Assembly: GCA_029907355.1 (NCBI GenBank) | Contig: JARYLZ010000007.1 | Span: 6,275-70,274 of the forward strand | DNA: 64,000 nt | Direction: 5' to 3' | From: Bacteroidota bacterium | GTDB taxonomy: Bacteria; Bacteroidota; Ignavibacteria; SZUA-365 | Part shown: piece after piece, positions 1 through 64,000 of the stretch | Numbering within the stretch: position 1 is the first letter of the stretch | Layout: every line of letters starts with the position of its first letter | Position numbers and translations under genes: made by a program | The notes under the pieces: model-generated | Told to the model about the DNA's origin: nothing | What the model saw: the letters and a program-made list of their open reading frames with translations, nothing else | Databases searched by the model: none

Positions 1-878
1 ACGAACGGGGAGAGGGAGCGGTCCTCCGCAGGCACACCCACGCCGAACCGCATCTCCCTCAGCTTTCGGTTCAGCTCGGCAATTTCCGCGCGTTTCAGGG
101 CGGTCTGGGGGTTGTCCTTTCCGAGCGAGCGTTCCAGAATGCCGAGTTCGATCTCTGCCATGGATGCCTGGGCCTTGATCTGCGCGGCCGCCTCGATCGC
201 GCCTTTCACCTGCTCGGGGAGGGCATAGAGACCGTACCGCGCTTGGAATCGCGCGAGGGAGTCCTCCGCAGCCTTCATGTCCTCGAGCGCCTGGGCGTAC
301 CGGCGCTCCACGTATTCGCGGTTGTTCCGTGCCTCTTCCGTTCCCAGACGGACGCTGATTTCGTTCAGCACGTCGACGAACGCGTTCGCCAAAGCGGCCG
401 CACGGGCGGGGTCCTCGTCCTCGACGGCTATGGACACGTTGCCGTTGTCTTCGATCTCGAACGTGCAGCGGCTTCGAAGGACATTCACCGTGCGCTGGAT
501 GGACCCACCGGAAATGTCGTACACCTTGGCGAGGTCGAATCGGCGGGCCACTGCTTCCATCGCCGTGCGGCTCTCGAGGATCGCGAGGTAATTGTACGCA
601 GTCCGCCCCGCCCCAATTTTCCCGAGCATGGACTGGGGGAGGAAATCCTTCGTCAATTGCGAGAGCGTCGAACCGAACGGCGATTCCTGTTTCGGGGGAA
701 CGACCGACGCCGTAGCGCGATACCGGTTCGGGATCAGCAGGGTCGCGGCCCCGACCAGGACCGCGCACGAGAGGACGTTGATCAGAAGGAAACGCTTCCA
801 CCGCGCGAGGACCTGGAGGTACGTGAACACGTTCACCTCGTCGGGCTGCGGTGCGTGCGGATGATCGGCTTCTGTCAT
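1..878 (-). CDS. Wzz/GumC-like polysaccharide chain-length determinant protein; 3' end runs off the window start
   Basis: This gene is absent from the ORF track because it has no stop inside the window. Manual minus-strand translation from ATG (rc of cat at 876-878) gives MTEADHPHAPQPDEVNVFTYLQVLARWKRFLLINVLSCAVLVGAATLLIPNRYRATASVVPPKQ...AEIELGILERSLGKDNPQTALKRAEIAELNRKLREMRFGVGVPAEDRSLSPF. It has an N-terminal TM helix, then a periplasmic region, then coiled-coil, which is a typical Wzz/chain-length-determinant layout. It starts 22 nt downstream of the Wza-like gene. Confidence 0.7.
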   Translation of the reverse strand, partial: MTEADHPHAPQPDEVNVFTYLQVLARWKRFLLINVLSCAVLVGAATLLIPNRYRATASVVPPKQESPFGSTLSQLTKDFLPQSMLGKIGAGRTAYNYLAILESRTAMEAVARRFDLAKVYDISGGSIQRTVNVLRSRCTFEIEDNGNVSIAVEDEDPARAAALANAFVDVLNEISVRLGTEEARNNREYVERRYAQALEDMKAAEDSLARFQARYGLYALPEQVKGAIEAAAQIKAQASMAEIELGILERSLGKDNPQTALKRAEIAELNRKLREMRFGVGVPAEDRSLSPF

Positions 879-900
879 AGGCATTCGGTCTTTGCAGCGG

Positions 901-2793
901 TCAACGGATTTGTCGGACCAGGAGGTAAATCGTCACGACGGAAACGGCCACGGTGAGGAAATCCCGCGCGAGCGTGAAGTAGTAATTGAAATCGCGGTCG
1001 ATCTGTCGGGGCACGAAAATCATATCCCCCGGCCCGAGAGGACCGGACCCTTCATCGACCCAGTTCTTCGTGCCGGCCTTTATGACGCGCGTCTTCCCTC
1101 TGGTCGCCGCCTCTGTGTAGCCGCCCGCACGTTCGATGTAATAGGATTCGTCCTCTCCCGCTACGAACGGCACGTGGCCGGGAATGCGGACTTGCCCGTA
1201 GACGAAAACGGAGTTCCCTGAGGCCGGGATGACAATCTCGTCCCCGTCCTGAAGAAGGACGTCGGCCGTCTTGTCCCCCTCGATGAAAAGACGAATGAAA
1301 TCGACGGAAACCGTGTTGCGTTGGATCGCCTGCTCGTAGGTGAAGTACTCCCGCCGTTCCCTGTCGAGATCCGTCAAACGCATATCCCGCAAACGAACGT
1401 AATCGGGGATTTGCACGAGAGGGTCGAGATCGAGATTCGGGTTCCGCCGGAGGACCATCCCCTCGGCGATGGATGCACGCGGCGTGAAACCGCCCGCGCG
1501 GGCGATGACTTCGGACAACGTCGTCACGTTCTCGACGATCGGGATGTACCCGTTCGTCGCGACTTCCCCACGGACGGCAACGGCATGCACGGTGCGGGGG
1601 AACTTCCGTTCGGGGACGAAAACACGGTCGTTCCGTTCGAGCGGCATGTCGAGTGTCCCGCTCTGAACCAGCCTCCCGTCGAGGCGGGTGAGTTCCCACG
1701 TCGAGTCCGACGGGCGGAATCTGGCGATGATGACGGAATCGACGACCGCGGTTTCCTTGAAGCCTTGGGCGATTCGAAGGAGAAGGCCGACACTGTCGCC
1801 GGGCAGATACTCGAAACTGCCCGGCAGGTTGACCCCGCCGTCGACGCTGACGGTGTTCCCCTCGAGGCGTTCGACGGAAACGTGAACGATGTCGCCGTCG
1901 CGGAGCCGCGGGTTGAAACGGACGTCACCCGTCGCGTAATACCGCAGGATATCCGCGTGCAGGGTGTCGGCTCCGCGGAAGACGAGGATGTTCCGCATGG
2001 ACATGACGGGTTCCTTCGGCGGGGGGGGCACTGTGAAACTCACGAAACCCTCCTCTTCCACGCCGGTGCTCTTCGCCTTCTTCGCTTTTTGCTCCTCCCC
2101 CTCGGGCAGCGTCGCGAGGAAGACGGCTTTGTCGACACGGTCGAACGGAGATACCTCGTAAGTCCCCGGCGCCGTGACGACACCCGTCACATGAACGTGG
2201 AACGTGCGGGGAGCGAGAAGCGTGATCGTCCCGTCCAGCTTGCCGTACTTTTTTCGGATTTCCCCCGATACGGCCTGCTTCGCCTGGGCGAGTGTCAAAC
2301 CGCGGATGGAAATCTCGCCCACCGTCGGGATGATGACCGAACCCTCGGGTGTCACCATCGTCTCGAACGCGGACGACATATCGCCCCAGATATTGACCGA
2401 CACGATATCCATCGGCCCCATGACGTACTCGTCCGCGTTCACCGCGCCGTCGAGTACCGCACCCGCCTCGATGCGCTGGCGGAGGGATGCCGTGGTACGC
2501 GTCCCGCTTGTTTCCGTGTTCATGCCGATGCGGAAACCCTGCCTTTCCTGCTGGCCGGAGAAAGCACGCCGGTAATACTTGTCGAGCTGGTTGAGCCGCA
2601 TGGGCACCGACCCCTGGAGGAAAGGGTTCGGCTCCTCTTTCTCCGCCTTTTTCTGCTGGAGATACGACTCGAGCAACTGCCCGGAAGCGTTTACGGACAG
2701 AACCGCAATCCCGAAAAGAACCGGGAGAAGGTATGAACGCCCTTTCCAGAGGATATCGATTTTCGGGCACCGCCCTTGGAGGATCATGGGCAT
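901..2793 (-). CDS. Wza-like outer-membrane polysaccharide export protein (repeated SLBB-type domains)
   Basis: 630-aa ORF with an N-terminal signal/TM segment (LLPVLFGIAVLSVNASGQ). Repeated soluble-ligand-binding beta-grasp-like blocks (GAVxxPGxY, DGDIVHV, GEVATNGYIPI, GQVRIPGHVPF) are typical of Wza/KpsD/GumB exporters. It is co-directional and adjacent to the Wzz-like gene. Confidence 0.8.
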   Translation of the reverse strand: MPMILQGRCPKIDILWKGRSYLLPVLFGIAVLSVNASGQLLESYLQQKKAEKEEPNPFLQGSVPMRLNQLDKYYRRAFSGQQERQGFRIGMNTETSGTRTTASLRQRIEAGAVLDGAVNADEYVMGPMDIVSVNIWGDMSSAFETMVTPEGSVIIPTVGEISIRGLTLAQAKQAVSGEIRKKYGKLDGTITLLAPRTFHVHVTGVVTAPGTYEVSPFDRVDKAVFLATLPEGEEQKAKKAKSTGVEEEGFVSFTVPPPPKEPVMSMRNILVFRGADTLHADILRYYATGDVRFNPRLRDGDIVHVSVERLEGNTVSVDGGVNLPGSFEYLPGDSVGLLLRIAQGFKETAVVDSVIIARFRPSDSTWELTRLDGRLVQSGTLDMPLERNDRVFVPERKFPRTVHAVAVRGEVATNGYIPIVENVTTLSEVIARAGGFTPRASIAEGMVLRRNPNLDLDPLVQIPDYVRLRDMRLTDLDRERREYFTYEQAIQRNTVSVDFIRLFIEGDKTADVLLQDGDEIVIPASGNSVFVYGQVRIPGHVPFVAGEDESYYIERAGGYTEAATRGKTRVIKAGTKNWVDEGSGPLGPGDMIFVPRQIDRDFNYYFTLARDFLTVAVSVVTIYLLVRQIR

Positions 2794-3081
2794 CTTCTAT
2801 CGTTGGAACTGAAAAAATCGAATAATAGTAATGATTCTCACACCAATTTCCGAAAGAGGACGACGATATGCCCAGTTGCCCCGCACGGTGAACACCGCTC
2901 GAGACCGCCTGCCGACCGAGTGGTGGACCTCCGTGTAAGACGAGGATCGAGTCCTCCGTCATGACCGGAAAATCAAAAACATGTGAATGGGTGGGACCCT
3001 TTTGAAACACTGCTTCCACCACTTTTCGAACGTCGGGTGCGTTTGTGAATATCCGCCTGACGAACGTATATTGATTCGGAT

Positions 3082-3155
3082 GCGCCCTTAGCTTAATTGG
3101 ATAGAGCATCTGACTACGGATCAGAAGGTTCGGGGTTCGAGTCCCTGAGGGCGCG
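3082..3155 (+). tRNA. tRNA-Arg (anticodon ACG)
   Basis: I folded the cloverleaf by hand. Acceptor GCGCCCT/AGGGCGC, D-arm GCTT-AATTGGATA-GAGC, anticodon stem TCTGA/TCAGA with loop CTACGGA (ACG at 3116-3118), T-arm CGGGG-TTCGAGT-CCCTG, discriminator G. CCA is not encoded. Confidence 0.85.
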
Positions 3156-3530
3156 CGAGAAAAGGCTCACTGCGGTGGGCCTCTTTCGTTGAAAAGGGGT
3201 AATTTTCAAAAAAGGGGCGGCAGGAATTCCGTCACGAAGCCGATGACGGGGGGAATCTCGTTTTCACGGTTTACCCGAATCCGGGCAGCCGGGAACTGAC
3301 CTTCCGTTTCCGTTTGAAAGAGGAGGCGGCAGTGCAAATATCGCTCTACGACATTTTGGGAACATTCGTTACGGACATAGCCCTGCCGCACGTGTATGTT
3401 CCGGGAGAATACTTTGCGGCCCTGTGCCTCGACAATGTACAAAGCGGGTATTTTCACGCGGTCCTGCGCGTGAACGAATGCATCTATCGCAAGCTCGTAA
3501 AAATAGAACGGCACTAAAGGAGCATCGGCT

Positions 3531-4368
3531 ATGTTATGTTTCGGAAATAGACTCGCTCTTTTACCCCTGTTGGCTTTCCTGACTACCTCCGTTGCGTCAG
3601 GGCAATGGAGGTAGTTACCGCTCCCTTCGGTTCAAGGCAAGTCAGGATACCGCGCCGGCGGCGCGCTGTACGTGCTGACGAACGGTAAGCTATGTATTTC
3701 CGACTCTGAAAGGACGTAGTGGACACCTATCAGCCGTTTCCGTACGATCGGAACAACCAGATCTACGGGCAGATTTCCGACGATGCACCACGGCAGATGC
3801 TGGTTGCTGCCGCCGATACGATCGTTCTCATATCCTCGTATGGCGACGAGTATTACATCGTGCGCGGCGAAAGTTCAATCCATTCGTCCATGGAGGGCTT
3901 GCAATCGAAAATCAGGCTTGGAGGAGGGCCGTACCTGCTGACAGCGCGCGGAAAGGAAGGTGACCTTCTGCTCTGCCATGACGATCTCTACAGATCGACG
4001 AACAGCGGCGCGACATGGGAGTTGAAGTTTAGGAATCCGAAAAGCGGCTGGAGCTTCGACGTGGGCGCCATAGATGAACGGAATAAAGACGTCCTGTTCC
4101 TGATCGAAGCCCTGAATAATTATGGTACTGTCTATGCAACCTTCGACGACTTCGCAACGTGGAGAATCGTATACGAGAGGGAATAATAAGTGCATGGATT
4201 CCGGATATGCTTGTTTTGCCGGACGGTGTGATCTACGCGGGACCGGATTATTCCGGCGATTACGGTAAGACGTGGACAAAGTACAGGATGGATCCGTACA
4301 AATATCGTTATTCTGAAGACAACAGGAAGTATATCGTAACGACAAAGCGCATGGCGTTTTTGCCATAA
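3531..4368 (+). pseudogene. Disrupted 5' part of a BNR (Asp-box) repeat secreted protein gene
   Basis: An ATG at 3531 opens a signal-peptide-like reading frame (MLCFGNRLALLPLLAFLTTSVASGQWR) that stops at 3614. Frame-2 ORF 3719..4186 contains an Asp-box (STNSGATW). Overlapping frame-1 ORF 4159..4368 contains another (SGDYGKTW). The three pieces lie in different frames separated by stops. This is consistent with frameshift decay, or less likely with sequencing errors. Confidence 0.45.
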
Positions 4369-4596
4369 ACTGCGGCGGAGGACTGTTCTTCAGAGATCTC
4401 GATGATCCAACGTTCCGGCCGACCACGCTGGCATCCACGACCATGGATGAACCATATAGAAATGGCGTTGACCTCGCCTGCGATACGTCCTCTGGAAGAA
4501 TGTTTGCAATAATAAACGATTCACTATGAGTACGATCACGATCAGGGATACAGCAAGGCTCTGCCGCAGAGTCTCTTTGCGGCAGCGATCGCAGCG

Positions 4597-5829
4597 ATGG
4601 CGGCTTATGACCGGCAAGGGGATACTCTGCTGCTTTGCACGCGCTACAGATTTCTTGAAAGTACGGATGCAGGCCGGAGCTGGTCCGTTCCATTTGAAGG
4701 CGGGGTATATAACGCCAGATATGCATCGACATTTTCCAGGCGAACAAAGAATCTGATCTATTTATATAACATTCCGCACTCGTACGATATATTGACAATC
4801 GAAAACGGCAAACGAGCTCAAAAGCGTATATGGGATCCTACCAGCTGCAATCTTGTCTACGATCCTCACAGCGCGGACACCTTTTATGGCGGCATCAATC
4901 GAGTATGGAGGATGACCGATTCGATAGTATCAGGCGCGGATTCAGGCTCCGTGCTGTATGCAGAAAACTTTATCGATAGTCTTCCGATTGCGGAACGCCG
5001 CTGTATATCATTCGATGCGCGGAGGAAGGGCGTCATGCTGCTCGGAGGCCTGGATCCGTACGATGCTCCGTTTCTCTACCGGACGGACGACCTTGGACTG
5101 CGGTGGGAACGCATCAACAGCATCCTGCTCTCTCAGCCACCGCTGGAAATCATCTTCGATCCCGCGGTTCCAAACCGGATTCTGGTAGCGGATCCGACGG
5201 GTGTGTATATCTCCACGGACGATGGCGTTACGTGGGTGTACTGCGATCCGGGCCTCGGCACGAGAAAGACGACGTGCATCGCTCTGAATCCCGACAATCC
5301 CATGGACATCTTTCTCGGAGTCGCCTCGCCGTCGAGAACCGAAGCCATTCCGCAATCGCGAGAGGACGGAGGACGGGTTTGGAGAAGCACGGACGGCGGT
5401 GATACGTGGCACAAGCTTCCGATCGACGGTTTATACAATTACAACATCTCGCAACTGCTCGTGTTCCGCAATCCTCTCCGCATGTTCGTCGGCACTCCAT
5501 GCGGCGCGTACGAGCATATTTTGGACTCGACAAGCTCGATCACACCACGGACGCCGGAGAAGGCGGTTGGCGTCCAGGTTCAGACCTATCCGAATCCCTG
5601 CCGGCAGAGCGTCACGATCAGTTACACGCTCCACGAAAGATCGGATATATGGATCACCGTGTATGACATTCTTGGTAGGGTTGTCTCTTCGAACAGGGAA
5701 AGCACAGTCTTGCCGGGCGTGCATCGGTTTGAGATGAATACATCCGGTTTACGGAGCGGCATGTACACCGTCACACTCCAGACCCGGAGCGGCGTGTCCG
5801 CGAGTACGATACTCGTCGCTCGGCCCTGA
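4597..5829 (+). CDS. BNR/Asp-box repeat (sialidase-like beta-propeller) protein with a C-terminal T9SS sorting domain; possibly the intact 3' part of the disrupted upstream gene
   Basis: Repeated S-x-D-x-G-x-T-W Asp-boxes (STDAGRSW, TDDLGLRW, STDDGVTW, STDGGDTW). C-terminal tail VQTYPNPCRQSVTISYTLHERSDIWITVYDILGRVV...SGMYTVTLQT matches the T9SS sorting-domain pattern (NPF..., x-YD-x-GR-x-V, GxY). Confidence 0.7.
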   Translation: MAAYDRQGDTLLLCTRYRFLESTDAGRSWSVPFEGGVYNARYASTFSRRTKNLIYLYNIPHSYDILTIENGKRAQKRIWDPTSCNLVYDPHSADTFYGGINRVWRMTDSIVSGADSGSVLYAENFIDSLPIAERRCISFDARRKGVMLLGGLDPYDAPFLYRTDDLGLRWERINSILLSQPPLEIIFDPAVPNRILVADPTGVYISTDDGVTWVYCDPGLGTRKTTCIALNPDNPMDIFLGVASPSRTEAIPQSREDGGRVWRSTDGGDTWHKLPIDGLYNYNISQLLVFRNPLRMFVGTPCGAYEHILDSTSSITPRTPEKAVGVQVQTYPNPCRQSVTISYTLHERSDIWITVYDILGRVVSSNRESTVLPGVHRFEMNTSGLRSGMYTVTLQTRSGVSASTILVARP

Positions 5830-5953
5830 TTACAACCCTCTCTCTGATACAGCACTCTTGAAACAACTTTCTTGCCTCATCGAACCTGTGGCCCGATAAA
5901 ACGACGGTTTAGCTCGTATCGTGACGGGGTGTGCCGAGGCCAAGGAGAGAAAT

Positions 5954-6140
5954 AAGAGAAGAACTACAGCTCGATGTCGACGCGTTTCGCCTGTTCGACG
6001 GTAAGATTCAGCCGGAGCTGCGCAGAGAGACTCATGGTGGAAATATCGACGTGACCGAGATGCGTTTGCATGACCTCGACGTTCAGACCTGCATCCATGG
6101 CGACCCATGTCGCTTACGAGTGGCGGAGTCCATGGTACGA
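5954..6140 (-). pseudogene. Tyrosine recombinase (phage-type integrase) C-terminal remnant
   Basis: Minus-strand translation reads IPFLIPFHHSYHGLRHS*ATWVAMDAGLNVEVMQTHLGHVDISTMSLSAQ...RVDIEL*. The H-x-LRHS-x-AT ... LGH arrangement resembles the conserved box II of tyrosine recombinases. It is interrupted by an in-frame TAA and bounded upstream by TGA, and the catalytic Tyr is not evident. Confidence 0.35.
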
Positions 6141-6459
6141 ATGGTGGAACGGGATGAGGAACGGAATTCAAAAGAGAATCGAAGAACAAAGACCAGATGC
6201 GCATATAACTCCGGCCAAAGCCCTCGTCGGGATTCGAAACTGGCGATAACAAGACAACAGTTTCATTAGATCGGGTCTCGAACGATCGCATCCGCGGTCG
6301 TTCGCTCTACGGCCTCTGCCTTCACATTTTCCTCGCGTCGTTTTCAGAGAATCGTGATTACCTTCCGCACGATACATCCCATGCAAAGTTTCGCACCTTC
6401 ACGCGAAATGATTCATGTACCGCGCGGCTCCATATTCCCCCGGGGGACGCCGGCTTCTC

Positions 6460-8847
6460 TCAGCGCTGAAATCCCCCGTTTCCGCGTGCAACTACCTCAC
6501 TCTGCCGGTTATCAACGATATTCTTCTTGGCAGGTTCGGTAGCCTGTCCTTGCGGGACGTATCGCACGAAGCCGTTTCCATCCCACATCTCAAGACGGGC
6601 GAGGCAACTATCCAGGTCGCTCCGGCCCGGTAACCGGGGGAGGGAGCCGCTTTCAAAAAGGGTTCTGCTCAGCCGTTCGAAGCCGCTATCCGCCTCCACC
6701 TCGATGGGATTGAGCGAGGAGTCGAAGCGGTAGAGCAGGTGGGGCCTGCTCGGGTACTCCCCCCGACGATCGACGAGATTCGCTTCGGGAATGAAAACGT
6801 CGAACAACCCGTCTCGCCGAACGCGTAAAACGGCGATCGGTTCAGGGAGATCGTCGACCGCCTGTGCAACCTCCGACCTCGGAAAACGGAGGTAACGATC
6901 GAGTCGTGCAGGCGGCATGGATGGTTCGACCAGCTTGCACGCCCCGATTTCCGGCCCCGTCCCGGTCATGTCGGCCGGGTCGAGAAGCGCGAGTACCGCG
7001 GAACGGAGCCCTGCGTGCGCACCGCACACTACGATGCACTTCCGCATATCGGGTCCGTCCACGACGGCTACGCTTTCCAACGCACCGTGATGGTAGAACA
7101 CCGCCTGCTCCTTCCCTCTGGCGTCGAAGCGATGAAGGAACGAGGGGTAGGACGCGCATCGGGCGATGGCAAGAACGGAAGGGGGTTCACCGGGTGCGAA
7201 GGATCCGACCCAGAGATTCCCAAGGCGGAAGATGGCGTTTCGAAAATCCCTGTCGAGGGTAACGACGGGTTTCCCGATCCTGCTTTCCCATCGCACGGAA
7301 CCGTCGGCGTTATAACAGGACAACCTGTCCGAAAACCCCTTTTCCGCCACAGGGCGGCCGATGAGCACTTCGTTGACGCCGTCCCCGTCCAGGTCGTACA
7401 CCGATGCATAGCGGACGAGTGCTGCGTTACGGCCGTCGGACAGGGCGCGGCCGATTTCCCCGTCGAGGGGCTGGCCGTGACAGACGGGTACGCTCCAGAG
7501 GAGTTTCCCGTTCTTGTTGACGATGCGGAATGTGTTCCCGACGATGCTTACACCGGCGGGGTTGGTATCGAAATCCGCCACGAACAGGAAGTAGCCGACA
7601 CAGAGGAGAGCGAGCATGGATAGGACGGCGACCGCGATTTTACCCCTTCGTTTCACGAGGTTCTTTCGCAACAACTCCGAAGTAGGACGCACACGGGTCT
7701 CGACGGCGATTCGATGGTCGAAGACCTGGCGAAGGGTATTCACCCCGATCACGTGAAGCATGCGTCGGGGGTGTTTTCTCCGCAGGGAATCCGCGAAATC
7801 CCGGGCATGCGCTTCGTTCAATTTCGGCACGACGATTCCGCGGTACGGGGAATAGAAGGCGGCTTGCACCTTGCTCGCGACATGATCATCGGGAAGCATC
7901 GAAACGTGCCCGTCCGCTTCGATGCGGCCGGTGAAAAGCGCACCGCCGCCGATGACGTTATACAAACGTCCTTCCTGAGCCTGAGACCATTCGCAGAGGG
8001 CGCATGCCGAAACGCCCAAACCGAGCGAATGCGCGGGGACGGCGGCAGGCGTCGCACACCTCACCTCGAGCTTCAAACTGTCCGGCATCGGTTCGACGAA
8101 AAGTCTCGCCCCCGCGCTCCGCACCGCTAAGAGCGCCGTCTGGAGTTCCTCGACGATCTCCGTCCTTGCACCGCACGCCGCACCATGGACGAAGCGAACC
8201 GTGTCGCAGGGCGGCTTTTCGTACTCCTTCGAAAGCTTCACCTCGAGTTTCGCAAAGGCGGTGAACGGACGGAAACCCTCGATCATCCCATAGGTCATCT
8301 CGTGCTCGATGGTGGGAATGACGACCGATCCCGGCCGGATGCGGAGAACATCGTTCCAGTCACCCAGGATTCGGGTGAATTCCTCCGCTCGAGCCTCGCC
8401 CCGCATGCGCAGTTCTGCGACGAGGGCAGCGAGCCTCTCATATTCCGTCATCCCCTCTTCGCCGTCGGGGGCCGAGATGCCGGGAACACCCGCTTCCCCC
8501 AGCCAGCATGCGAGGATGCGAAGATCGCGCTTCAACGCTTCGTCCGCCTCGCGGAAATCTTCCTCGTCGATATCGCCGCGGAGTTCTACGGACACGCGGC
8601 GGACGGTGTCGCGCAAACCGTTGACAAAAGAAACTTCGCAACCGATCGGCGAAAATTCGCGGCAGGTCTCGAGCAGGATGGGTGTGACTTCGAGGAGATA
8701 CCTGCGCGTGAGAGACAGGTCACGCACCGCCAAGAGTTGACGCACCCATGAGCGGAGAAGCACCGCTCGGTCGGGCAGACTGTGCGTCAGGAAAAGGAGG
8801 GATTCCTGGACGCGTTGATGGATACGCCGTATTTCGGATGTGTTCAT
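6460..8847 (-). CDS. Large membrane protein with a cytoplasmic alpha/beta-hydrolase (lipase/PGAP1-like) domain, one TM helix, and an extracytoplasmic FG-GAP/beta-propeller-like region
   Basis: 795 aa. Oxyanion-like FVHGAACG and nucleophile-elbow-like AHSLGLG motifs lie in the N-terminal half. A hydrophobic helix IAVAVLSMLALLCVGYFLFVA follows. The C-terminal half carries DLDGDGVNEVLIG (FG-GAP/VCBS-like) and several Gly/Asp-rich stretches. Confidence 0.6.
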   Translation of the reverse strand: MNTSEIRRIHQRVQESLLFLTHSLPDRAVLLRSWVRQLLAVRDLSLTRRYLLEVTPILLETCREFSPIGCEVSFVNGLRDTVRRVSVELRGDIDEEDFREADEALKRDLRILACWLGEAGVPGISAPDGEEGMTEYERLAALVAELRMRGEARAEEFTRILGDWNDVLRIRPGSVVIPTIEHEMTYGMIEGFRPFTAFAKLEVKLSKEYEKPPCDTVRFVHGAACGARTEIVEELQTALLAVRSAGARLFVEPMPDSLKLEVRCATPAAVPAHSLGLGVSACALCEWSQAQEGRLYNVIGGGALFTGRIEADGHVSMLPDDHVASKVQAAFYSPYRGIVVPKLNEAHARDFADSLRRKHPRRMLHVIGVNTLRQVFDHRIAVETRVRPTSELLRKNLVKRRGKIAVAVLSMLALLCVGYFLFVADFDTNPAGVSIVGNTFRIVNKNGKLLWSVPVCHGQPLDGEIGRALSDGRNAALVRYASVYDLDGDGVNEVLIGRPVAEKGFSDRLSCYNADGSVRWESRIGKPVVTLDRDFRNAIFRLGNLWVGSFAPGEPPSVLAIARCASYPSFLHRFDARGKEQAVFYHHGALESVAVVDGPDMRKCIVVCGAHAGLRSAVLALLDPADMTGTGPEIGACKLVEPSMPPARLDRYLRFPRSEVAQAVDDLPEPIAVLRVRRDGLFDVFIPEANLVDRRGEYPSRPHLLYRFDSSLNPIEVEADSGFERLSRTLFESGSLPRLPGRSDLDSCLARLEMWDGNGFVRYVPQGQATEPAKKNIVDNRQSEVVARGNGGFQR

Positions 8848-9851
8848 GGGTCGTGTTCAGTGCTCATTCCGAAACAGGCGAACCCATCGTTCCGTCTTTG
8901 GAGACGACCCCATGGATATCGGTGTGGTTCCCCACACAGCTGCCGCAGGAGTTGGGCATTCCCTGGAGAGAGGAAATCATGGGAGGGATGGTGTGATCAC
9001 CTCCAGCAATCCCGGGCATCGCACATCGAAAGCGGTGCCCTCCCACCCGGAACATGCCCGCAGATCTCGCCAGCCAGGTCGAAGAAAGTCCTCGCGTCTT
9101 CATGCATTGCACAGGTCATCTCCCTTCTGACGGCCGGAAAGCCCTTCTCCCTTGCAAGGGACATGAGCGCTCATCCTCGCGAAGCCGCGTGAATCCCTTA
9201 CGAGGAATTCTCCTCTCTCCCATGAAGTTCCGATCTCATGAAATACGGAGATGCAACGCTCCCTTCGCTTCTCCTATTAAAGATACCTTCAAGAAAAGAC
9301 CTATGGCGAAAAAATCCTAATCCTGGCCAGCACCACACCGAAATTATCGCCATGGGCGTATGGTCTTGTCCTCATTTCTCCCGTTCTCCGGTATGGTTAG
9401 GGAAAACCGAGCCCCTCTGCCGGGGATGCATTATGCCCCGCATCGAAATTCACAAGAATACCACTTTTTTTCCTTCGTCCATGGAATACGCTGCCCTTCA
9501 CGTTATGCGATCACGTCCGATGCATTCGGCCTATGCTTCATGGTGTCCAATCTCTCGACAGTCATCCACCGTTTGCCTCTCTTGCTATCGACCGTGCGCC
9601 TTGCGGAACTGTCGCTGTGACATCACGGTTCGAAACACCATGACCGCGAAAAAAATCTCTTCTCGATGATCGACTGTCGGTGTGACCACGAACGACACGG
9701 CGAAATGAACGGCTCGGCAGCTACCTTCGAGACGGTAACACAGGGTTCTTCCCCCCACGAGGGGACGATATCGACAAGCCGAAAAGACCGGCGTTTTTTC
9801 CATATTTCTTGTAAGTTTCTGTTTCAAATACGGATTTCGTTTCACGCTGAT

Positions 9852-11843
9852 ATGACAATACCCCGCTTCCTTTCCCTTGTCATCGCTTTCCTCTTCACCT
9901 TGAACACGGCGAGAGGATGGGCACAGAAGGTTACGGCCGCCGTGTATCGGACTGTGGAAATCGTCCTTCAGTCGGGACGCACCTATGCTCAGCCCGTCCT
10001 CGATGTGAGCCTGTCCTGCACCTGGACCTCCCCCCAAGGTCGGTCCATCGTCGTGCGGGGCTTCTGGGACGGCGGCACGACATACCGTGTGCGATTCATG
10101 CCGGATGTCCCCGGCCTATGGGAATGGGAAACCGTCTGCTCCGATACGGCGAACATCGGTCTTCACGGGAGAAACGGGATCGTGGAGGTCACCGCCGCTA
10201 TCGGCGACACACCGTTCACCCTCCACGGCCCTCCTCGCATATCGCCGGACAATCGATCGCTCGTGCATGCGGACGGAACGCCGTTCTTCTACATCGCGGA
10301 CACGGCCTGGGAACTCGCGTGGAAAGCGACCATGGAAGAACTCCGCGCCTATCTCTCGGATAGGAAAAGGAAAGGCTTCAACGCCGTCCAGTTCTGCGCC
10401 ATCTCACACCAGGGCAATGGCCGGCGTGGCATGATGAACCAGGAACAGGAAACCACGTTCATCGACGACGGCCTCAGCCTGCCGAACCCCGGTTATTTCC
10501 GCTTCCTCGATTCCGCCGTCCGCCTGATGAACGAGGCGGGGATGACGGCCGCCATCGTTCCGGTGTGGGCGTGGGTCGCGGAACCCCACCACGACGACCC
10601 CCGGTACGCCGCACGTTTCTTTTCCGAGAGCGAGGCGGTCAACTGGGCGTCTTACCTCGCTGCCCGATATGCGGGTTCCAACGTGATATGGATCGTCGGG
10701 GGCGACAAACCGATTCTCACCGATACCCAGAAGCGTTACTGGACGAACGTCGGGAGGGCGCTCCGCGCGGCCGACGGCGGTCGACACCTCGTCACCGTGC
10801 ACCCATGCGGTGGGTCGGCGTCGTACCTGTACTTCGACGGGAGCGCGGACTGGCTCGATTTCCACATGTACCAATCGTCCCATGCGCTGCACAACGACGC
10901 ACCCTCGTCGTTCGCCATCATCGGCTGGTCGATTCCGGACCCGAAACCGCTGCTCGACGGGGAGAGCAACTACGAGGACCTCTACGATCGTTTCTGGGAG
11001 TACGACGAGAACGCGGACACTTCCACGTTCCACCGCTTCACAGGCGCGGATGTGCGCCGGCCGCGTTACGAGAGCGTGCTCTCGGGAGCGCTCGTCGGCG
11101 TCACGTACGGCGCCAACGGCGTATACCAGTGGCACACGGAACGTCTGCCGGAACCCTGGAAATTCCCCCGCTACACGGTCCTCGAGGCCCTCGACCTCCC
11201 GGGCTCTTCCGACATGTCCGTGTTGAGAGATATCATGGTGCGGCTGGCATGGTACACGTTCACACCGTCCCCGTGGACATGGCTCGGCAAGGAGGGGTCC
11301 GATCGCATCGCGACGGCCGAGAGTCCGCACCACATCGTCTCGTATTTTCCGCAGGGGATTTCCCCGCGGGAATACACGTATGCCGGACCGCGCTTCCCCT
11401 ACATGGCATGGGTTTCGCCGCGCGACGGTGCGCGCTTCCCCCGGATCGAGTCGCGGATCGACGCCTCATTCGACAAGCCCGATACGTGCGACTGGCTCTT
11501 CGTCGGCGCGGACAACATCGACGATCTCGAAATGTTCCCGCTGGGGATGGAAGACCACCTCACGCTACCACGGGGGAGTCTGAGCGTGGAACTCTTCCCT
11601 TCCCCCCTGCGAGGCGTCGGGACGATCCGCCTCCATGCTCCTGGAAAGGACGATTGGGTCACTCTGCGAATCGTCGACGGACTCGGCCGCTCCCTTTACG
11701 AGCGGGAAATCCCCCCCACCTCCGACGAACGCGATCCCCGTTTCGTGATCATCGACGGCAACGGGCTGGCCAGCGGGGCATACCGGCTTCATGCCTTTAC
11801 GAGAGGCAATGCGGTATGCGTGCCGTTCATCGTCTTCGAGTGA
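9852..11843 (+). CDS. Secreted glycoside-hydrolase-like protein (DUF4038/GH5-like TIM-barrel family) with a C-terminal T9SS sorting domain
   Basis: The start is placed at MTIPRFLSLVIAFLFTLNTARGWAQ (signal peptide); the track ORF begins upstream at 9666. The central region is TIM-barrel-like (ADTAWEL, NAVQF, WIVGGDKP, LLDGESNYEDL). The C-terminal tail SVELFPSPLRGVGTIRLHAPGKDDWVTLRIVDGLGRSLYEREI...GAYRLHAF matches the T9SS sorting-domain pattern. The family assignment is from memory and not a search. Confidence 0.6.
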   Translation: MTIPRFLSLVIAFLFTLNTARGWAQKVTAAVYRTVEIVLQSGRTYAQPVLDVSLSCTWTSPQGRSIVVRGFWDGGTTYRVRFMPDVPGLWEWETVCSDTANIGLHGRNGIVEVTAAIGDTPFTLHGPPRISPDNRSLVHADGTPFFYIADTAWELAWKATMEELRAYLSDRKRKGFNAVQFCAISHQGNGRRGMMNQEQETTFIDDGLSLPNPGYFRFLDSAVRLMNEAGMTAAIVPVWAWVAEPHHDDPRYAARFFSESEAVNWASYLAARYAGSNVIWIVGGDKPILTDTQKRYWTNVGRALRAADGGRHLVTVHPCGGSASYLYFDGSADWLDFHMYQSSHALHNDAPSSFAIIGWSIPDPKPLLDGESNYEDLYDRFWEYDENADTSTFHRFTGADVRRPRYESVLSGALVGVTYGANGVYQWHTERLPEPWKFPRYTVLEALDLPGSSDMSVLRDIMVRLAWYTFTPSPWTWLGKEGSDRIATAESPHHIVSYFPQGISPREYTYAGPRFPYMAWVSPRDGARFPRIESRIDASFDKPDTCDWLFVGADNIDDLEMFPLGMEDHLTLPRGSLSVELFPSPLRGVGTIRLHAPGKDDWVTLRIVDGLGRSLYEREIPPTSDERDPRFVIIDGNGLASGAYRLHAFTRGNAVCVPFIVFE

Positions 11844-11879
11844 AGAGTCCATACCGCGACCGGGTTTATCCGAAAGCCG

Positions 11880-11911
11880 AAAAAAAAACCGTCCCGTTTG
11901 TCACGGGACGG
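11880..11911 (-). terminator. Rho-independent terminator for the RRM gene
   Basis: On the minus strand, the stem CCGTCCCG-loop-CGGGACGG is followed by a run of about 9 U (plus-strand A9 at 11880-11888). It sits directly downstream of the 11935 stop. Confidence 0.55.
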
Positions 11912-11934
11912 CGATGTCGAAGAAGAGACGACGT

Positions 11935-12222
11935 TCACCAGGAGCGCTTGCCGCCCCGGCGGTTCGCTGGACGCGCTTCCATACGCGGTCGCGCCTCGTT
12001 GACGATGAGACTGCGTCCCTGAATTTCCGTCCCGTTCACGGCTTCGATAGCGGCCATAGCCTTCGCTCGGTCGTTGATCTCGACGAAGCCGAAACCCCTC
12101 GACTCCCCGCTGAAGCGGTCCTTGATGATGGTCGCCGACGCGACGGGGCCGAACGCCTCGAACGCCGACGACAGCTCCGCCTCTGTGAGGCCGAGCGGGA
12201 GATTACCGACATAGATGTTCAT
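11935..12222 (-). CDS. RNA-binding protein with an RRM domain (RNP-1 RGFGFVE)
   Basis: MNIYVGNLPLGLTEAELSSAFEAFGPVASATIIKDRFSGESRGFGFVEINDR... shows RNP-2 (IYVGNL) and RNP-1 (RGFGFVE) motifs. The ATG at 12222 is chosen over the 30-codon upstream extension in the track. Confidence 0.85.
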   Translation of the reverse strand: MNIYVGNLPLGLTEAELSSAFEAFGPVASATIIKDRFSGESRGFGFVEINDRAKAMAAIEAVNGTEIQGRSLIVNEARPRMEARPANRRGGKRSW

Positions 12223-12376
12223 GTCTTTCCTTTTGAAAAATGGGTGCGGCGCAGGATGAATTCCAACCGCAATAACGCATTGTACGGCGATTATCCCCCG
12301 ATTCAAAATCACAGCACCCCGGCGAGGTCATTCCCCCCTTCGCCGGGAATGCAAACGAACGGTTCTCAACCGGCAT

Positions 12377-13072
12377 TCAGAAGCTTCTCATGGCACCGCG
12401 CAGCCCGAAATCGAGCAATTCCATGACGGATGTCCCGTTCCGCGCGACGGACTTGACAAGGCCGTTGATGGGAACGCCCGAGTGATACCATGCATCCGAC
12501 GTGAAAGACGTCCCGAGGAAACGCACCTGCGCGGTGATTTTGACCGTTCGCGGGAAAACCCCCGCCGGGACTTCGACCGCCCCCCCTTCGACGGCGCCCT
12601 TGAGATCGACGAGGAAGGTCCCCAGCATGTCCCGGTACACGCTTCGCATCATCTCGAGCGCGGGGCCTTCGAGTACTTCGACACCGCCTTCGCCGTGTTT
12701 TACTTTCACCTCGAGAATATGGATTCCTTCCATGGAGCCTGCCGCGGCCTTCTCCAAACCGCGGACGAGCATCTGGACCCACGTTTCCCCGGAGGCCGAG
12801 AGGGAATACGATTCGATGAGCCACGCGTCTCCCTGGTGACCGACGATGGACGTTTTCATCACCGACTTTCTCTCCCCTTCCGTGACGCCGTGAATGACGT
12901 ATTGTCCTTCCGCATAGGGCATCGGTTTGAAAAACGTATCGGAGCCGGGGTACGGTCTCCTCGGGGCACGTGCGTAAAACCCGTCGATCTTCTGTTGCAA
13001 GGCAGGATCGATGGCGGGACTGCAGGAGACGAGAAACGCCGCCAGACCGACAAAGACGAGGGAACGGAACAT
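12377..13072 (-). CDS. Hypothetical lipoprotein
   Basis: 231 aa with an N-terminal signal and lipobox (LAAFLVSCSPA) and balanced composition. Preferred over the overlapping Arg-rich ORF 12366..13223. Confidence 0.5.
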   Translation of the reverse strand: MFRSLVFVGLAAFLVSCSPAIDPALQQKIDGFYARAPRRPYPGSDTFFKPMPYAEGQYVIHGVTEGERKSVMKTSIVGHQGDAWLIESYSLSASGETWVQMLVRGLEKAAAGSMEGIHILEVKVKHGEGGVEVLEGPALEMMRSVYRDMLGTFLVDLKGAVEGGAVEVPAGVFPRTVKITAQVRFLGTSFTSDAWYHSGVPINGLVKSVARNGTSVMELLDFGLRGAMRSF

Positions 13073-13219
13073 GATGAAGCTCCGCGACGGTTCTTCCAGG
13101 AAGATTTCCCCGCTCCGATCGCATTCCGCGGGGGGATAGGTAAATGCTTGGTCCGAAATATAACGACACGCAACGTCCGATGCCTGTTCCCATAAACAGG
13201 GACCGGTCGGGACAAAACC

Positions 13220-13681
13220 TCACTCGGGTAAGACACCTCGAGGGATACGCCCTTCGATTTTCCGGACCGCACGAAGAAGATTCTCCTGATCGTACCGTTC
13301 ATTGCCGATCCGCGACCGGAGGTTCGGGAGGGCTTCGCGGGCGCGCAGTTCACCGAGCGACCACACCGCGACGTCCTTGACATCGCTCGCGACGTCCGGC
13401 CGGTCGAGGAAGCCGATCAGCGCACGCACCGTCCGAGGATCTTTCGGGAGAACGCCGATCGAGAACGCCGCGTCCGTCTGCAGTCGCGGGTCGTTCGACG
13501 CGAGACGGTCGATCAGCACATCGCCGCTGACAACGGAGGGGCGCATGACGCCCCAGTACTTCAGGTAGACGATGATGCGGAAATCGCGGAACGGCCCTAT
13601 GCGGTAAGGACTGAAAGCGACCGCCGCGACGCCGAGGAGCACGAGGGTGGTGATGAATGGAAACGGTCGGATGCGAGACAT
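13220..13681 (-). CDS. HEAT/PBS-lyase-like repeat protein
   Basis: 153 aa with an N-terminal TM/signal and repeats of the AxxALGxLxxxxALPxL type (VAVWSLGELRAREALPNL). Confidence 0.45.
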   Translation of the reverse strand: MSRIRPFPFITTLVLLGVAAVAFSPYRIGPFRDFRIIVYLKYWGVMRPSVVSGDVLIDRLASNDPRLQTDAAFSIGVLPKDPRTVRALIGFLDRPDVASDVKDVAVWSLGELRAREALPNLRSRIGNERYDQENLLRAVRKIEGRIPRGVLPE

Positions 13682-13716
13682 GGACTTTGCCTTTTCGACC
13701 GTTGCATCAAACGGTT

Positions 13717-16332
13717 CTACGTCGAGGCGGTTGGGGGGAATTTCACGACGAGAAGGGTCAAGTCGTCATGCGGTTCGTTCTTCCCCGCAAATGTCCGTGC
13801 GGCCTCGAGCGCATGGCGGACGATGTCCAGGGCGGACGCATCGGATGACGCGAGAACGGCGTCGCGGAGGCGTTTCACGCCGAAAGGTTCGGCATGGACG
13901 TCCGAAACGTCGACCACGCCGTCCGTGTAGAGGACGAGAATATCCCCTCCCTCGACCGGGAGTTCCTGTTCGGAGAATGCGGCGTCGGGTCGCATCCCAA
14001 GAGGGAGCCGCCTGCCGCTTTCCGACCAATCGATTTCGTAGGATTCCCGGCCGCGGATGAGCAACGGCTTGGGAAGGCCTCCGTTCGTGAATCGAAGCAT
14101 CCGCTCCGCCGGCTCGTAAACGCCGAGGAATACCGCCGTGTTATTCGGTGCACGCGTAAGGCTGACGAGCCTTTTATTCACGCGTGCAAGCACGTCGCAT
14201 GTTCTCCCCCCCTCTTCCACCGTCTGGCGGATCGCCGTCATGGCCGCGGCCATGAGCATGGCGCCCGCTACGCCTCTCGCCGAGACGTCGCCGAGGACGA
14301 ACGCGTGCAGGCCTTCCGGCGTCGGGAAGAAATCGTGGAAATCCCCCCCCGCGTCCCGTGCGTGGATCGTGTCGGCCGCACCCTGCATACCGGCGATGCT
14401 CTCCGCTGTGGGAGGAGGGGCAAATGCCCGCATGGTGCGGACGATTTCCCGCTGTTGCTGAGCGCGTTCCTGCACGCGGATCTCGTCCGCGAGCGCGGTG
14501 TTCTTCCAACTCCGCGCCGCCTGCTCGGCGAGAATGCGCAGATGCGCAATCTCGCGCACCGTGTACGGCTTGCCGTTCGGCCTCTCGGCGAGCACGACGA
14601 GCACGGATTCCTCTTCCCGGGAGGCAAGAGGGAACACGACACCGATATCTTCGTTGAAAGGCACCCCCGGGATCGTGTTCGGCAGCAGAATCTCCCCGCC
14701 GGAGATGCGTTTCGAAAAATCCGCCCTGCGGAACAACGCCGCCATGTGGGCCGGGGAAACGGACTCGCCTGCAAGAAGGTTTACTTCCCCCTGTGCATCG
14801 ATCGAACACACAGATGCCCGAGTGCCGAGATGGGACGGCAATCTTTCGGCGAGAAGTTCCAACAAGCGACCACGATCCAGCGTCTCTTCGAGATCCTCCG
14901 TCAAGCTCTGCAAGACGACATCATGCCGCTTACGGCTGCGGGGAAAACCGAGCGGACCGGTCCCGGGGCGTGCGATGAACAGGGACGAAAGCGTAGCAAC
15001 CGCCCCGATCGGCACCGCACTCATGAGCAATGCTTCGAGTGGGTCGAAATCGTCGGGGAACGATGCGAAAAACATGTACGCACCGACGAACATCGCGGCT
15101 GTGAAAACCATCGCCGAGCAGAGTGCCGGGGGGCGAAGAATGCCTCCTCCATCGTGGAAACCATAGCGAAGAAGACCATGCCCGAGCGCGCCGGGGAGAG
15201 CGGAAACGACCGTGAGCACAGCGATCGCGAGAACGAGGATGCGGATGAAGGAGGGGATGCCCCACGATGCACTGTATTCATCCGTCAGCAGGATGAGCGA
15301 TACGGCGAAGACGGTGAAGAAAAACGCCAGGAGCAGGGCTCCGGCGACCCTGCGTGCGAGAGGAGACCGTGCGCGAAAGCGCGAGTCGAGGACAAGGGCG
15401 AACACCGCGGCAGACCCTCCCACGGCGAGCACGGTGCGCGCGACTTTCGCCGCGGGCACCGGTCCCGGCAGGACGATAGGGAAAAGCGGTAGGGCGATGA
15501 ACAGGAGAAGAAGGGACACGCCGTAGACGACGACGTGACGGAGAAGCGGTACCCGCAGGAACAGCCTCTCCTCCGGGAAGACGATGAAGAGATGCAGGAG
15601 CAGCGGCACAGCGAGTCCCCCCGCCGCAAGAGGGAGGGAAAGCGAAACGGGGCGCAGGGCTTTCCACCAAGGCAGGACCGAACCGAAAGGGGGAGACGAA
15701 AGGAACGAAACGGCAAGGGCGGCTGCCCAAAGGAAGAAGAGTGAAGCCTCGCGCGCCCGCTGCCTGCGGAACAGGACGGTCAGCGCGATCGCCATGAGCA
15801 CGGGCGGGCAGAGCGCGAACACCAAGACGCGTGCGAGGCCGGCACATTCCCCATACGCATAACCGCGGAGTACGATGCTTGCGTGGATACGTTTCCCCTC
15901 GCGGAGGAGGTCGAGATGCAGGGTATCGCCGATTCGCATGCCGTTCAGGACATCCGCAACCGTGGACTCCGGAAATACGGTGGAATCCGGTGCAATGCCG
16001 CCGATGGAAAGGAGAATATCACCGGTACGCACAGGCTGATCATCGCCGCGGCTCTCCGGCGGAGCGATCTGGATTCCCTGCTCCGAGATTCCGACAACCA
16101 GAAACGGCGCAGCCGGCCGCGTGAAGAAGCGATACAGGGCCGAGGGGAGCTGGACGAGAGACACGATGCAGAGAAACGACGCGGCGACCGCGAAAACCCT
16201 GTGGACAGGAGGCGATTCGAGAATGCCGGGTGATCTCATCGGTGGAGTGGGCGGCTGACGTTCAAGGAAGGACGCTCCGTTCGTGGCCGCGGAAATATCG
16301 GAAAAAGTAGGGGAACATGCGGTACCGGCCAT
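13717..16332 (-). CDS. PDZ - polytopic membrane - GAF - PP2C (SpoIIE/RsbU-type) serine phosphatase signalling protein
   Basis: A PDZ-like N-terminus (GDILLSIGG...GDTLHLDLLREGKRI) is followed by about 10 predicted TM helices, then a GAF-like region. The C-terminal PP2C fold shows GGDFHDF, LGDVSARGVAGAMLM, TNGGLPKPLL and LYTDGVVD. The true start may be the internal MRSPGIL. Confidence 0.8.
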   Translation of the reverse strand: MAGTACSPTFSDISAATNGASFLERQPPTPPMRSPGILESPPVHRVFAVAASFLCIVSLVQLPSALYRFFTRPAAPFLVVGISEQGIQIAPPESRGDDQPVRTGDILLSIGGIAPDSTVFPESTVADVLNGMRIGDTLHLDLLREGKRIHASIVLRGYAYGECAGLARVLVFALCPPVLMAIALTVLFRRQRAREASLFFLWAAALAVSFLSSPPFGSVLPWWKALRPVSLSLPLAAGGLAVPLLLHLFIVFPEERLFLRVPLLRHVVVYGVSLLLLFIALPLFPIVLPGPVPAAKVARTVLAVGGSAAVFALVLDSRFRARSPLARRVAGALLLAFFFTVFAVSLILLTDEYSASWGIPSFIRILVLAIAVLTVVSALPGALGHGLLRYGFHDGGGILRPPALCSAMVFTAAMFVGAYMFFASFPDDFDPLEALLMSAVPIGAVATLSSLFIARPGTGPLGFPRSRKRHDVVLQSLTEDLEETLDRGRLLELLAERLPSHLGTRASVCSIDAQGEVNLLAGESVSPAHMAALFRRADFSKRISGGEILLPNTIPGVPFNEDIGVVFPLASREEESVLVVLAERPNGKPYTVREIAHLRILAEQAARSWKNTALADEIRVQERAQQQREIVRTMRAFAPPPTAESIAGMQGAADTIHARDAGGDFHDFFPTPEGLHAFVLGDVSARGVAGAMLMAAAMTAIRQTVEEGGRTCDVLARVNKRLVSLTRAPNNTAVFLGVYEPAERMLRFTNGGLPKPLLIRGRESYEIDWSESGRRLPLGMRPDAAFSEQELPVEGGDILVLYTDGVVDVSDVHAEPFGVKRLRDAVLASSDASALDIVRHALEAARTFAGKNEPHDDLTLLVVKFPPTAST

Positions 16333-16589
16333 TCAGTGTTCCCGGCCGATGCCGAGGTCTCCGGCTTCCCCTCACACGAGGAGCAGCGAACAGGCAGTGC
16401 CCTTGCCGGCACGGGAACATTCGCCGTGAACTCTCATTACGGCCGAGTTCCCGGACCGACAGATTCCTTTCGATGGGAGAAACATTTGCGAATCATTTCC
16501 CGCGGGCGTATCTAGTGATTCGCGGTACCCGAAGTCGCGTCCTGAAGGACCTCTGAGAGGTAGCACGATTTCTTCTACGTTTCGGACCC

Positions 16590-17969
16590 ATGATGCCCAT
16601 CATTCGAATCCACACCGTTCTCGCAAGCCTGCTCATTCCCTTTTCCCTTATCGGCCACACGGCATCCGCACAAACCCGTTTGACCGGTCGGGTCTGGGAA
16701 GAGTTCCGCATCGCCGCCGCACGATACGACTCCCTCCAGACCGTCTTCAAGGCCCTGCAGAAAGAACACCCGGCCTTGGGGAAAAACCCTCTCCTGATGC
16801 AGGATTACATCAAGCAAGATCTCCCCGCCATCATGGAGATTTACCAGGGGCTGCCGCAGAAAGCGAGTGCGGCGCTCGAGAACACCGGCGATATCCCGAG
16901 TTACGGTATCGACGATCTGCGGCTCATCGCCCTCGCCGCGGCCACGATCCAGGATCACGTCACGGCCGCGGCCGCGAACGAGCGTCTGCTCGCCCTCGTC
17001 CATGCCCCGGACTCGCAGCGTACCATACGACGCGAACTCGCCATGCTCTCCGCGGCGCTGGGTGATGCCGACAAAGCCATGCAATACGCGACGAGGGAGA
17101 ATCTCGTAGACGCATCGGACATGGAACGCGGTGTGATCTCATCCGCCGTCGCGTCCGCCCTCGCCGATGAGGAAAGGCCGGTGGAAGCGCACGCGTTCGC
17201 CATCTCGGCCGTCCGCGGTTTCCGTGCGTACAAGGACGCCGACTCAACCGCCGAGGAGATGCCGTCGGACCCGCTCCAGCGCGAGGAGATCGAAAAGGCG
17301 CAACGGTATTTCATCATCACGCACCTCGCGGAGCCGCTCGCCAATGTCGTCTACGCATACCGCGCATCGGGCGACACGTCCGGCGCGACGCGCTTTCTCC
17401 ACGAAGCAGAAACCGTCCTCGACGACAGCGCTCTCCTGGCTGACTTGCGGAGCGCCACGGAAGCTTACGTGGAGAAGAAAACCAAGGAACGGGAGCTGAT
17501 CGATCGACCCGCCCCCGAGTGGGGGAAGCACCGGTGGATCGGAACGGACGGGCTCTCCCTGACGAAGCTTGCCGGAAAGGTCGTCCTCGTCGATTTCTTC
17601 GCCACGTGGTGCAAACCTTGCATCATGGCTTTCCCGCACATCAGGAAATGGAAGGAACGCTATGCGTCCGAAGGACTCGTCGTCGTCGGCCTGACCCAGT
17701 ACCAGGGCCGCTACGAAGGGATTCAACTGCCCGCCGACTCGGAGTACGCGAAACTGAAAAACGATTTCGTCCACAAGCACCACGTGACCTGGCCTGTCGG
17801 CATCGCTGAAGCAGGGAGCTCGACGTTCAAGGATTACCACGTCGGCGGTATCCCGCATATCGTGCTCATCGACCGCAAGGGTGTCATCCGCTATTTTGCG
17901 GTGGGGGCAGGTCAGTACGAGAGGACGGAAAGGCAGATTCGGAAGCTCCTCAGAAAAAAGGCTGGGTGA
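16590..17969 (+). CDS. Secreted TPR-like / thioredoxin-fold thiol-disulfide oxidoreductase (TlpA/ResA-like)
   Basis: Signal peptide MMPIIRIHTVLASLLIPFSLIGHTASAQ. The C-terminal block VVLVDFFATWCKPCIMAFPHI...GLVVVGL carries the WCxxC thioredoxin motif. Confidence 0.8.
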   Translation: MMPIIRIHTVLASLLIPFSLIGHTASAQTRLTGRVWEEFRIAAARYDSLQTVFKALQKEHPALGKNPLLMQDYIKQDLPAIMEIYQGLPQKASAALENTGDIPSYGIDDLRLIALAAATIQDHVTAAAANERLLALVHAPDSQRTIRRELAMLSAALGDADKAMQYATRENLVDASDMERGVISSAVASALADEERPVEAHAFAISAVRGFRAYKDADSTAEEMPSDPLQREEIEKAQRYFIITHLAEPLANVVYAYRASGDTSGATRFLHEAETVLDDSALLADLRSATEAYVEKKTKERELIDRPAPEWGKHRWIGTDGLSLTKLAGKVVLVDFFATWCKPCIMAFPHIRKWKERYASEGLVVVGLTQYQGRYEGIQLPADSEYAKLKNDFVHKHHVTWPVGIAEAGSSTFKDYHVGGIPHIVLIDRKGVIRYFAVGAGQYERTERQIRKLLRKKAG

Positions 17970-18277
17970 AAAAGGGAACCCGTGACGACGTGGGGTGGTT
18001 CGATTACCCCACGATGATGCCCGCCGCCTAGAATGAGGAATGAGGCCGGAAGCGAGCATGCATCGATCGGAATGATCCAATCGATGCCGTCACCACGTGT
18101 CTTTTCCATGCGAGTGATGAACGGATGCTATCACCTTTCGTGACGGAACCGGTATCTCTGCCCATGCCGGTTTCGACAGGGGATGTGAAACCATTCGGAT
18201 CTTCACCGCTCCCTAGCCGCACCGTTTATTGTCCGCCCAACAGTTCCTGCCACCCGCGGTACGCGTTGGTTACGACG

Positions 18278-20521
18278 TCAGATTTCGAAAAAGATCTTGT
18301 AGCATAACCGCAGGTTCCGACCGGCTTCCGGCATGATCGAGCGCACCCGCGAAAGGTGATTGCGGTACTCGGCATTCAGGAAGTTGTCGATGGTGATCGA
18401 AACAGCGTGCACGTGCTTGCCGGTGATGAAGGAATACTGCGCGGAACCGTTCAGCACGACGTATCCTGCCGTAGGATTCTCGAATTCGTCGACGCGGCAT
18501 TGCCGCGCGGCCCACTCGGCGGACACCGATAACATCAAGCGACCGAACGAACCCGCCAACTCGCACCGTCCCTTGAAGGGGGGTATGGCAGGCAGGGGTT
18601 TTCCCGTCGCGATGTTCCTGCCGACGGTATGACTCGCCGAGGCGTGGACGGCAATCGCGCGCGTGAAGTTCCACTTCAACTCTGTTTCCATACCCGCGAA
18701 CTGCGCGTCCACGGCATCGGTCCGGTAGATCGGGAGAATCAGCCGCCAATTGAGCCGGCCGGTGTTCCGCGGAACGAGATAAGCTCCCAACCGGTTATAG
18801 AAGCCGTTGAGCAGAACGTACAGGGAGGGTGAGGAATAGTGGATGAATGCTTCACCCCCGTAACCGCTTTCAGCGGGCAGATCCGGATTGCCCACTTCAT
18901 ACGAATAAGCGGCCAGGTGCGGACCTTCGGAGTAGAGTTCCTCGATGGTCGGGACCCGGCTTGACCTGCTGATGTTGGCACCGATCGTCAGAGCTGGAGA
19001 AAGGGCATGGAGGACGGAAAAGGACAGAGCCCACGTGTGGAATTCCCGCCGACGGATGAATCCGATGTTGGCGGAGGGGTCTTCCTCGGCGGGCGCGATC
19101 CGGTCGCAGCCGTATCGGCCGCCCGCTTCGAAGCTGAAATCGCCGCAGGAGAATTCCTCGTAAGCGAAAACGGCAAGGGCGAGGGAACGCGAGGAAGGGG
19201 TGAAGACATTGCCGCCGACTTCGAAGTCACGGCTCTCGAGAGACATTCCCAGCGTCCCCCGGGCGACATGCGGCGGACGCACGTGATGGAGGAACAGCGA
19301 ACCCGAAATGTCCGAGATCCTGAAATCCGTGCCGATCGAACCGTTCGATTCGTATTCCCGGTGACGGTAGAGCGAACGGCTCACCTGTGCCTCGATCGAC
19401 GGCACTGGTCCTGCCATGTTCTCGACCTGCGCCTTCCCATGGATAGCGCTTCGCTCGATGTCGATATGCACACCATTCGGATGCGCGCCGACGAAACCGC
19501 CGGGAACACCGTAGGAGAGCGCGAAATCGCGTACCGACGCACCGATGTACCCTGCGGGCATGATCCAGCTTCCCCCGAGCGCAAAGGTCCGATTGTCGGA
19601 TGCAGAGTTCTTCAGTGTCCCTGCCGGTGTCTCCAGGTCGCTGGCCACCCGGCGGCTGAACTCCCCCCGGAACATCGCCTTCCCCAGCGGCGCCTCTGCG
19701 ACGAGCGAACCGAGATTCCCCCGATTGACCGTCTCGAGGTAAGCCCCCAGCGATCCCGTGACATGCTCGCTCAACTTCCTGGGAATCTCGTCCCTGATGA
19801 CATCGATGACACCGCCGATCGTCGTCGAACCGTACAACAGCACTCGTGGCCCGCGGATGACTTCGATGCGCTCGAGCGAAAAGGGTTCGATGGTCACCGC
19901 GTGATCCGGCGACGTTGCGGAAAGGTCGGTCGTCTTGTACCCGTCCTCGCTGATATGCACCCGATCCCCGCCGAGACCCCGGATCACCGGACGCGCAGGC
20001 GCGGGTCCCATCGAGCGGACGGCGAGTCCCGTCTCGTTCTTCAGCGTCGATGCGAGCGTCAATCCGAGTTCCTTCTCGAGTTCCCTGCCTCTCAGGACCG
20101 TCGACTCCTCCGCGATCGGTTCGAATGCGGTGCGCGTGCGTTCTGCGGTGACGACGACGACACCCGTCTCGTAGATTTTCCGTTCGAGAAAAATGAAAAA
20201 TCGCCGCTCCGCCGATTCGTCCAGCAAAACACGTACCGTGCTCTCCGCATAAGAGGGATGGCTGACCCGGATGGAATAACGGCCCGACGACATGTCCCGG
20301 ATGGTGAAGGAACCGTCGCTCGCGGTCGTGCAGTTGCGCTGTGCCTCTTCGATGCGGACGGTCGCGTTCGCGACCGGTTGGTGGGTCTCGCTGTCCAGGA
20401 CGTAGCCGGTGAACGAGCCTTGGACGATCTGGGCAAAGGCAGCGGCAGTTCCGAGAACGAGGGAAATACCCATCGCCATCACGGGGAGGCGTCCCCTACC
20501 GATGCGGAACGACATGGTCAA
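18278..20521 (-). CDS. TonB-dependent outer-membrane receptor with an N-terminal carboxypeptidase-regulatory-like domain
   Basis: 747 aa with a signal peptide. The CarbopepD_reg-like block (VANATVRIEE...SDGSFTIRDMSSGRYSIRVSHPSYAE) is followed by a plug (ETGLAVRSMG..., IEVIRGP) and a long beta-barrel ending in an aromatic-rich C-terminus (YKIFFEI). Confidence 0.85.
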   Translation of the reverse strand: MTMSFRIGRGRLPVMAMGISLVLGTAAAFAQIVQGSFTGYVLDSETHQPVANATVRIEEAQRNCTTASDGSFTIRDMSSGRYSIRVSHPSYAESTVRVLLDESAERRFFIFLERKIYETGVVVVTAERTRTAFEPIAEESTVLRGRELEKELGLTLASTLKNETGLAVRSMGPAPARPVIRGLGGDRVHISEDGYKTTDLSATSPDHAVTIEPFSLERIEVIRGPRVLLYGSTTIGGVIDVIRDEIPRKLSEHVTGSLGAYLETVNRGNLGSLVAEAPLGKAMFRGEFSRRVASDLETPAGTLKNSASDNRTFALGGSWIMPAGYIGASVRDFALSYGVPGGFVGAHPNGVHIDIERSAIHGKAQVENMAGPVPSIEAQVSRSLYRHREYESNGSIGTDFRISDISGSLFLHHVRPPHVARGTLGMSLESRDFEVGGNVFTPSSRSLALAVFAYEEFSCGDFSFEAGGRYGCDRIAPAEEDPSANIGFIRRREFHTWALSFSVLHALSPALTIGANISRSSRVPTIEELYSEGPHLAAYSYEVGNPDLPAESGYGGEAFIHYSSPSLYVLLNGFYNRLGAYLVPRNTGRLNWRLILPIYRTDAVDAQFAGMETELKWNFTRAIAVHASASHTVGRNIATGKPLPAIPPFKGRCELAGSFGRLMLSVSAEWAARQCRVDEFENPTAGYVVLNGSAQYSFITGKHVHAVSITIDNFLNAEYRNHLSRVRSIMPEAGRNLRLCYKIFFEI

Positions 20522-21492
20522 CAGTCCGGTGACGGCATCGGGATGAACGGGACAAGACGGTTACGCTCGGCGACACAGCCGTACGGAATCGCGAACCGGA
20601 TGGCCGTTCTGCCGGGCATTCTCCCGGTCCATGGGAACATCGAGGCGTCGGTGAGGTCGAGACCGGTGTGGACATCCAAGATCCCAGGAACTCCACGCGT
20701 CACATGCAGGTTATGCCATGGCACGGATGGAGTAGTGTGTTCGTCGCCTACAGCTGCACAAACGGTTCCTGAACGGCTTATCGACCACTTGGGAATACCC
20801 GAAATGAGCGGTGACGCCGAATGGATGGCAGGAACAATTCCCCTACATTCCGTCGCAGCGGGATGCGAGAAACGGATCGCGGGATCGTCCAACGACGTCT
20901 GCGCTGAACCGTCCCCTGCCCAATCGGGGAGTCGTCGCGCAGGCCGCTCGCCGACGGTCAGGACGATCGGGAGCGTGGTAAAGTCGGCGTGGTCGATATG
21001 GAACACCTTGATGCGCATGCGAGTCCTGCCCCCCGCCGATACGCCTTGCAGGTGAAAATGGTAAACCCCGGAGCGGAAACGATACTGCATCCAGCCGTCG
21101 ACGAGCCTCGGGGTGTCTCGTAGATTCGCATGCGGATCGATCACCACGGCGATGGCGACATCTTCGATCTCGACGACGAGGAATTTCTCGTTCTCGTCCG
21201 GTCCGGGAACGATGCTGCGGTCTTCGTTATAGAACTGCACCTCCCAATGGCCGTTGTCGCCCACGGATATCGGGATGGGTCCCAGATCGTTCGTGGACGT
21301 TAAATCCGGGCCGAAATATTCGAACAGCTTGACGCCGCTTGACGAAAGGCGGATGCCCACCGCCTCGAAGTGATCGTGATGGGGTGCGAGGGGATTGTCG
21401 TTCTTACCGCAACCGCCCGCGGTGAGCGCAAAGACGGCGGAAACGATGAGGATTGTGAGCCGGGAACGGGCTGAAGAGCGATGGATAATCAT
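20518..21492 (-). CDS. Hypothetical lipoprotein co-transcribed with the TonB-dependent receptor
   Basis: Signal and lipobox (VFALTAGGCG). It overlaps the receptor start by 4 nt (ATGA). I recognise no family. Confidence 0.5.
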   Translation of the reverse strand: MIIHRSSARSRLTILIVSAVFALTAGGCGKNDNPLAPHHDHFEAVGIRLSSSGVKLFEYFGPDLTSTNDLGPIPISVGDNGHWEVQFYNEDRSIVPGPDENEKFLVVEIEDVAIAVVIDPHANLRDTPRLVDGWMQYRFRSGVYHFHLQGVSAGGRTRMRIKVFHIDHADFTTLPIVLTVGERPARRLPDWAGDGSAQTSLDDPAIRFSHPAATECRGIVPAIHSASPLISGIPKWSISRSGTVCAAVGDEHTTPSVPWHNLHVTRGVPGILDVHTGLDLTDASMFPWTGRMPGRTAIRFAIPYGCVAERNRLVPFIPMPSPDC

Positions 21493-21660
21493 GCATCCTC
21501 CGAATTTCGTGATCTGTGGACCCTCTCATGGTGAGAGACCGTCCCATGTGGAACCGGAAGGGAAAAACCGCGCTGCCACAGCAGGCTACAGGGCACGTCA
21601 CGTTGTCAGTGGCCTTTCGGCCGCCGTCGAATGAACGCCGCGGAGAGGTAGTGGGCCAGA

Positions 21661-22047
21661 TCAGCAGGAGGAAGGCGGTCCCCGGAGATACGGGGTCGGA
21701 TGCGCAAGCACATATTCGCCGCGCAGGATATCGCCGGCGGGGCGATCGAATGTCTGAACTTGCGCATCGAGGTGGAAAGCCGAGACGGCTGCATGCCCGA
21801 GGCCCTGCACAGCCGAGCAGATGAAGCAGTGTTCGTGCGAGCCGGGCTTCTGCCCGCTCTCGGTCTTATCGCATCGGGAGTAATCGACGCAGGGGAATCT
21901 TTCAGCGACCGGGTGGACGTGCAGCATGGAGACGACAAGCATCGCGGAGATGCCGGTCAGAACGCACCATGCCCCCCACCTGAAGGGCTTCCTAAAACCG
22001 GAGTATGACGAACGGAGTCGGAACACTTCGAGTCGGATTTTCGGCAA
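21661..22047 (-). CDS. Small Cys/His-rich membrane protein (possible metal-handling accessory of the receptor operon)
   Basis: 128 aa with one TM helix (WGAWCVLTGISAMLVVSMLHV) and clustered C/H residues (FPCVDYSRCD...HEHCFICSAVQGLGH). Heavy antisense overlap makes this call weak. Confidence 0.3.
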   Translation of the reverse strand: MPKIRLEVFRLRSSYSGFRKPFRWGAWCVLTGISAMLVVSMLHVHPVAERFPCVDYSRCDKTESGQKPGSHEHCFICSAVQGLGHAAVSAFHLDAQVQTFDRPAGDILRGEYVLAHPTPYLRGPPSSC

Positions 22048-23348
22048 CGAATATGCACGCCATCACCGTACTGCGCAAGGTAGAGGGCGAGATCCCCGTG
22101 CGCATGAGGTATGGGTCTCTCTCCGTACGATGGCCAGCGTGGCAAGGGAAAGGCTTCACACCTCATGAAACGGGGTGCGGTTGATACCATTCCAGCGATC
22201 CGTCACATGCCGCACGATGCGCCAAAGCCGTGATCCGAATACGAAAAAGACTCCCGATGACAGGAGCCTCTCACGCCGGTGTATCCCTTGCAAAGAGGAT
22301 GAGCGCCCAGGCATGAGAAGGCGCTCCGGGGAAGTTCCCGTTGTGCCGGCCGGGCGAACGTAATCTCCCGATCCCGAGTCGAACGACCTGGCCGTCTCTC
22401 GTTCCACTCCATCAAACCCGCCACGAGGATCACCGTGATTCAGATGGGTTTCATGCGGAACAACACAAATCCGCTCTTCGAGCCTCCATGGTCGACCGAA
22501 TCCGGATGACCGGCAGGTACGCGGACCCTGCGCTCCAATACCGACGCCCATCGCGCTATGACGAGAACACCGACAGCATTTGAATCCTTCACGCTTGCCG
22601 TCTCATTCGAAGCACAACCATATGCGTAAACGCCTGCCTCTTCTGGCGTATACCCCGGGTCATGGACGATAAGGCACCTCGCTCGAAGAAGAGATGACGA
22701 TGGACCACGCCGCTTCTGAAACATGCGGAACGTTTCCTCAGCACGTGCCGAACGGATCGATCCTCGGTCATCATACCGGATTCGGTAAGGGATGAGGGTT
22801 GGGCCGGCGGGAGAAGGACCGTTACGCCGGGACCGACGCCGGATGGAGCCGAGCTCGATGCATGGTCACATCCGACATCGAAAAAGACCATGCGATGCCT
22901 CCGGCAACGAGGATAACCTAAGACGGTGGTGTGCTCGAGACGACGACGGACATTCCCCCAACTCTCGTTCCTCTCCACAGCCCGCAGAATGTTGGTCTAC
23001 AAGCACTCCCGAATCGGCACGCTTTTACAGGTCGCCCCTCCCTCACGCGAAGCATCCACGCACTGCGCGGTCCAATTTCTTTTTTCGAGTTCGAGCAGAG
23101 GCTGCGTCGTTGCCTAATGTTCATGGGAATAGACATCTTTTGTCACGGAAAGAATTCAGCGGATGCGATCCCGTCAGGCCTCCGGCGCTTCGGCTGCTGC
23201 CGATGTCATTTTTCCCCTCTCCATTCGACGTGTTCCAAGGCATCATCCCCCTCACGGTTGGAATGGAACTTCATCGACATTATGTTGGTACGATTTTCGC
23301 CTTTGTTTAAACGAAAGCATTTTCGACTGTACAAATTCCCACGTTCCC

Positions 23349-24143
23349 ATGAACCGGTCTTCGGAACCGCCCACATCACGCAAGCCGCCGCGACTGTTCC
23401 TCCGGTATGGTGCCTTCCTCTTCGTTCTTTCTCTTTTTTTAACCATTTCGGTTATCGCCCAGACCTCAACGCGAAGGACGACGGCGACGAACGATTCCGT
23501 CGTCATCGTCGTCATGGGATCATCGACGGCGAAGGGGGGAGGGGTGTCGCGACCGGACAGTGCATGGGTGAAACGGTATGAACGCGCTCTCCGTTACTGG
23601 TACCCGGCGTTACGGGTCGTGACCCTCGCACAATGGGCATACACGACCTACCATTTCCTTCCCCTGGCGGATTCGATTCCGCCTGACCGTCCCACCCCCG
23701 ATAGCGCCCTCTCCGTCGACGTTGCCGTTTCACCCGCCATCCATGCAGATGCCATCATCGTCAATCTCCCGACCAACGATGTCGCCTCGGGTTTCGACAG
23801 TCTCGAAATCCGGAGAAATTTCGAGCGCATCGCGGAGAGGGCGGGCGAAATCCCTCTGTGGGTTTGTACGCCGCAGCCGCGGAATCTCCCCGATTCGCTC
23901 CGTGTCCGGCTCATCGAACTGAAAGGGTGGATCGAACAGCGTTTCTCGCCGCGCGTCATCGATTTCTGGAGCGGTCTCGCCGCGGAAGACGGATCGTTGC
24001 TCCCGCAGTACGACTCGGGCGATGGCACGCACCTCAACGACGCAGGGCACCGCATTCTCTTCGAGCGCGTCTACACGGCCGCCATACCCGCCTCCATCAT
24101 CGAGCGGAGGAAACGCACAGCCGCCGGGGAAGTTTCCCCCTGA
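23349..24143 (+). CDS. SGNH/GDSL-family hydrolase (secreted)
   Basis: Start at MNRSSEPP. It has a signal/TM segment and the block-I GSST nucleophile (VVMGSSTAKG) together with the C-terminal DGTHLND block of SGNH hydrolases. Confidence 0.7.
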   Translation: MNRSSEPPTSRKPPRLFLRYGAFLFVLSLFLTISVIAQTSTRRTTATNDSVVIVVMGSSTAKGGGVSRPDSAWVKRYERALRYWYPALRVVTLAQWAYTTYHFLPLADSIPPDRPTPDSALSVDVAVSPAIHADAIIVNLPTNDVASGFDSLEIRRNFERIAERAGEIPLWVCTPQPRNLPDSLRVRLIELKGWIEQRFSPRVIDFWSGLAAEDGSLLPQYDSGDGTHLNDAGHRILFERVYTAAIPASIIERRKRTAAGEVSP

Positions 24144-24184
24144 GTGCATGACAGCCGCTCCGTGCGGTACGCGGAAGGGCCTCC

Positions 24185-24742
24185 ATGGATTTCCTCACGA
24201 TTCTCCTCACCGCCTTCGCTCTCGCGATGGACGCTTTCGCCGTCGCACTCTCGGCAGGCGCCGTGCTCGTCCGCGCTTCGGCGAGACAGACGTTCCGCCT
24301 GTCCTTCCACTTCGGGTTCTTCCAGTTCTTCATGCCCATCGTCGGCTGGGCTGCAGGAAAAGAAGCCGTGCAGTTCATCTCGAGCTACGACCACTGGGTG
24401 GCCTTCGCGATGCTCGCAGTCGTCGGGGGGAAGATGGTCTACGAATCCTTCGAGCGCGAACGGCCCAAAGCGAAAGGCGACATGACGCGGGGGACATCCC
24501 TGCTGATACTGTCCCTCGCGACGAGCATCGACTCGCTGGCGGTCGGTTTGAGCTTCGGCCTCCTCCGCATCCCCATCATCCTGCCGAGCATGCTCATCGG
24601 CATCGTCACCGCCGGTATGACCTTCGCCGGCATGCGTCTCGGCGAGCGTTTTTCCCGCATTCTCGGGAAGCGGGTCGAACTTGCGGGGGGCATCATCCTG
24701 ATCGGAATCGGCGTGCGCATCCTCCTCGAACACCTCTCCTGA
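24185..24742 (+). CDS. mntP: Manganese efflux pump MntP
   Basis: 185 aa with 6 TM helices and the duplicated N-terminal signature MDAFAV...SAG characteristic of MntP/YebN. Confidence 0.85.
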   Translation: MDFLTILLTAFALAMDAFAVALSAGAVLVRASARQTFRLSFHFGFFQFFMPIVGWAAGKEAVQFISSYDHWVAFAMLAVVGGKMVYESFERERPKAKGDMTRGTSLLILSLATSIDSLAVGLSFGLLRIPIILPSMLIGIVTAGMTFAGMRLGERFSRILGKRVELAGGIILIGIGVRILLEHLS

Positions 24743-24787
24743 AGGCCGCCGCAGGATTCAGCCGCTCGGTGTCAAGGACCGGTTCCC

Positions 24788-26557
24788 TCAATTCCTCGAG
24801 AGCCAGTGCAGGGGATTCTGCTTGTTGCGCTGTCTCCATATCTCGAAATGCACACAAGGGCCCGAGAGCGCTTCGCCGCTGCGCGCAATCGTCTGCCCGG
24901 CCTTGATGCGCTCCCCCTGGCGGACGAGGATCGAAGAGAGCTGGGCGTAAACCGTCCGGAACCCTTCGCCGTGGTCGAGGATGACGAGATTCCCGTAACC
25001 GGGGATGAAGAAGACGGTCGAGACGACGCCGTCCGCGACGGCCCGGACGGACGCGTTCGCTTCCGACCCGATGTCGATCCCGTTGCTGATCGTCACCGTC
25101 CCGTGTTTGGGGTTGACCTGCTCGCCGAAGCCGCCGATGAGTCTTCCGCCTGCCACGGGCCAGGGGAGACGTCCTCTCAAGCGCCCGAACACCGTCTCGG
25201 CCAGGGTACGTTCAGAGAGCGGGGAAGTCTCGACGGTTCTATTGCGCGGGACATTCCCTTTTGCAGGTTTCGCGGCGCTTGAAACCCTGCGGAGCCTTTC
25301 CCGCTCGATGAGATCCGCGATGAGGCGTTCGATTTGCGCCGCTGCGGCCTGTTTCCTCCTCAACTCCGCCTGGTACGCCTCTTTCTCTTTGCGCAGTCTC
25401 TCGAGGACAACCTGCTGTTCCACCTGTTTTTTCTGAAGGATCGATTCTTGTTCATGCTTCTCCGCGACGGTCCGGCTCTGTTCCGCCAGCCTCTGCTCGA
25501 GCACCGCTTTCTGCCTGCTGACGGCCTCCTGCCGAAGGCGGATTTCCGCCGCTTCTTTCCGCTGGCGCTCACCGAAGGCACGCAGATACCGCGAACGGAT
25601 GAACATCTGGTTCAGCGACGTGGAACTGAGCAGGAGTTCCGTATCGTGCAAGCGGCCGCGCTTGTAGGCGGTCACGATGGACCTGGCATAACGCTCCTTT
25701 ACACGCTCAAGGCGCTGCTGCTCGCTTTCCAGCATTGCGCGGGCTTCGTCGATGCCGCGCCGGTTCTCTTCGATGCGCGCGTGGAGATCGCCGATCACTC
25801 TCCGGATCAGCGCCGTCTGGCGTTCGTAGAGGTCGAGTCTCTCGAGGGTGTTCTTTTCGTTCTTTTTCGTTTCCGCAAGACGTTTTTCGTACTCACGGAT
25901 CTCTTTTTTCACAGTCTCGAGTTCGTTCTGTTTCAAGCGGAGTGATGCGCTTGCAGGCGATGGCGTGTGTTTCGCCTGCCGCCTCCCCCCCTGAGCCGTC
26001 GGTGTCTTTTCCCTCGAAGCAGCTCTCCCCGCATCCCTGGAAACACTCGCGGTCGCGGGGCTCCTTTTCGATCTCGCCTGCCTGCTCGCGAGGGTCGTTT
26101 GTCGCCGCCTGCCAGAAGGAGGCGTCGATGAGGTGGCGCGTGCGGTTTTCGCTTTCCCTTGTTTCGATGAAACCTGTGGTCTGTCGGGGGGTGATGATTT
26201 GCTTGGTGTTCCACTCCGCCGGGACGCGCCGGCTACCGTCCCGCTCCGTGACGGTCTTGCGCTCGAGTGCTCCGGAACCGCATTTGCAGGAGAGGTTTTC
26301 TTGTTTACCGTTCTACCCGAGGCGACCGTACCCCTTACAGTTTTCTTCGTGGACCTGTCGGCATTCCCGCGGGCATGCGAGACGGATTTCGCGGGGTTTT
26401 TACCGGCAACGTTCGCAGACTTCGCGGAACTTGTGGTTTTGCGCGGCGAAACGGTGCCGGCACCCGGTTTTTTCTGCGCGAATGAGAATTCCGCCGTCAC
26501 CGCGCTAACACCGAACAGAAACACCCCGAGAACCGCTATGGCGGCGAAACCTTTCAT
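24788..26557 (-). CDS. EnvC-like murein hydrolase activator: coiled-coil plus C-terminal M23 (LytM) peptidase domain
   Basis: Signal peptide, a long low-complexity Ser/Arg/Lys linker, extensive coiled-coil (LERLDLYERQ...LRKEKEAYQAELRRKQ), and a C-terminal M23 fold (GIDIG, PGYGNLVILDHGEGFRTVYAQL, HFEIW). Confidence 0.8.
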   Translation of the reverse strand: MKGFAAIAVLGVFLFGVSAVTAEFSFAQKKPGAGTVSPRKTTSSAKSANVAGKNPAKSVSHARGNADRSTKKTVRGTVASGRTVNKKTSPANAVPEHSSARPSRSGTVAGASRRSGTPSKSSPPDRPQVSSKQGKAKTARATSSTPPSGRRRQTTLASRQARSKRSPATASVSRDAGRAASREKTPTAQGGRRQAKHTPSPASASLRLKQNELETVKKEIREYEKRLAETKKNEKNTLERLDLYERQTALIRRVIGDLHARIEENRRGIDEARAMLESEQQRLERVKERYARSIVTAYKRGRLHDTELLLSSTSLNQMFIRSRYLRAFGERQRKEAAEIRLRQEAVSRQKAVLEQRLAEQSRTVAEKHEQESILQKKQVEQQVVLERLRKEKEAYQAELRRKQAAAAQIERLIADLIERERLRRVSSAAKPAKGNVPRNRTVETSPLSERTLAETVFGRLRGRLPWPVAGGRLIGGFGEQVNPKHGTVTISNGIDIGSEANASVRAVADGVVSTVFFIPGYGNLVILDHGEGFRTVYAQLSSILVRQGERIKAGQTIARSGEALSGPCVHFEIWRQRNKQNPLHWLSRN

Positions 26558-26635
26558 CCTGTCGAGCTACCTGATATGCCAAGATGAAGTACGCGAATTC
26601 TTCGCGAAAAATCAATACATTGCATAGGTTTTTTA

Positions 26636-26651
26636 ATGTAAAATGTTACAT
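26636..26651. promoter_or_regulatory. Candidate operator: inverted repeat ATGTAA-N4-TTACAT upstream of the aro operon
   Basis: It lies in the AT-rich leader 26560-26748, about 100 nt upstream of the aroK-D-E start. The neighbouring TTCGCGAA palindrome and GAATTC sit at 26594-26612. A function in aromatic-pathway regulation is speculative. Confidence 0.25.
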
Positions 26652-26748
26652 CGCAATCGAAACCTCGAGGTTAAATCGAGGGAAATGTCTGTGTTCATTT
26701 CGCTTCTCATTTCGTAGGTTTGTCCATCGTTCTCACCTCGATGAACAG

Positions 26749-28581
26749 ATGCCCATGTCGTTTCCCTTCCTTCTCATCGGACATCGCGGTTCAGGAAAAT
26801 CCGTCCTCGGGGAGCTCCTAGCCGCGCGTCTCGGCGCACCCTTCACGGATGTGGATGCTGAAATCCAGCGCGTGACGGGAACATCGGCAGCGGAATGGGT
26901 GGAGACGGACGAACCTCGATTTCGGACGATGGAATCCGAAACCGTGCGCGAAACCGTGGCGCGAGGCGGGGTCCGCGTCATCGCCGCAGGGGCGGGACTG
27001 CGAGATATCCCCACCGGTGCATTCGTCCTCTTCATCGACCGCGACGGCTGGGAGGAGACGGCGCGGAGATCCCGCGTCCGCTTGCGCCCCGGCATGCCCT
27101 TCGAAGAGGAAGTCCGGTGGATGAAGGCGAACCGCGAACCGCTCTACGCCGCGGCTTCCCACGCGCGGGCGAGGATCCCTCTCGGCATGAGCGTCGAGGA
27201 CGCCGCGGAACTGGTCGGCCGAATCGCAGACCTCGCCCTGGCATCGGCCGGTAGCCCGGCCTTCCGTCGAACATGGCTCGTCGTTCCGTCGGCAGCGACA
27301 CTCGAGCGATGCGCCGGCGACGTCCGCTTGTTCGGTCTGGCAGGTCTCGAGATCCGCAGCGACCGCTTCTCCAAGGTTCCCGACACGGACGCCCCGATTC
27401 TCGCTTCGCTTCGGGACGCAAATGCGGGCTTCCTCGCCTCCGCCGGGCGGGCCGCGGCGATCGACTGCGACGTCGCGTCGGCCGCTGCGGCGGATCTTTC
27501 GCATCTCGAACCGCGGACACTGGTCGTCTCGTCGCACCCGAAGGATGTGGATCAGGAGTACTTCGACGCGATGGTCGCCGCGGGGCACGCGGTGACGGCA
27601 CGCTTCCCCGAATGGAAGGAACATCTCGTTTTCAAATTCGCCCCTCTCGTGAAGTCGTGGGTGGAACTCCGATTCGCGTACGAGTTGTGCCGCGTTTTCC
27701 GCAAACGGGGGGGGAAGGTCAGCTTTCTTCCGCAGGGCAGGCGGTGGGACTGGATGCGGGCATTCCTTTTGTGGAATGGGAACGATCTCAATTACGTTTC
27801 CCCCGGCACCGCTCAGGCGTCCTTCGCGCCTCCGCCGCTGGAATATTTCCTCCCTCACGCGGCCGGACCTGCCCCGAGGGCAGTCTGCGGTGTCATCGGC
27901 GACCCCGTCGATGGGAGCGCGGGGGATATCGTACACAGGCATTGGAGCATCCGTGAGGACGGCGGCGCCTGTGCGTACGTGAAGATCCCCGTGCCGGCCG
28001 ACGAGCTGGAACACGCGCTGTACTTCCTGATGAAACTGGGTTTCCACGGCCTCTCCGTCACATCCCCCTACAAGGCGGCTGTTATCCACTCGAATTTCGT
28101 CACGAGCCCTGAAGGCCTCCCGTCCGGGAACACCCTCACCTTCCGCGATGGGGGGTGGTCGTTGAGCGACACGGACCGTCTCGGCATGGAGGCTGCACTC
28201 GAGGAGTTCGAGCGCCGCGGCGTTTCGCCCGGCCCTACGGCCGTCTTCGGGTGCGGCGGTGTCGCTCCCGCCGTCGTCGACGCCTTGGAGCGCCGCGGGT
28301 GGGTTCCCGTTCGGCAGACGAGCGCGCGCGAAGGCTGGGGGGACCTCCGCGGCATGACTTTCACACTGATCGTCAACGCCGGCAGGGAGAGTACACATGT
28401 GTACGACAGGCCCCCCTCCGCGCATGCCTGGCTCGATCTCGCGTACCACGGCATCGAGCGCATCCCGGAAGGGATCGAACACTACCAGAACGGGTGGCGT
28501 TTCTTCCTTGCCCAGGCATACGCACAGAGGAAGGTGTGGGGGTTCGACACACGAGAAACGGACGAAGAATGCAAGACGTGA
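26749..28581 (+). CDS. Trifunctional shikimate kinase / 3-dehydroquinate dehydratase (type I-like) / shikimate dehydrogenase fusion (AroK-AroD-AroE)
   Basis: Start at MPMSFPF; the track ORF starts 55 codons upstream. The N-terminal P-loop LLIGHRGSGKSVLGELLAARLG is a shikimate-kinase-like domain. The middle block resembles a type I dehydroquinase. The C-terminal region carries SDH motifs: GVIGDPVDGS..., GLSVTSPYKAAV, NTLTFRDGGWSLSDTD and the Rossmann GCGGVAPAVV. Confidence 0.75.
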   Translation: MPMSFPFLLIGHRGSGKSVLGELLAARLGAPFTDVDAEIQRVTGTSAAEWVETDEPRFRTMESETVRETVARGGVRVIAAGAGLRDIPTGAFVLFIDRDGWEETARRSRVRLRPGMPFEEEVRWMKANREPLYAAASHARARIPLGMSVEDAAELVGRIADLALASAGSPAFRRTWLVVPSAATLERCAGDVRLFGLAGLEIRSDRFSKVPDTDAPILASLRDANAGFLASAGRAAAIDCDVASAAAADLSHLEPRTLVVSSHPKDVDQEYFDAMVAAGHAVTARFPEWKEHLVFKFAPLVKSWVELRFAYELCRVFRKRGGKVSFLPQGRRWDWMRAFLLWNGNDLNYVSPGTAQASFAPPPLEYFLPHAAGPAPRAVCGVIGDPVDGSAGDIVHRHWSIREDGGACAYVKIPVPADELEHALYFLMKLGFHGLSVTSPYKAAVIHSNFVTSPEGLPSGNTLTFRDGGWSLSDTDRLGMEAALEEFERRGVSPGPTAVFGCGGVAPAVVDALERRGWVPVRQTSAREGWGDLRGMTFTLIVNAGRESTHVYDRPPSAHAWLDLAYHGIERIPEGIEHYQNGWRFFLAQAYAQRKVWGFDTRETDEECKT

Positions 28582-28751
28582 CCGGAACCGTCGAACAGCA
28601 TCACGGAGTTCGAGCCTATGAGGACTCAGGCGGGCCGAAGCAATTCCCGCAACGACACGCGGTACCACGGGTACTGCCAGAGAGGATCGAAACGGTCGTA
28701 TCCCATCCCATGAAGCATTGAACGGGAGAAAAGGCGGAGGAGGGATTCTAT

Positions 28752-29768
28752 ATGCGTGGGAACAGTTTCGGGGAATTCCTCGTGCTCACGGGTTTCGGAG
28801 AGTCGCACGGTGCGGCGGTCGGGGCGGTGGTCGACGGCTGTCCTGCGGGTATCCCGCTCGGCAGAGAGGATTTCGCGGCCGCACTCCGGCGGAGGCGGCC
28901 CGGCTCTTCGCCGCTCGTAAGCGGGCGGATGGAATGCGACGAGCCGGAAATCCTCGGCGGTATTTTCGAGGGTCGGACGCTCGGAACCCCGATCGCGGTC
29001 ATCGTGCGCAATATCGACGCGCGGAGCGACGACTACGAGCGGGGCATCTACAGGCCGGGCCATGCGGACAAAGTCTGGGAAGAGAAATACGGGATCCGCG
29101 ACTACCGCGGCGGCGGACGCGCTTCCGGACGGGAGACCGTCGCGCGCGTCATCGGTGGCGTGGTCGCGGAAAAGATTCTCCCGAGCAGCGTCCGCATCGT
29201 CGGTTTCGCGCGGAGTATCGGTCGCATTACCGCCGTGGACATCCCCGATGAGCTGACGCGGGAAATCGTCGACCGGTCCCCAACCCGGTGTCCCGACCCT
29301 TCGGCCGCCGCACGCATGGAGAAAGACCTCCTCGAGTGCAAGGAAACCGGAGACAGCCGCGGCGGCGTCGTGGAACTGCGCGTGGACGGCGTCGCCCCTT
29401 CCCTCGGGGAACCGGTGTTCCGGAAAGCGAAGGCGCTCCTGGCCTCTGCCATGATGAGCGTCGGCGCCGTCACGGGCGTGGAACTCGGCGACGCATTCGA
29501 CGAAACCCGTCTGGACGGGTTCACGTACCATTCTCGGGGGGGCGAGGCCGCGGCACATACGCACGACGCCGGGATACTCGGCGGAATCACGACCGGCGGC
29601 CGCATCGTGCTCCGTTGCGCGGTGAAACCCGTTTCCACGATCGGCGAGACAGCGAAGAGAGGCAGGCACGACCCTTGCATCGTGCCGCGCATCGTTCCCG
29701 TTCTCGAGGCCATGACCGCCCTCGTACTCGCCGATCTCACCCTCGCAGCCCGATGCGACAGGGCATGA
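28752..29768 (+). CDS. aroC: Chorismate synthase
   Basis: The N-terminus MRGNSFGEFLVLTGFGESHG and the internal GRSSARETAARV-like block (GRASGRETVARV) and C-terminal region are typical of AroC. Confidence 0.9.
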   Translation: MRGNSFGEFLVLTGFGESHGAAVGAVVDGCPAGIPLGREDFAAALRRRRPGSSPLVSGRMECDEPEILGGIFEGRTLGTPIAVIVRNIDARSDDYERGIYRPGHADKVWEEKYGIRDYRGGGRASGRETVARVIGGVVAEKILPSSVRIVGFARSIGRITAVDIPDELTREIVDRSPTRCPDPSAAARMEKDLLECKETGDSRGGVVELRVDGVAPSLGEPVFRKAKALLASAMMSVGAVTGVELGDAFDETRLDGFTYHSRGGEAAAHTHDAGILGGITTGGRIVLRCAVKPVSTIGETAKRGRHDPCIVPRIVPVLEAMTALVLADLTLAARCDRA

Positions 29769-29901
29769 TGCGAACGAAGGGAGTTCCCCCTCGACACGTG
29801 GTCTCTTTCCGCTGTTTCCGAAACCTGTTCGAGCGAACGACCATGGATACCGACCCAGCGCTTTTCCATCCCCGACGGCGCCGTCTCCACCGGGAGGAGA
29901 C

Positions 29902-32271
29902 ATGCTGGAGATGCGGATGATGACGCACGCCGACGTCATCCGGGTGGCGCATCTCTCGGACGTCCCGTTCGACGAATCATGCGTGGTCTTCGCGGACCGC
30001 CGCCTCCCAAACGAATTCCTCAGCCGCCTGCCCGACCCGATCCTCGTCGAAGGCGGTGAAACGCTCAAGACGCTCTCAGAAGTCGAAAAGCTCGCGGATC
30101 TCGCGACCTCCCGGCGTTCGACGAGGCCGATGACGCTCGTTGCGGTCGGCGGCGGTTCCGTCGGAGACGCCGTCGGGTTTCTCGCGAGCATCCTGTGGCG
30201 AGGCGTCGGCCTGCGGCACATCCCCACGACACTCCTTGCCATGGCCGATTCGGCCCACGGCGGCAAAACGGCGATGAACACGATGGGAGCGAAGAACCAG
30301 CTCGGGACGTATTACGAGGCCGAGCGCATCTATATCGTGGAGGAATTCCTCGCGACGCTGTCGCCCGCCCAGCGGCGCGATGGATTGACAGAGATGCTCA
30401 AGGCTCTCATGATCGCAGGGACCGAAACCATCCGCCGGCTCACCCCTGAGGACATCGAGGCCCTATGCTTCCTCCCTTACGAATCCATCGCGGCGCACCT
30501 CCGGCCTCTCCTCGACGAGGCGATCCGCATCAAGCGGGACATTGTCGCGGCGGATCCCCGCGAGGAGCGCGGGATCCGCACCGTTCTGAATCTCGGCCAC
30601 ACGCTCGGCCACGCTTTGGAAACGGCCTCCCGCGTTTCCCACGGTACCGCCGTCGCGTGGGGGTTGGCCGCGGCGCTCGAACTCTCGGCCGCCGGGGACC
30701 TCCGCGGCGATGTCCGTTCCTCGCTCGATGCCCTGTTGTATCCCTTGCTTCGCCCGATACCCTTCCCGTCGGGCGACGTCCTCCGTCAGGCAATGGAGCG
30801 CGACAAGAAACGGCAGGGCGGTGTCATACGCTCCGTCCTGCTCAAGGATGTCGGACAGCCCGCGATCGTCGAGCACCTCACGAGCGGGGAATGGGTCTCC
30901 GCGTTCCGCCGCGTGTACGATCGTTTTGTCGGCACACCCGTCGTCGCCCGGCTCCGCGACCCGCGGCGCGTTCTCATCCCGATCGGTGCGGGGAAATCCG
31001 AACTGAACCGCGCACTCGTCATCGCCGCCCGGCGACCGGGCGCCACGCGCATCGTCGGGCACAGCGACTGCGACGACGTACGCTTCTGCGCCGCCGGTAT
31101 CAGCGCCCTCGGTTTTCCCTTCGAAGAATCGCCGGAAGGCTATGCATTCGCTCCTTTCGCACGGCGGACGGCGACACAGACGGCTGCGCCGCGGCGGGTG
31201 TTTTGCGGCGAGGGCGGAACGACGCTGCGTTTCCTCCTCGCCCTCGCGTCGACGAGCGCCAGGGAAACGCGACTCTTCTGCGCGCCGGCTCTCCTCGCCA
31301 GGCCTCACGGTCCGCTCATCGACGCCCTGCGGTCGGGCGGGGCCGAAATTGAACGTTTCGACGCTGCGGACGGGAGCGGTTTCCGGGTCCGCGGGTGGGA
31401 ATCGATGCCCCCCCACCTGGAGGTCGATGCGTCGCTCTCCTCGCAGTATGCTTCCGCGCTCGCCCTCCTCGCTGCGGGTGCGGAATCACCCTTCACGCTT
31501 AAAATCTCCGGGAACGTGGCGGAAGGGTCTTTCTTCGACTTGACGCTCGCGATGCTCGCGCATGCGGGCGTCGAAACCATCCGAACGGGGGACCTCGTTG
31601 CGTTCAATCCGACGGAACGCCTGCGGCAACCGCTCGAGATCGCCATCCCACCAGACGCAAGCGCTCGTGCCGTATGGGAAACGGCACGGTATTTCGAGCA
31701 CCCCCTCCTCCTTCCCGATACGGACTCGATTCACCCGGACGCTGCGATCGGTTCTCTGCTCGAAGCGATCGTCGCGGGACAGAGGGGAGGGGAAATCGCG
31801 CTCGACTGTTCGAAGACGCCGGATCTCGTCCCTCTCCTCACCATAGCCGCCCTCCGCTCCTCGAAACCGGTGCGCATCACGGGTGCGGCCAACCTGCGCT
31901 GGAAGGAATCGAACCGTCTCGAAGGGTTGGTTTCTTCGCTCGCCGCCCTGAATATCGAGGTCCGCGCTACCGTAGACGGTGTCTTCATCCCGGCGGGTGC
32001 CGCCCTGTCCATAAATCCTGAGCGCTTCGAGACACACGGCGATCACCGGCTGGTGATGGCTGGTCTCCTCCTCTCGATGCTCACCGGGGAAGTGGAACTG
32101 AGCGAAGCCTGGTGCGTCACGAAATCTTACCCCGAGTTCTGGGACCATGCCCGGATGGCGGGCTGGAGCGTTCGGCCGGTGCACGCCGAGGCATCTTCCA
32201 GAGACAGTCGCGCAAGCAGCGGGGTCGACCAGACATGGTCGTCGCACCCGCCAGGGGAACGGGAGCGCTGA
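29902..32271 (+). CDS. Bifunctional 3-dehydroquinate synthase / EPSP synthase fusion (AroB-AroA)
   Basis: The N-terminal half carries DHQ synthase motifs (VAVGGGSVGDAVGFLASILWRGVGLRHIPTTLLAMADSAHGGKTAMN). The C-terminal half carries EPSP synthase motifs (GEGGTTLRFLLAL, LLARPHGPLIDAL, KESNRL, HRLVMAG). Confidence 0.8.
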   Translation: MLEMRMMTHADVIRVAHLSDVPFDESCVVFADRRLPNEFLSRLPDPILVEGGETLKTLSEVEKLADLATSRRSTRPMTLVAVGGGSVGDAVGFLASILWRGVGLRHIPTTLLAMADSAHGGKTAMNTMGAKNQLGTYYEAERIYIVEEFLATLSPAQRRDGLTEMLKALMIAGTETIRRLTPEDIEALCFLPYESIAAHLRPLLDEAIRIKRDIVAADPREERGIRTVLNLGHTLGHALETASRVSHGTAVAWGLAAALELSAAGDLRGDVRSSLDALLYPLLRPIPFPSGDVLRQAMERDKKRQGGVIRSVLLKDVGQPAIVEHLTSGEWVSAFRRVYDRFVGTPVVARLRDPRRVLIPIGAGKSELNRALVIAARRPGATRIVGHSDCDDVRFCAAGISALGFPFEESPEGYAFAPFARRTATQTAAPRRVFCGEGGTTLRFLLALASTSARETRLFCAPALLARPHGPLIDALRSGGAEIERFDAADGSGFRVRGWESMPPHLEVDASLSSQYASALALLAAGAESPFTLKISGNVAEGSFFDLTLAMLAHAGVETIRTGDLVAFNPTERLRQPLEIAIPPDASARAVWETARYFEHPLLLPDTDSIHPDAAIGSLLEAIVAGQRGGEIALDCSKTPDLVPLLTIAALRSSKPVRITGAANLRWKESNRLEGLVSSLAALNIEVRATVDGVFIPAGAALSINPERFETHGDHRLVMAGLLLSMLTGEVELSEAWCVTKSYPEFWDHARMAGWSVRPVHAEASSRDSRASSGVDQTWSSHPPGERER

Positions 32272-32407
32272 ACACATGTTCCCCATCGTTTTCCGTGAAA
32301 CGCATAAGCTCTCGCTCTCTCTGTGTTCTCCGCGCTTCCGGGGTGCATGGCGAATCGCGTGAAAATGCAAACGCCGATGCACAAGCCCTTTTTCCTTCCC
32401 CGGTTCC

Positions 32408-33754
32408 GTGAGGTGTCGCCGGAAGGCTATCGCCGTGTTCCGAGCCGCCGATGACACGGATCGCCTTTGTCTCCGCTGTTCCCCGATGCGAAAACACCCG
32501 ATCTCCTCGTTCCCCGCCCTCTTCACAGCCCGACTGGGTCTTCCTGATGTGCTGCCCCGGACGACGCTGGACGGGCCATGCACGGTACGGGGGGGAGGCG
32601 TATGCACGCTGTGTCACGCCGGGGCGGTCGAATACGACCGAGAATACGAGGCGAGGAACCATGCTTTACGCGAGTTCGCCGGTGGCCTCGGCCTCCTCCC
32701 CGTGTGGCGGCCGCTGGTGGAATCTCCGCAGGGGCGCCGGTACCGGACCATCTCGAAGCGGAAAGTCTTCCGCGCAGGCGGGCGTGCGATGCTCGGCCTC
32801 ATCGTGAAAACGAGGCAGGGGAACATTTCCGCCGTACCGGTGGAATCCTGCCTGCTCGAACCGCCCGGCCATGCGGAAGTATTCCGCATCGTCCGGGAAA
32901 ACCTCGAAATGCCGTACGCGAAACCTCTCCCGGGCATCCTGCGCCACGTCGTCGTTCGGGGAGAGGAACAGAAATTCGCCGTCGTGTTCACCGTCTCACA
33001 GATAGGACATGGGGTCATGCATGCGCTGAACACACTCTCGAAACGCCTCGTCGGTGCGTTCGCCCCTGTGTCCTCGGTGCTCGTCTACCTGGACACTTCC
33101 GACGGCAGGTACTACTTCGGCGCTAAGGACCCTTCCCAGCGACCCCATTACCACCGCTTGTTCGGGAGCGAGTGGATGACCCAGACCATCGGCGGGGTCA
33201 ACTTCGTCCACCATGTCTTTTCCTTCTCCCAGGTGAACAGCGGCACGACGGAGCGTCTCACGGAAATCTTGCTCGCGGAACTGATTCCCAAACCTCTCGA
33301 CCACGTCTTCGACATCTACTGCGGTTATGGGCTCTTCAGTCTCGTTTGCGCACCGCGGACCCGCAGCGCTCTCGGCATCGATCAATCCGCCTTTTCCATC
33401 GAGAGCGCCCGGAAGAACGTCCGGCGCAGGAACGCCGCCCATGTGCGGTTCAGACGCGATGTCATCACGCCGGACACGGTCTTGAAACACCTCGCGCCTT
33501 GTACGACACACGATGTCGTGATCCTGGACCCCCCGAGGAACGGACCGGCTGCCGGCGTGATCGAGAGCATCGCCTTCCGCAAGCCGGCACGCGTCGCACA
33601 CCTGTTCTGCGCCATCGAACACGTGCCGAAAAGCATCGAGACATGGAAACGACAAGGCTACGATCCCGTTTCCGTCACGCCGTTCGATATGTTCCCCGGC
33701 ACGAACGACGTGGAGCTCTTGGCCGTTTTCCGGAGTTCGGCATGCCCCTCTTGA
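32408..33754 (+). CDS. RNA (uracil-5-)-methyltransferase of the RlmD/RumA/TrmA family (class I SAM methyltransferase with an N-terminal Cys cluster)
   Basis: The cluster CTVRGGGVCTLCH fits a 4Fe-4S site. The SAM-binding DIYCGYGLFSL motif and a C-terminal catalytic region (LDPPRNG..., FDMFPGT-HVE) follow. The start may be the internal MRKHPISS. Confidence 0.7.
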   Translation: MRCRRKAIAVFRAADDTDRLCLRCSPMRKHPISSFPALFTARLGLPDVLPRTTLDGPCTVRGGGVCTLCHAGAVEYDREYEARNHALREFAGGLGLLPVWRPLVESPQGRRYRTISKRKVFRAGGRAMLGLIVKTRQGNISAVPVESCLLEPPGHAEVFRIVRENLEMPYAKPLPGILRHVVVRGEEQKFAVVFTVSQIGHGVMHALNTLSKRLVGAFAPVSSVLVYLDTSDGRYYFGAKDPSQRPHYHRLFGSEWMTQTIGGVNFVHHVFSFSQVNSGTTERLTEILLAELIPKPLDHVFDIYCGYGLFSLVCAPRTRSALGIDQSAFSIESARKNVRRRNAAHVRFRRDVITPDTVLKHLAPCTTHDVVILDPPRNGPAAGVIESIAFRKPARVAHLFCAIEHVPKSIETWKRQGYDPVSVTPFDMFPGTNDVELLAVFRSSACPS

Positions 33755-33959
33755 TTCGGGAACTATACTGGATGCGGTTCGACCGCCCACGTGCGCACGG
33801 GAAAGCTCGTTCTCACCGTTCGAACCGAAGCGCCGTCCTCGCGCCCCGCGAGGTTTTTCCGAACTGCCTGTTTCATTTCATTCGCATCGTTCCACCGCAG
33901 CGTGAACGGATCGCCCGTTCTCACGCCGCTCCCTCGGCAACCGCAAGGAGACTTTCCGC

Positions 33960-35987
33960 ATGAAACGCCGTTTCGTTTTTCTCCCCATCGTTCTCTGTTC
34001 GCTCATCGCCCTCGCTCAAGCCCAGGACCGGATGACGCCCGAAATCCTCTGGTCCCTCAAGCGCGTCAGCGACCCCCAAGTGTCGCCGGATGGGAAATGG
34101 GTCCTCTTCACCGTCAATGCCCCGAGCATCGAGCAGAACCGCGGGAACAGCGACTTGTACCTCGTCCCGCTCGCAGGGGGAACTCCGCGAAAGCTCACGA
34201 CCTCGAACGCAGCGGATTACAACGGGCGGTGGTCGCCCGACGGCAGGCTCATCGCGTTCCTTTCCACCCGCGACGGATCCCCCCAGATCTACCTCATCGA
34301 CCCCTGGGGAGGCGAAGCGAGGAAAGTATCCGACATTCCCGAGGGCGTGTCGAATCTCGCGTGGTCGCCCGACGGCGCCTTCTTCTCGTTCACGACCGAC
34401 GTCAAAGCCGGCGAGACGCTCCACGAGAAGTACCCGGACCTTCCCAAGGCGAACGCCCGCCTCTACGAATCCCTGCCGGTGAGGCACTGGGACACGTGGG
34501 AAGACGAGAAACGATCGCACCTCCACATCATGCGGGTCGACGGGACGGATCTCCGTGACCTCATGCTGGGGGAACCGTACGACACGCCTCTGAAACCGTT
34601 CGGCGGGGGAACGCAGATCGCCTGGTCGCCCGATGGGAAAGAGATCGCCTACACGGCGAAGAAGGTCTTCGATTTCGCCGTCAGCACGAACTCGGACATC
34701 TATATCGTTCCCGCGAAAGGCGGGCCGGCGAAAAACATCACGGAAGGGATGGACGGGTTCGACCGCGACCCGCTCTATTCGCCCGATGGACGGTGGATCG
34801 CCTTCCACTCCATGGAACGCGCCGGGCACGAAGCGGACAGGAACCGCCTCATGCTGTACGACCGCCGGACTGGTGAAATCATCGAACTCTCCCGGACACT
34901 CGATCAATGGGTCGGCACGATGGTGTGGGCGCCCGACTCGAAATCGCTGTACTTCTCGGCGGAAGACAAGGCGACGGTCCAGATCTACCGGATTTCCGTG
35001 CCGGACGGCTCGTGGAAGATCCTGACCACCGGCTGGTACAACCACGACGGCGGGCTCTGCATCACGCCGGACGGGAAATCCCTCGTCTACGGCCGGAGGA
35101 ACTTCAACCGGCCGACCGAGCTGTTCGCCCACCCTCTCGCCGGCGGCGTGCCGCGCGCCCTCACGGACATGAACGGTGACGTCTTCGCGAAGATCGCACC
35201 GGCGATGATCCGGGAGCGGTGGGTGACGAGTACGGACGGGAAGAAGGTCCATTGCTGGGTCGTCCTCCCGCCGGATTTCGACTCGACGAAACGGTACCCC
35301 ATGATCACGTACTGCCAGGGCGGCCCGCAGTCGACGATCAGCCAGTTTTTCAGCTATGCCTGGAATTTTCTCCTCATGGCCTCGAACGGTTACGTCATTC
35401 TCCTCCCGAATCGGAGGGGTCTCCCCGGTTTCGGGCAGGAATGGAACGATGCGATCAGCAAAGACTGGGGTGGCATGCCGATGCAGGACATCCTCGCCGC
35501 CCACGACGCCATGGTGAAAGAACCGTACATCGACGGGAAGCGCTGTGCGGCCATCGGGGCGAGCGCGGGAGGCTACGCCGTGTTCTGGCTGGCGGGGAAC
35601 CACGATGGGAGGTTTTCCGCGTTCGTCTCGCACTGCGGCATCTTCAACCTCGAGAGCATGTACGGGTCCACCGAAGAACTCTGGTTCGTCAACTGGGAAA
35701 ACGGCGGCCCGTACTGGGACCCCGCCGCGAAACCCATTTACGACCGCCACTCCCCTCACCGATACGCGCAGAACTGGGACACGCCGATCCTCATCATCAC
35801 CGGGGAAAAGGACTTCCGGGTCCCTTACACCCAGAGCTTGGAAGCGTTCACCGTCGCCCAGGTGAAAGGCATCCCCTCGAAGCTGCTGATATACCCCGAC
35901 GAGAATCACTGGGTCTTGAAGCCGCAGGAACAGATCCTCTGGTTCCGCGAGTTCTTCGAATTCCTGGGAACGTACTGCGCACGCTGA
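33960..35987 (+). CDS. S9-family serine peptidase (prolyl oligopeptidase / acylaminoacyl-peptidase-like) with an N-terminal TolB-like beta-propeller
   Basis: Signal peptide MKRRFVFLPIVLCSLIALAQA. Repeated propeller blades run SPDGKWVLF / SPDGRLIAF / SPDGAFFSF / SPDGKEIAY / SPDGRWIAF. The C-terminal alpha/beta hydrolase has the nucleophile GASAGGY, with Asp and His downstream. Confidence 0.85.
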   Translation: MKRRFVFLPIVLCSLIALAQAQDRMTPEILWSLKRVSDPQVSPDGKWVLFTVNAPSIEQNRGNSDLYLVPLAGGTPRKLTTSNAADYNGRWSPDGRLIAFLSTRDGSPQIYLIDPWGGEARKVSDIPEGVSNLAWSPDGAFFSFTTDVKAGETLHEKYPDLPKANARLYESLPVRHWDTWEDEKRSHLHIMRVDGTDLRDLMLGEPYDTPLKPFGGGTQIAWSPDGKEIAYTAKKVFDFAVSTNSDIYIVPAKGGPAKNITEGMDGFDRDPLYSPDGRWIAFHSMERAGHEADRNRLMLYDRRTGEIIELSRTLDQWVGTMVWAPDSKSLYFSAEDKATVQIYRISVPDGSWKILTTGWYNHDGGLCITPDGKSLVYGRRNFNRPTELFAHPLAGGVPRALTDMNGDVFAKIAPAMIRERWVTSTDGKKVHCWVVLPPDFDSTKRYPMITYCQGGPQSTISQFFSYAWNFLLMASNGYVILLPNRRGLPGFGQEWNDAISKDWGGMPMQDILAAHDAMVKEPYIDGKRCAAIGASAGGYAVFWLAGNHDGRFSAFVSHCGIFNLESMYGSTEELWFVNWENGGPYWDPAAKPIYDRHSPHRYAQNWDTPILIITGEKDFRVPYTQSLEAFTVAQVKGIPSKLLIYPDENHWVLKPQEQILWFREFFEFLGTYCAR

Positions 35988-36431
35988 CCGCAGCGCCGAC
36001 CATCATCCGACCGGTCCCGAGGTCCGTGCCGGCGGCTTGGTCACTGCACGAGAGAAACATCGCGATCCGGCGGGACACACGGCGTGGGCGGAGCTTCCAT
36101 GGTATTCCCTCACGCTCGAAAATGTTTCCGAGAGGGAAGCGAACGGACCTTCGTCCCTGCTTGCGTCTTCCACGCTCCCGCACCGGCATGACGGGCTGAC
36201 GGGAGCTCTTCGAACGCCATTCTAACGCATATCGGGTTCTCGATCCCGCTTCGCCGGGGAGCGTGCTCGCGACGCTCTGCCCGCTTTTCCTTGCCCGAAA
36301 AAAAACGCGCACCGCATGTCCCGGGGTTTCCGGAAACCTGGCGGTGCGCGTCGCGAACGGCATCAGCCCTGCACGCGGCCGGTCCCCCCGGTTTCGGACC
36401 GAGGGGACCAGCTATGCGGAGGGAGAAAAGG

Positions 36432-39338
36432 TCACTTGAGCAGCACCATCGAACGCATGAGTACCGCGTCTTTCGCGCGCAGGATGTACCGATACGTTCC
36501 GCTCGCGAACGCTGTCCCGTCGAACACCGCTTGCCAGCGGCCTGCTTCGAGACGGCCGCGGACGAGCGTGACGAACGTGCGGCCTGCAGCGTCGACGACC
36601 GTCAGCTCCACCTCGCAGGCTTCGGGGATATCGAAGGCGATGGTCGTGGTCGAGCTGAACGGGTTCGGGTAATTCGGCAGGAGCTGGAACTGCGACGGGA
36701 TGTTCCCCTCGATCCGTTCCACCCCCGTCGTCGCGCACTGGAGGCGTATGGTGTCCGTACAGACGACGCGCTGGTCGATCGTCGTCTCCCAGACGATCTC
36801 GAACGGCCTGTTGCCGATCTGCTTCGTGTCGAAGCATACGACGAAGCCGGTCAGACTGGTCCCCGACGCGAGCGGCGAGGTGGTCGAGAACACGGCGGAT
36901 GTCGCGTTGTTGGACACCACCCAACCGATCGGTTTGTTCACCGCCGTGATGACGACGCCCGGTGTGATGACACGGATGTGGAAGTCGTTGAGCGGCGACG
37001 CCGGCTGGTGCCGGTTGAACAGTTTGAAGTCCCAGCAGCACGCCACGCTGTCGATGAGGGAAGGCGTGACCTCGTCGCACTCGACAGGCGACGGCGCGCA
37101 CTCGATGCGGAGCGTGTCGCAGCAAACGGTTCTCTGACCCTCCGTGGTGCACCACCGCAGTTCTACGATGCCCGACGGCGGGATGCGGTCGAAGCACGCG
37201 ACGAACCCTCCGAGGTCGCCCATGTGCGGGATGCCGTTGCCGGTCGGCTCGTTGTAGTCGACGGATGTGGACGAATACGTCATCGTCCATCCGCCCGGCC
37301 CCGACGGTGTACCCGTGATGACAACGCCGGGCGTCAGGACCTCGAGGTGGAAGTCGGTCACGAGGCCTGCGGGCAGATGGCGGTTCTGCACCGTGAAGTC
37401 GTAGCAGCAATCGTCGCGCTTTTTCGGCTTCACCGAGTCGCAGGTCGTCTGCGACGGCGCGCATTGGATGTACATCCTCTCGCAGCAGATGACGTTATCC
37501 TCGCGTGTCGTGCACCAGACGATCTCGAAGACGCCCGAGGGAGGGATGTTCTCGAAACACGGCTTGAAACCGCCGACGAGGCTCCCGGTCGGGAGGCCTG
37601 AACCCGTTATCTCTTTGAAGAGGACATTGGTCGGGGACTGCGTGGAGATGGCCCACCCGGAGGGCGCAGGCGGGTTCGGCTGGATCGTGACCCCCGCCGT
37701 GACCACTTCGATATGGAAATCGGTGATCGTGCTCGGCGGCTGGTGCACATTCTTCAACACGAAATCGAAACAGCACTTGTCGATGAGGCCGATGCGTACC
37801 GAGTCGCACTTCTGCTGGACGCCTTCGCATTTGACGCGCTGGTAGCCCGAGCAGATGACCCTCCCGTCGAGTGTCGACTCCCAGTAGAAGGTCACCCACT
37901 CCGAGGTCGACTGCAGACAGAAGTCGATGCCTGTCAGGTCGTTCCCCGACGGCAGGGCCGAGGCGGCCGTGGCGATCGCCAGTTCGGCCGGTGTGAGCGT
38001 CGTCGCGGGCCACGGCGCCGACACGGTGCCCGGAACGAACGAGGCCCCGGCCGAGACGATCTTGATGTGGAAGTCGTTCAGGGGACCGTACGGCATGTGC
38101 CGGTTCTTGAGCGTCACCGAGTAACAGCAGGGCCCTCCCGGAACTTGGGTGAACACCACCGTGTCGCAGGACATCTCCACCGAACACTGGAGTTCCACCG
38201 TGTCCGTGCAGATCGTTTGGTGCTTCTCGTCGGTCGTCCTCCAGGCGATGCGGATCGGGACGGGCACACCCGTAGCGAACGCGAAGCACGTGATGAAACC
38301 TCCCAGCTGGCCGGCAGCCGGAATGGGCGTGGAACCGAAGAAGGTGACGTCGTTCGTGCCGGTCGTGAAAGTCCAGCCCGACGGGGCGGTGGGGGCGGAT
38401 GCGAACGAGACGCCCGGAGTGAGGATGGCGATGTGGAAATCGGCGATCGCCCGCTGGGACGTATTCCTGTTCGCGACGGAGAACTCGAAACAGCAGTCGG
38501 GACCGAGCTTGATGCCGACGGAATCGCAGCCGGGCGGCGTAACGGCACACTGCAAGGTGAGCGTATCGATGCAGACGGTCTGGCCGTTATATGTCGTGAT
38601 GGCCTGAACGGTGACGGACGAGGGTATACCGGGCGGTATGTTCAGGCATGTCACGAAGCCGAACAGATCCTTGCCCGGCGCGATGATGCCTCCGCCGGTC
38701 GGCGATGCCGTGAACGTGACGGACGATGCATTCACACCTCCTTGCACTACCTGCCACGCCGTAGGCAGCGTAACGGACGAGAAGGTGACACCCCGGTTCA
38801 GAATCTCGAGGTGGAAATCGTTGATCGGCACATTCCAGCTGTTCCTATTCCGAATGCCCCAGTCGTAACAGCAGTTCCCGAGGCCACGGGCGTCGATCTC
38901 GTCACAGCTCACCGCGCAACGGAGCGTGAGGGTCCCTGTCGATATGACGGTAGCGCCGTAGAGCGTCCGCCACTGGATGGAGAAGGAGCTCGCCTGGTTG
39001 GCGAAGCAGACGAGGAACCCGCCGAGGTTCATGCCGGCCCGTAAACCGACGGAGGTCGGATTCGCGGCGAAGCGGACCGTGTCCAAACTGACGCTCTCCA
39101 CGTGCCAGTTGCTCGGCGCCGCGGGTCCCGGGGTCTGCACGATGACCGCCGCCCCGGTCGAGATGACGACGATCTCGAACCCGTTGATCGGCTGCTGACC
39201 GCTGTTCCTGTTCTTCAAGAGAAAATCGTAACAGCAGCCGCTGGTCTGGGTCGCCGTGACGGAATCGGGGCGTTGTTGGGCCTGCACGGCGATGGTGAAA
39301 CAGAGGACTGCGCAGAAAAGGGAAACAAACGTTCTCAT
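36432..39338 (-). CDS. Large secreted repeat protein: 7 tandem roughly 120-aa Cys-rich repeats of an unrecognised type, followed by a T9SS C-terminal sorting domain
   Basis: 968 aa with signal peptide MRTFVSLFCAVLCFTIAVQA. Each repeat carries CC[YFW][DE]F-x-[VL]-x-NR[NH], P[IL]xDFH[IL]x[IV], GV, W, L-x-GF-x2-CF, F-x-I-x-W-x-T, [VI]C-x-DT-x2-[LI]QC and a C-D-x-V linker, giving six conserved Cys per unit. The C-terminus LLPNYPNPFSSTTTIAFDIPEACEVELTVVDAAGRTF...GTYRYILRAKD is a T9SS sorting domain. Confidence 0.75.
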   Translation of the reverse strand: MRTFVSLFCAVLCFTIAVQAQQRPDSVTATQTSGCCYDFLLKNRNSGQQPINGFEIVVISTGAAVIVQTPGPAAPSNWHVESVSLDTVRFAANPTSVGLRAGMNLGGFLVCFANQASSFSIQWRTLYGATVISTGTLTLRCAVSCDEIDARGLGNCCYDWGIRNRNSWNVPINDFHLEILNRGVTFSSVTLPTAWQVVQGGVNASSVTFTASPTGGGIIAPGKDLFGFVTCLNIPPGIPSSVTVQAITTYNGQTVCIDTLTLQCAVTPPGCDSVGIKLGPDCCFEFSVANRNTSQRAIADFHIAILTPGVSFASAPTAPSGWTFTTGTNDVTFFGSTPIPAAGQLGGFITCFAFATGVPVPIRIAWRTTDEKHQTICTDTVELQCSVEMSCDTVVFTQVPGGPCCYSVTLKNRHMPYGPLNDFHIKIVSAGASFVPGTVSAPWPATTLTPAELAIATAASALPSGNDLTGIDFCLQSTSEWVTFYWESTLDGRVICSGYQRVKCEGVQQKCDSVRIGLIDKCCFDFVLKNVHQPPSTITDFHIEVVTAGVTIQPNPPAPSGWAISTQSPTNVLFKEITGSGLPTGSLVGGFKPCFENIPPSGVFEIVWCTTREDNVICCERMYIQCAPSQTTCDSVKPKKRDDCCYDFTVQNRHLPAGLVTDFHLEVLTPGVVITGTPSGPGGWTMTYSSTSVDYNEPTGNGIPHMGDLGGFVACFDRIPPSGIVELRWCTTEGQRTVCCDTLRIECAPSPVECDEVTPSLIDSVACCWDFKLFNRHQPASPLNDFHIRVITPGVVITAVNKPIGWVVSNNATSAVFSTTSPLASGTSLTGFVVCFDTKQIGNRPFEIVWETTIDQRVVCTDTIRLQCATTGVERIEGNIPSQFQLLPNYPNPFSSTTTIAFDIPEACEVELTVVDAAGRTFVTLVRGRLEAGRWQAVFDGTAFASGTYRYILRAKDAVLMRSMVLLK

Positions 39339-39632
39339 CGCTTCTCCTCGTTATGGTGAAAGGTGTATTCTCGACAGTGCCGCACCGAGAGCTTCGCCGA
39401 CGCTATCGCTCGCTCTTCTCCTGCAGCGGTAAAGGTGGATACCGACTGAATGAGGTTCTTTTGTCCTATAAAATAGACGCGTAGGGAGAGGGAGTCAATG
39501 CTCCGCCCCAACTTCTCGACATTTTTCTCCATACCCAACGATCCGCTCCACCCCCAACGAGGTCCCTCATGCAGACAGACATCGCATGGTTTTTCCCCTC
39601 CCGCATCCAGGTTCGGAGAGATCGTTCCCGGG

Positions 39633-40487
39633 CTATCGCCCTGTGACCCTCTCGACCGGCAATGCCCCGGCGCTGTCCGTGTACTCCAGTTCCGAACCCC
39701 AGAGACTGTGCGGGATGAGAAAGACGACCAGCGTGACGACGGACGCTGCAAAGGCGAACCAGCGGCGGTTCGGGTGGAGGTAGCGTACGTTCCTGTTCCA
39801 CAGCGCGATGACCGCAACCAACCAGGCGAGGAATGCAAACGCCGTCTTGTTGTCCGTCAAATCCTTGCCGAACGGGAAGCCCGTCCAGTACTCGCCGAAC
39901 GCGAACTTCTGTACGACGGGGCCGAGGAGCATCCCCCCGACGGCGAGGAGAGCGAACGTCCAGAGGGCATACCCTCGCGGATTGCCGTCGCGGAAAAGCG
40001 CCTCGAGCCCGCCCCGCATGGAGAAGAGCATGGCGAGGAAGATGACGACGATGTGCGCGGCGAGGATCCATTCCGGAACCGCCCCCTTGAAACGGGTCAC
40101 CGCGGGACCGTCCTCTTCCGGGAGAAGGAGCTGTTTCGCCCCTGCCTTCAACTCGACGAAGTATTCCAGCTTTCCCGCAGGAGGTTGATGGGGGAGAAAA
40201 CCGCTCAACCGATCCCCTGACCTCTTCATCGGGATCACCTTCCAGTCGTCCCGTGTCTTATGGCGCTTGTACAGGAGATGTCCTTGTACACGGGCGTCCG
40301 GTACGATCACCGTCACTTCCTGGTCGCCGTCCCCGCCGTGCGAGCGCTCCAGGGAGTACGCGACCGTCGTCCCGGCAAAATCCCGTTCGCCCTCGATCGG
40401 GTACGTCGGCCCTGTCCGTCGCTGGTATACCGCCGACGCGACGGTGAGGATGACGGCGAGAACCCAGAGGATGACGTTTCGAAGCAT
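39633..40487 (-). CDS. Hypothetical polytopic membrane protein
   Basis: 284 aa with an N-terminal TM helix and about 5 further hydrophobic helices. No family recognised. Confidence 0.5.
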   Translation of the reverse strand: MLRNVILWVLAVILTVASAVYQRRTGPTYPIEGERDFAGTTVAYSLERSHGGDGDQEVTVIVPDARVQGHLLYKRHKTRDDWKVIPMKRSGDRLSGFLPHQPPAGKLEYFVELKAGAKQLLLPEEDGPAVTRFKGAVPEWILAAHIVVIFLAMLFSMRGGLEALFRDGNPRGYALWTFALLAVGGMLLGPVVQKFAFGEYWTGFPFGKDLTDNKTAFAFLAWLVAVIALWNRNVRYLHPNRRWFAFAASVVTLVVFLIPHSLWGSELEYTDSAGALPVERVTGR

Positions 40488-40559
40488 GGCTCTTCTATCA
40501 AAAGACGTTTACGGTATCGCCTCCGAGTCGGCAGAAGGGACGTTCCCTCCACCGCCACG

Positions 40560-41012
40560 TCATGTGCACGTCGTGTCGTGAACCGGTCCGATCCCTGGAA
40601 CGAATTTCCCTTTGAAATACAGCCGGCGGATCGTCTGCGATTCATCCTCGGCCCATTGTTCCACGCCGACTGCTTTCATGCGGCAGAGGTTGAAGACCTT
40701 GAAATTGTGGGGGAACTTGTCCGCCCCTTCTTTTGCGGGCGCGAGTCTGAAACCTGGGAATCCTCCGCATTCGAAGCAGAAACGGATGCCTTTTTCTTTG
40801 ACACACGCATACGTCGGGCATTCCCCGACGAAGAGACAATGCCCCTCGTTCGGGCGACAGCCTCTGCACGGGACGGTTTCAGGGTCGCGTTTCAGCCGGG
40901 CGGAAACAGCGTCGATGAGCGGTTGCGAGATATTCCTTTCGTACATCTCGCAGTTGAAACAATCCAAACCGCATGGGGCGACGAGGTCGATTGTCGTCGG
41001 GTGGAATGCCAT
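40560..41012 (-). CDS. Cys-rich DUF3795-like protein
   Basis: 150 aa carrying multiple CxxC/CxxxC pairs (CGLDCFNCE, CRGCRP, CPTYAC, CFECGG), typical of the DUF3795 family. Confidence 0.55.
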   Translation of the reverse strand: MAFHPTTIDLVAPCGLDCFNCEMYERNISQPLIDAVSARLKRDPETVPCRGCRPNEGHCLFVGECPTYACVKEKGIRFCFECGGFPGFRLAPAKEGADKFPHNFKVFNLCRMKAVGVEQWAEDESQTIRRLYFKGKFVPGIGPVHDTTCT

Positions 41013-41229
41013 GACTTCCTGCTCCCGTAGCCAGAGACAGCACCGGAACGGACAGGAATATCATACCTTTCCCCCGAATAACGCAATCGCTTCACGAGCG
41101 GACGCAACCGAACTCCGCGTCGCCCGGAAAAAGAGCCGCTTCGGATCTCCTCGAAGCAAGGCCGGCGTATCTTCGAGGAACAAGCCCCGACTCGTGCGGC
41201 GATTCAGCGGGGGAGAGGACGGCGTACGA

Positions 41230-44073
41230 TCATTTCCCTCCCGTCTCTTCCGGATAGAGAACGAATTTCTTCATCCGGTCGAAATGGAAAACACGAGCGG
41301 CCGTCTCCCGCAACATGTCGGGGGAGAGGCTCGAGACGAGGCGCTCGAAGGCGAGGATTTCCAGGGGGTCGTCGCCGTTCGAGTACGCGGAACGCAGGCG
41401 GTTCAGCCACCACCCGTTCTCCTTGAGGTTCTTCTCGTGTTCCCGACGCTGGATTTCCCGGATCTTCTGGATCTCCTCTTCCGTGGCGTTGGAATCGACC
41501 GCTTTGCGCAGTTCGGCGAGCGCCGTCGAGACGAGTTCATCCACACGGTCGGGGTCGCAGCCGAAATTGACGACGGCGACGTACTGTTCGATCGGACGGC
41601 GCGTGATGTTGACCTGCACGCCCACACCGTACGTGCCCCCCTTCTCCTCGCGCACCGATTCGCGGAGGCGGATGGTCAGCAGTTCCTCGAGCGAGGAGAG
41701 AGCGTAGCGGTTCTCGAGCGTCCCTTCCATCGGGCCGTTGAACACGAGGACAACCATGCTCTTCTTCTCGATGCCTTTCCGGACCGTCTTCTCCACGGCG
41801 CTCTCGGGCATGCGGACGCCGAGGTCCTTCCACATCTCCTTGCGCCCGGTGCAGGGAAGCGCGCCGAGGTAGCGTTCGACGAGCGGCTTGAACGTGTCCG
41901 GTGCGATGTTCCCGACGAAGAGGAACGTGAAATCCCCCGCATCAGCGTAGCGGTCGCGGTACACCCGCATTACGGCCGGGAGGTTGAGCTCCTCGAGCCG
42001 TTCGGCAGTCATCGGTCTCCGCCTCGGGTGGTACTGGGCGAGGGTGACGCTCAGCGTGTCGCTGAATACCTTTTCGGGCATGGAGCCCATGTTCTCCAGC
42101 ATCGCCTTCATCCTCTTCTTGTAGGACTGGAAGACGGCGGTGTCCTCGCGAGGATGGGTGAAATACAGGTACAAGAGCTGGAGGAGCGTCTCGATGTCTT
42201 TCGGCGCGGCATTGCCGCTGAACCCTTCTTCCAGTTCGCCGATCTGTGGGGAAATGGAAACGACCTTGCCCGTGAGGGCTTTCCTCAGCTTCACCGCGTC
42301 GAAGTCCCCGAGCCCGCTCTGGTCGATGATGTTGTCCGCCATGTCCGCCGAGAGCGCGTCCTCCTGCGGGACGAGTGAAGACCCGCCCGGGCTGAGGGCG
42401 GCGAAGAGGACCTCGTCGTTCTTGAAATCCGTCGGTTTCAAGACCACGCGGATGCCGTTCGACAGCGTCCACTCGATCACCCCCAGCTCTCGGATTTCCC
42501 GCGTAGAAGCGACCCGCACATTCGAGGGCGGCACTTCCGCGAGAGGTTTATTGGCCACCTCGTCGACGTACGGTTCGATCGCCATCTTCGAGACGCGTTC
42601 GAACACCGAGAGGAGGTCTTTTTCCTTCGGGACACGCACGTCTTTCTTTTGCGGGAGGCTCGCGAGGATCACCCGGTTCCCCTCTGCGGGCACCGACGTG
42701 GCGACCTCGTTGACTTCCTTCAACATGACCGTCGGCAAGTATTTCTCGTAGAGCCGATAGGCCAGTTCGACCCCCGGTGCGGGGTCGCCCGAGAGGAAGT
42801 GGGCGACGAATTCGTATGCGAGGCCGTCCGACTCCTGCTTATCGCGCTCGTTGTACTCCTGCTCCATCTGCCGGAGAAGGTCCGTCTTCGCCCGCTCGAG
42901 CTCCGTTTCGGTGAATCCGTGTCGCCGTACCCGCTCCTGCTCGATGAAAACGGCCTCCAGGCCGCGCTCGATCCCGTTATTCTCGACCTGGGCGCGCGCA
43001 CCGAGCACGTCCTTCGTGCGCCCGAGCCGCCAAAAGCCGACACCGGCGTTGATGAAGGGCGGGTTCGGCTTCTGGAGCAGTTCGCTCAAGCGGGCGTTGA
43101 ACATCGTCTCGTAGAGATCCTCGATCATCGCGCGGCGGTAGTCGCGGATCTTCTTCTTCTCGCGGGCGTCGAATTTCACCAGCACCTGGACGCTGTTGCC
43201 CGTGGCCTCCGGGTCCGTGACGATGGACGTCAGGGTCTCGCGGTGGTCGGGCACCGGGACGGTAGGTCTGTCGAGAGGTGCCGACGGCCTGGGGATGCGC
43301 GAAAACGTCTCGCGGATCTTCTTCTCGACAGCGTCCGCGTCGAAGTCGCCCACGGCGACGACCGCCATGTTGTCCGGCCGGTACCAGCGCCGGTAGAATT
43401 CCCTCAGCGTGTCGTGGGGAAACGTCCTGAGGATCTCTTCCTTCCCGATGGGGAGCCGCTCTGCGTACTTCGAGCCGCGGAACATGACGGGGTACTGCTT
43501 CTGGAGAATCCGCCACGAGGCGCCGCGGCGCCCCCGCATCTCCTCGATAATGACGCCGCGTTCCTTGTCGATCTCCTCCGGCTCGAACGACAGCCCCGAT
43601 GCCCAGTCCGACAGCACGAGGAATCCCTTGTCCATCAATTCTTCGTTGTCGGTGGGGATCTGCAGCATGTAGACGGTTTCGTCGAATGCCGTGTAGGCGT
43701 TCAGGTCCGCGCCGAAGCGCGTGCCGATCGACTCGAGGAAACGCACCAGTTCGTTCTTCGCGAAGTGCTCCGAACCGTTGAAAGCCATGTGCTCGACGAA
43801 ATGCGCCAGTCCCTGCTGGGCATCCGTCTCCAGGACGGAACCCGCGTTCACCGCCAAGCGCAGTTCCATGCGTTTCTCGGGCTTTCGGTTGACGAGGATG
43901 TAGTAGACCATCCCGTTCTCCAGTTTCCCCATCCGAACAGCCGGGTTGACGGGAATCGGGTCCATGAGGGAGAACGACGGTTTTTTCCCCGTCTGGCTTT
44001 CCTGTCCCTGTAACGGGAAGGCTGCGGCAAGAAGGAACAAAAGGAACGGGTAGATGAATCGCTGCACTTTCAT
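41230..44073 (-). CDS. M16-family (insulinase/pitrilysin-like) zinc peptidase, tandem two-unit form, secreted
   Basis: 947 aa with signal peptide. The inverted zincin motif HFVEHMAFNGSEH (HxxEH) is followed by a downstream Glu and two M16 active/inactive domain pairs. Confidence 0.85.
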   Translation of the reverse strand: MKVQRFIYPFLLFLLAAAFPLQGQESQTGKKPSFSLMDPIPVNPAVRMGKLENGMVYYILVNRKPEKRMELRLAVNAGSVLETDAQQGLAHFVEHMAFNGSEHFAKNELVRFLESIGTRFGADLNAYTAFDETVYMLQIPTDNEELMDKGFLVLSDWASGLSFEPEEIDKERGVIIEEMRGRRGASWRILQKQYPVMFRGSKYAERLPIGKEEILRTFPHDTLREFYRRWYRPDNMAVVAVGDFDADAVEKKIRETFSRIPRPSAPLDRPTVPVPDHRETLTSIVTDPEATGNSVQVLVKFDAREKKKIRDYRRAMIEDLYETMFNARLSELLQKPNPPFINAGVGFWRLGRTKDVLGARAQVENNGIERGLEAVFIEQERVRRHGFTETELERAKTDLLRQMEQEYNERDKQESDGLAYEFVAHFLSGDPAPGVELAYRLYEKYLPTVMLKEVNEVATSVPAEGNRVILASLPQKKDVRVPKEKDLLSVFERVSKMAIEPYVDEVANKPLAEVPPSNVRVASTREIRELGVIEWTLSNGIRVVLKPTDFKNDEVLFAALSPGGSSLVPQEDALSADMADNIIDQSGLGDFDAVKLRKALTGKVVSISPQIGELEEGFSGNAAPKDIETLLQLLYLYFTHPREDTAVFQSYKKRMKAMLENMGSMPEKVFSDTLSVTLAQYHPRRRPMTAERLEELNLPAVMRVYRDRYADAGDFTFLFVGNIAPDTFKPLVERYLGALPCTGRKEMWKDLGVRMPESAVEKTVRKGIEKKSMVVLVFNGPMEGTLENRYALSSLEELLTIRLRESVREEKGGTYGVGVQVNITRRPIEQYVAVVNFGCDPDRVDELVSTALAELRKAVDSNATEEEIQKIREIQRREHEKNLKENGWWLNRLRSAYSNGDDPLEILAFERLVSSLSPDMLRETAARVFHFDRMKKFVLYPEETGGK

Positions 44074-44594
44074 CGAAATCTCCTGGTGTAGAAAAAGTTC
44101 ATAGCCCGAAATATAGATTTTTCATTCGGATTGCACTATGACGAAATGCCGGTATACCGTTTCCACGAACTGCTCGAAAAAGCGAAACCCGCCATCGATC
44201 GGTGTGCAAGGAGGAACAGATCGCGAATCACGACCCTGCAGCGTGAGATGCGCATCCTCATCGATACGTCGCGGGTCAGAGGTTGAGTCGCTTTTCCGTT
44301 GTGCATTGGACGGGATTCGTCACCGGACATTCTCGACGGCCCTCAGAGGCCGTGAGTGTTCAGGCGGATTTCTTACGCTCGCTCAGACCGGGCAACATGG
44401 AAAGGTTACCCGTTCATCGGCCCCTCCTTGGTTTCATGCCCCATGTATTTCCTGGGAAAAGAACCGACGCGTGATTTTGGGCACATGAAGTGTCTTCCCC
44501 CACGATTTTCGACTCGTGGGAAACCCCTTGGAACGGTGTTCTCACCGACGCCCTCTCATTCTCGCCGGGGCGTGGATGGGGGAAGGGAACCCCG

Positions 44595-45176
44595 TCAACG
44601 GGAGAGATCCGGGAACAGCGCTCGCTCCGCCGCGTCGATTACGGCGTGGATGATCTTGATATGGAGTTCCTGAATGCGGTCGCTCGTCTCGCCCGGGACG
44701 AGAATGGCGATATCGCACAGCGGCTTGAGGGCGCCGCCGCCGCGCCCGAGGAGTCCCACCGTCCGCACGCCGAGCCTTCGCGCTTCCTCGGCTGCGCGGA
44801 TGAGGTTCGCGGAATTCCCGCTCGTCGAGAGGAGGAGCAGGAGGTCGCCCGGTTTCCCGAGCGCCGCCACCTGGCGCGCGAACACGTGCTCGAAACCGTA
44901 ATCGTTGGCGACACAGCTCATGTGGCCGGGGTCGCTGAGGGCGATGGCGGGGAGCGGCGGCCTGTCGGCGCGGAAACGCCCGCTCCACTCCTCCGCGAAG
45001 TGCATCGCGTCGCTCATCGAGCCGCCGTTGCCGCAGGAGAGGACCTTGTTCCCCGCCCGGAACGTCTCGACGAGCAGGGCGGCGAAACGGCCGACGAGGG
45101 GGAAATGTTCCGCGTCGCGGCGGAAGCGCGCGAGACATTCCTGCGCTTCCTGAAAGGCTGCGTTGATGGGGTCCAT
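44595..45176 (-). CDS. gmhA: SIS-domain phosphoheptose isomerase (GmhA/DiaA family)
   Basis: From MDPINAAF. Matches include GNGGSMSDAMHFAEE, IALSDPGHMSCVANDYGFEHVFARQV, LLLSTSGNSANL and RIQELH. The track ORF adds 20 upstream codons. Confidence 0.75.
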   Translation of the reverse strand: MDPINAAFQEAQECLARFRRDAEHFPLVGRFAALLVETFRAGNKVLSCGNGGSMSDAMHFAEEWSGRFRADRPPLPAIALSDPGHMSCVANDYGFEHVFARQVAALGKPGDLLLLLSTSGNSANLIRAAEEARRLGVRTVGLLGRGGGALKPLCDIAILVPGETSDRIQELHIKIIHAVIDAAERALFPDLSR

Positions 45177-45266
45177 GGCGGCTCCTTCCAAATCAGGTGC
45201 GATGCCGAGGAAGCGGGTATGCCCCGGCAATGGCACGTGCCCGTCCTTTCGAGTTCCCCGGCGAGG

Positions 45267-46880
45267 TCACAGCTTCACCTCGGCCAGCGCTTCGAGGCGC
45301 CGGGCGGAGTCGTTCTCGACGTCGGCGTGCAGGGAATTTCCGTGCGCGTCCATGGTGACGACGGCGGCGAAATCCCGGCAGCGGTACACCCATAACGCCT
45401 CGGGGATGCCGAACTCCTCGAGGAAATGCACGCCGTCCACGGCGACGATCGTCTGGGCGTAGTACTGCGCCGCACCGCCGATGGCGTTCAGGTACACCGC
45501 CCCGTATTCCTTCAGGGCGTCCAGCGTTCTCTTCCCCATCCCGCCTTTCCCGACCACCGCGCGGATGCCGCATTTGCGGATGATGTCCGCCTGGTACGGT
45601 TCCTCGCGAATGCTCGTGGTAGGGCCGGCCGCCTGGACGTGCCACGTGCCCTGTTCGTCCTTCAACATGACCGGCCCGCAGTGGTAGATCACGCCGCCGT
45701 TCATGTCCACCGGCGCTTCGTGCTCGGTGAGGTGCTTGTGCAGCATGTCGCGGCCCGTGAACATGGGACCGTTCAGGAGGACGATATCGCCGACCTTCAG
45801 ATTCCGCACGTCTTCTTCCCGGAGCGGCGCGGTGAGCCGGATTTCCCTGCCGGTGAGCGGGATGCCTTCCTCTCTCGCCATCGCGGCCGGGTTCATGTCG
45901 CGGTAATGCCACTGGAGAATTTTCCCCGTCGCCGGGTCGATGCGCACACCCATACGCCGGAATGCCCAGCACTCGTACGCCACCGAGACGAAGAAACATG
46001 CCGGCAGCCGGTGGTAGCTCCCGATCTTGCACCCGATGAGGGTGGTGTTCCCGCCGAACCCCATCGTGCCGATGTTCAGCGTGTTCGCGTGCTCCATGAT
46101 GTAATCCTCGAGCGCGGCCAGCCGGGGATCGGGGTTGACGTCGTCGAGCGGCCGGAACAGCTGTTCCTTCGCGTACATGTACCCCGACATGCGGTCCCCG
46201 CCGATGGCGACGCCCAGCGCGCCGACGGAACACCCGTGCCCCTGCGCATGCCAGACGGCATGGAGAATGCACTTCCGCACGCCCTCGAGGTCGCGGCCCG
46301 CCCGGCCGAGGTGCGGGATCTCCGCAGGGAGGGAGTACTGGATATTCATGTTCTCGCAGCCGCCGCCCTTGAGGATCAGCTTCACCTCGATCGCATCTTC
46401 TTCCCACTGTTCCCAGAAGATGATCGGCGCGCCCGCGCCGAGGTTGTTCCCGCTGTTCCTGCCGGTGACGGAGTCGACGGTGTTCGGCCGCAGTTTCCCG
46501 AGCCGCGTCGCCTCGGTGACCGCCCAGAGGATGTCGTTCTTCATCGCGATCTGGTCCGCGCCCCGCGGGGTCTTGATCTTGAACGTCGGCATGCCCGTGT
46601 CCTGGCAAATCGCACCTTCGTTCTCGTACGCCATGTCGATGTTCTTCGCGATGGTCGCGAGCGCGAGCGCCGCGCGTGAACCCGGCTCCTCCCGGGGAAT
46701 GACCGCCGCCAATGCTTTCCGGACATCCGCCGGCAGATTCGTCGAGGTCTGGATGACGAGGTCGAGCATGCTTTTTCGGAAGTGTTCCATGATGTGCTTC
46801 GCTGTTTTTGATGGAGGGGAAACGGCTTTTTTCTGATTGAGGAATCGGTCCATGATACGGGGAAAAGGCAGAAAATTCAA
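45267..46880 (-). CDS. Class I (Fe-S) fumarate hydratase, fused alpha+beta form
   Basis: 537 aa covering the N-terminal catalytic FumA-type region (CQDTGMP, GGGCENM, Cys ligands) and the C-terminal beta region (NGPMFTGRDMLHK..., GKGGMG). The start may be an internal Met. Confidence 0.85.
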   Translation of the reverse strand: MNFLPFPRIMDRFLNQKKAVSPPSKTAKHIMEHFRKSMLDLVIQTSTNLPADVRKALAAVIPREEPGSRAALALATIAKNIDMAYENEGAICQDTGMPTFKIKTPRGADQIAMKNDILWAVTEATRLGKLRPNTVDSVTGRNSGNNLGAGAPIIFWEQWEEDAIEVKLILKGGGCENMNIQYSLPAEIPHLGRAGRDLEGVRKCILHAVWHAQGHGCSVGALGVAIGGDRMSGYMYAKEQLFRPLDDVNPDPRLAALEDYIMEHANTLNIGTMGFGGNTTLIGCKIGSYHRLPACFFVSVAYECWAFRRMGVRIDPATGKILQWHYRDMNPAAMAREEGIPLTGREIRLTAPLREEDVRNLKVGDIVLLNGPMFTGRDMLHKHLTEHEAPVDMNGGVIYHCGPVMLKDEQGTWHVQAAGPTTSIREEPYQADIIRKCGIRAVVGKGGMGKRTLDALKEYGAVYLNAIGGAAQYYAQTIVAVDGVHFLEEFGIPEALWVYRCRDFAAVVTMDAHGNSLHADVENDSARRLEALAEVKL

Positions 46881-47117
46881 CCGAAACGGCGGGATTCCTT
46901 ACGAACGTCCCTGCGGTTTCCGCTCGATGCGCGGCGGCTTTGCTCCCTTCCGCCCGCCCGAACGGCATGGCTTCGCCTGCATATCCCTTTCTGCTTTCGC
47001 GGCTCGGCGGCCCGCCTGCGCGCATGCCCTGTGATTGTGTTTTTCGCGCGAAAGCTTCTATCTTGATTGCGAGTCTTCTCGGCATCGCTTATCGCGTCAG
47101 GCGGGACCGGGAAAACC

Positions 47118-47204
47118 GGAGAGATGCAGGAGTGGTTGATCTGGCACGCCTGGAGAGCGTGTGTACGGGAAACCGTACCGTGGGTTCGAATCCCACTCTC
47201 TCCG
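47118..47204 (+). tRNA. tRNA-Ser (anticodon GGA)
   Basis: Hand-folded. Acceptor GGAGAGA/TCTCTCC (7 bp), D-arm CAGG-AGTGGTTGA-TCTG, anticodon arm CACGC-CTGGAGA-GCGTG (GGA), a long variable arm TACGG-GAAA-CCGTA, T-arm GTGGG-TTCGAAT-CCCAC and discriminator G. The anticodon arm is near-identical to E. coli serX. Confidence 0.8.
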
Positions 47205-47443
47205 CAGGAAAGACAGGCCGATCCGGTAGTGGGTGGGGGGTACTTTTAACGGGGAACGTACGATTCCGCGAAGTGTGCATGATGATGCTTCGCCGAATAT
47301 GCGGACTGCGGGTTTGCCCTTGGCAGCTCGTTCCCTCTCTCCTTATCTTCGATTTGGCATAAACACGGCTTTTTTCTTACTAAACGGCAAGATATTCCGA
47401 TCGCCTTCGAACGGGCAGAACATTCGGAGAACCCTGTGGACCG

Positions 47444-47812
47444 ATGAAACTGCTCCCGAAAACGGTTTTGCTGTTCGTCTTCCTTTGCTTGGCCACAGCA
47501 GGCACCAGCCATGCCCAATTCGTCGGGAACAGGAATTCGAAGAAATTCCACAACGAAGATTGTCGGTATGCCCGCCGGATATCCGAATCCAACCTTGTGA
47601 AATTCGAATCCGCCCGAGAGGCTCTTGCCCAAGGCTACAAACATTGTAAAGTATGCAGGCCGGCAGGGGAAAACTCGACGGCGACGGTCGCCCCCGACAG
47701 CACGGTTTCACGCGAGGATTCCGGAAGATGCCGGGCAATCACGAAACGGGGGACGCAGTGCAAACGGAAAGCTCTCCCGGGAAGCAAGTACTGCTGGCAA
47801 CCCAACAAGTAG
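47444..47812 (+). CDS. Small secreted protein with an Ada-type zinc-binding-like motif
   Basis: Signal peptide MKLLPKTVLLFVFLCLATAGTSHA. The motif KFHNEDCRYARRISESNLVKFESAREALAQGYKHCKVCRP follows the FH-x3-C ... N-x3-F-x-S-x2-EA-x3-GY-x-PC-x2-C-x-P pattern. A second Cys pair lies near the C-terminus. The gene sits in low-GC DNA. Confidence 0.5.
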   Translation: MKLLPKTVLLFVFLCLATAGTSHAQFVGNRNSKKFHNEDCRYARRISESNLVKFESAREALAQGYKHCKVCRPAGENSTATVAPDSTVSREDSGRCRAITKRGTQCKRKALPGSKYCWQPNK

Positions 47813-47827
47813 TTTAAAGTTCGCTCC

Positions 47828-48232
47828 ATGAAAAAGAGATCGATCATCGTTCTCGCGCTCGGTATCTCTTTCCTCGGCTGTGGCAATAGAGAGAAAGAAC
47901 AGGACACCGGTGCGACGAAACACGACACCGCCTCGCACTATTCCATCCCTTCTCGGAACAGGCATGCTATCCCGTACGATTATTCATTTAATGAGAATTT
48001 CCCGGACGGCATATACGAAGCAGAGGTGCAATACAACAACCCGAAAACAAGATATTCCGCTACATATACGCTCGATGTCGAGGTCGCGGACAACGTGGTG
48101 GTGAAAATCTATTTCCCGAACGGCGGGTGGCTGGATGAGGATCATATTATACCGAACGACCTCGATGAAGAAGGCTGGACGGAGATCGAAGGAGAAGAAG
48201 GCAAGACGTATCAGGTACGGATCTCCCGATAA
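47828..48232 (+). CDS. Hypothetical lipoprotein
   Basis: Signal and lipobox (LGISFLGCGN). 134 aa in AT-richer DNA. Confidence 0.5.
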   Translation: MKKRSIIVLALGISFLGCGNREKEQDTGATKHDTASHYSIPSRNRHAIPYDYSFNENFPDGIYEAEVQYNNPKTRYSATYTLDVEVADNVVVKIYFPNGGWLDEDHIIPNDLDEEGWTEIEGEEGKTYQVRISR

Positions 48233-48400
48233 GAGTATACAGGCGGGCTGTTCATCACGAGGATTCGTAACTGGTACAGAATCCGAACCATTTTCTTCGC
48301 TCACGCGAGCCGGGAAATATATCGCAACGGGGTCCAGACGAATAGAGGGGCGCGGCTTTCAGCAAGAGCGCGCCGGCTGTATTCTTCTGTATAATGATGA

Positions 48401-48949
48401 CTAATATGCCGCCTTCTTGTCTCGTTTCCCCCGCGGAACGAGCGGCCGGAACAGGATATGGTTCACCTGCACATGGTACATCGGGAACAAGCGACGCACA
48501 ACGAGTTCGCGATTCACCAGAAAGACGATGAAGAAAAGAACCTGAATTCCGTAGAGAGGGACACCGAGGCCGACAGCGACGCCTTCGGCGTCTCCCCCGT
48601 AGAGGAACGGCCCAATGGAAAGGTTGAGCGGATCGGCAAGAAAGAGGACCAGTGTCAGGTAGCAGAAGAATGTCCTCGTAAACAAAGCACGCAGGATGGA
48701 TAACTTCCCCCCGAACAGCAGGAGCGCGTACCCCGCAAGTATCGTGACGACATTGCCCGCCCCGGCGACCAACGCCCAATGCATACCCGACCGTTCGCCG
48801 ACAGGTGTTCTGTACTTGACCTCGAAGCCTATCGGCCGGATGTTGAATGATTCAAACTCGTTGTACAGTCTTGCCGCCGATGCATGCATGCCTTCATGCA
48901 CTGCGGCGAACGTGATCAATGAAAGGAGAAATGCCGACCACTTCATCAT
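48401..48949 (-). CDS. Putative membrane zinc metalloprotease (HExxH)
   Basis: 182 aa with 4-5 TM helices. The HExxH motif (VHEGMHASAA) follows the first helix, resembling DUF3267/YhfC-like proteases. Confidence 0.5.
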   Translation of the reverse strand: MMKWSAFLLSLITFAAVHEGMHASAARLYNEFESFNIRPIGFEVKYRTPVGERSGMHWALVAGAGNVVTILAGYALLLFGGKLSILRALFTRTFFCYLTLVLFLADPLNLSIGPFLYGGDAEGVAVGLGVPLYGIQVLFFIVFLVNRELVVRRLFPMYHVQVNHILFRPLVPRGKRDKKAAY

Positions 48950-49072
48950 GGGAAAACCCGCAAGATCGATGGCAAGAATATTCTCGTACCGCGGATAGTA
49001 TCCTTTCAGCTTCCGCGTGTTTCACGCAACGACTCGGTCATCGCAGAACATGGTGTCCCTGCCAGGCTGCAT

Positions 49073-51910
49073 TCATGCCCCGGCGTTCGGGTCCTCGATC
49101 CGGACCCTTTCCCTCAATCCGAGGTCGTCCAGTATCTGCTCGATGTCGTTCTTGAAATGTTGCACGCGACTGCTCTCCAGGGTGACCGAGAATTCGATAC
49201 CGATCCTCAGGTCCGATCCGTCCCGCAATTTCGGGAGGATTTTCGTCCCCAGACGGTTCCAGACCTCTGGAGGCACTTCGCCGGTGATGGTCAATCTCCG
49301 GGTGATGGGCGTCGCGCATACGCAGGGCTGTCGTTTGCATGTCGGGCATACGATCGGCTGGGGACACGTGCAAGGATACGTGCCGCATTTCGGGCACGTC
49401 TTCGGCAGCTGTTCGCATCGGCAGGGGATGGTCAGGCATTTCGGGCACACGGTTGCCGGTGGTTTCGCCGCGTCTTTCCATCTCTTCGCTTCGTCCTGCA
49501 AGAGCAGGAATACATCCGCCTCGAACATGATGTCCGCCGGATCGATGGGCTCCTCGAACAGCACACGATCGTACCCGCCACCCGGTTTTCGCCCGTAAGC
49601 GATCCCGAACTCTCCCCTGCCCACGAATTCGACGATTTTGTTTCGAAGGGTCGCGTCGGGGTCCAGAAGGCGCGTGAGCGAACCGTTCAGGAAGCTCTGG
49701 CGCAGTCCGGACAGCGGCCAAGCACCGGATTCACGGAACACAGGCGGCCAGTTCCGTTCAATGTATCCCGATCCGACGGACTCGCTCAAGAGGGCTTGGG
49801 ACTTCAATGCCGTTATGACCCTCCCACAGAGCGTCTCGCTCCCGCTCGAGTGACCCGCGCCGAGGTCGATGGATTTCAGCCCGTCCGCCTCCTTACTATC
49901 CGCGATGACCACGAAACGGTAACCGCCCCAGACCTCGTCTTTTGCGGCTTCCTCCGCATCCGTCACCTTCGATTGAAGTTCCGCTCGGTCGCTTCGGTCG
50001 AAATCCCCGCCGAGTGTTCCCTCGGCCACTTCCTTCGCGACGCGTTTCCATGCCAGCCACAACTCGACTTTGTCGCGGAGAACGCGGCCGGGTTTCTTGA
50101 GACACCACACGAGCGAGCCGGGATAGAGCCTTGGCGACTTGCCCCGCTGACTCGTCCACTCCGCGATCTGGCGGCGCAGATCGCCTGCTCCGGTCCATTC
50201 CGATTCCGGATCGACGATAACCAGCGTGAGACGCGGCGTATCCGGCACGGCTGTTCCATCTTCGGGGAAGGATACCACGGGTACAGTCGCCCCTCGTTCG
50301 AACTCCTTCCGGATGAGCATCCGCATCGCGGGTTTGATTTCGGATTCCTCGTCGAGCGACGCCCGCCGGTCGCTGACGACCTTCTTCAAGGTCGGCTGGT
50401 GGCTGATCTTGAACCCGTCCGAGCCCACCCGCCGAATGAAATACGATTTGTCTTCCAATGCGAAGGCGGCATTATCGATCGAGGTCGTGTCTACCGCCGG
50501 CTCACCCAGGGCAAAACGCAGCTCCGGCAGGTGGGCCACCTTGTCCACCTGCCCGCCGGAAGACTCGAAGAGAATCGTCGTCCCCACCCGGCGGTGGATG
50601 TTCTTGAGCACGCCCGTGGTGTCCGCGTCGAGCGCACGGGCATGCGAATGCGCGCCGGCGATGTCGGAATCGATGGCGGCCACGAGCCGGGATTCGCCGA
50701 GCTGGCCCAACACGACGCTGCGGAACTCCGGCACTTCCAGCGGGGCAGATCCCAGCGTGATGAGCGGCTCGCGCCGCGACTCGGTAAACCCGGTCCGGTA
50801 CGCCCAGGAAATCCACTGCGCGAGCATGGCCAGCGTCCCTCGCGTCTGCTGGTACTGCGAAAGCGCCTGCCATTTTCTCTGGAACACCGAAAGCGTCGCC
50901 GGGTGGAACGGGTAGCATGCCTCGAACCTGTTGCGCAGGAATTCCCTGGCTTTGGTCTCGGTCGTCGCGGTATCTACCGCCGTCCATTCGGGTGGGAGTT
51001 GCGCCCGCCGTTCGAAGCACCAGTCGGCGTAAGCCTTGGCGACGTTCTTCCGTACGCGATCGTTGCCCATGTCCTCGAACAGCCGGCGCCGCACGACCTC
51101 GCTGATCTCCGTCTCATCGTTGGCGATGAGGTCTTTCGCCACACGGCGTACGACCTTGGTGAGCCTTTCCTGCCACTGCATGTCCCAGTCGGTCATCTCG
51201 ACCTGGCTGCGGGGCAGGCTGATGACGGCGGCCCCGTGCGTAACACCCGTTGCTGCCACCGTCAAATTCTGAATGAAAGCGTGGAACTGCTCCGCCATGC
51301 CGCGATGGCGGTTCAGGAAATTCAGCACTTCGTCGAAAAGGAGGAGTACCTGGCCGCCCGCCGCCTGGAAAACGCGAGCCAAAGCCTCTGTACCCGGCGG
51401 CGTGGTCTTGGCCGCCGAGCCCAACTCACGCACCCCCGCCTCTCCGGCCAACTGCCGAGCGATATCGATCCACGGCGTCTCGCGCCCTTCCTGCGGGTCC
51501 CAGGCATTGCCGACGAAGACACCCACTCGCGCCTTGGGTACGGAGGAGAGCCCGGCCTCCTTCAGCAACTCGGGTACACCGTTGTATTCCGCCGCTTTGT
51601 CGCCGCACATGGCAAGGTGGTAGAGAGCCGTCAGCGTGTGCGTCTTTCCGCCGCCGAACTGGGTGATGAGCGTCATGACCGGTGCGGTGTTCTCCGTTTC
51701 ACCGGAGAGACGACGGAGCACCATACTCGTATATTCCCGCAAGGCACGAGTCCAGCACGTACGCTCGAAGAATTGTTTCGGGTCCCGGTAATCCTCGGGC
51801 GCGGTCCCGGCGATGACTTGTTCCAGGTGGATGGCGAACTCGTCCGGGTTGAACGAGCGGCCCTCGCGGACTTCCTTGCGCGGCGTGGAGACTTTGTACC
51901 AAGGATCCAT
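49073..51910 (-). CDS. DUF499-family ATPase (BrxC/PglY-like P-loop NTPase) with a Cys-rich CPxC-repeat C-terminal tail
   Basis: Walker A QFGGGKTHTLTALYHL. The N-terminal region is DUF499-like and the protein is long at about 945 aa. The start is placed at MDPWYKV (51910) because the 15 upstream codons of the track ORF are a translation of the polypurine repeat. The tail is TVCPKCLTIPCRCEQLPKTCPKCGTYPCTCPQPIVCPTCKRQPCVC. Confidence 0.8.
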   Translation of the reverse strand: MDPWYKVSTPRKEVREGRSFNPDEFAIHLEQVIAGTAPEDYRDPKQFFERTCWTRALREYTSMVLRRLSGETENTAPVMTLITQFGGGKTHTLTALYHLAMCGDKAAEYNGVPELLKEAGLSSVPKARVGVFVGNAWDPQEGRETPWIDIARQLAGEAGVRELGSAAKTTPPGTEALARVFQAAGGQVLLLFDEVLNFLNRHRGMAEQFHAFIQNLTVAATGVTHGAAVISLPRSQVEMTDWDMQWQERLTKVVRRVAKDLIANDETEISEVVRRRLFEDMGNDRVRKNVAKAYADWCFERRAQLPPEWTAVDTATTETKAREFLRNRFEACYPFHPATLSVFQRKWQALSQYQQTRGTLAMLAQWISWAYRTGFTESRREPLITLGSAPLEVPEFRSVVLGQLGESRLVAAIDSDIAGAHSHARALDADTTGVLKNIHRRVGTTILFESSGGQVDKVAHLPELRFALGEPAVDTTSIDNAAFALEDKSYFIRRVGSDGFKISHQPTLKKVVSDRRASLDEESEIKPAMRMLIRKEFERGATVPVVSFPEDGTAVPDTPRLTLVIVDPESEWTGAGDLRRQIAEWTSQRGKSPRLYPGSLVWCLKKPGRVLRDKVELWLAWKRVAKEVAEGTLGGDFDRSDRAELQSKVTDAEEAAKDEVWGGYRFVVIADSKEADGLKSIDLGAGHSSGSETLCGRVITALKSQALLSESVGSGYIERNWPPVFRESGAWPLSGLRQSFLNGSLTRLLDPDATLRNKIVEFVGRGEFGIAYGRKPGGGYDRVLFEEPIDPADIMFEADVFLLLQDEAKRWKDAAKPPATVCPKCLTIPCRCEQLPKTCPKCGTYPCTCPQPIVCPTCKRQPCVCATPITRRLTITGEVPPEVWNRLGTKILPKLRDGSDLRIGIEFSVTLESSRVQHFKNDIEQILDDLGLRERVRIEDPNAGA

Positions 51911-51925
51911 GATCAACCTACGGTT

Positions 51926-51960
51926 GGAAGGCAAAAGGAAAAAGGTAAAAGGCAAAAGGG
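51926..51960. repeat. Polypurine repeat copy a (GGAAGGCAAAAGGAAAAAGGTAAAAGGCAAAAGGG), in inverted orientation to copy b
   Basis: I read this copy directly. It lies between the DUF499 start and the four-helix-bundle stop. Its reverse complement nearly matches copy b at 52335-52382. Confidence 0.7.
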
Positions 51961-51962
51961 TG

Positions 51963-52334
51963 TCATTTTGACTTTCTCTTTTTCGCGTTTACGACGATCG
52001 ATCCGATGATCCGAGACAACTCGTTGGCTTCTCGATTCAGCGAGTCGATCTGATCGGCTTCGCCGAAGCCGGCGGCCCGTAACAATCGAAGCCAGTAGAT
52101 GGTTTCCCGCGCCTCTTTCAGGGCAATCGCATATTTACTGACGAAATCCGCCAAGCTTTGACCGGCCTGGGCTTCCTCGACATTCGAGCCGATGGAGGTT
52201 CCCGACCGAAGCAATTGCTTTCCCAATGCCCGTGAAACATCCGCATACGCTTCTAGCCGCCGACAAAGACGCACGATTTCCACCGCGAAAGCGAAGGTGC
52301 GCTCCTTGATGTCCCGCGGCTTATCATTGTTCAT
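51963..52334 (-). CDS. Four-helix-bundle protein (TIGR02436-like, the family known from 23S rRNA intervening sequences)
   Basis: 123 aa reading MNNDKPRDIKERTFAFAVEIVRLCRRL...ALGKQLLRSGTSIGSNVEEAQAGQS...YAIALKEARETIYWLRLL. This matches the conserved pattern of that family. It is bracketed by inverted polypurine repeats. Confidence 0.75.
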   Translation of the reverse strand: MNNDKPRDIKERTFAFAVEIVRLCRRLEAYADVSRALGKQLLRSGTSIGSNVEEAQAGQSLADFVSKYAIALKEARETIYWLRLLRAAGFGEADQIDSLNREANELSRIIGSIVVNAKKRKSK

Positions 52335-52382
52335 TTCCTTTTCCCTTTTGTTTTTTCCTTTTGCCTTTTTCCTTTTTCCTTA
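52335..52382. repeat. Polypyrimidine repeat copy b (TTTCCTTTTCCCTTTTGTTTTTTCCTTTTGCCTTTTTCCTTTTTCCTTA)
   Basis: It lies between the four-helix-bundle start codon and the DUF1156 stop codon. Copies c (about 52978-53015) and d (about 53094-53127) have the same orientation and sit inside the DUF1156 gene about 108 bp apart. Confidence 0.7.
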
Positions 52383-55352
52383 TCTCGGCACTCCCAGAAG
52401 CATCGCATCCAGCAGGCGCTTCTCTTCGCTCGCTTTCGGGTACAACGCCGAGAGGGCATTTGACAGCCGCAGGAAATCCGGGCCGCGTTCCATCTCGGCT
52501 TTTATGAGGGTCCGGAGTGCGTTGGTATGGCCCCCCGCTTGAAGGAGCATCGCGGCATGGACACGGTCGAGCGTCGTCGGACCATGTCCATCACGGCTAT
52601 TCAGAGAATGCAGAGATTCCTCATCCATAATGATCCTCTTTCCTCTGTGCCCTCTGTGTCTCCGTGGTGATTCTTCCATCTCGGGGAAGAGCACTAGCTG
52701 AAGGTTCTTCTTCGGGTCTTGAACGCTCCAGTCGGCCACAGCGTCCGCGCCATCCTCGCCGAAGAGCTGCCTGGCGCGTTCTGACACGGCCATGAGCCGC
52801 ACCACGCCTTTCTTCGTCTCGATGATGCGGCCCTCCCACTTGGGAAGGTCAATCCCCAGAGGCTGAGCGAAACGGCGCACCACGTCGAAGACAAGACTGA
52901 AACCTTTGGGCTTGCTTTTCGACTCGACGTCCTCGTCATCCTCCTCTTCCACCCAATCCCCGACCTCCTCATCGTTAATTCTTTTACCTTTTTCCTTTTC
53001 CCTTTTTCCTTCCCCATCTGTGACCTGCAGCGTCCACAGAAACAGTGCCGTCAGGCGTGCGTCCTCTTCCAACTCCTGCCCCGCCCCCTCCATTTTTCCT
53101 TTTACCTTTTTCCTTTTTCCTTCCCCCATCACCTGCTCCAGCGCCGTGCGGCCGACGACTTCCCATACTTTCTCCAGGAACTCCGCCAGTTTCACCTCGC
53201 GCCCCTCGGCGGTTTCGACTTTGCGGTAGCGGCTGAAGATTTCCAGCGCCGGGCCGATGCAGGCGAAGACGAGGTCTGCGCCGCGAATGCCCTCGCCCTG
53301 CAGCCGCTCCATCCAATCACCCACGCGCTTGGGAAGTTCTCGCAACACCTCGCCCCAGTCGCCCACCGGCGCATCCTCGGGCCGCGGGCGGCAGACGAGG
53401 TGGACGCTGGTTTCAAGTGCTGCGTAGCCCTGGCCGCGCATGCGCTGTCTGCGTTCGGTGGCGATGGGCCACGAACCGGTTGTGCGCCATCCCGCCTGTA
53501 CCAGCGCCGAGACGAGCGCTTCCCAGCGGTCGGTGTCCTTGTGGGCGAAAACAACCGAGGCCACTCCATCCTCGCGGATAATCCGCTTCATACGGCCAAA
53601 GGCCTCATACATGCGGCTCTCGTACCACTGACGGTCATGCACGCCGCTGTCCTTGACCGCACGGTTTTCTGTAAGTTCGCGGGCTTTTTCGGTCTCCAGG
53701 GCCGTGAAGGCCTGCGGCAGGCGATTCTTCAAGCCCAGCCGGAGCCAGCTGTAGAAAAAGTCTGAAAGGTGCGCGTAGGGAATCTGGTTGGCGTAGGGCG
53801 GGTCGGTGAAGACCAAGTCCACCGATTCTTCCGGCAGGACAGCGTCCAGCACGTTGGCCAGGAGCGGCGACGAGGGTTGGTAGCGGACGGTAGAGAGGTT
53901 CCGAAGCGCGCTCTGGACACTGCGGATGGAGTAGCCCAGGCCCTCGCAGTTCGGGCTCAAGGGATTGCCTTCCACAAAGTCGGCGCGCATGGGAACGCCG
54001 GAACCCTGTATGAAGATGGACGTTACCCCTTCCGAGAGCCAGACGCAAAGAGAGGTGTGGTACTGGCCATTGTCCGAGTAAGCCGCATAGAGGCAGGCGG
54101 CGAGACCGTCGAGCAGGTCTTTCTCCTTGGTCTTCTTGGCCGCTTCCTTGAGCGCGTCCTCGATGACCTCGTGCAGTACCCAGCGTGAGAAGCGTTGACG
54201 CGGGGCCAGGACTTCGACCCAAGTCTTGATTCCGTATGGACCAGGAGGAAATGCCCGCGTGTCGTTTTGCGGAAACCCGGCCATCTCAAACCTGATGTCC
54301 TTAGCTTTCACAAAAGCAGCAGAGAACGCTTTGAGGTCTTTAGGTGTCGGTGCGGAATATTCCTTTCCTCGGCTGTTTGTATTTCGCCACACGACCGCAA
54401 GAAGCATGGCATCATCCGCTCCGCCGCGCTTGTCGCGCAGTTGCGCCTGAACTCGTTCGCGCGGGGTAACCATGTGGCACTTCGGGCAGGTGGCGTTGTT
54501 CCCGGCAACGGTGCCGCGTTCGACCTCCTTGTCGCTGGAAGGCGTGAAGACCTCAATCTTCGGCTCCAACGATCCCTTGGGATATGTGATGCGCAGCGCT
54601 TTCTTGCGGCCCTTGGCCTGCGAAAGCCAGAGGTTACGCACGAGCGGAATGGTTGCCCCGCACCCGGCGGCCTCGCATTTGACGGTTCGCGCCCAGAGAT
54701 AGGCGAGCGGCTTCCGCCTGTACGCATCCGCCGGGTAGTACTCGCCCAGCCGCCTCTCTGCCTCTCTCAACACCCATTGTGACCATTCCTCGAACAGGTC
54801 GGCTAGTTGCGGTCCTTTGCGAGCACACCATTCGAGCGCGATCTTCAAGAGAAGCCACGCGACGGGATTGATGTCGGACGCAGTCACCTCGCAGCCGAGG
54901 CGCTGAGCTTCCAGCGGGATGGAGCCGCCGCCGGAGAACGGGTCCAGGACGTGCGGGACCGCACCGTGCGCGGCCTTCACCAGCTCGCGGGCCATGGAGA
55001 CGTAGCCTGCCACGCGGACGATGTCCCAGTTGGCGATGTCGGCCACGAAGGCCAGAAGCGCCTTTTGAAGGTCGGCGTCCTTCGGACCGACCTTCTTGTT
55101 CTGCTGGAGCGCCTTCCTCGCCGCCGCCTTGAACTCCGCCGGGCAGAGCGGGTCGCACGGGTCGGGGAGAAGCAGCGTCAGGAGAAGCGACCGGCAGGAG
55201 GCCAGCGGACGCCGCGCCCACCACGAGTGGAGAAGCGAGAGGTGGCCGCTGTCCACGCGGGTCTTGCGGTTGTTCTCCTCGACGCAGGCGTCGTTCACAC
55301 GCGACAGCGGAAAGTCCACCTCTGCCAGGCGTTTGCATTCTTTCGGGATCAT
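52380..55352 (-). CDS. DUF1156-family N6-adenine DNA methyltransferase (Zn-ribbon-containing)
   Basis: The N-terminus KRLAEVDFPLSRVN...SGHLSLLHSWWARRPLA is the DUF1156 signature. The SAM/catalytic region shows FSGGGSIPLEA and the DPPY motif (LVFTDPPYANQIPY). Cys pairs fit a Zn ribbon (CEAAGCG, CPKCH). A K/E/G-rich internal duplication is encoded by repeat copies c and d. Confidence 0.85.
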   Translation of the reverse strand: MIPKECKRLAEVDFPLSRVNDACVEENNRKTRVDSGHLSLLHSWWARRPLASCRSLLLTLLLPDPCDPLCPAEFKAAARKALQQNKKVGPKDADLQKALLAFVADIANWDIVRVAGYVSMARELVKAAHGAVPHVLDPFSGGGSIPLEAQRLGCEVTASDINPVAWLLLKIALEWCARKGPQLADLFEEWSQWVLREAERRLGEYYPADAYRRKPLAYLWARTVKCEAAGCGATIPLVRNLWLSQAKGRKKALRITYPKGSLEPKIEVFTPSSDKEVERGTVAGNNATCPKCHMVTPRERVQAQLRDKRGGADDAMLLAVVWRNTNSRGKEYSAPTPKDLKAFSAAFVKAKDIRFEMAGFPQNDTRAFPPGPYGIKTWVEVLAPRQRFSRWVLHEVIEDALKEAAKKTKEKDLLDGLAACLYAAYSDNGQYHTSLCVWLSEGVTSIFIQGSGVPMRADFVEGNPLSPNCEGLGYSIRSVQSALRNLSTVRYQPSSPLLANVLDAVLPEESVDLVFTDPPYANQIPYAHLSDFFYSWLRLGLKNRLPQAFTALETEKARELTENRAVKDSGVHDRQWYESRMYEAFGRMKRIIREDGVASVVFAHKDTDRWEALVSALVQAGWRTTGSWPIATERRQRMRGQGYAALETSVHLVCRPRPEDAPVGDWGEVLRELPKRVGDWMERLQGEGIRGADLVFACIGPALEIFSRYRKVETAEGREVKLAEFLEKVWEVVGRTALEQVMGEGKRKKVKGKMEGAGQELEEDARLTALFLWTLQVTDGEGKREKEKGKRINDEEVGDWVEEEDDEDVESKSKPKGFSLVFDVVRRFAQPLGIDLPKWEGRIIETKKGVVRLMAVSERARQLFGEDGADAVADWSVQDPKKNLQLVLFPEMEESPRRHRGHRGKRIIMDEESLHSLNSRDGHGPTTLDRVHAAMLLQAGGHTNALRTLIKAEMERGPDFLRLSNALSALYPKASEEKRLLDAMLLGVPR

Positions 55353-57322
55353 TGCCCACCTCCTCGCTGTGGTTTGAGGGCAATGATCTTTTCGACGATG
55401 CCCTTCAGGGTCACGCTTATCTTCCCATCAGCCGATGCCTTCTCGACGATACGCTGGAGAACGACGGGGTTCTTCAACGCATCCTTCTTCTTTTGGATGC
55501 CGAGTTGCGTTTGGGCTTCCGAAAGCAACCGGCCAAACAGGTCTTTGCCGATTTCCTCTTCAAGCGTAGTCTCGAGTTTGACCTTGAAACAGGCGTATTT
55601 GTCTTTCACACCGCATGGCCAGTCTTCTTCCGACTCGCCGACAAGCCGCAGCAGCTTGCGGTTGTCTTCAGGAATAGCACCATCTTCACCATTATCGCTG
55701 TCCCAGACGACGTAAACCGGGATGCCGAGTCGCCGGAAAATTACCAGAGGGCGATCCAAGTTGTTCTTTCCGATGCAGGGGATAACCGAGATGCCTTCGC
55801 TGTCGAAATTGTGCCCCATCGACGCGGCTACGCCGAGAATGGCGGCGCGGTCATCCTCGCCTTCGACCAGCACCGCAACATCGGCAAAGAATCCTTCGTT
55901 GAGCCACGGAGTCATCACAGCCTGAAGACGGGGGCGAAGCGTATCGGCGGTGTACTTGGCACCTTGTTTGCCTCCCGCAATCCATATTTCTTCGGCTACT
56001 GCGCCCAGTTCTGCCTTGATAGCCTTTGTCACCCTCGGTTTCCCGGCGACATCATCGAACTTCCGCAAGAGGCGGATTTGCTCGAAGCGGTCGAGTCCGA
56101 CAAAAAGCGGGGAGTGCGTAGAGTAGAGGACCTGCGTCCGCTTCGCCACGCCGGGGATCGTGCCTTGCGACAGTTTCAGAAGGACGGACGCCATGTGCCG
56201 CTGGCGGCTCGGGTGTTGGTAGAGTTCCGGCTCCTCGATGGCAAGAACCAGGCTGGGGAGCTGCGGCTCACCCTGTTCGGGAATCTCCGCCTCCGACGCA
56301 AAGCCCTCTTCGGTTGCGGACTCAACGCCCTTGGCCGCAACGAGATGCTGCAACATGGTCAGGATGAAGGCGCGCTGGAGACCGTGGCCCGTCCGCTGGA
56401 CCGAGGACTTGTATCCGTCTTCGTGAAGTTTGACCTCGGCCTTCGGCAAGGGAAAATCAATGTCAACGAGTTTGGCCCATTCCATCGAGACGTTCGCTTC
56501 GGGGGCATATTGTCGTAGGGTTTCGGATAGCTGCGTCTGAAGCCCGGAAAGCTCCGTGAGTCTTGCGGGGTCCATGATTTCGCGGTACTTCTTCTGCGTC
56601 TCGTCCTTCAGCGTCACGAATTCCTTCCGGTTGGTGAGTGCGCGCCGAACCACGAGGTCCATGATTTCCGTGACGCATGATCCCTTGCCTTCGGTGGCGT
56701 CATCCGACGCATCCCGGACGGCGGGGATGTGGATGAAGCGCGTGTGACGGCCGAGGTAGCCGTTACCGACTTCCGTGAATCCGAAAAATTGCCCATCGTC
56801 GCGCATGCGGGAACATGAACCTGGGTTGGCGGCCTCCCACTTTCTCAGTTCTTCCTCGACTTGATCCGCGTTCCGAACTGTAGGAAGTGAAGAGTAATTT
56901 GGCTTGCTCCTGATTTCGTTGTATTTGTTCCTGATCTCCGATTTTCCACCTGCGTTGCGAACTTCGGCAAATTCCGGATTCTGGAGTTTCATGCCATGGT
57001 AGGTTCCCGACTTCTTGGCCGAGAAAGAGAAGACTCTGGCAACGGTGAGGTCGTTGCCATCGAGATACGGCGCAAACAGGGCGTTCTCCTCGGTGCCGAG
57101 GTCGGTGAACGTCAAGGCGATTTCGATTTCCCTACTTGTGTCCTCCGCGTAGAAATCCTCAGCCGAGACAGCCGCCTTCGGGTCGTAGAACAACTCCATC
57201 GCCCGAAGGAAGGATGACTTGCCGGTGCCGTTGCGCCCGACAAGGACCGTCAGGTTGTCGCAATCAATCCGCTCGTCGAGAACCGAACGGAAGTTTTTAA
57301 CATGGATGGCCTTGACAATCAT
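55349..57322 (-). CDS. OLD-family nuclease: N-terminal ABC-type ATPase plus C-terminal Toprim domain
   Basis: Walker A VLVGRNGTGKSSFLRA, Walker B LAIEEPELYQHP and a Toprim block VLVEGEDDRAAILGVA...VIPCIGKNNL. Its stop overlaps the DUF1156 start by 4 nt. Confidence 0.8.
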   Translation of the reverse strand: MIVKAIHVKNFRSVLDERIDCDNLTVLVGRNGTGKSSFLRAMELFYDPKAAVSAEDFYAEDTSREIEIALTFTDLGTEENALFAPYLDGNDLTVARVFSFSAKKSGTYHGMKLQNPEFAEVRNAGGKSEIRNKYNEIRSKPNYSSLPTVRNADQVEEELRKWEAANPGSCSRMRDDGQFFGFTEVGNGYLGRHTRFIHIPAVRDASDDATEGKGSCVTEIMDLVVRRALTNRKEFVTLKDETQKKYREIMDPARLTELSGLQTQLSETLRQYAPEANVSMEWAKLVDIDFPLPKAEVKLHEDGYKSSVQRTGHGLQRAFILTMLQHLVAAKGVESATEEGFASEAEIPEQGEPQLPSLVLAIEEPELYQHPSRQRHMASVLLKLSQGTIPGVAKRTQVLYSTHSPLFVGLDRFEQIRLLRKFDDVAGKPRVTKAIKAELGAVAEEIWIAGGKQGAKYTADTLRPRLQAVMTPWLNEGFFADVAVLVEGEDDRAAILGVAASMGHNFDSEGISVIPCIGKNNLDRPLVIFRRLGIPVYVVWDSDNGEDGAIPEDNRKLLRLVGESEEDWPCGVKDKYACFKVKLETTLEEEIGKDLFGRLLSEAQTQLGIQKKKDALKNPVVLQRIVEKASADGKISVTLKGIVEKIIALKPQRGGGQ

Positions 57323-57327
57323 GACCG

Positions 57328-57540
57328 TTACCTCACCTGCCTGTTGGAATACCGCCCCTTGATGTGGTTGTGAAAATACGACCCCTTTGATGCGGCTCGC
57401 ATGAAGTCCTGATAAACGGTCTCTGGTACACCAGAGTACTGGTAAACGCCTCCGCTATTGAACTCCACCTCCAGCGTCCTCGACGCTGGGTCATAGCCCA
57501 CGGAACGGATATTGCTTGAGCGGACTGGTCTTCTGTTCAT
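57328..57540 (-). CDS. KTSC-domain protein
   Basis: 70 aa reading [57 protein letters not shown], which matches the KTSC domain pattern. Its start overlaps the RmuC stop by 4 nt. Confidence 0.7.
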
Positions 57541-58964
57541 GCTTGGTTGTCCTCCTTCACCTCCGGCGCGGAGATCGCCCGGGGCGTCGTCTCAACAGGT
57601 GATAGAGGCGGTATCTCGTTGCCGGTCGCGGCCCCCAAGTCCTTGAACTTGCGGGCGGCGGGCAGAACCCGGGCTTCCATCGAGCCGACGGCGCTGTTGT
57701 AGGCCGCGTTGGCCTTCTCCAGACCTTTGCCGATTGCAGCAAGGTGCTCAGCCATGGTTCTCATGCGTTCGTAGAGATCCTTGCCAAGGTTACTAATTTC
57801 CTGGGCATTCTTCGCGATTTGTTCTTGTCGCCATCCATAAGCCACGGCTCGCAGAAGCGCGATAAGCGTAGTGGGGGTCGCCAGAACTACGCGCTGCGCC
57901 AGACCGTCCTCAATGAGTGAGTGGTCGGCGTCCACCGCCGCGCCGAAGAACGACTCGCCGGGAATGAACATGACCACGAACTCGGGGGCCTTGGGAAACT
58001 GGCTCCAGTACGCCTTCGAGGCAAGGGTGTTCATGTGACTGCGAACTTGCGCTGCGTGCCGCGCCATGGCCGCATTGCGCACGTCTTCGGACTCGGCGGC
58101 GACGGCGTCAAGGTACGCCTCCAGCGAAACCTTCGCATCCACGACGATCTCCCGTTCGGCTGGCAGCCGTATGAGCAGGTCCGGACGCAGTCGCCCTTCC
58201 TCGGTGCCGACGGTCACCTGCTCGGCGAAATCGCAATGTTCGGACATCCCCGCCAATTCCACCACGCGACGCAGGGTCATCTCGCCCCAGCGGCCGCGTA
58301 CCTGCGGCTTGCGCAGGGCCGTGACGAGATTCGCGGTCTCTCTCTGCAACTGCTGCTGGCTCGTAGACAGGAGTCTCAAGTGCTCTGTCAGGCCGGAATA
58401 GGCTTCCTGGCGGTTTTTCTCAATCGTGCGGACGTATTCCTCGAACTTGGCAATGGACTCCGCCAGCGGCTTGACCATACCTTGAATGGCTTCCTGACGT
58501 TTGCCGAGATCGCCCCTGGCATCCGTCAGCACTTTGTCGAGCGTTTCCTGCGCCAGTTTCAGGAACGCGGTCGTGCTGGTGTTGAGCGTGTCTCCGGCAA
58601 GAGCCTTGAAGGTGTCCGTGAGCTTGGCCTTGGCCTCCTCCAAGAGCTTCTTCTCTTCCTGAAGCCGCTGGACGGTCTCCGCCAACTGAGTTTCGGCCTT
58701 CACCCTCGCGCTCGTCTCAGCAGCCAGTTGATCCCTGACCTTTGTGAAGTCCTCGGAGGCTTTCTGATTCTGCGAACGCAGTTCGGCAATAGTCCCTTCC
58801 AGCCCTGAGGCGCGCCCCTCGGCGGTATTCGCCCGGCGCTCGGATTCCTCCAACTTGGCGGTCATGAGCCTTGTGGCACGAGCGGTTGCAAGTAGCCAGG
58901 CCACAAGGCCGCCAATCAGCGCACCGGCCAAAACATACAATAGATAAATCATCGCAGCATTCAT
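57537..58964 (-). CDS. rmuC: DNA recombination protein RmuC
   Basis: From [19 protein letters not shown]: an N-terminal TM anchor, a long coiled-coil, and a C-terminal RmuC nuclease-like region ([18 protein letters not shown]...[11 protein letters not shown]...[15 protein letters not shown]). The track ORF extends 119 codons upstream through the YhcG gene and is ignored. Confidence 0.8.
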
Positions 58965-60169
58965 TCTCCGCCTCCTCCGCGTCTCTGCCGTACAATCATC
59001 CGCCGTTCCAGCGCCGCCCGCGTCCGTTCGATCTCGGCCGCCAATTCCTTCTCGTCCGGCAAGGCGGTTTTGTATTCCGCCGCCAGCACTTTGTTGGGGA
59101 GCCGGTCGAGGGCGTAGCGCACCACGGCCTCGTCCTTCTGGGCGCAGAGGATCAAGCCGACGGGCGGGTTCTCGCCGTCGCGGGTCCAGTGTTCCTGGGC
59201 ATAATTGAGATAGAGATGCATCTGGCCCGCGTCGGCATGGGTGAACTTGCCGATTTTGAGTTCGACAATGACCAGGCACTGCAACCGGCGATGGAAGAAG
59301 ACGAGGTCCACACGATACCACTCATCGCCGATGCGCAGGCGTTTCTGGCGGCCGGCAAAGCAGAAGTCGCCGCCGAGTTCCAGAAGGAAGGTCTCCAGGT
59401 GCCGGATCAGTGCTTCTTCGAGGTCGGACTCGGAGTACTCGTCCTTGAGGCCGAGGAACTCCAGCACATAGGGGTCCTTAATCTCCTCCTCGGGAGTGAT
59501 GCGGTCTTCCGGGAGGGCTTTCTGCCCTTTGGCGAGCATGGCGGCTTTATTGTGAGAGAGCGCGGTCCGTTCGTAGAATTGGGAGTTGATCTGCCGGTCG
59601 AGTTGCCGGACCGACCAGCCGCCCCGCAGGGCTTCCGTTTCGTAGAACCGGCGGGCGTTTTCGTTTTTGACCGCCAGCAGGCGGACGTACGCCGACCACG
59701 GGAGGGGGAAGTGAAAGGAGACGTTCTTCAGGAACTGTTCGATGGCGCCGTGCCCGGTTTCTCTTGATGGTGCCGAAAGAATCGGAAGGCTGGATTCTGC
59801 AGACGGCGTCTGCAGAATCTTAGGTTTGTCGGATTCCGCAGACGGTGTCTGCAGATTTGGCCATGCCAGGTAGAATGCCCTCATTTGCCACACATTGCGC
59901 ACGGAAAATCCTTTGCCATAGCGGGCGGACAAATCGGCCGCCAGACGCTCGATCAATTTCTCGCCGTACTCCGCCCGAACCCCTCCCTTCTGCTCGCTTT
60001 CGACGATCCGCCTGCCGATCAGCCAATAGGCAGCCGTCATGACGGAATTCACCGAGCGTGCCGCTGTTCTTCTCGCCGCAACGATAACCTCGGAAACATC
60101 GCCGAGAATCGCGCCATACGCCGAGTCGGCAACGACTGCAGGTGGAGTTCCGGGCGACTTGGGCCTCAC
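58961..60169 (-). CDS. YhcG/DUF1016-family nuclease with the PD-(D/E)xK restriction-endonuclease fold
   Basis: 402 aa. The N-terminal DUF1016-like helical region is followed by a C-terminal nuclease core ([45 protein letters not shown]). Its stop overlaps the rmuC start and its start overlaps the helicase stop, 4 nt each. Confidence 0.75.
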
Positions 60170-63100
60170 TTTTCTTCCTCCTCCGTGTTCGCTGTGCCTC
60201 TGCGGTGAACATCATATCCCGGCGAATCTTCCCGCACCTGCATGGGTCGCGTCATGGCGTCCACTTCCAGCCAATAGTGTTGGACCTTCTTGACCTCATG
60301 CCACGGGAAGCGCGCCGGATCGCGGATGGGCTCCTGGAGCGTGGGCTTGCCAGCGCAGTTCGTGACGATGTAGAGCCAGTAGCAGTCGCGCCGGTCCTCG
60401 GCGACGCGGCGCTCGTTGGGCGTGAGGAGGATCGTCCCGGTCGGATCGGCCAATCCTTTGACCTCGATGAGCCGCAGTTCGCCGGAATTGAGGTCGAGGC
60501 TGGTGATATCGTAGCCGAGGTTCTTCTCGTGGACGTCGTAAACCTGGCGTCCTTTGGAACGCTCGTACTCCATGACGACGCGCATGGCGGCGGCTTCCGT
60601 TTCGGCGCTGGGCTGGAGGTGGCGCACTTCGGGCAAACGGCGATCCGGGTGCGGCAGGACGAGGACACTGGCGATGCGCTCGACGGCCTGGAGCGTGAGC
60701 GACTGCTGCTGCCGGAGTTCCTTGCGGCGGCGGTCGCGCCGCGTCCGGAGTTCGTCGTGACGGTTCACGGCCTGGGCGAGTCGTCCTTCGGCCCCAGGCT
60801 CCTTCCGGTCGATGGCCTCCTGGGCCTTTCCGATTTCCTCGTCCGCCCGCTGGATGAGTTCCGTGAGCGACCATTCCACATGCTGCTCGATGCGTTGCAC
60901 TTCGGCGGTCCGTTCCTTGCGGACCTCTTCCAGGAACGGCCGGAAGGCGTTTTCCTGAAGCCAAGCGAGGGCTTCCGGCTCGAAGGCGACCGGCGGCAAA
61001 GGATCGGGGGAAGCAGCGGGGATGAGATCCGCCAGGATCGTTTCACCACAGAGACGCAGAGAGCACCGAGGACCATTCGTGTTTCCCTCTTTGTTCTCGC
61101 TGTCTCCGTGACGGGTCTTCAAATCCACAGCGAAGAGACGTTCACGGACCACCTGTCCCAACCCGTCCACCACGCGGGCGCGGTAGAAATCGATGCGTGA
61201 CGGCTCTTCGTGTTGGAGGGAGTAGAAGCAGGCACCTTTGCCGAGGGCCTCGGCGGCCATGGCGCACGTGTGCCGGCGGACGGCTTCGAAGAGGGGATGG
61301 CCGGGCGTGACCCACTCGAGATTGTTCTTTTCAGCCGTGTCGCGGTCTGTCGAGCAGGGGGGATAGCGTGGAGCCAGCGGGGGGAGCTTCCAATCCGCCG
61401 CCCGTTCGTACTCCTTCAGGAACGAGGGCGTTCGGCCGGGTTCGAAAGTGTGAGGGAGATGCGGAACGTCCTTGATATCGAGGTCTGCATAGGAGGCGGC
61501 CTCGCGGATGAAGCGGGCGACGGTTTCCGGCACGACGCGGCGTTCCTGGGCGCGAGCCCGTCGCTCGATGAGCATCTCCAGATTGAGTTTCTTGGACGCC
61601 AAGCCCTCCAAAGCGTTCCGGCAGATGTCACGGAATCGGCCCTCGTCGACGTTCTTGAGCAGGCGTTCCTCGAGGTCGGCATCGCCGAGTTTCCCGGCGT
61701 AGTAGTCCCGCAGGATGCGCTCCACGTGGGCCGCAGGCAGGATTTCGCCGACGACGTTGAAGACGGCGTCGTCGTCCAGCGCGTCGCGGATTTCCTGGAG
61801 TTTCTCCAGCAACCGCTGCAGCACACTGCCCTCGATGGTGTTCGTGGCCACGAAGTTGAAGATCAGACAGTCCTTCCGCTGGCCGTAGCGATGGATGCGG
61901 CCCATGCGCTGTTCGAGGCGGTTGGGATTCCAGGGGATGTCGTAGTTGAACAGGATGTTGCAAACCTGGAGGTTGATGCCTTCGCCCGCCGCCTCGGTGG
62001 CCACGAGAATCTGGATTGCGCCCTCGCGGAATTGCTGCTCCGAGTAGAGCCGCGTGCCCGGCTCGTCGCGGGAACCGGGTTTCATGCCGCCGTGGATGCA
62101 GCCGACGCGGAATCCCCAACCCTTCAGCTTCCCGACGAGGTAGTCGAGCGTGTCCTTGAATTCGGTGAAAATGAGCAGACGCTTGTCCGGCTGGTCGAAG
62201 AAGCCTTCTCCGTGGAGGAGGTCCTTGAGTTTCGACAACTTCGCTTCGCAGTCGCCGTTTTCCACGGCCTGAGCCAGGTCTGCCAGTCGGCGGAGTTCGG
62301 AAATCTCCTCCCGCACCTGGTCGGCGTTCCTGGCCAGCGTGATGGCTTCGAGCAATTCCTCCATGCGCTCGCGCTCGCTCTCTTCCATTTCCTCGATCTC
62401 TTCCGGGTCCGGCAGATCGGGCAGATCGAGGCTGACGAGTTCCTGAGCCTTCTTCAGACCTTCCTCCAGCCGGCGGGCGCGTTTCTCGAGGCTGTGACGC
62501 ATGGCATACGTGCTGGAAGCCAGCCTGCGTTGGTAGAGGGACATCAGGAAACCGACCGCACGGGCACGGGGATCGTCGCCCTGGGCGGCGGCCTTGGCGC
62601 TCTGACGCTTCACGAATCGCGTAACCTCCCGGTAGAGCTCGAATTCCGCGCCATCGAGTTGGAAATCCACGGTGTGGGGGATACGCTTCGTGAAGATCTT
62701 CTCGGTGACCCAGGTGCCATCCGGCCGCCGCTCCGGGAAGTAGACCATCGCTTCCTTGGTGCGGCGGAGATAGAACGGTGCGCGACGACGCTCCATCGCC
62801 TCGCGGATCGACCGCACGTCCGCATAGGCGTCCGGTTCGAGGAGTTGAAGGAACAGGGAGAAGTTCTCCGGGTCGCCCTTGTGCGGCGTCGCCGTGAGCA
62901 TCAAGATGTGGTCCGATGTATCCCTCAGGAGCTCGCCGAGGGCGTAGCGGGCGGTCTTGCGGGCCGGAGGCGTCCAGGACATGCGGTGCGCCTCGTCCAC
63001 GATGACGAGGTCCCAGTGGACCTGCCTCAAGCCGGGGAGGATCTCCGTCCGCTTTGCGAGGTCCAGCGACGTAATGACCTTATTCCGCTCCAGCCACTGG

Positions 63101-63678
63101 TTGACGCCGAACTGCTCGCGAATATCGCCGCCCTTGAGGATCACGAACGTCTCGTCGAACTTTTCCTTGAGTTCGCGCTGCCATTGGAAGGAGAGGTTGG
63201 CCGGACAGACGATGAGAATGCGCTCAGCGAGACCGCGCAGTTGAAGTTCCCGAATCAAGAGGCCGGCCATGATCGTCTTGCCGGCTCCGGCGTCATCGGC
63301 GAGAAGAAACCGGACCCGTGCAGCCTTGAGGAGGTAATCGTAGACGGCTTCGAGCTGGTGCGGTAAAGGGTCGACACGTGATATGGAAAGGCCGAAGTAC
63401 GGGTCGAACTCCCAGGCGATGCCGAGGGTGTATGCCTGGAGGCCCAAGCGCAAGAGACGCCCATCTCCGTCGTAACGGAAGCCGACGTCGAGAATGGTGA
63501 GGGCGGCAAAGTCCTGAGCGGTCAACGTCACCTTGCGGAATCGTTCGCTCTGCGTACCGACCAGACCAACGACCCAGGTTCCGTTTCCGTTATCGTGCAC
63601 CGTCTCCACGCGCATCGGCTCGTTGAAGATCGGGCCGGTGAGCACTTGGCCTTCGACCGGGAAATGCCGTTCACTCAT
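60166..63678 (-). CDS. SNF2-family DEAH-box helicase fused to a C-terminal DUF3883 (restriction-endonuclease-like) domain
   Basis: 1170 aa. Motif I LADDAGAGKT, motif II VIVDEAHRM, motif III MLTATPHKGD and motif VI QRMGRIHRYGQ are present. The C-terminal block GYDITSLDLNSGELRLIEVKGLADPTGTILLTPNERRVAEDRRDCYWLYIV is DUF3883-like. Confidence 0.85.
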   Translation of the reverse strand: MSERHFPVEGQVLTGPIFNEPMRVETVHDNGNGTWVVGLVGTQSERFRKVTLTAQDFAALTILDVGFRYDGDGRLLRLGLQAYTLGIAWEFDPYFGLSISRVDPLPHQLEAVYDYLLKAARVRFLLADDAGAGKTIMAGLLIRELQLRGLAERILIVCPANLSFQWQRELKEKFDETFVILKGGDIREQFGVNQWLERNKVITSLDLAKRTEILPGLRQVHWDLVIVDEAHRMSWTPPARKTARYALGELLRDTSDHILMLTATPHKGDPENFSLFLQLLEPDAYADVRSIREAMERRRAPFYLRRTKEAMVYFPERRPDGTWVTEKIFTKRIPHTVDFQLDGAEFELYREVTRFVKRQSAKAAAQGDDPRARAVGFLMSLYQRRLASSTYAMRHSLEKRARRLEEGLKKAQELVSLDLPDLPDPEEIEEMEESERERMEELLEAITLARNADQVREEISELRRLADLAQAVENGDCEAKLSKLKDLLHGEGFFDQPDKRLLIFTEFKDTLDYLVGKLKGWGFRVGCIHGGMKPGSRDEPGTRLYSEQQFREGAIQILVATEAAGEGINLQVCNILFNYDIPWNPNRLEQRMGRIHRYGQRKDCLIFNFVATNTIEGSVLQRLLEKLQEIRDALDDDAVFNVVGEILPAAHVERILRDYYAGKLGDADLEERLLKNVDEGRFRDICRNALEGLASKKLNLEMLIERRARAQERRVVPETVARFIREAASYADLDIKDVPHLPHTFEPGRTPSFLKEYERAADWKLPPLAPRYPPCSTDRDTAEKNNLEWVTPGHPLFEAVRRHTCAMAAEALGKGACFYSLQHEEPSRIDFYRARVVDGLGQVVRERLFAVDLKTRHGDSENKEGNTNGPRCSLRLCGETILADLIPAASPDPLPPVAFEPEALAWLQENAFRPFLEEVRKERTAEVQRIEQHVEWSLTELIQRADEEIGKAQEAIDRKEPGAEGRLAQAVNRHDELRTRRDRRRKELRQQQSLTLQAVERIASVLVLPHPDRRLPEVRHLQPSAETEAAAMRVVMEYERSKGRQVYDVHEKNLGYDITSLDLNSGELRLIEVKGLADPTGTILLTPNERRVAEDRRDCYWLYIVTNCAGKPTLQEPIRDPARFPWHEVKKVQHYWLEVDAMTRPMQVREDSPGYDVHRRGTANTEEEEK

Positions 63679-63702
63679 GGGTGGATCGCCGATATCGTGT
63701 TC

Positions 63703-63981
63703 TCAAATGGAATCGATTCCCTCTTCGTTGAAACAGTCTTCAGGATCGACGAACGCCGAACGCTGTCCCTTCCCCTCGTCGTCTCCGGCAGCCTCACCGT
63801 CCGTGCGGTTTTTGTTCGTGTATGCTCCCCTGTCGGCCAATAGGAATTCGGGAGCGAATCGCATCTCTCCCGTTTTCGCTGATTGTGCTCCCAACGGGTT
63901 TTCTCCGAAAAGATTTCCCCTCACTATTCTCGAAGGGATGAACGGCCTCCATCGATCGAATCGCCCGTTCGACTTCATCAT
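63703..63981 (-). CDS. Hypothetical small acidic protein upstream of the helicase (possibly the first gene of the operon, or truncated by the window)
   Basis: 92-aa ORF ending 24 nt upstream of the helicase start. It has no recognisable motif and is low confidence. Confidence 0.25.
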   Translation of the reverse strand: MMKSNGRFDRWRPFIPSRIVRGNLFGENPLGAQSAKTGEMRFAPEFLLADRGAYTNKNRTDGEAAGDDEGKGQRSAFVDPEDCFNEEGIDSI

Positions 63982-64000
63982 TGCGTCACCGTTGAATCCG

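Follow-up and report, generated by a model that had tools for sequence, protein, structure and literature searches.

An OLD-family nuclease gene with a KTSC partner in the variable slot of an Hma defence operon from a Bacteroidota bacterium

The 64,000-nt stretch of a Bacteroidota contig analysed here (the window) contains a gene for an OLD-family ATPase/Toprim nuclease in one operon with a DNA methyltransferase gene. Is this nuclease the restriction enzyme of the operon, as held by the original prediction of a hybrid module with OLD as its effector, or is it cargo that the operon has taken up?

The operon, at 49.1–63.7 kb on the minus strand, is a complete Hma / Type-1 'BREX-related' (BR) DUF499 system (hmaA+hmaB+hmaC). 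It has an SNF2 helicase with a C-terminal PD-(D/E)xK domain, a DUF1156 N6-methyltransferase and a DUF499 ATPase, all on the same strand. The eight co-oriented genes follow the order hmaA-[DUF1016, RmuC, KTSC, OLD]-hmaB-[four-helix-bundle gene]-hmaC (Table 1). The three core genes, their order and the NOV_C nuclease in HmaA are those of the published systems (PMC8565338, PMC11232893), from which the window differs in its cargo set, DUF1016-RmuC-KTSC-OLD, and in the pairing of KTSC with OLD. The order of hmaA, hmaB and hmaC is constant in orthologous loci with all three on the contig, and HmaB has 534 relatives among GTDB species representatives. HmaA shows the Pfam domains SNF2-rel_dom, Helicase_C and NOV_C (1.8e-22, residues 1028-1114), and its nuclease motif D1057...E1072-V-K1074...E1089 is intact. 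This PD-(D/E)xK motif is the experimentally shown nuclease of Hma, and Halomonas HmaA needs it for both defence and nicking (PMC11232893).

Table 1. Features of the Hma operon in the window
Feature	Position	Strand	Evidence
hmaA, SNF2-family helicase with C-terminal NOV_C PD-(D/E)xK nuclease domain; core gene	60166..63678	-	PADLOC HmaA 8.4e-175
DUF1016_N + YhcG_C PD-(D/E)xK nuclease; cargo gene 1	58961..60169	-	Pfam 7.2e-59, 5.6e-42; PADLOC candidate PDC-S02 1.3e-139
RmuC-family protein, 475 aa; cargo gene 2	57537..58964	-	Pfam RmuC 1.5e-106
KTSC-domain gene, 70 aa, directly upstream of OLD	57328..57540	-	Pfam KTSC 8.7e-30
OLD-family nuclease, N-terminal ABC-type ATPase fused to C-terminal Toprim, 657 aa	55349..57322	-	ATG-started ORF
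hmaB, DUF1156 N6-adenine methyltransferase; core gene	52380..55352	-	PADLOC HmaB 1.1e-88; Pfam DUF1156 2.5e-14 + methyltransferase motifs
Second variable slot between hmaB and hmaC	51928..52381	-	Four-helix-bundle / 23S_rRNA_IVP gene at 51963-52334
hmaC, DUF499 AAA+ (ORC/Cdc6-like) ATPase; core gene	49073..51910	-	PADLOC HmaC 1.3e-96; Pfam DUF499 1.1e-12

This gene order bears out the prediction that OLD lies within the operon, with the SNF2 helicase side on one flank and the DUF1156 methyltransferase on the other. The 'helicase-side genes' of that prediction do include the SNF2 gene hmaA, and the full list is corrected here to hmaA, rmuC and, between them, the gene for the DUF1016/YhcG nuclease. 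Nor is the 215-bp 'gap' ahead of OLD intergenic DNA; it holds the KTSC gene, which had been missed.

The genes are tightly packed. The GTG start of the DUF1016 gene overlaps the hmaA stop (GTGA), rmuC begins at ATG 58964 in an ATGA overlap with the DUF1016 stop, and the KTSC gene is in turn ATGA-coupled to rmuC. A longer mechanical rmuC ORF reaching 59321 was rejected as an artefact in favour of the ATG at the ATGA junction; the RmuC family assignment also finds an NCBIfam match (RmuC, 4.9e-54) under the model cut-off. The start of hmaC is probably ATG 51910 (MDPWYK...) and not TTG 51955; homologue alignments mostly begin at residues 14-16 of the long ORF. Over 48.5-64 kb, a scan for promoters and terminators found no signal above shuffled expectation, and no terminator on the minus strand within the operon stood out; this is compatible with one transcription unit without proving one. 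The flanking ORFs tested from 44 to 64 kb had zero Pfam or PADLOC matches, and no PADLOC model matched KTSC, the four-helix-bundle gene or the small ORFs that flank the operon.

Judged from its sequence, the OLD gene is a real and intact OLD-family ATPase/nuclease gene, as had been predicted. Pfam finds AAA_15 at residues 1-408 (E 4.8e-40) and OLD-like_TOPRIM at 478-543 (E 5.4e-18), PADLOC ranks 'Old' first (4.6e-52, 175.6 bits) ahead of AriA and GajA, and among solved structures the closest match is TsOLD, the class-1 OLD of Thermus scotoductus (6P74, 1.3e-24, both domains). Direct tblastn matches were found to P2 Old (E 1e-11) and to Burkholderia phage KS5 gp28 (E 1e-57, residues 1-588). The ATPase has Walker A G29-R-N-G-T-G-K-S-S37, signature R310-T-G-H-G-L-Q-R317, Walker B I362-E-E-P-E366 and H403; the Toprim domain has E487 and D541-x-D543, which are invariant and align with the corresponding TsOLD residues. 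Across 116 homologues, all of these motifs vary little or not at all. An AlphaFold2 model of OLD was poor (mean pLDDT 59.7, pTM 0.40) because the alignment of 30 homologues was shallow, every sequence being at least 69% identical.

In sequence the protein is class-1-like: TsOLD and P2 Old are closer to it than class 2-4 proteins are, and its ATPase and Toprim motifs are all conserved. Like class 1 proteins (P2 Old, TsOLD, Vc OLD) it has no UvrD, reverse transcriptase or DUF4435 partner; the original prediction had rightly noted the lack of a UvrD-like helicase or DUF4435 partner, and neither these nor a reverse transcriptase was found among the eight operon genes. By definition, however, a class 1 gene stands alone, with no other defence genes around it (PMC10568477), while this OLD sits inside an eight-gene defence operon with a conserved KTSC gene ahead of it, so it agrees with the class in sequence closeness and departs from it in genomic context. 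Identity to P2 Old is only 21.6% over the aligned part (OLD residues 197-543), and TsOLD has 528 aa against 657 aa. The Gabija (class 2) protein GajA is likewise an OLD-family ATPase+Toprim and its HMMs match our OLD (best 6e-32), but PADLOC GajA reaches at most 109 bits against 175.6 for 'Old', GajA structures match residues 6-76 only (5e-6), and there is no GajB/UvrD neighbour; UvrD is cargo in other Hma loci, never together with this OLD. The AriA model of PARIS (class 4) matches the ATPase half (5.1e-42), but the PARIS Toprim (DUF4435) is a separate protein whereas here it is fused, and AriB is absent from the operon; PARIS is known as Hma cargo (PMC11232893). As for class 3/retrons, neighbouring ORFs have no RT domain, and the NCBIfam retron Eco8 effector scored 39 bits against a cut-off of 250. 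NCBIfam has no curated equivalog for OLD or KTSC, every match falling under cut-off.

The KTSC stop is 5 nt ahead of the OLD ATG, and a Shine-Dalgarno sequence, GGTGAGG, lies within the 3′ end of the KTSC gene. Among solved structures KTSC matches 7x8c (2.9e-22), 4rgi (9.4e-20) and the C-terminus of the HerA-type protein 8wiv (1.9e-14); the HerA-DUF4297 paper offered nothing informative on a role for this KTSC-like C-terminus. KTSC adjoins OLD in 29/31 relatives at 70% identity or more and in 14/40 at 50-70%, KTSC identity follows OLD identity (r = 0.73, n = 43), and the two are neighbours both within and outside Hma. Their presence together in 29/31 close relatives and outside Hma suggests a two-gene KTSC-OLD module. 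GC3 is 0.66 for KTSC and 0.69 for OLD, below the 0.75-0.80 of hmaA/B/C. The pairing appears to be the one new detail of the locus: we found no mention of KTSC in the OLD papers searched, none of KTSC or RmuC in the BREX/BR paper PMC12839542 or its supplements, and neither the DUF1016-RmuC-KTSC-OLD set nor the KTSC-OLD pairing in the main texts of PMC8565338, PMC11232893 and PMC12839542. The hma insertion hotspot and the association of OLD with BR systems are both already published. Insertions occur in 66.5% of hma loci, a 'defence gene insertion hotspot', and in Halomonas Septu, PARIS and Ppl are inserted between hmaA and hmaB (Liu 2024, PMC11232893); PMC12839542 describes OLD-ABC/Toprim nucleases from at least 1242 taxa as auxiliary or backup effectors that accompany BREX and BR systems.

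How regularly does OLD occupy this place? We made two surveys, each capped at 80 loci and seeded with short peptide patterns, so the frequencies are approximate: of the orthologous DUF499/DUF1156 loci located through HmaB, 5/80 had OLD, four of them with homologous KTSC-OLD copies (L011, L026, which is truncated, L049 and L050) and one with a different OLD-like ATPase (L046). OLD is thus not an obligatory component of the Hma core. The first three contexts found, hmaA-[RmuC]-KTSC-OLD-hmaB in three phyla with OLD 70-85% identical, had led us to consider OLD an integral part of an Hma subtype; this was rejected, the core being equally conserved everywhere and most loci being without OLD. The OLD-positive loci are scattered over the HmaA tree. 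HmaA itself keeps 62-100% identity between phyla, and one of the Hma loci is assigned to an archaeon. Against L001/L011, identity is 85% for OLD and 87% for RmuC, and 77% for HmaA and 75% for HmaC; the cargo is thus no less conserved than the core, which speaks against OLD being cargo.

The gap between hmaA and hmaB ranged from 12 bp to 7.9 kb in the 80 Hma loci examined. In nine it was 107 bp or less, which leaves no room for a cargo gene; minimal hmaA-hmaB-hmaC operons do occur (L082). Gap ORFs of the remaining loci fall into about 100 sequence clusters, the annotated ones into more than 15 Pfam-defined cargo types, including Schlafen-AlbA_2/HATPase_c_4, AAA_21, PHP+SMC-like ATPase, UvrD, GmrSD, Fic, Mrr, RES, AIPR, SIR2, patatin, PRTase-CE, HerA and DUF1016. 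A DUF1016 homologue was found by tblastn in 13/80 Hma loci, ten of these having it in the slot with both flanks present. Cargo differs even between cores with 92-95% identical HmaA (L132 vs L024, L104 vs L029, L116/L148 vs L072). A free exchangeability of OLD, which the original prediction had named as the finding that would speak against it, is therefore largely what the diverse cargo and these swaps show. A variable slot between very conserved flanks allows cargo to be shuffled by homologous recombination, and the swapping among Hma loci probably runs through the highly conserved hmaA 3′ and hmaB 5′ flanks.

A second slot, between hmaB and hmaC, contains the four-helix-bundle gene (Pfam 23S_rRNA_IVP 6.8e-22; TIGR02436 2.4e-27), which lies between two purine-rich inverted repeats, each about 30 nt long, at 51928-51957 and 52352-52381 (repeat I1: 30 nt, 90% complementary). 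Elsewhere this slot holds PDDEXK_3 or DUF8426.

The overlap of OLD with the methyltransferase gene was correctly predicted: at the junction, GGGCAATGATCCCG, the OLD stop TGA and the hmaB ATG overlap by 4 nt (ATGA). Yet 23/55 loci with cargo have an ATGA overlap with hmaB, and 17 unrelated cargo families share it; the reason is that hmaB starts with (A/G)TGAT across loci (ATGATC in the window). Being generic to the slot, it has nothing OLD-specific in it. To conclude from a 4-nt overlap with a methyltransferase gene that the two form a functional hybrid is a tempting over-reading, which is corrected here.

Relatives of OLD at 70% identity or more have hmaB adjacent in 27/32 and an Hma context in 34/36. 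Most of these close relatives hold the slot position adjoining hmaB. Such near-confinement to Hma could reflect functional dependence instead of mere residence. Relatives at 53-71% identity occur in type I R-M operons (L152, L168), in SNF2-OLD-MTase(-ResIII) operons (L095 and L123, with no ResIII gene tested in L123), and beside SbcCD-like genes (L174, L147), GmrSD (L156) or housekeeping genes (L091). In five loci, where at least 600 nt downstream was required, an intact OLD adjoins an hmaB N-terminal match of 80 aa or less; tblastn gave hmaB stubs of 57-62 aa in L092/L117, L120 and L124. The KTSC-OLD module is spread patchily, with 70-92% identity, over a large number of phyla, and this indicates horizontal transfer.

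On these data OLD belongs to the many defence genes that replace one another in this known variable slot, and it is probably not the restriction enzyme of Hma, a role that the PD-(D/E)xK domain of HmaA fills. That OLD is instead the primary restriction endonuclease of a hybrid Hma/OLD R-M module, with HmaB methylation protecting self DNA, is highly improbable. Its place directly upstream of the methyltransferase gene with a 4-nt overlap and its intact nuclease and ATPase motifs would fit that proposal, but HmaA keeps the validated nuclease motif, 75/80 close Hma loci are without this OLD and minimal operons exist, near-identical cores exchange diverse cargo, the overlap is generic, and OLD is found outside Hma and without hmaB, so the effector claim of the original prediction is unsupported. 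We give hardly any credence to RmuC, KTSC and OLD being a non-defence DNA recombination/repair module in the operon by chance. RmuC bears a DNA-recombination annotation and precedes KTSC-OLD in 10/21 close relatives, and Cran1, an OLD-family ATPase of archaea, is reported to act in the cell cycle (PMC12796447); but RmuC is missing from all 27 distant relatives with enough upstream sequence, the slot is otherwise occupied by defence genes, RmuC-like domains are themselves defence-associated (PADLOC RTasRmuC 3.9e-65), and the patchy distribution over phyla points to horizontal transfer.

An integrated backup or guard, with KTSC-OLD silent while Hma or R-M is intact and unleashed when anti-restriction disables the host system, seems unlikely. 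It has parallels in PrrC with EcoprrI, in PARIS, a sensor of anti-restriction proteins that responds to Ocr and so gives a functional analogy, and in P2 Old, which senses RecBCD inhibition. PrrC / RloC-type effectors are anticodon nucleases with genes nested in type I R-M operons, as are relatives of our OLD, but fold and target differ, OLD enzymes being DNA nucleases. The guard proposal gains from the variety of MTase operons in which OLD relatives are embedded (Hma; type I in L152, L168 and L092; SNF2-MTase(-ResIII) in L095 and L123; MTase/Eco57I in L156), from the near-restriction of the closest clade to Hma, from the transcriptional and translational packing of OLD into the operon, and from the 'backup effector layer' proposed for OLD-ABC modules in BREX/BR systems (PMC12839542). 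Yet a passive hotspot passenger would be expected in R-M operons just as well, some relatives have no R-M genes nearby (L091, L174, L147, L128), intact OLD genes adjoin truncated hmaB, and no sensor domain or trigger is apparent in the protein. A related and tentative idea, which we hold possible but doubtful, is that KTSC-OLD forms a distinct unclassified OLD 'class', an obligate two-gene system that pairs a DNA-binding KTSC protein with a class-1-like OLD nuclease and is specialised inside MTase-containing restriction-like operons (Hma, type I, SNF2-MTase-ResIII), guarding them and firing when phage counter-defence disables the host system.

The reading that we favour, and consider likely, is that the hmaA-hmaB slot has received KTSC-OLD as a self-contained mobile defence module, co-transcribed with Hma, not its effector, and giving a second layer of immunity. 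Like the class-1 proteins P2 Old, TsOLD and Vc OLD, OLD would be a two-metal Toprim DNA nickase/exonuclease regulated by ATP; KTSC, which has been described as a small DNA-binding domain, may by its adjacency be a targeting or regulatory partner; and the two together would act independently of Hma.

The locus is a clear case of defence genes nesting within another defence operon. The OLD review lists as open how nucleases of the class-1-like kind find their targets or are kept in check (PMC10568477), a question on which KTSC would offer a handle if OLD activity requires it or is regulated by it. In that case the pair would also be a fifth genomic class of the OLD family.

Judged by its sequence, the window holds an intact OLD ATPase-Toprim gene in the variable slot of a complete Hma operon, the slot being the interval between hmaA and hmaB whose contents we call cargo, and the OLD gene is paired with a short KTSC-domain gene directly before it (together, KTSC-OLD). 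The minus-strand block 49073-63678 is one tightly packed operon, and its three core genes are those of the Hma system of Payne et al. 2021 (PMC8565338), since renamed the Type-1 DUF499-centred BREX-related (BR) system (PMC12839542), of which the window system is a member.

Features of the Hma operon and its downstream flank, with positions in the window
Feature	Position	Strand	Description
hmaA	first gene of block 49073-63678	-	SNF2 helicase with C-terminal NOV_C PD-(D/E)xK; PADLOC HmaA, 8.4e-175
DUF1016/YhcG PD-(D/E)xK nuclease gene	3′ of hmaA, GTGA overlap	-	PADLOC candidate PDC-S02, 1.3e-139
rmuC	start 58964, ATGA overlap with DUF1016 gene	-	
DUF1016 gene and rmuC together	57537-60169	-	two more cargo genes, 5′ of KTSC-OLD
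KTSC-domain gene	57328-57540	-	70 aa; Pfam 8.7e-30; ATGA overlap with rmuC
OLD gene	55349-57322	-	between KTSC gene and hmaB
hmaB	ATGA overlap with OLD gene	-	DUF1156 methyltransferase; PADLOC HmaB, 1.1e-88
Four-helix-bundle / 23S_rRNA_IVP gene	51963-52334	-	between hmaB and hmaC
hmaC	49073-51955 (long ORF)	-	DUF499 ATPase; PADLOC HmaC, 1.3e-96
tRNA-Ser(GGA) gene	47118-47205	+	1.9 kb past hmaC end

The mechanically called rmuC ORF (594 aa, to 59321) overlaps the DUF1016 gene by 360 nt, and was replaced by the real start. The 215 bp from rmuC to OLD, earlier read as a gap, are in fact filled by the KTSC gene, for which PADLOC has no model and whose stop is separated from the OLD start by 5 nt.

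Inverted repeats of ~30 nt, purine-rich and 90% complementary (AAGGCAAAAGGAAAAAGG... and ...CCTTTTTCCTTTTTCCTT), bracket the four-helix-bundle gene (51928-52381), and gene and repeats look like a small inserted cassette. Among the foreign genome and metagenome loci compared with the window (L-numbers), the hmaB-hmaC junction holds PDDEXK_3 in L001 and DUF8426 in L005; with such varied contents it is therefore a second variable slot. For hmaC, translation probably starts at the ATG at 51910 (MDPWYK...) and not at the TTG at 51955; most homologue alignments set in at residues 14-16 of the long ORF, whose 15 additional codons fall within the inverted-repeat arm. The tRNA-Ser(GGA) gene may mark where a genomic island with Hma has integrated, in which case the island's other end would fall past the window edge at 64000; small ORFs between it and hmaC gave no family matches, and L005 has two integrase genes upstream of hmaA.

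ORF calling gives the OLD gene an ATG start and 657 codons. Pfam places AAA_15 at residues 1-408 (E 4.8e-40) and OLD-like_TOPRIM at 478-543 (E 5.4e-18). The top PADLOC model is 'Old' (4.6e-52), followed by AriA (5.1e-42, ATPase half only) and then the GajA series (best 6e-32). The closest solved structure is the class-1 OLD of Thermus scotoductus (6P74, 1.3e-24, both domains), while GajA chains align with residues 6-76 only. In tblastn against phage genomes, P2 Old was matched by residues 197-543 (E 1e-11) and Burkholderia phage KS5 gp28 by residues 1-588 (E 1e-57). The ATPase motifs (Walker A GRNGTGKSS at 29-37, signature RTGHGLQR at 310-317, Walker B IEEPE at 362-366, H403) and the Toprim residues (E487, D541-x-D543) are all invariant or nearly so among 116 full-length homologues. 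The junction with hmaB reads ...GGGCAATGATCCCG..., with a 4-nt ATGA overlap. From these domains, matches, kept motifs and junction, the ORF is a real OLD-family gene rather than a chance ORF, and apparently a functional one. The original prediction of an OLD-family ATPase-Toprim protein overlapping the DUF1156 methyltransferase gene by 4 nt is thus confirmed. By sequence the protein is class-1-like (P2 Old/TsOLD-like), although class 1 is defined as stand-alone and away from defence genes; it lacks the partners that define class 2 (Gabija), class 3 (retron) and class 4 (PARIS).

Cluster representatives of this OLD number more than 120 at 69-92% identity, in Planctomycetota, Bacillota, Acidobacteriota, Desulfobacterota and others, a phylum spread that has the pattern of horizontal transfer. 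Look-ups and 80 metagenomic loci together yielded contexts for 78 OLD genes, all distinct and of ≥50% identity. Where identity to the window is at least 70%, KTSC lies directly 5′ in 29/31, an hmaB start directly 3′ in 27/32 (five of the 27 being only stubs of ≤80 aa) and RmuC upstream in 10/21; at 50-70% the same counts are 14/40, 11/41 and 0/27. Outside Hma, OLD is found in type I R-M operons (HsdR...KTSC-OLD-HsdS in L152, HsdS-KTSC-OLD in L168), in SNF2-OLD-N6_N4_MTase operons (L123, and L095 with a ResIII gene), in Eco57I-type MTase...OLD-GmrSD (L156), in Schlafen-KTSC-OLD-T5orf172 (L128), and with SbcC-like and SbcD-like genes (L174) or an SbcC-like gene (L147). A plasmid homologue (38% identity) adjoins genes annotated as DNA repair exonuclease and large AAA ATPase, and in L091 an OLD of 70% identity (8001-9977) lies among housekeeping genes behind a DUF2130 gene (6700-7986), not KTSC or RmuC.

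From the shared Hma and non-Hma contexts, the two genes travel together across host operons, and their identities rise and fall together (r = 0.73). Among solved structures the KTSC protein matches 7x8c, a KTSC domain standing alone (2.9e-22), and the C-terminal end of 8wiv, a HerA-type protein, and Aravind and colleagues describe KTSC as a DNA-binding domain coupled to systems of HerA-like ATPase and endoDNase (PMC9503650); because of these matches and that description, KTSC is the best candidate for a partner that would target OLD to DNA or regulate it.

An intact OLD followed by an hmaB N-terminal stub was seen in L092 and L117 (OLD end ~9971 and 7971), L120, L124 and L176. The stubs are the first 57-62 codons, the DUF1156 N-terminal domain (a 74-aa ORF in L093), and then unrelated DNA follows, a type I R-M system in L092. 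Such alike lengths in independent loci hint that recombination prefers a certain breakpoint, or that [KTSC-OLD-hmaB 5′] moves as a cassette.

A search of GTDB species representatives with an HmaB alignment returned at least 534 relatives, of which the best 80 loci were examined. The Hma and OLD surveys each started from short peptide patterns and stopped at 80 loci, and many metagenomic contigs are short, so that frequencies are approximate; ORFs in foreign loci were called mechanically. In these 80, core identity to the window is 64-80% for HmaA (outlier L074, 49%, excepted) and 59-85% for HmaC, and pairwise HmaA identity among L011-L090 is 62-100% (median 74%). The hosts are Planctomycetota, Nitrospirota, Chloroflexota, Acidobacteriota, Pseudomonadota, Bacillota and one Halobacteria archaeon MAG (L058), and such striking conservation across phyla implies rapid, wide horizontal spread of one Hma lineage.

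The slot is extremely diverse. In the best 80, hmaA and hmaB lie between 12 bp and 7.9 kb apart; in nine loci, such as the minimal operon L082, the gap is ≤107 bp, too small for a cargo gene. Besides the window's own cargo families, gap ORFs form ~100 sequence clusters, whose Pfam-annotated representatives include Schlafen-AlbA_2/HATPase_c_4, AAA_21, PHP+SMC-like ATPase, UvrD, GmrSD, Fic, Mrr_cat, RES, AIPR, SIR2, patatin, PRTase-CE with AAA_15, HerA-like, DUF1828 and another AAA_15+Toprim protein, and also DUF1016 and RmuC. Some orthologous loci do carry OLD (5/80) and most do not: within the 80, window-type KTSC-OLD is present only in L011, L049, L050 and, as a truncated copy, L026, and L046 has a different OLD-like ATPase. 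On the HmaA distance tree OLD-bearing loci are scattered, and their closest neighbours often lack OLD: L132 is 94% identical in HmaA to L024 (Fic cargo), L104 95% to L029 (DUF1016), and L116/L148 92-93% to L072 (UvrD).

The original prediction was that OLD may be the restriction effector of a hybrid R-M-like module with the methyltransferase, and the evidence is against it: OLD is rare, the slot is diverse, its cargo differs between loci with near-identical HmaA, and HmaA has its own nuclease. The NOV_C motif is kept (D1057...E1072-V-K1074...E1089), corresponding to D1084/E1104/K1106/E1121 of Halomonas HmaA, whose mutation abolishes defence and nicking; HmaA by itself protects E. coli from T4 (PMC11232893). 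Nor is the coupling specific to OLD. An overlap of exactly 4 nt between hmaB and the cargo gene next to it is seen in 23/55 cargo-bearing loci, across 17 different families, because hmaB starts (A/G)TGAT(C/T) (60/67 loci). Since this overlap is generic to the slot and OLD-bearing loci are scattered, we infer that cargo is exchanged via the conserved hmaA 3′ and hmaB 5′ flanks. A cargo history separate from and more recent than that of the core would fit the identities of L001/L011 to the window (RmuC 87%, OLD 85% against HmaA 77%, HmaC 75%) and GC3 in the window (KTSC 0.66, OLD 0.69 against 0.75-0.80 for hmaA/B/C).

We favour KTSC-OLD as a self-contained second defence layer that would be co-transcribed with Hma. 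Like class-1 OLD enzymes, which are 5′-3′ exonucleases or nickases requiring ATPase and Toprim residues in vivo (PMC10568477; PMC12392090), OLD would damage the DNA of the phage or, abortively, that of the host. The main rival is a guard, in which KTSC-OLD fires once the host R-M-like system is disabled; the repeated embedding of OLD in several kinds of R-M-like operon and a published 'backup effector' proposal (PMC12839542) speak for it, neither decisively.

The hmaA-hmaB interval is known as an insertion hotspot, 66.5% of loci having insertions (Septu, PARIS and Ppl among them; PMC11232893), and for at least 1242 taxa an association of OLD-ABC/Toprim nucleases with BREX/BR systems is on record (PMC12839542), so that the finding as stated is already covered. 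In the literature searched, neither the KTSC-OLD pair nor the RmuC-KTSC-OLD cargo set was described, and KTSC-OLD is a lead, though a modest one, towards a new OLD variant.

Follow-up and report, generated by a model that had tools for sequence, protein, structure and literature searches.

The 2.8-kb block encoding a YhcG/DUF1016 protein, an RmuC-family protein and a small KTSC-domain protein in the 64,000-nucleotide stretch of DNA analysed here (the window) quite probably belongs to a series of accessory defence genes that were acquired separately and are stacked in the highly variable cargo slot separating hmaA from hmaB in a restriction-modification-like Hma system of a Bacteroidota genome. 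The slot would contain three independent units read from a single operon transcript, namely YhcG, RmuC, and KTSC together with the adjoining OLD gene, meaning that functional units would not follow the apparent triad. The cargo units would most likely provide a back-up or complementary anti-phage activity once the core restriction has been evaded.

The domain content identifies the host operon as an Hma system, alias “Type-1 DUF499-centred BREX-related” (BR) system (Payne 2021). The location of the block within a defence operon, as given in the initial annotation, is borne out by the PADLOC and Pfam matches of HmaA, HmaB and HmaC, which carry the domains expected of an Hma core and are encoded in one minus-strand operon. 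HmaA (60166..63678), the system's core effector, borders the cargo slot on the left; it combines an SNF2 helicase with a NOV_C/DUF3883 PD-(D/E)XK nuclease at its C-terminus (Pfam SNF2-rel_dom 6.4e-18, Helicase_C 2e-24 and NOV_C 1.8e-22; PADLOC HmaA 8.4e-175), and a 6-sequence alignment shows no variation at its nuclease residues D1057, E1072 and K1074. The right border is formed by HmaB (52380..55352), a DUF1156 N6-adenine methyltransferase (Pfam DUF1156 2.5e-14 plus MethyltransfD12; PADLOC HmaB 1.1e-88). HmaC (49073..51910) is a DUF499 ATPase (Pfam DUF499 1.1e-12; PADLOC HmaC 1.3e-96) whose likely start codon is the ATG at position 51910 rather than the TTG at 51955 with which the mechanical ORF opens. 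Between HmaB and HmaC there is a second, smaller variable slot, which holds PDDEXK_3, DUF8426 or nothing in relatives and here encodes a four-helix-bundle protein of the 23S rRNA-intervening-sequence protein family (51963..52334; NCBIfam TIGR02436 2.4e-27, Pfam 23S_rRNA_IVP 6.8e-22). The HTH regulator present upstream of HmaA in relatives was not detectable in the remaining 322 bp of the window. Going by the literature, HmaB would methylate self DNA, with foreign DNA being restricted by HmaC and by HmaA acting as a helicase-nickase.

The three core genes, their domains and their order are identical to those of published Hma/BR systems (PMC11232893; PMC12839542), where extra defence genes also lie between hmaA and hmaB, with OLD-type ATPases and PD-(D/E)XK nucleases among the embedded effectors. 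The hma insertion hotspot, with insertions in 66.5% of systems (PMC11232893), and the auxiliary nucleases and OLD-ABC modules embedded in BR systems (PMC12839542) have been known since 2024 and 2026, respectively, and the locus is a further example. The cargo named in the available parts of these descriptions comprises Septu, PARIS, Ppl, AAA_21 pairs, GmrSD, HEPN, Schlafen, HNH and OLD; RmuC, DUF1016/YhcG and KTSC are not named in the available parts of text and supplements (NAR 2026 paper). Unlike the published descriptions, the window locus has three cargo units (four genes) stacked at once, and it offers defence biology a clear example of the hotspot.

Transcription of the block proceeds from YhcG (58961..60169, 402 aa) to RmuC (57537..58964, 475 aa) and KTSC (57328..57540, 70 aa), all on the minus strand and with intact ORFs. 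The initial annotation had placed them between the SNF2 helicase and OLD genes with overlapping starts and stops, a description with which the coordinates, the 4-bp overlaps and the domain matches agree, the matches of the block and its flanking genes being far beyond chance. As read from the sequence, GTGA (60169-60166) is common to the HmaA stop and the YhcG start, ATGA (58964-58961) to the YhcG stop and the RmuC start, and ATGA (57540-57537) to the RmuC stop and the KTSC start; 5 bases lie between the KTSC stop and the OLD ATG at 57322, and OLD (55349..57322, minus strand) overlaps HmaB by 4 bp (55352-55349). Since stop and start codons overlap, the operon is probably read as a single transcript. 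The GC content of the block (0.58-0.61) is not distinct from that of the operon or the genome. No sigma-70-like promoters were found inside the block on the coding strand by a scan that may miss Bacteroidota promoters, and the Bacteroidota promoter consensus TTTG-N17-23-TAnnTTTG gave 0 matches in the entire window, a result that is uninformative on the block. There was also no convincing internal terminator, terminator-like matches numbering 20 against a background of 16.9 +/- 4.2, and the single, weak match in the block falls inside the YhcG coding sequence (60107-60088). An unrelated insertion had been envisaged should the triad be absent from homologous operons and possess its own promoter and terminator. 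Only half of that picture holds, since the triad is mostly absent in relatives, yet neither a promoter nor a terminator was detected inside the block; this, together with junctions that are all overlaps or 5 bp, argues for co-transcribed inserted cargo.

The contents of the slot were compared in about 180 related loci (numbered with the prefix L), with ORFs that we called ourselves and annotated through blastp searches of a small set of references, which makes the locus counts approximate. The HmaA-anchored sample consisted of the best 80 of 563 relatives, with 72-83% identity and from many phyla. In its approximately 50 loci with both borders visible, the gap between HmaA and HmaB ranges from -3 bp to 6.2 kb. 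Across the ~180 loci, the alternatives found between the two genes are Fic, SIR2-HerA, Gabija-like, AbiD, AIPR, GmrSD, Schlafen-kinase and others, with the HmaA-anchored cargo including Fic, SIR2_2+HerA, AAA_15+UvrD, AIPR, Abi_2, GmrSD_N, PHP-ABC ATPase, DUF3644 and SLFN-HATPase. Most related Hma operons have none of YhcG, RmuC and KTSC. Other loci show HmaA-SLFN/HATPase-RmuC-AAA_13-HmaB (L001-10), HmaA-RmuC-AAA_13 (L011-14), HmaA-RmuC-KTSC-OLD without YhcG (L015/16 and L183/4), HmaA-YhcG-RmuC-AAA_13 without KTSC or OLD (L017-19) or HmaA-RmuC-AAA_15 (L020-22). In the loci compared, RmuC and YhcG homologues occur separately and with varied cargo, with no fixed triad. The triad that had been proposed as a unit dissolves into genes that assort independently, the full YhcG-RmuC-KTSC-OLD order recurring in only one other locus (L140) among the ~180, and KTSC, counted as one of its members, has as constant partner the OLD gene, outside the interval originally reported. 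Because YhcG, RmuC and KTSC-OLD assort separately in relatives, the likely units are YhcG, RmuC (possibly with an ATPase) and KTSC-OLD. Duplicated HmaA C-terminal remnants within the slots of 8 loci suggest that such units are swapped by recombination at the conserved hmaA 3' end; no HmaA 3'-end remnants were found in the window's own slot.

YhcG would be a stand-alone PD-(D/E)XK nuclease, of a kind also embedded in type I RM loci, and behaves as facultative cargo. Both its Pfam matches, YhcG_C (7.2e-59, 198.6 bits) and DUF1016_N (5.6e-42, 143.5 bits), exceed the cut-off (PF06250 + PF17761), and it matches the PADLOC candidate PDC-S02 at 1.3e-139; sequence searches returned no solved structures for it. 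The catalytic residues of its nuclease core, a point raised by the initial annotation, are retained (E264, D288, D/E303, K305 and Q316 in 11/11 homologues), alignments showing intact catalytic residues in the HmaA, YhcG and RmuC nucleases alike. YhcG occurs without RmuC in L045, L083 and L091, where it is the sole blast-annotated gene in the slot, as well as in L056, L061 and L101, and it is missing from most RmuC-bearing loci. To our knowledge, there is no experimental defence phenotype for the YhcG/DUF1016 family. DUF1016 genes are found between the core genes of type I RM systems and are enriched beside RM and BREX genes (PMC9881135). Like these proteins, the window YhcG has the two-domain DUF1016_N + YhcG_C PD-(D/E)XK architecture and lies in a methylation-based operon, which is Hma here and type I RM in that study.

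RmuC is linked to recombination control. The window protein matches Pfam RmuC (PF02646) over aa 159-448 at 6e-107 (357.5 bits vs a cut-off of 26) and has a hydrophobic helix at aa 8-26 (KD 2.28), with E228, E236, P261-D262, D276 and K278 conserved in at least 98% of 166 sequences. The mechanical ORF of 594 aa is over-extended, the ATG at 58964 giving a length that matches the 470-475 aa of homologues. Its match to NCBIfam PRK10361 (E. coli RmuC) aligns residues 14-453 to positions 11-437 of the 475-position model at 4.9e-54, with 183.7 bits where the cut-off is 810, and on these scores it is a family member and not an E. coli-type orthologue. The sole strong PADLOC match is to an RT-associated RmuC model, four others being weak and over the coiled-coil region; no solved structures were found by sequence search, and no RmuC relatives in viral contigs. 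The predicted picture is that of a membrane-anchored coiled-coil PD-(D/E)XK nuclease that may be an extra DNA-degrading effector beside an ATPase, comparable to ShdA of Shield. ShdA is an RmuC-domain protein that degrades DNA and is anti-phage, with homologues embedded in DISARM-like operons, Shield having been reported only in Pseudomonas (PMC10270631). By description, the membrane-bound ShdA resembles the window RmuC in having an N-terminal transmembrane helix and an RmuC nuclease domain, and its homologues likewise lie inside a methylase + SNF2-helicase defence operon (PMC10270631). Also by description, the window protein stands apart in being a canonical RmuC of full length that includes a long coiled coil, and it is followed by KTSC and OLD instead of the ShdB-E partners of Shield.

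Two further ideas about RmuC were discarded. It was suspected from RmuC-anchored loci to be a core part of an Hma clade, a notion rejected because it is present in 4 of the ~50 HmaA-anchored loci with both borders visible; compensation by RmuC for a dead HmaA nuclease was rejected on the invariant HmaA catalytic residues.

RmuC has an adjacent ABC/OLD-type ATPase in about 30/34 Hma-embedded loci (a count from locus listings), and it may on this ground act as an effector alongside the ATPase. The neighbouring ATPases, which lie on either side, are AAA_13/PDC-S06, AAA_15 or KTSC-OLD, with OLD upstream in L126, L129 and L130, and the adjacency has a Fisher p = 0.0105 in the HmaA-anchored sample. 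Taken further, RmuC would be the obligate effector of the adjacent ATPase, and RmuC, KTSC and OLD would constitute one system with an ATPase sensor, a KTSC adaptor and two nucleases, leaving YhcG alone as independent. We consider this unlikely, even though RmuC equals or exceeds the core Hma proteins in conservation (80-90% vs 75-84%) and pairs of OLD-ABC ATPases and PD-(D/E)XK nucleases have been reported (PMC12839542). The ATPases found beside RmuC fall into three classes sharing 14-36% identity in global alignments, and such low similarity makes a specific RmuC-ATPase interface difficult to envisage. Moreover, each ATPase class is found without RmuC (L034, L050, L056, L069, L079 and L186), RmuC occurs with no ATPase in L051 and is also found in many loci without a nearby Hma gene, and the window OLD comes with a TOPRIM nuclease of its own. 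The adjacency could alternatively be caused by shared ancestry combined with swapping of middle genes between conserved flanks. The recurrent proximity of RmuC and ABC ATPases provides a second testable lead.

It is improbable that RmuC and YhcG are housekeeping DNA-metabolism passengers that landed in the slot by chance and have no defence part. Such a role would suit the canonical RmuC architecture of 475 aa with its end-to-end PRK10361 alignment, and the absence of nearby Hma genes in about 50 of 80 metagenome loci anchored on RmuC (52-85% identity), whose neighbours are heterogeneous and mostly not recognisable as defence genes, so that a non-defence role of RmuC is possible; it would also suit the interleaving of Hma-embedded and non-embedded copies in an NJ tree. 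However, near-identical RmuC homologues (80-92% identity) travel with Hma operons across many unrelated phyla at the identical slot, where the other genes are nearly all recognised defence genes. The PDC-S02 match of YhcG and the enrichment of DUF1016 beside RM/BREX genes also speak against passengers, as does the anti-phage activity shown for RmuC-domain proteins (PMC10270631). Labels of recombination or housekeeping are inappropriate when annotating RmuC and YhcG in an Hma context.

That YhcG, RmuC and KTSC form one three-protein nuclease sub-module, as a working part of an Hma variant, is highly improbable and largely refuted by the comparative data: the translational coupling of the three genes by 4-bp overlaps in one operon and the identical order in L140 would agree with it, but all pairwise combinations are broken in relatives, KTSC-OLD occurs without YhcG or RmuC in L186, L034, L050, L185 and L204, HmaA directly abuts HmaB in L062, L084, L102 and L081, HmaA retains its own intact nuclease, and overlapping junctions are general in Hma operons whatever the cargo. 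From the initial proposal of a nuclease sub-module or a nested second system, what survives is the nesting of extra defence genes, as opposed to housekeeping ones, and not the coherent three-gene unit.

Within the stack of separately acquired genes that we favour, the third unit is a pair. The KTSC protein matches Pfam KTSC (PF13619) at 8.7e-30 (102.7 bits vs a cut-off of 25) and the solved KTSC proteins 7x8c (2.9e-22) and 4rgi (9.4e-20). Its neighbour, an OLD-family ABC ATPase + TOPRIM nuclease that is class-1-like by sequence, matches Pfam AAA_15 (4.8e-40, aa 1-408) and OLD-like_TOPRIM (5.4e-18, aa 478-543) and PADLOC Old (4.6e-52), with TsOLD (6p74, 1.3e-24) as the best solved relative. Every OLD gene whose product is at least 62% identical to the window OLD is preceded by a KTSC gene at a distance of 3-27 bp. 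The pair is found in Hma without RmuC in L034, L050 and L186 and outside Hma in L185, and in L204 it adjoins BREX.

Class 1 OLD proteins (P2 Old, TsOLD 6P74 and Vibrio cholerae class 1 OLD) have ABC ATPase and TOPRIM in one polypeptide, as does the window OLD, and the class is defined as a lone gene (PMC10568477). Unlike class 1, the window OLD lineage has the KTSC gene directly upstream in all close-homologue loci, and this conserved partner, present inside and outside Hma, sets it apart from a class without one. Class 2 OLD (Gabija) has an adjacent UvrD-like GajB, whereas the window OLD adjoins KTSC and HmaB; class 4 OLD (PARIS) has a separate AriB TOPRIM gene, whereas the window TOPRIM is fused to the ATPase. 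With no UvrD partner, retron or split TOPRIM, the window OLD falls outside classes 1-4.

The small KTSC protein, whose gene obligately adjoins OLD in this lineage, probably binds the ATPase-TOPRIM nuclease and either regulates or assembles it. The analogy comes from SIR2-HerA, in which the HerA of Paenibacillus (PDB 8WIV; PMC11472057) contains a KTSC domain at aa 630-692 that matches the window KTSC at 1.9e-14 and lies in the C-terminal 'arm' wrapping the neighbouring subunit (PMC11472057). There, KTSC is fused to the HerA hexameric ATPase, whereas the window KTSC is a free 70-aa protein beside the OLD ABC ATPase; in L112 and L168, a separate KTSC gene likewise comes after the HerA gene. In more general terms, the KTSC domain may serve oligomeric defence NTPases as an adaptor or clamp, being free by OLD, free by HerA or fused to HerA. 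We tentatively propose, as a conceivable reading somewhat short of a probable one, that KTSC is the dedicated small subunit of a distinct OLD lineage, the two genes forming a defence module outside OLD classes 1-4 that moves as a unit. A weaker corollary is that RmuC may degrade DNA as a portable effector, enlisted by any ABC ATPase that happens to adjoin it. The KTSC-OLD pair was not found in the searchable literature, including an OLD review, and constitutes a fresh lead not covered by the current OLD classification. If KTSC regulates OLD, this would help to explain the control of single-polypeptide OLD nucleases and give a function to a widespread domain now without one.

The sites occupied by KTSC-OLD comprise Hma slots, a position beside BREX and stand-alone locations. 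OLD homologues in plasmids and phages are distant only (26-48%) and, except in L199, without KTSC. In one viral contig, a distant OLD gene (26% identity) is followed directly downstream by KTSC, with a GTGA overlap.

The block at window positions 57328-60169 consists of three minus-strand genes with overlapping start and stop codons, a description in the initial annotation that proved correct when domain matches and junctions were inspected. From 5' to 3', these genes encode a YhcG-like protein (60169..58961, 402 aa; Pfam YhcG_C 7.2e-59, DUF1016_N 5.6e-42), RmuC (58964..57537, 475 aa; Pfam RmuC 6e-107) and a KTSC protein (57540..57328, 70 aa; Pfam KTSC 8.7e-30) with a 100% identical counterpart in a Bacteroidota MAG. 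A mechanically called 594-aa ORF for RmuC was discarded as over-extended, the ATG at 58964 giving the 470-475 aa found in all homologues. As read from the sequence, the HmaA/YhcG junction is a GTGA overlap and the YhcG/RmuC and RmuC/KTSC junctions are ATGA overlaps, while a 5-nt spacer separates KTSC from the OLD gene directly after it (57322..55349, minus strand), which in turn shares a 4-bp overlap with the downstream hmaB.

The operon is an Hma defence system, as indicated by the identity of the flanking genes, all on the minus strand: HmaA (63678..60166; SNF2 plus NOV_C nuclease, PADLOC 8.4e-175), HmaB (55352..52380; DUF1156 methyltransferase, PADLOC 1.1e-88) and HmaC (~51910..49073; DUF499 ATPase, PADLOC 1.3e-96). 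The Halomonas HmaA was experimentally shown to be an anti-phage helicase-nickase (PMC11232893), and a 2026 survey renamed the family “Type-1 DUF499-centred BREX-related (BR) system”, treating it as restriction-modification (RM)-like (PMC12839542). The window HmaA retains the catalytic residues D1057, E1072 and K1074, and therefore the cargo nucleases do not replace a dead core nuclease. The HmaA protein is 72-84% identical over more than 10 phyla (Nitrospirota, Bacillota, Planctomycetota, Acidobacteriota, Chloroflexota, Verrucomicrobiota, Pseudomonadota and others; loci L023-L102), a conservation unusually high for a defence gene, suggesting that this Hma clade has recently undergone rampant horizontal transfer.

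Comparison with related loci (handles L001-L204) showed that the space between HmaA and HmaB is occupied in many ways. RmuC homologues 80-92% identical to that of the window were found in Acidobacteriota, Bipolaricaulota, Desulfobacterota, Nitrospirota, Planctomycetota, Bacillota and others, the closest lying in the same Hma slot in every context examined, with varying neighbours. The intervening genes were a Schlafen-like/HATPase_c_4 gene, RmuC and AAA_13 in L001-10; RmuC and AAA_13 in L011-14; RmuC, KTSC and OLD, without YhcG, in L015/16 and L183/4; YhcG, RmuC and AAA_13, without KTSC or OLD, in L017-19; and RmuC and AAA_15 in L020-22. Pairwise identities among these RmuC-anchored loci were 75-84% for HmaA, 80-90% for RmuC, 75-80% for HmaC and 52-82% for HmaB, and the ATPases 3' of RmuC fell into three classes with a mutual identity of only 14-36%.

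In a second sample, the HmaA alignment was scanned against one genome per species, and the best 80 of the 563 relatives found (72-83% identical, many phyla) were annotated; both HmaA and HmaB were visible in about 50 of the 80. Locus annotation throughout used our own ORF calls, compared by blastp with a small set of reference proteins; counts are approximate and uncorrected for phylogeny. Across these ~50 loci the HmaA-HmaB gap ranged from a direct 4-bp overlap (L062, L084, L102) to 6.2 kb, and RmuC was present in only four slots (L033, L051, L060, L088). YhcG was the sole annotated slot gene in L045, L083 and L091 and accompanied other cargo in L056, L061 and L101; KTSC-OLD occurred without RmuC in L034 and L050, and AAA_13 without RmuC in L056, L069 and L079. 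Other slots carried Fic, SIR2_2 plus HerA, AAA_15 plus UvrD (Gabija-like), UvrD, AAA_21 pairs, PHP-ABC ATPases, DUF3644, GmrSD_N plus Schlafen, AIPR, Abi_2 or Schlafen-like/HATPase_c_4 genes. Given these varied gap sizes and contents, the HmaA-HmaB junction is a hypervariable defence-cargo slot, of which the window block is one particular stack. In eight loci (L036, L052, L056, L061, L072, L075, L092, L120), short duplicates of only the extreme HmaA C-terminus (aa ~1083-1170, 50-85% identity) lie 3' of the cargo and look like scars of cassette exchange via recombination at the hmaA 3' end; none was found in the window's own slot.

The initial annotation had viewed the three genes as a possible nuclease sub-module or nested second system. 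Nested defence cargo they are, but not a coherent triad, as the three genes assort independently across relatives: RmuC occurs without YhcG, YhcG without RmuC, and KTSC-OLD without either. The RmuC- and HmaA-anchored loci revealed no conserved triad, the full YhcG-RmuC-KTSC-OLD order being repeated only in L140.

The alternative that the block is an unrelated insertion with its own expression signals agrees with the absence of the triad from most relatives, but no promoter or terminator of its own was detected inside the operon. Within the operon the coding strand carries no sigma-70-like promoter, terminator-like matches occurred at background rate, and the Bacteroidota-type promoter consensus had zero matches anywhere in the window. 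Co-transcription from the hmaA promoter would be the simplest reading, because every junction is an overlap or 5 bp.

KTSC pairs with OLD as a unit, rather than with YhcG-RmuC. It lies 3-27 bp upstream of OLD in every locus whose OLD is at least 62% identical to that of the window, whereas OLDs at most 55% identical are without it. These loci include Hma operons devoid of RmuC and YhcG (L186, L034, L050) and L185, where housekeeping genes flank the pair on a 2-Mb contig. A further pair is found directly downstream of pglZ-brxL in a BREX locus (L204, 6001-8205). In L200 a lone KTSC (6001-6213) precedes hsdR within a type I RM operon also encoding RelE and HEPN proteins; methylation-based defence loci of several kinds have thus received KTSC, alone or with OLD. 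Another KTSC lies within a defence island (L202). On viral contig IMGVR_UViG_2851877514_000001 (L199, 5980-8090), the gene for a 633-aa OLD-like protein (26% identical to the window's) shares a GTGA overlap with a KTSC gene (70 aa) directly downstream, and a tyrosine recombinase gene adjoins; this is a reverse-order pair in a putative prophage. KTSC also lies directly 3' of HerA in L112 (SIR2_2-HerA-KTSC; KTSC at 8339-8548) and L168 (2173-2388), and the window KTSC matches residues 630-692 of the Paenibacillus SIR2-HerA HerA (PDB 8WIV), where it is fused to the C-terminus; aa 576-696 of that protein form a C-terminal arm, wrapped around the adjacent subunit, that stabilises the split-spiral form of the hexamer (PMC11472057). 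KTSC thus accompanies two defence NTPase families, OLD and HerA. The window OLD has the Walker A and TOPRIM acidic motifs in its translation, its best solved relative being the class 1 TsOLD. Class 1 OLDs are defined as lone genes in a review that mentions no KTSC partner (PMC10568477), and as we could not find a description of the pair in the literature searched, that review included, KTSC-OLD is an apparently undescribed element.

RmuC adjoins an ABC/OLD-type ATPase, on either side, in ~30 of 34 distinct Hma-slot loci by our count. This association reaches significance in the sample anchored on HmaA (Fisher p = 0.0105, uncorrected for phylogeny), although each ATPase class also occurs without RmuC. 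About fifty of 80 RmuC-anchored metagenome loci (52-85% identity) had no Hma gene nearby and showed heterogeneous neighbours, and a rough NJ tree places embedded copies intermingled with non-embedded ones. The protein begins with a hydrophobic helix near its N-terminus (aa 8-26, KD 2.28) and keeps E228, E236, P261-D262, D276 and K278, conserved in at least 98% of 166 sequences. RmuC-domain genes are known in DISARM-like operons (PMC10270631). In three loci (L109, 1886-2086; L110, 9414-9611; L131, 1152-1352), a ~66-aa HmaC N-terminus fragment (73-78%) lies directly 3' of RmuC (81-85%) and other Hma genes are absent; such loci may be what is left of an Hma operon that decayed but retained RmuC. 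In L114, L117 and L119, RmuC (81-83% identical) precedes a distant SNF2+NOV_C helicase (~1285 aa, 31-33% to HmaA), and L119 also has a Macro-domain gene and a distant HmaB-like gene (33%) close by. A different BR-like system is thus linked to this same RmuC clade.

YhcG, listed by PADLOC as candidate PDC-S02, is stand-alone cargo, and its nuclease core is intact, E264, D288, D/E303, K305 and Q316 being retained in 11/11 homologues. DUF1016 genes are known between type I RM core genes and are over-represented beside BREX and RM genes (PMC9881135).

We infer that HmaABC would act as an RM-like core, with YhcG, RmuC and KTSC-OLD as co-expressed, semi-autonomous auxiliary or back-up effectors. KTSC would bind OLD and control its assembly or activation, and RmuC may be a membrane-tethered DNase, by analogy with ShdA of Shield (PMC10270631), possibly working with the neighbouring ATPase. 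The hma insertion hotspot is already published, 66.5% of systems having insertions that include Septu, PARIS, Ppl, AAA_21 pairs and GmrSD (PMC11232893), as are PD-(D/E)XK, OLD-ABC, Schlafen and other effectors embedded in BR and BREX loci (PMC12839542); neither study names RmuC as Hma cargo or mentions DUF1016 or KTSC. The locus is a further case of this published pattern, with KTSC-OLD as a moderately interesting side lead.

Between HmaB and HmaC, the window encodes a four-helix-bundle protein of 123 aa that belongs to the 23S rRNA-intervening-sequence family (51963-52334, minus strand; TIGR02436 2.4e-27, Pfam 23S_rRNA_IVP 6.8e-22). The corresponding position in relatives holds PDDEXK_3 (134 aa), DUF8426 (~321 aa), an unknown protein of 423 aa or an AAA_21-like ATPase (~400 aa), and looks like a second variable slot. 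A T9SS-type protein is encoded elsewhere in the window, in agreement with the Bacteroidota match of KTSC. Just past the operon 3' end, at 47000-49000, GC falls to 0.54 and small ORFs appear, one with an Ada-type zinc-binding/DUF6233 match (47444-47812) and an unannotated one of 182 aa (48401-48949) that contains hydrophobic stretches and may encode a membrane protein; the region may be the edge of the defence island.
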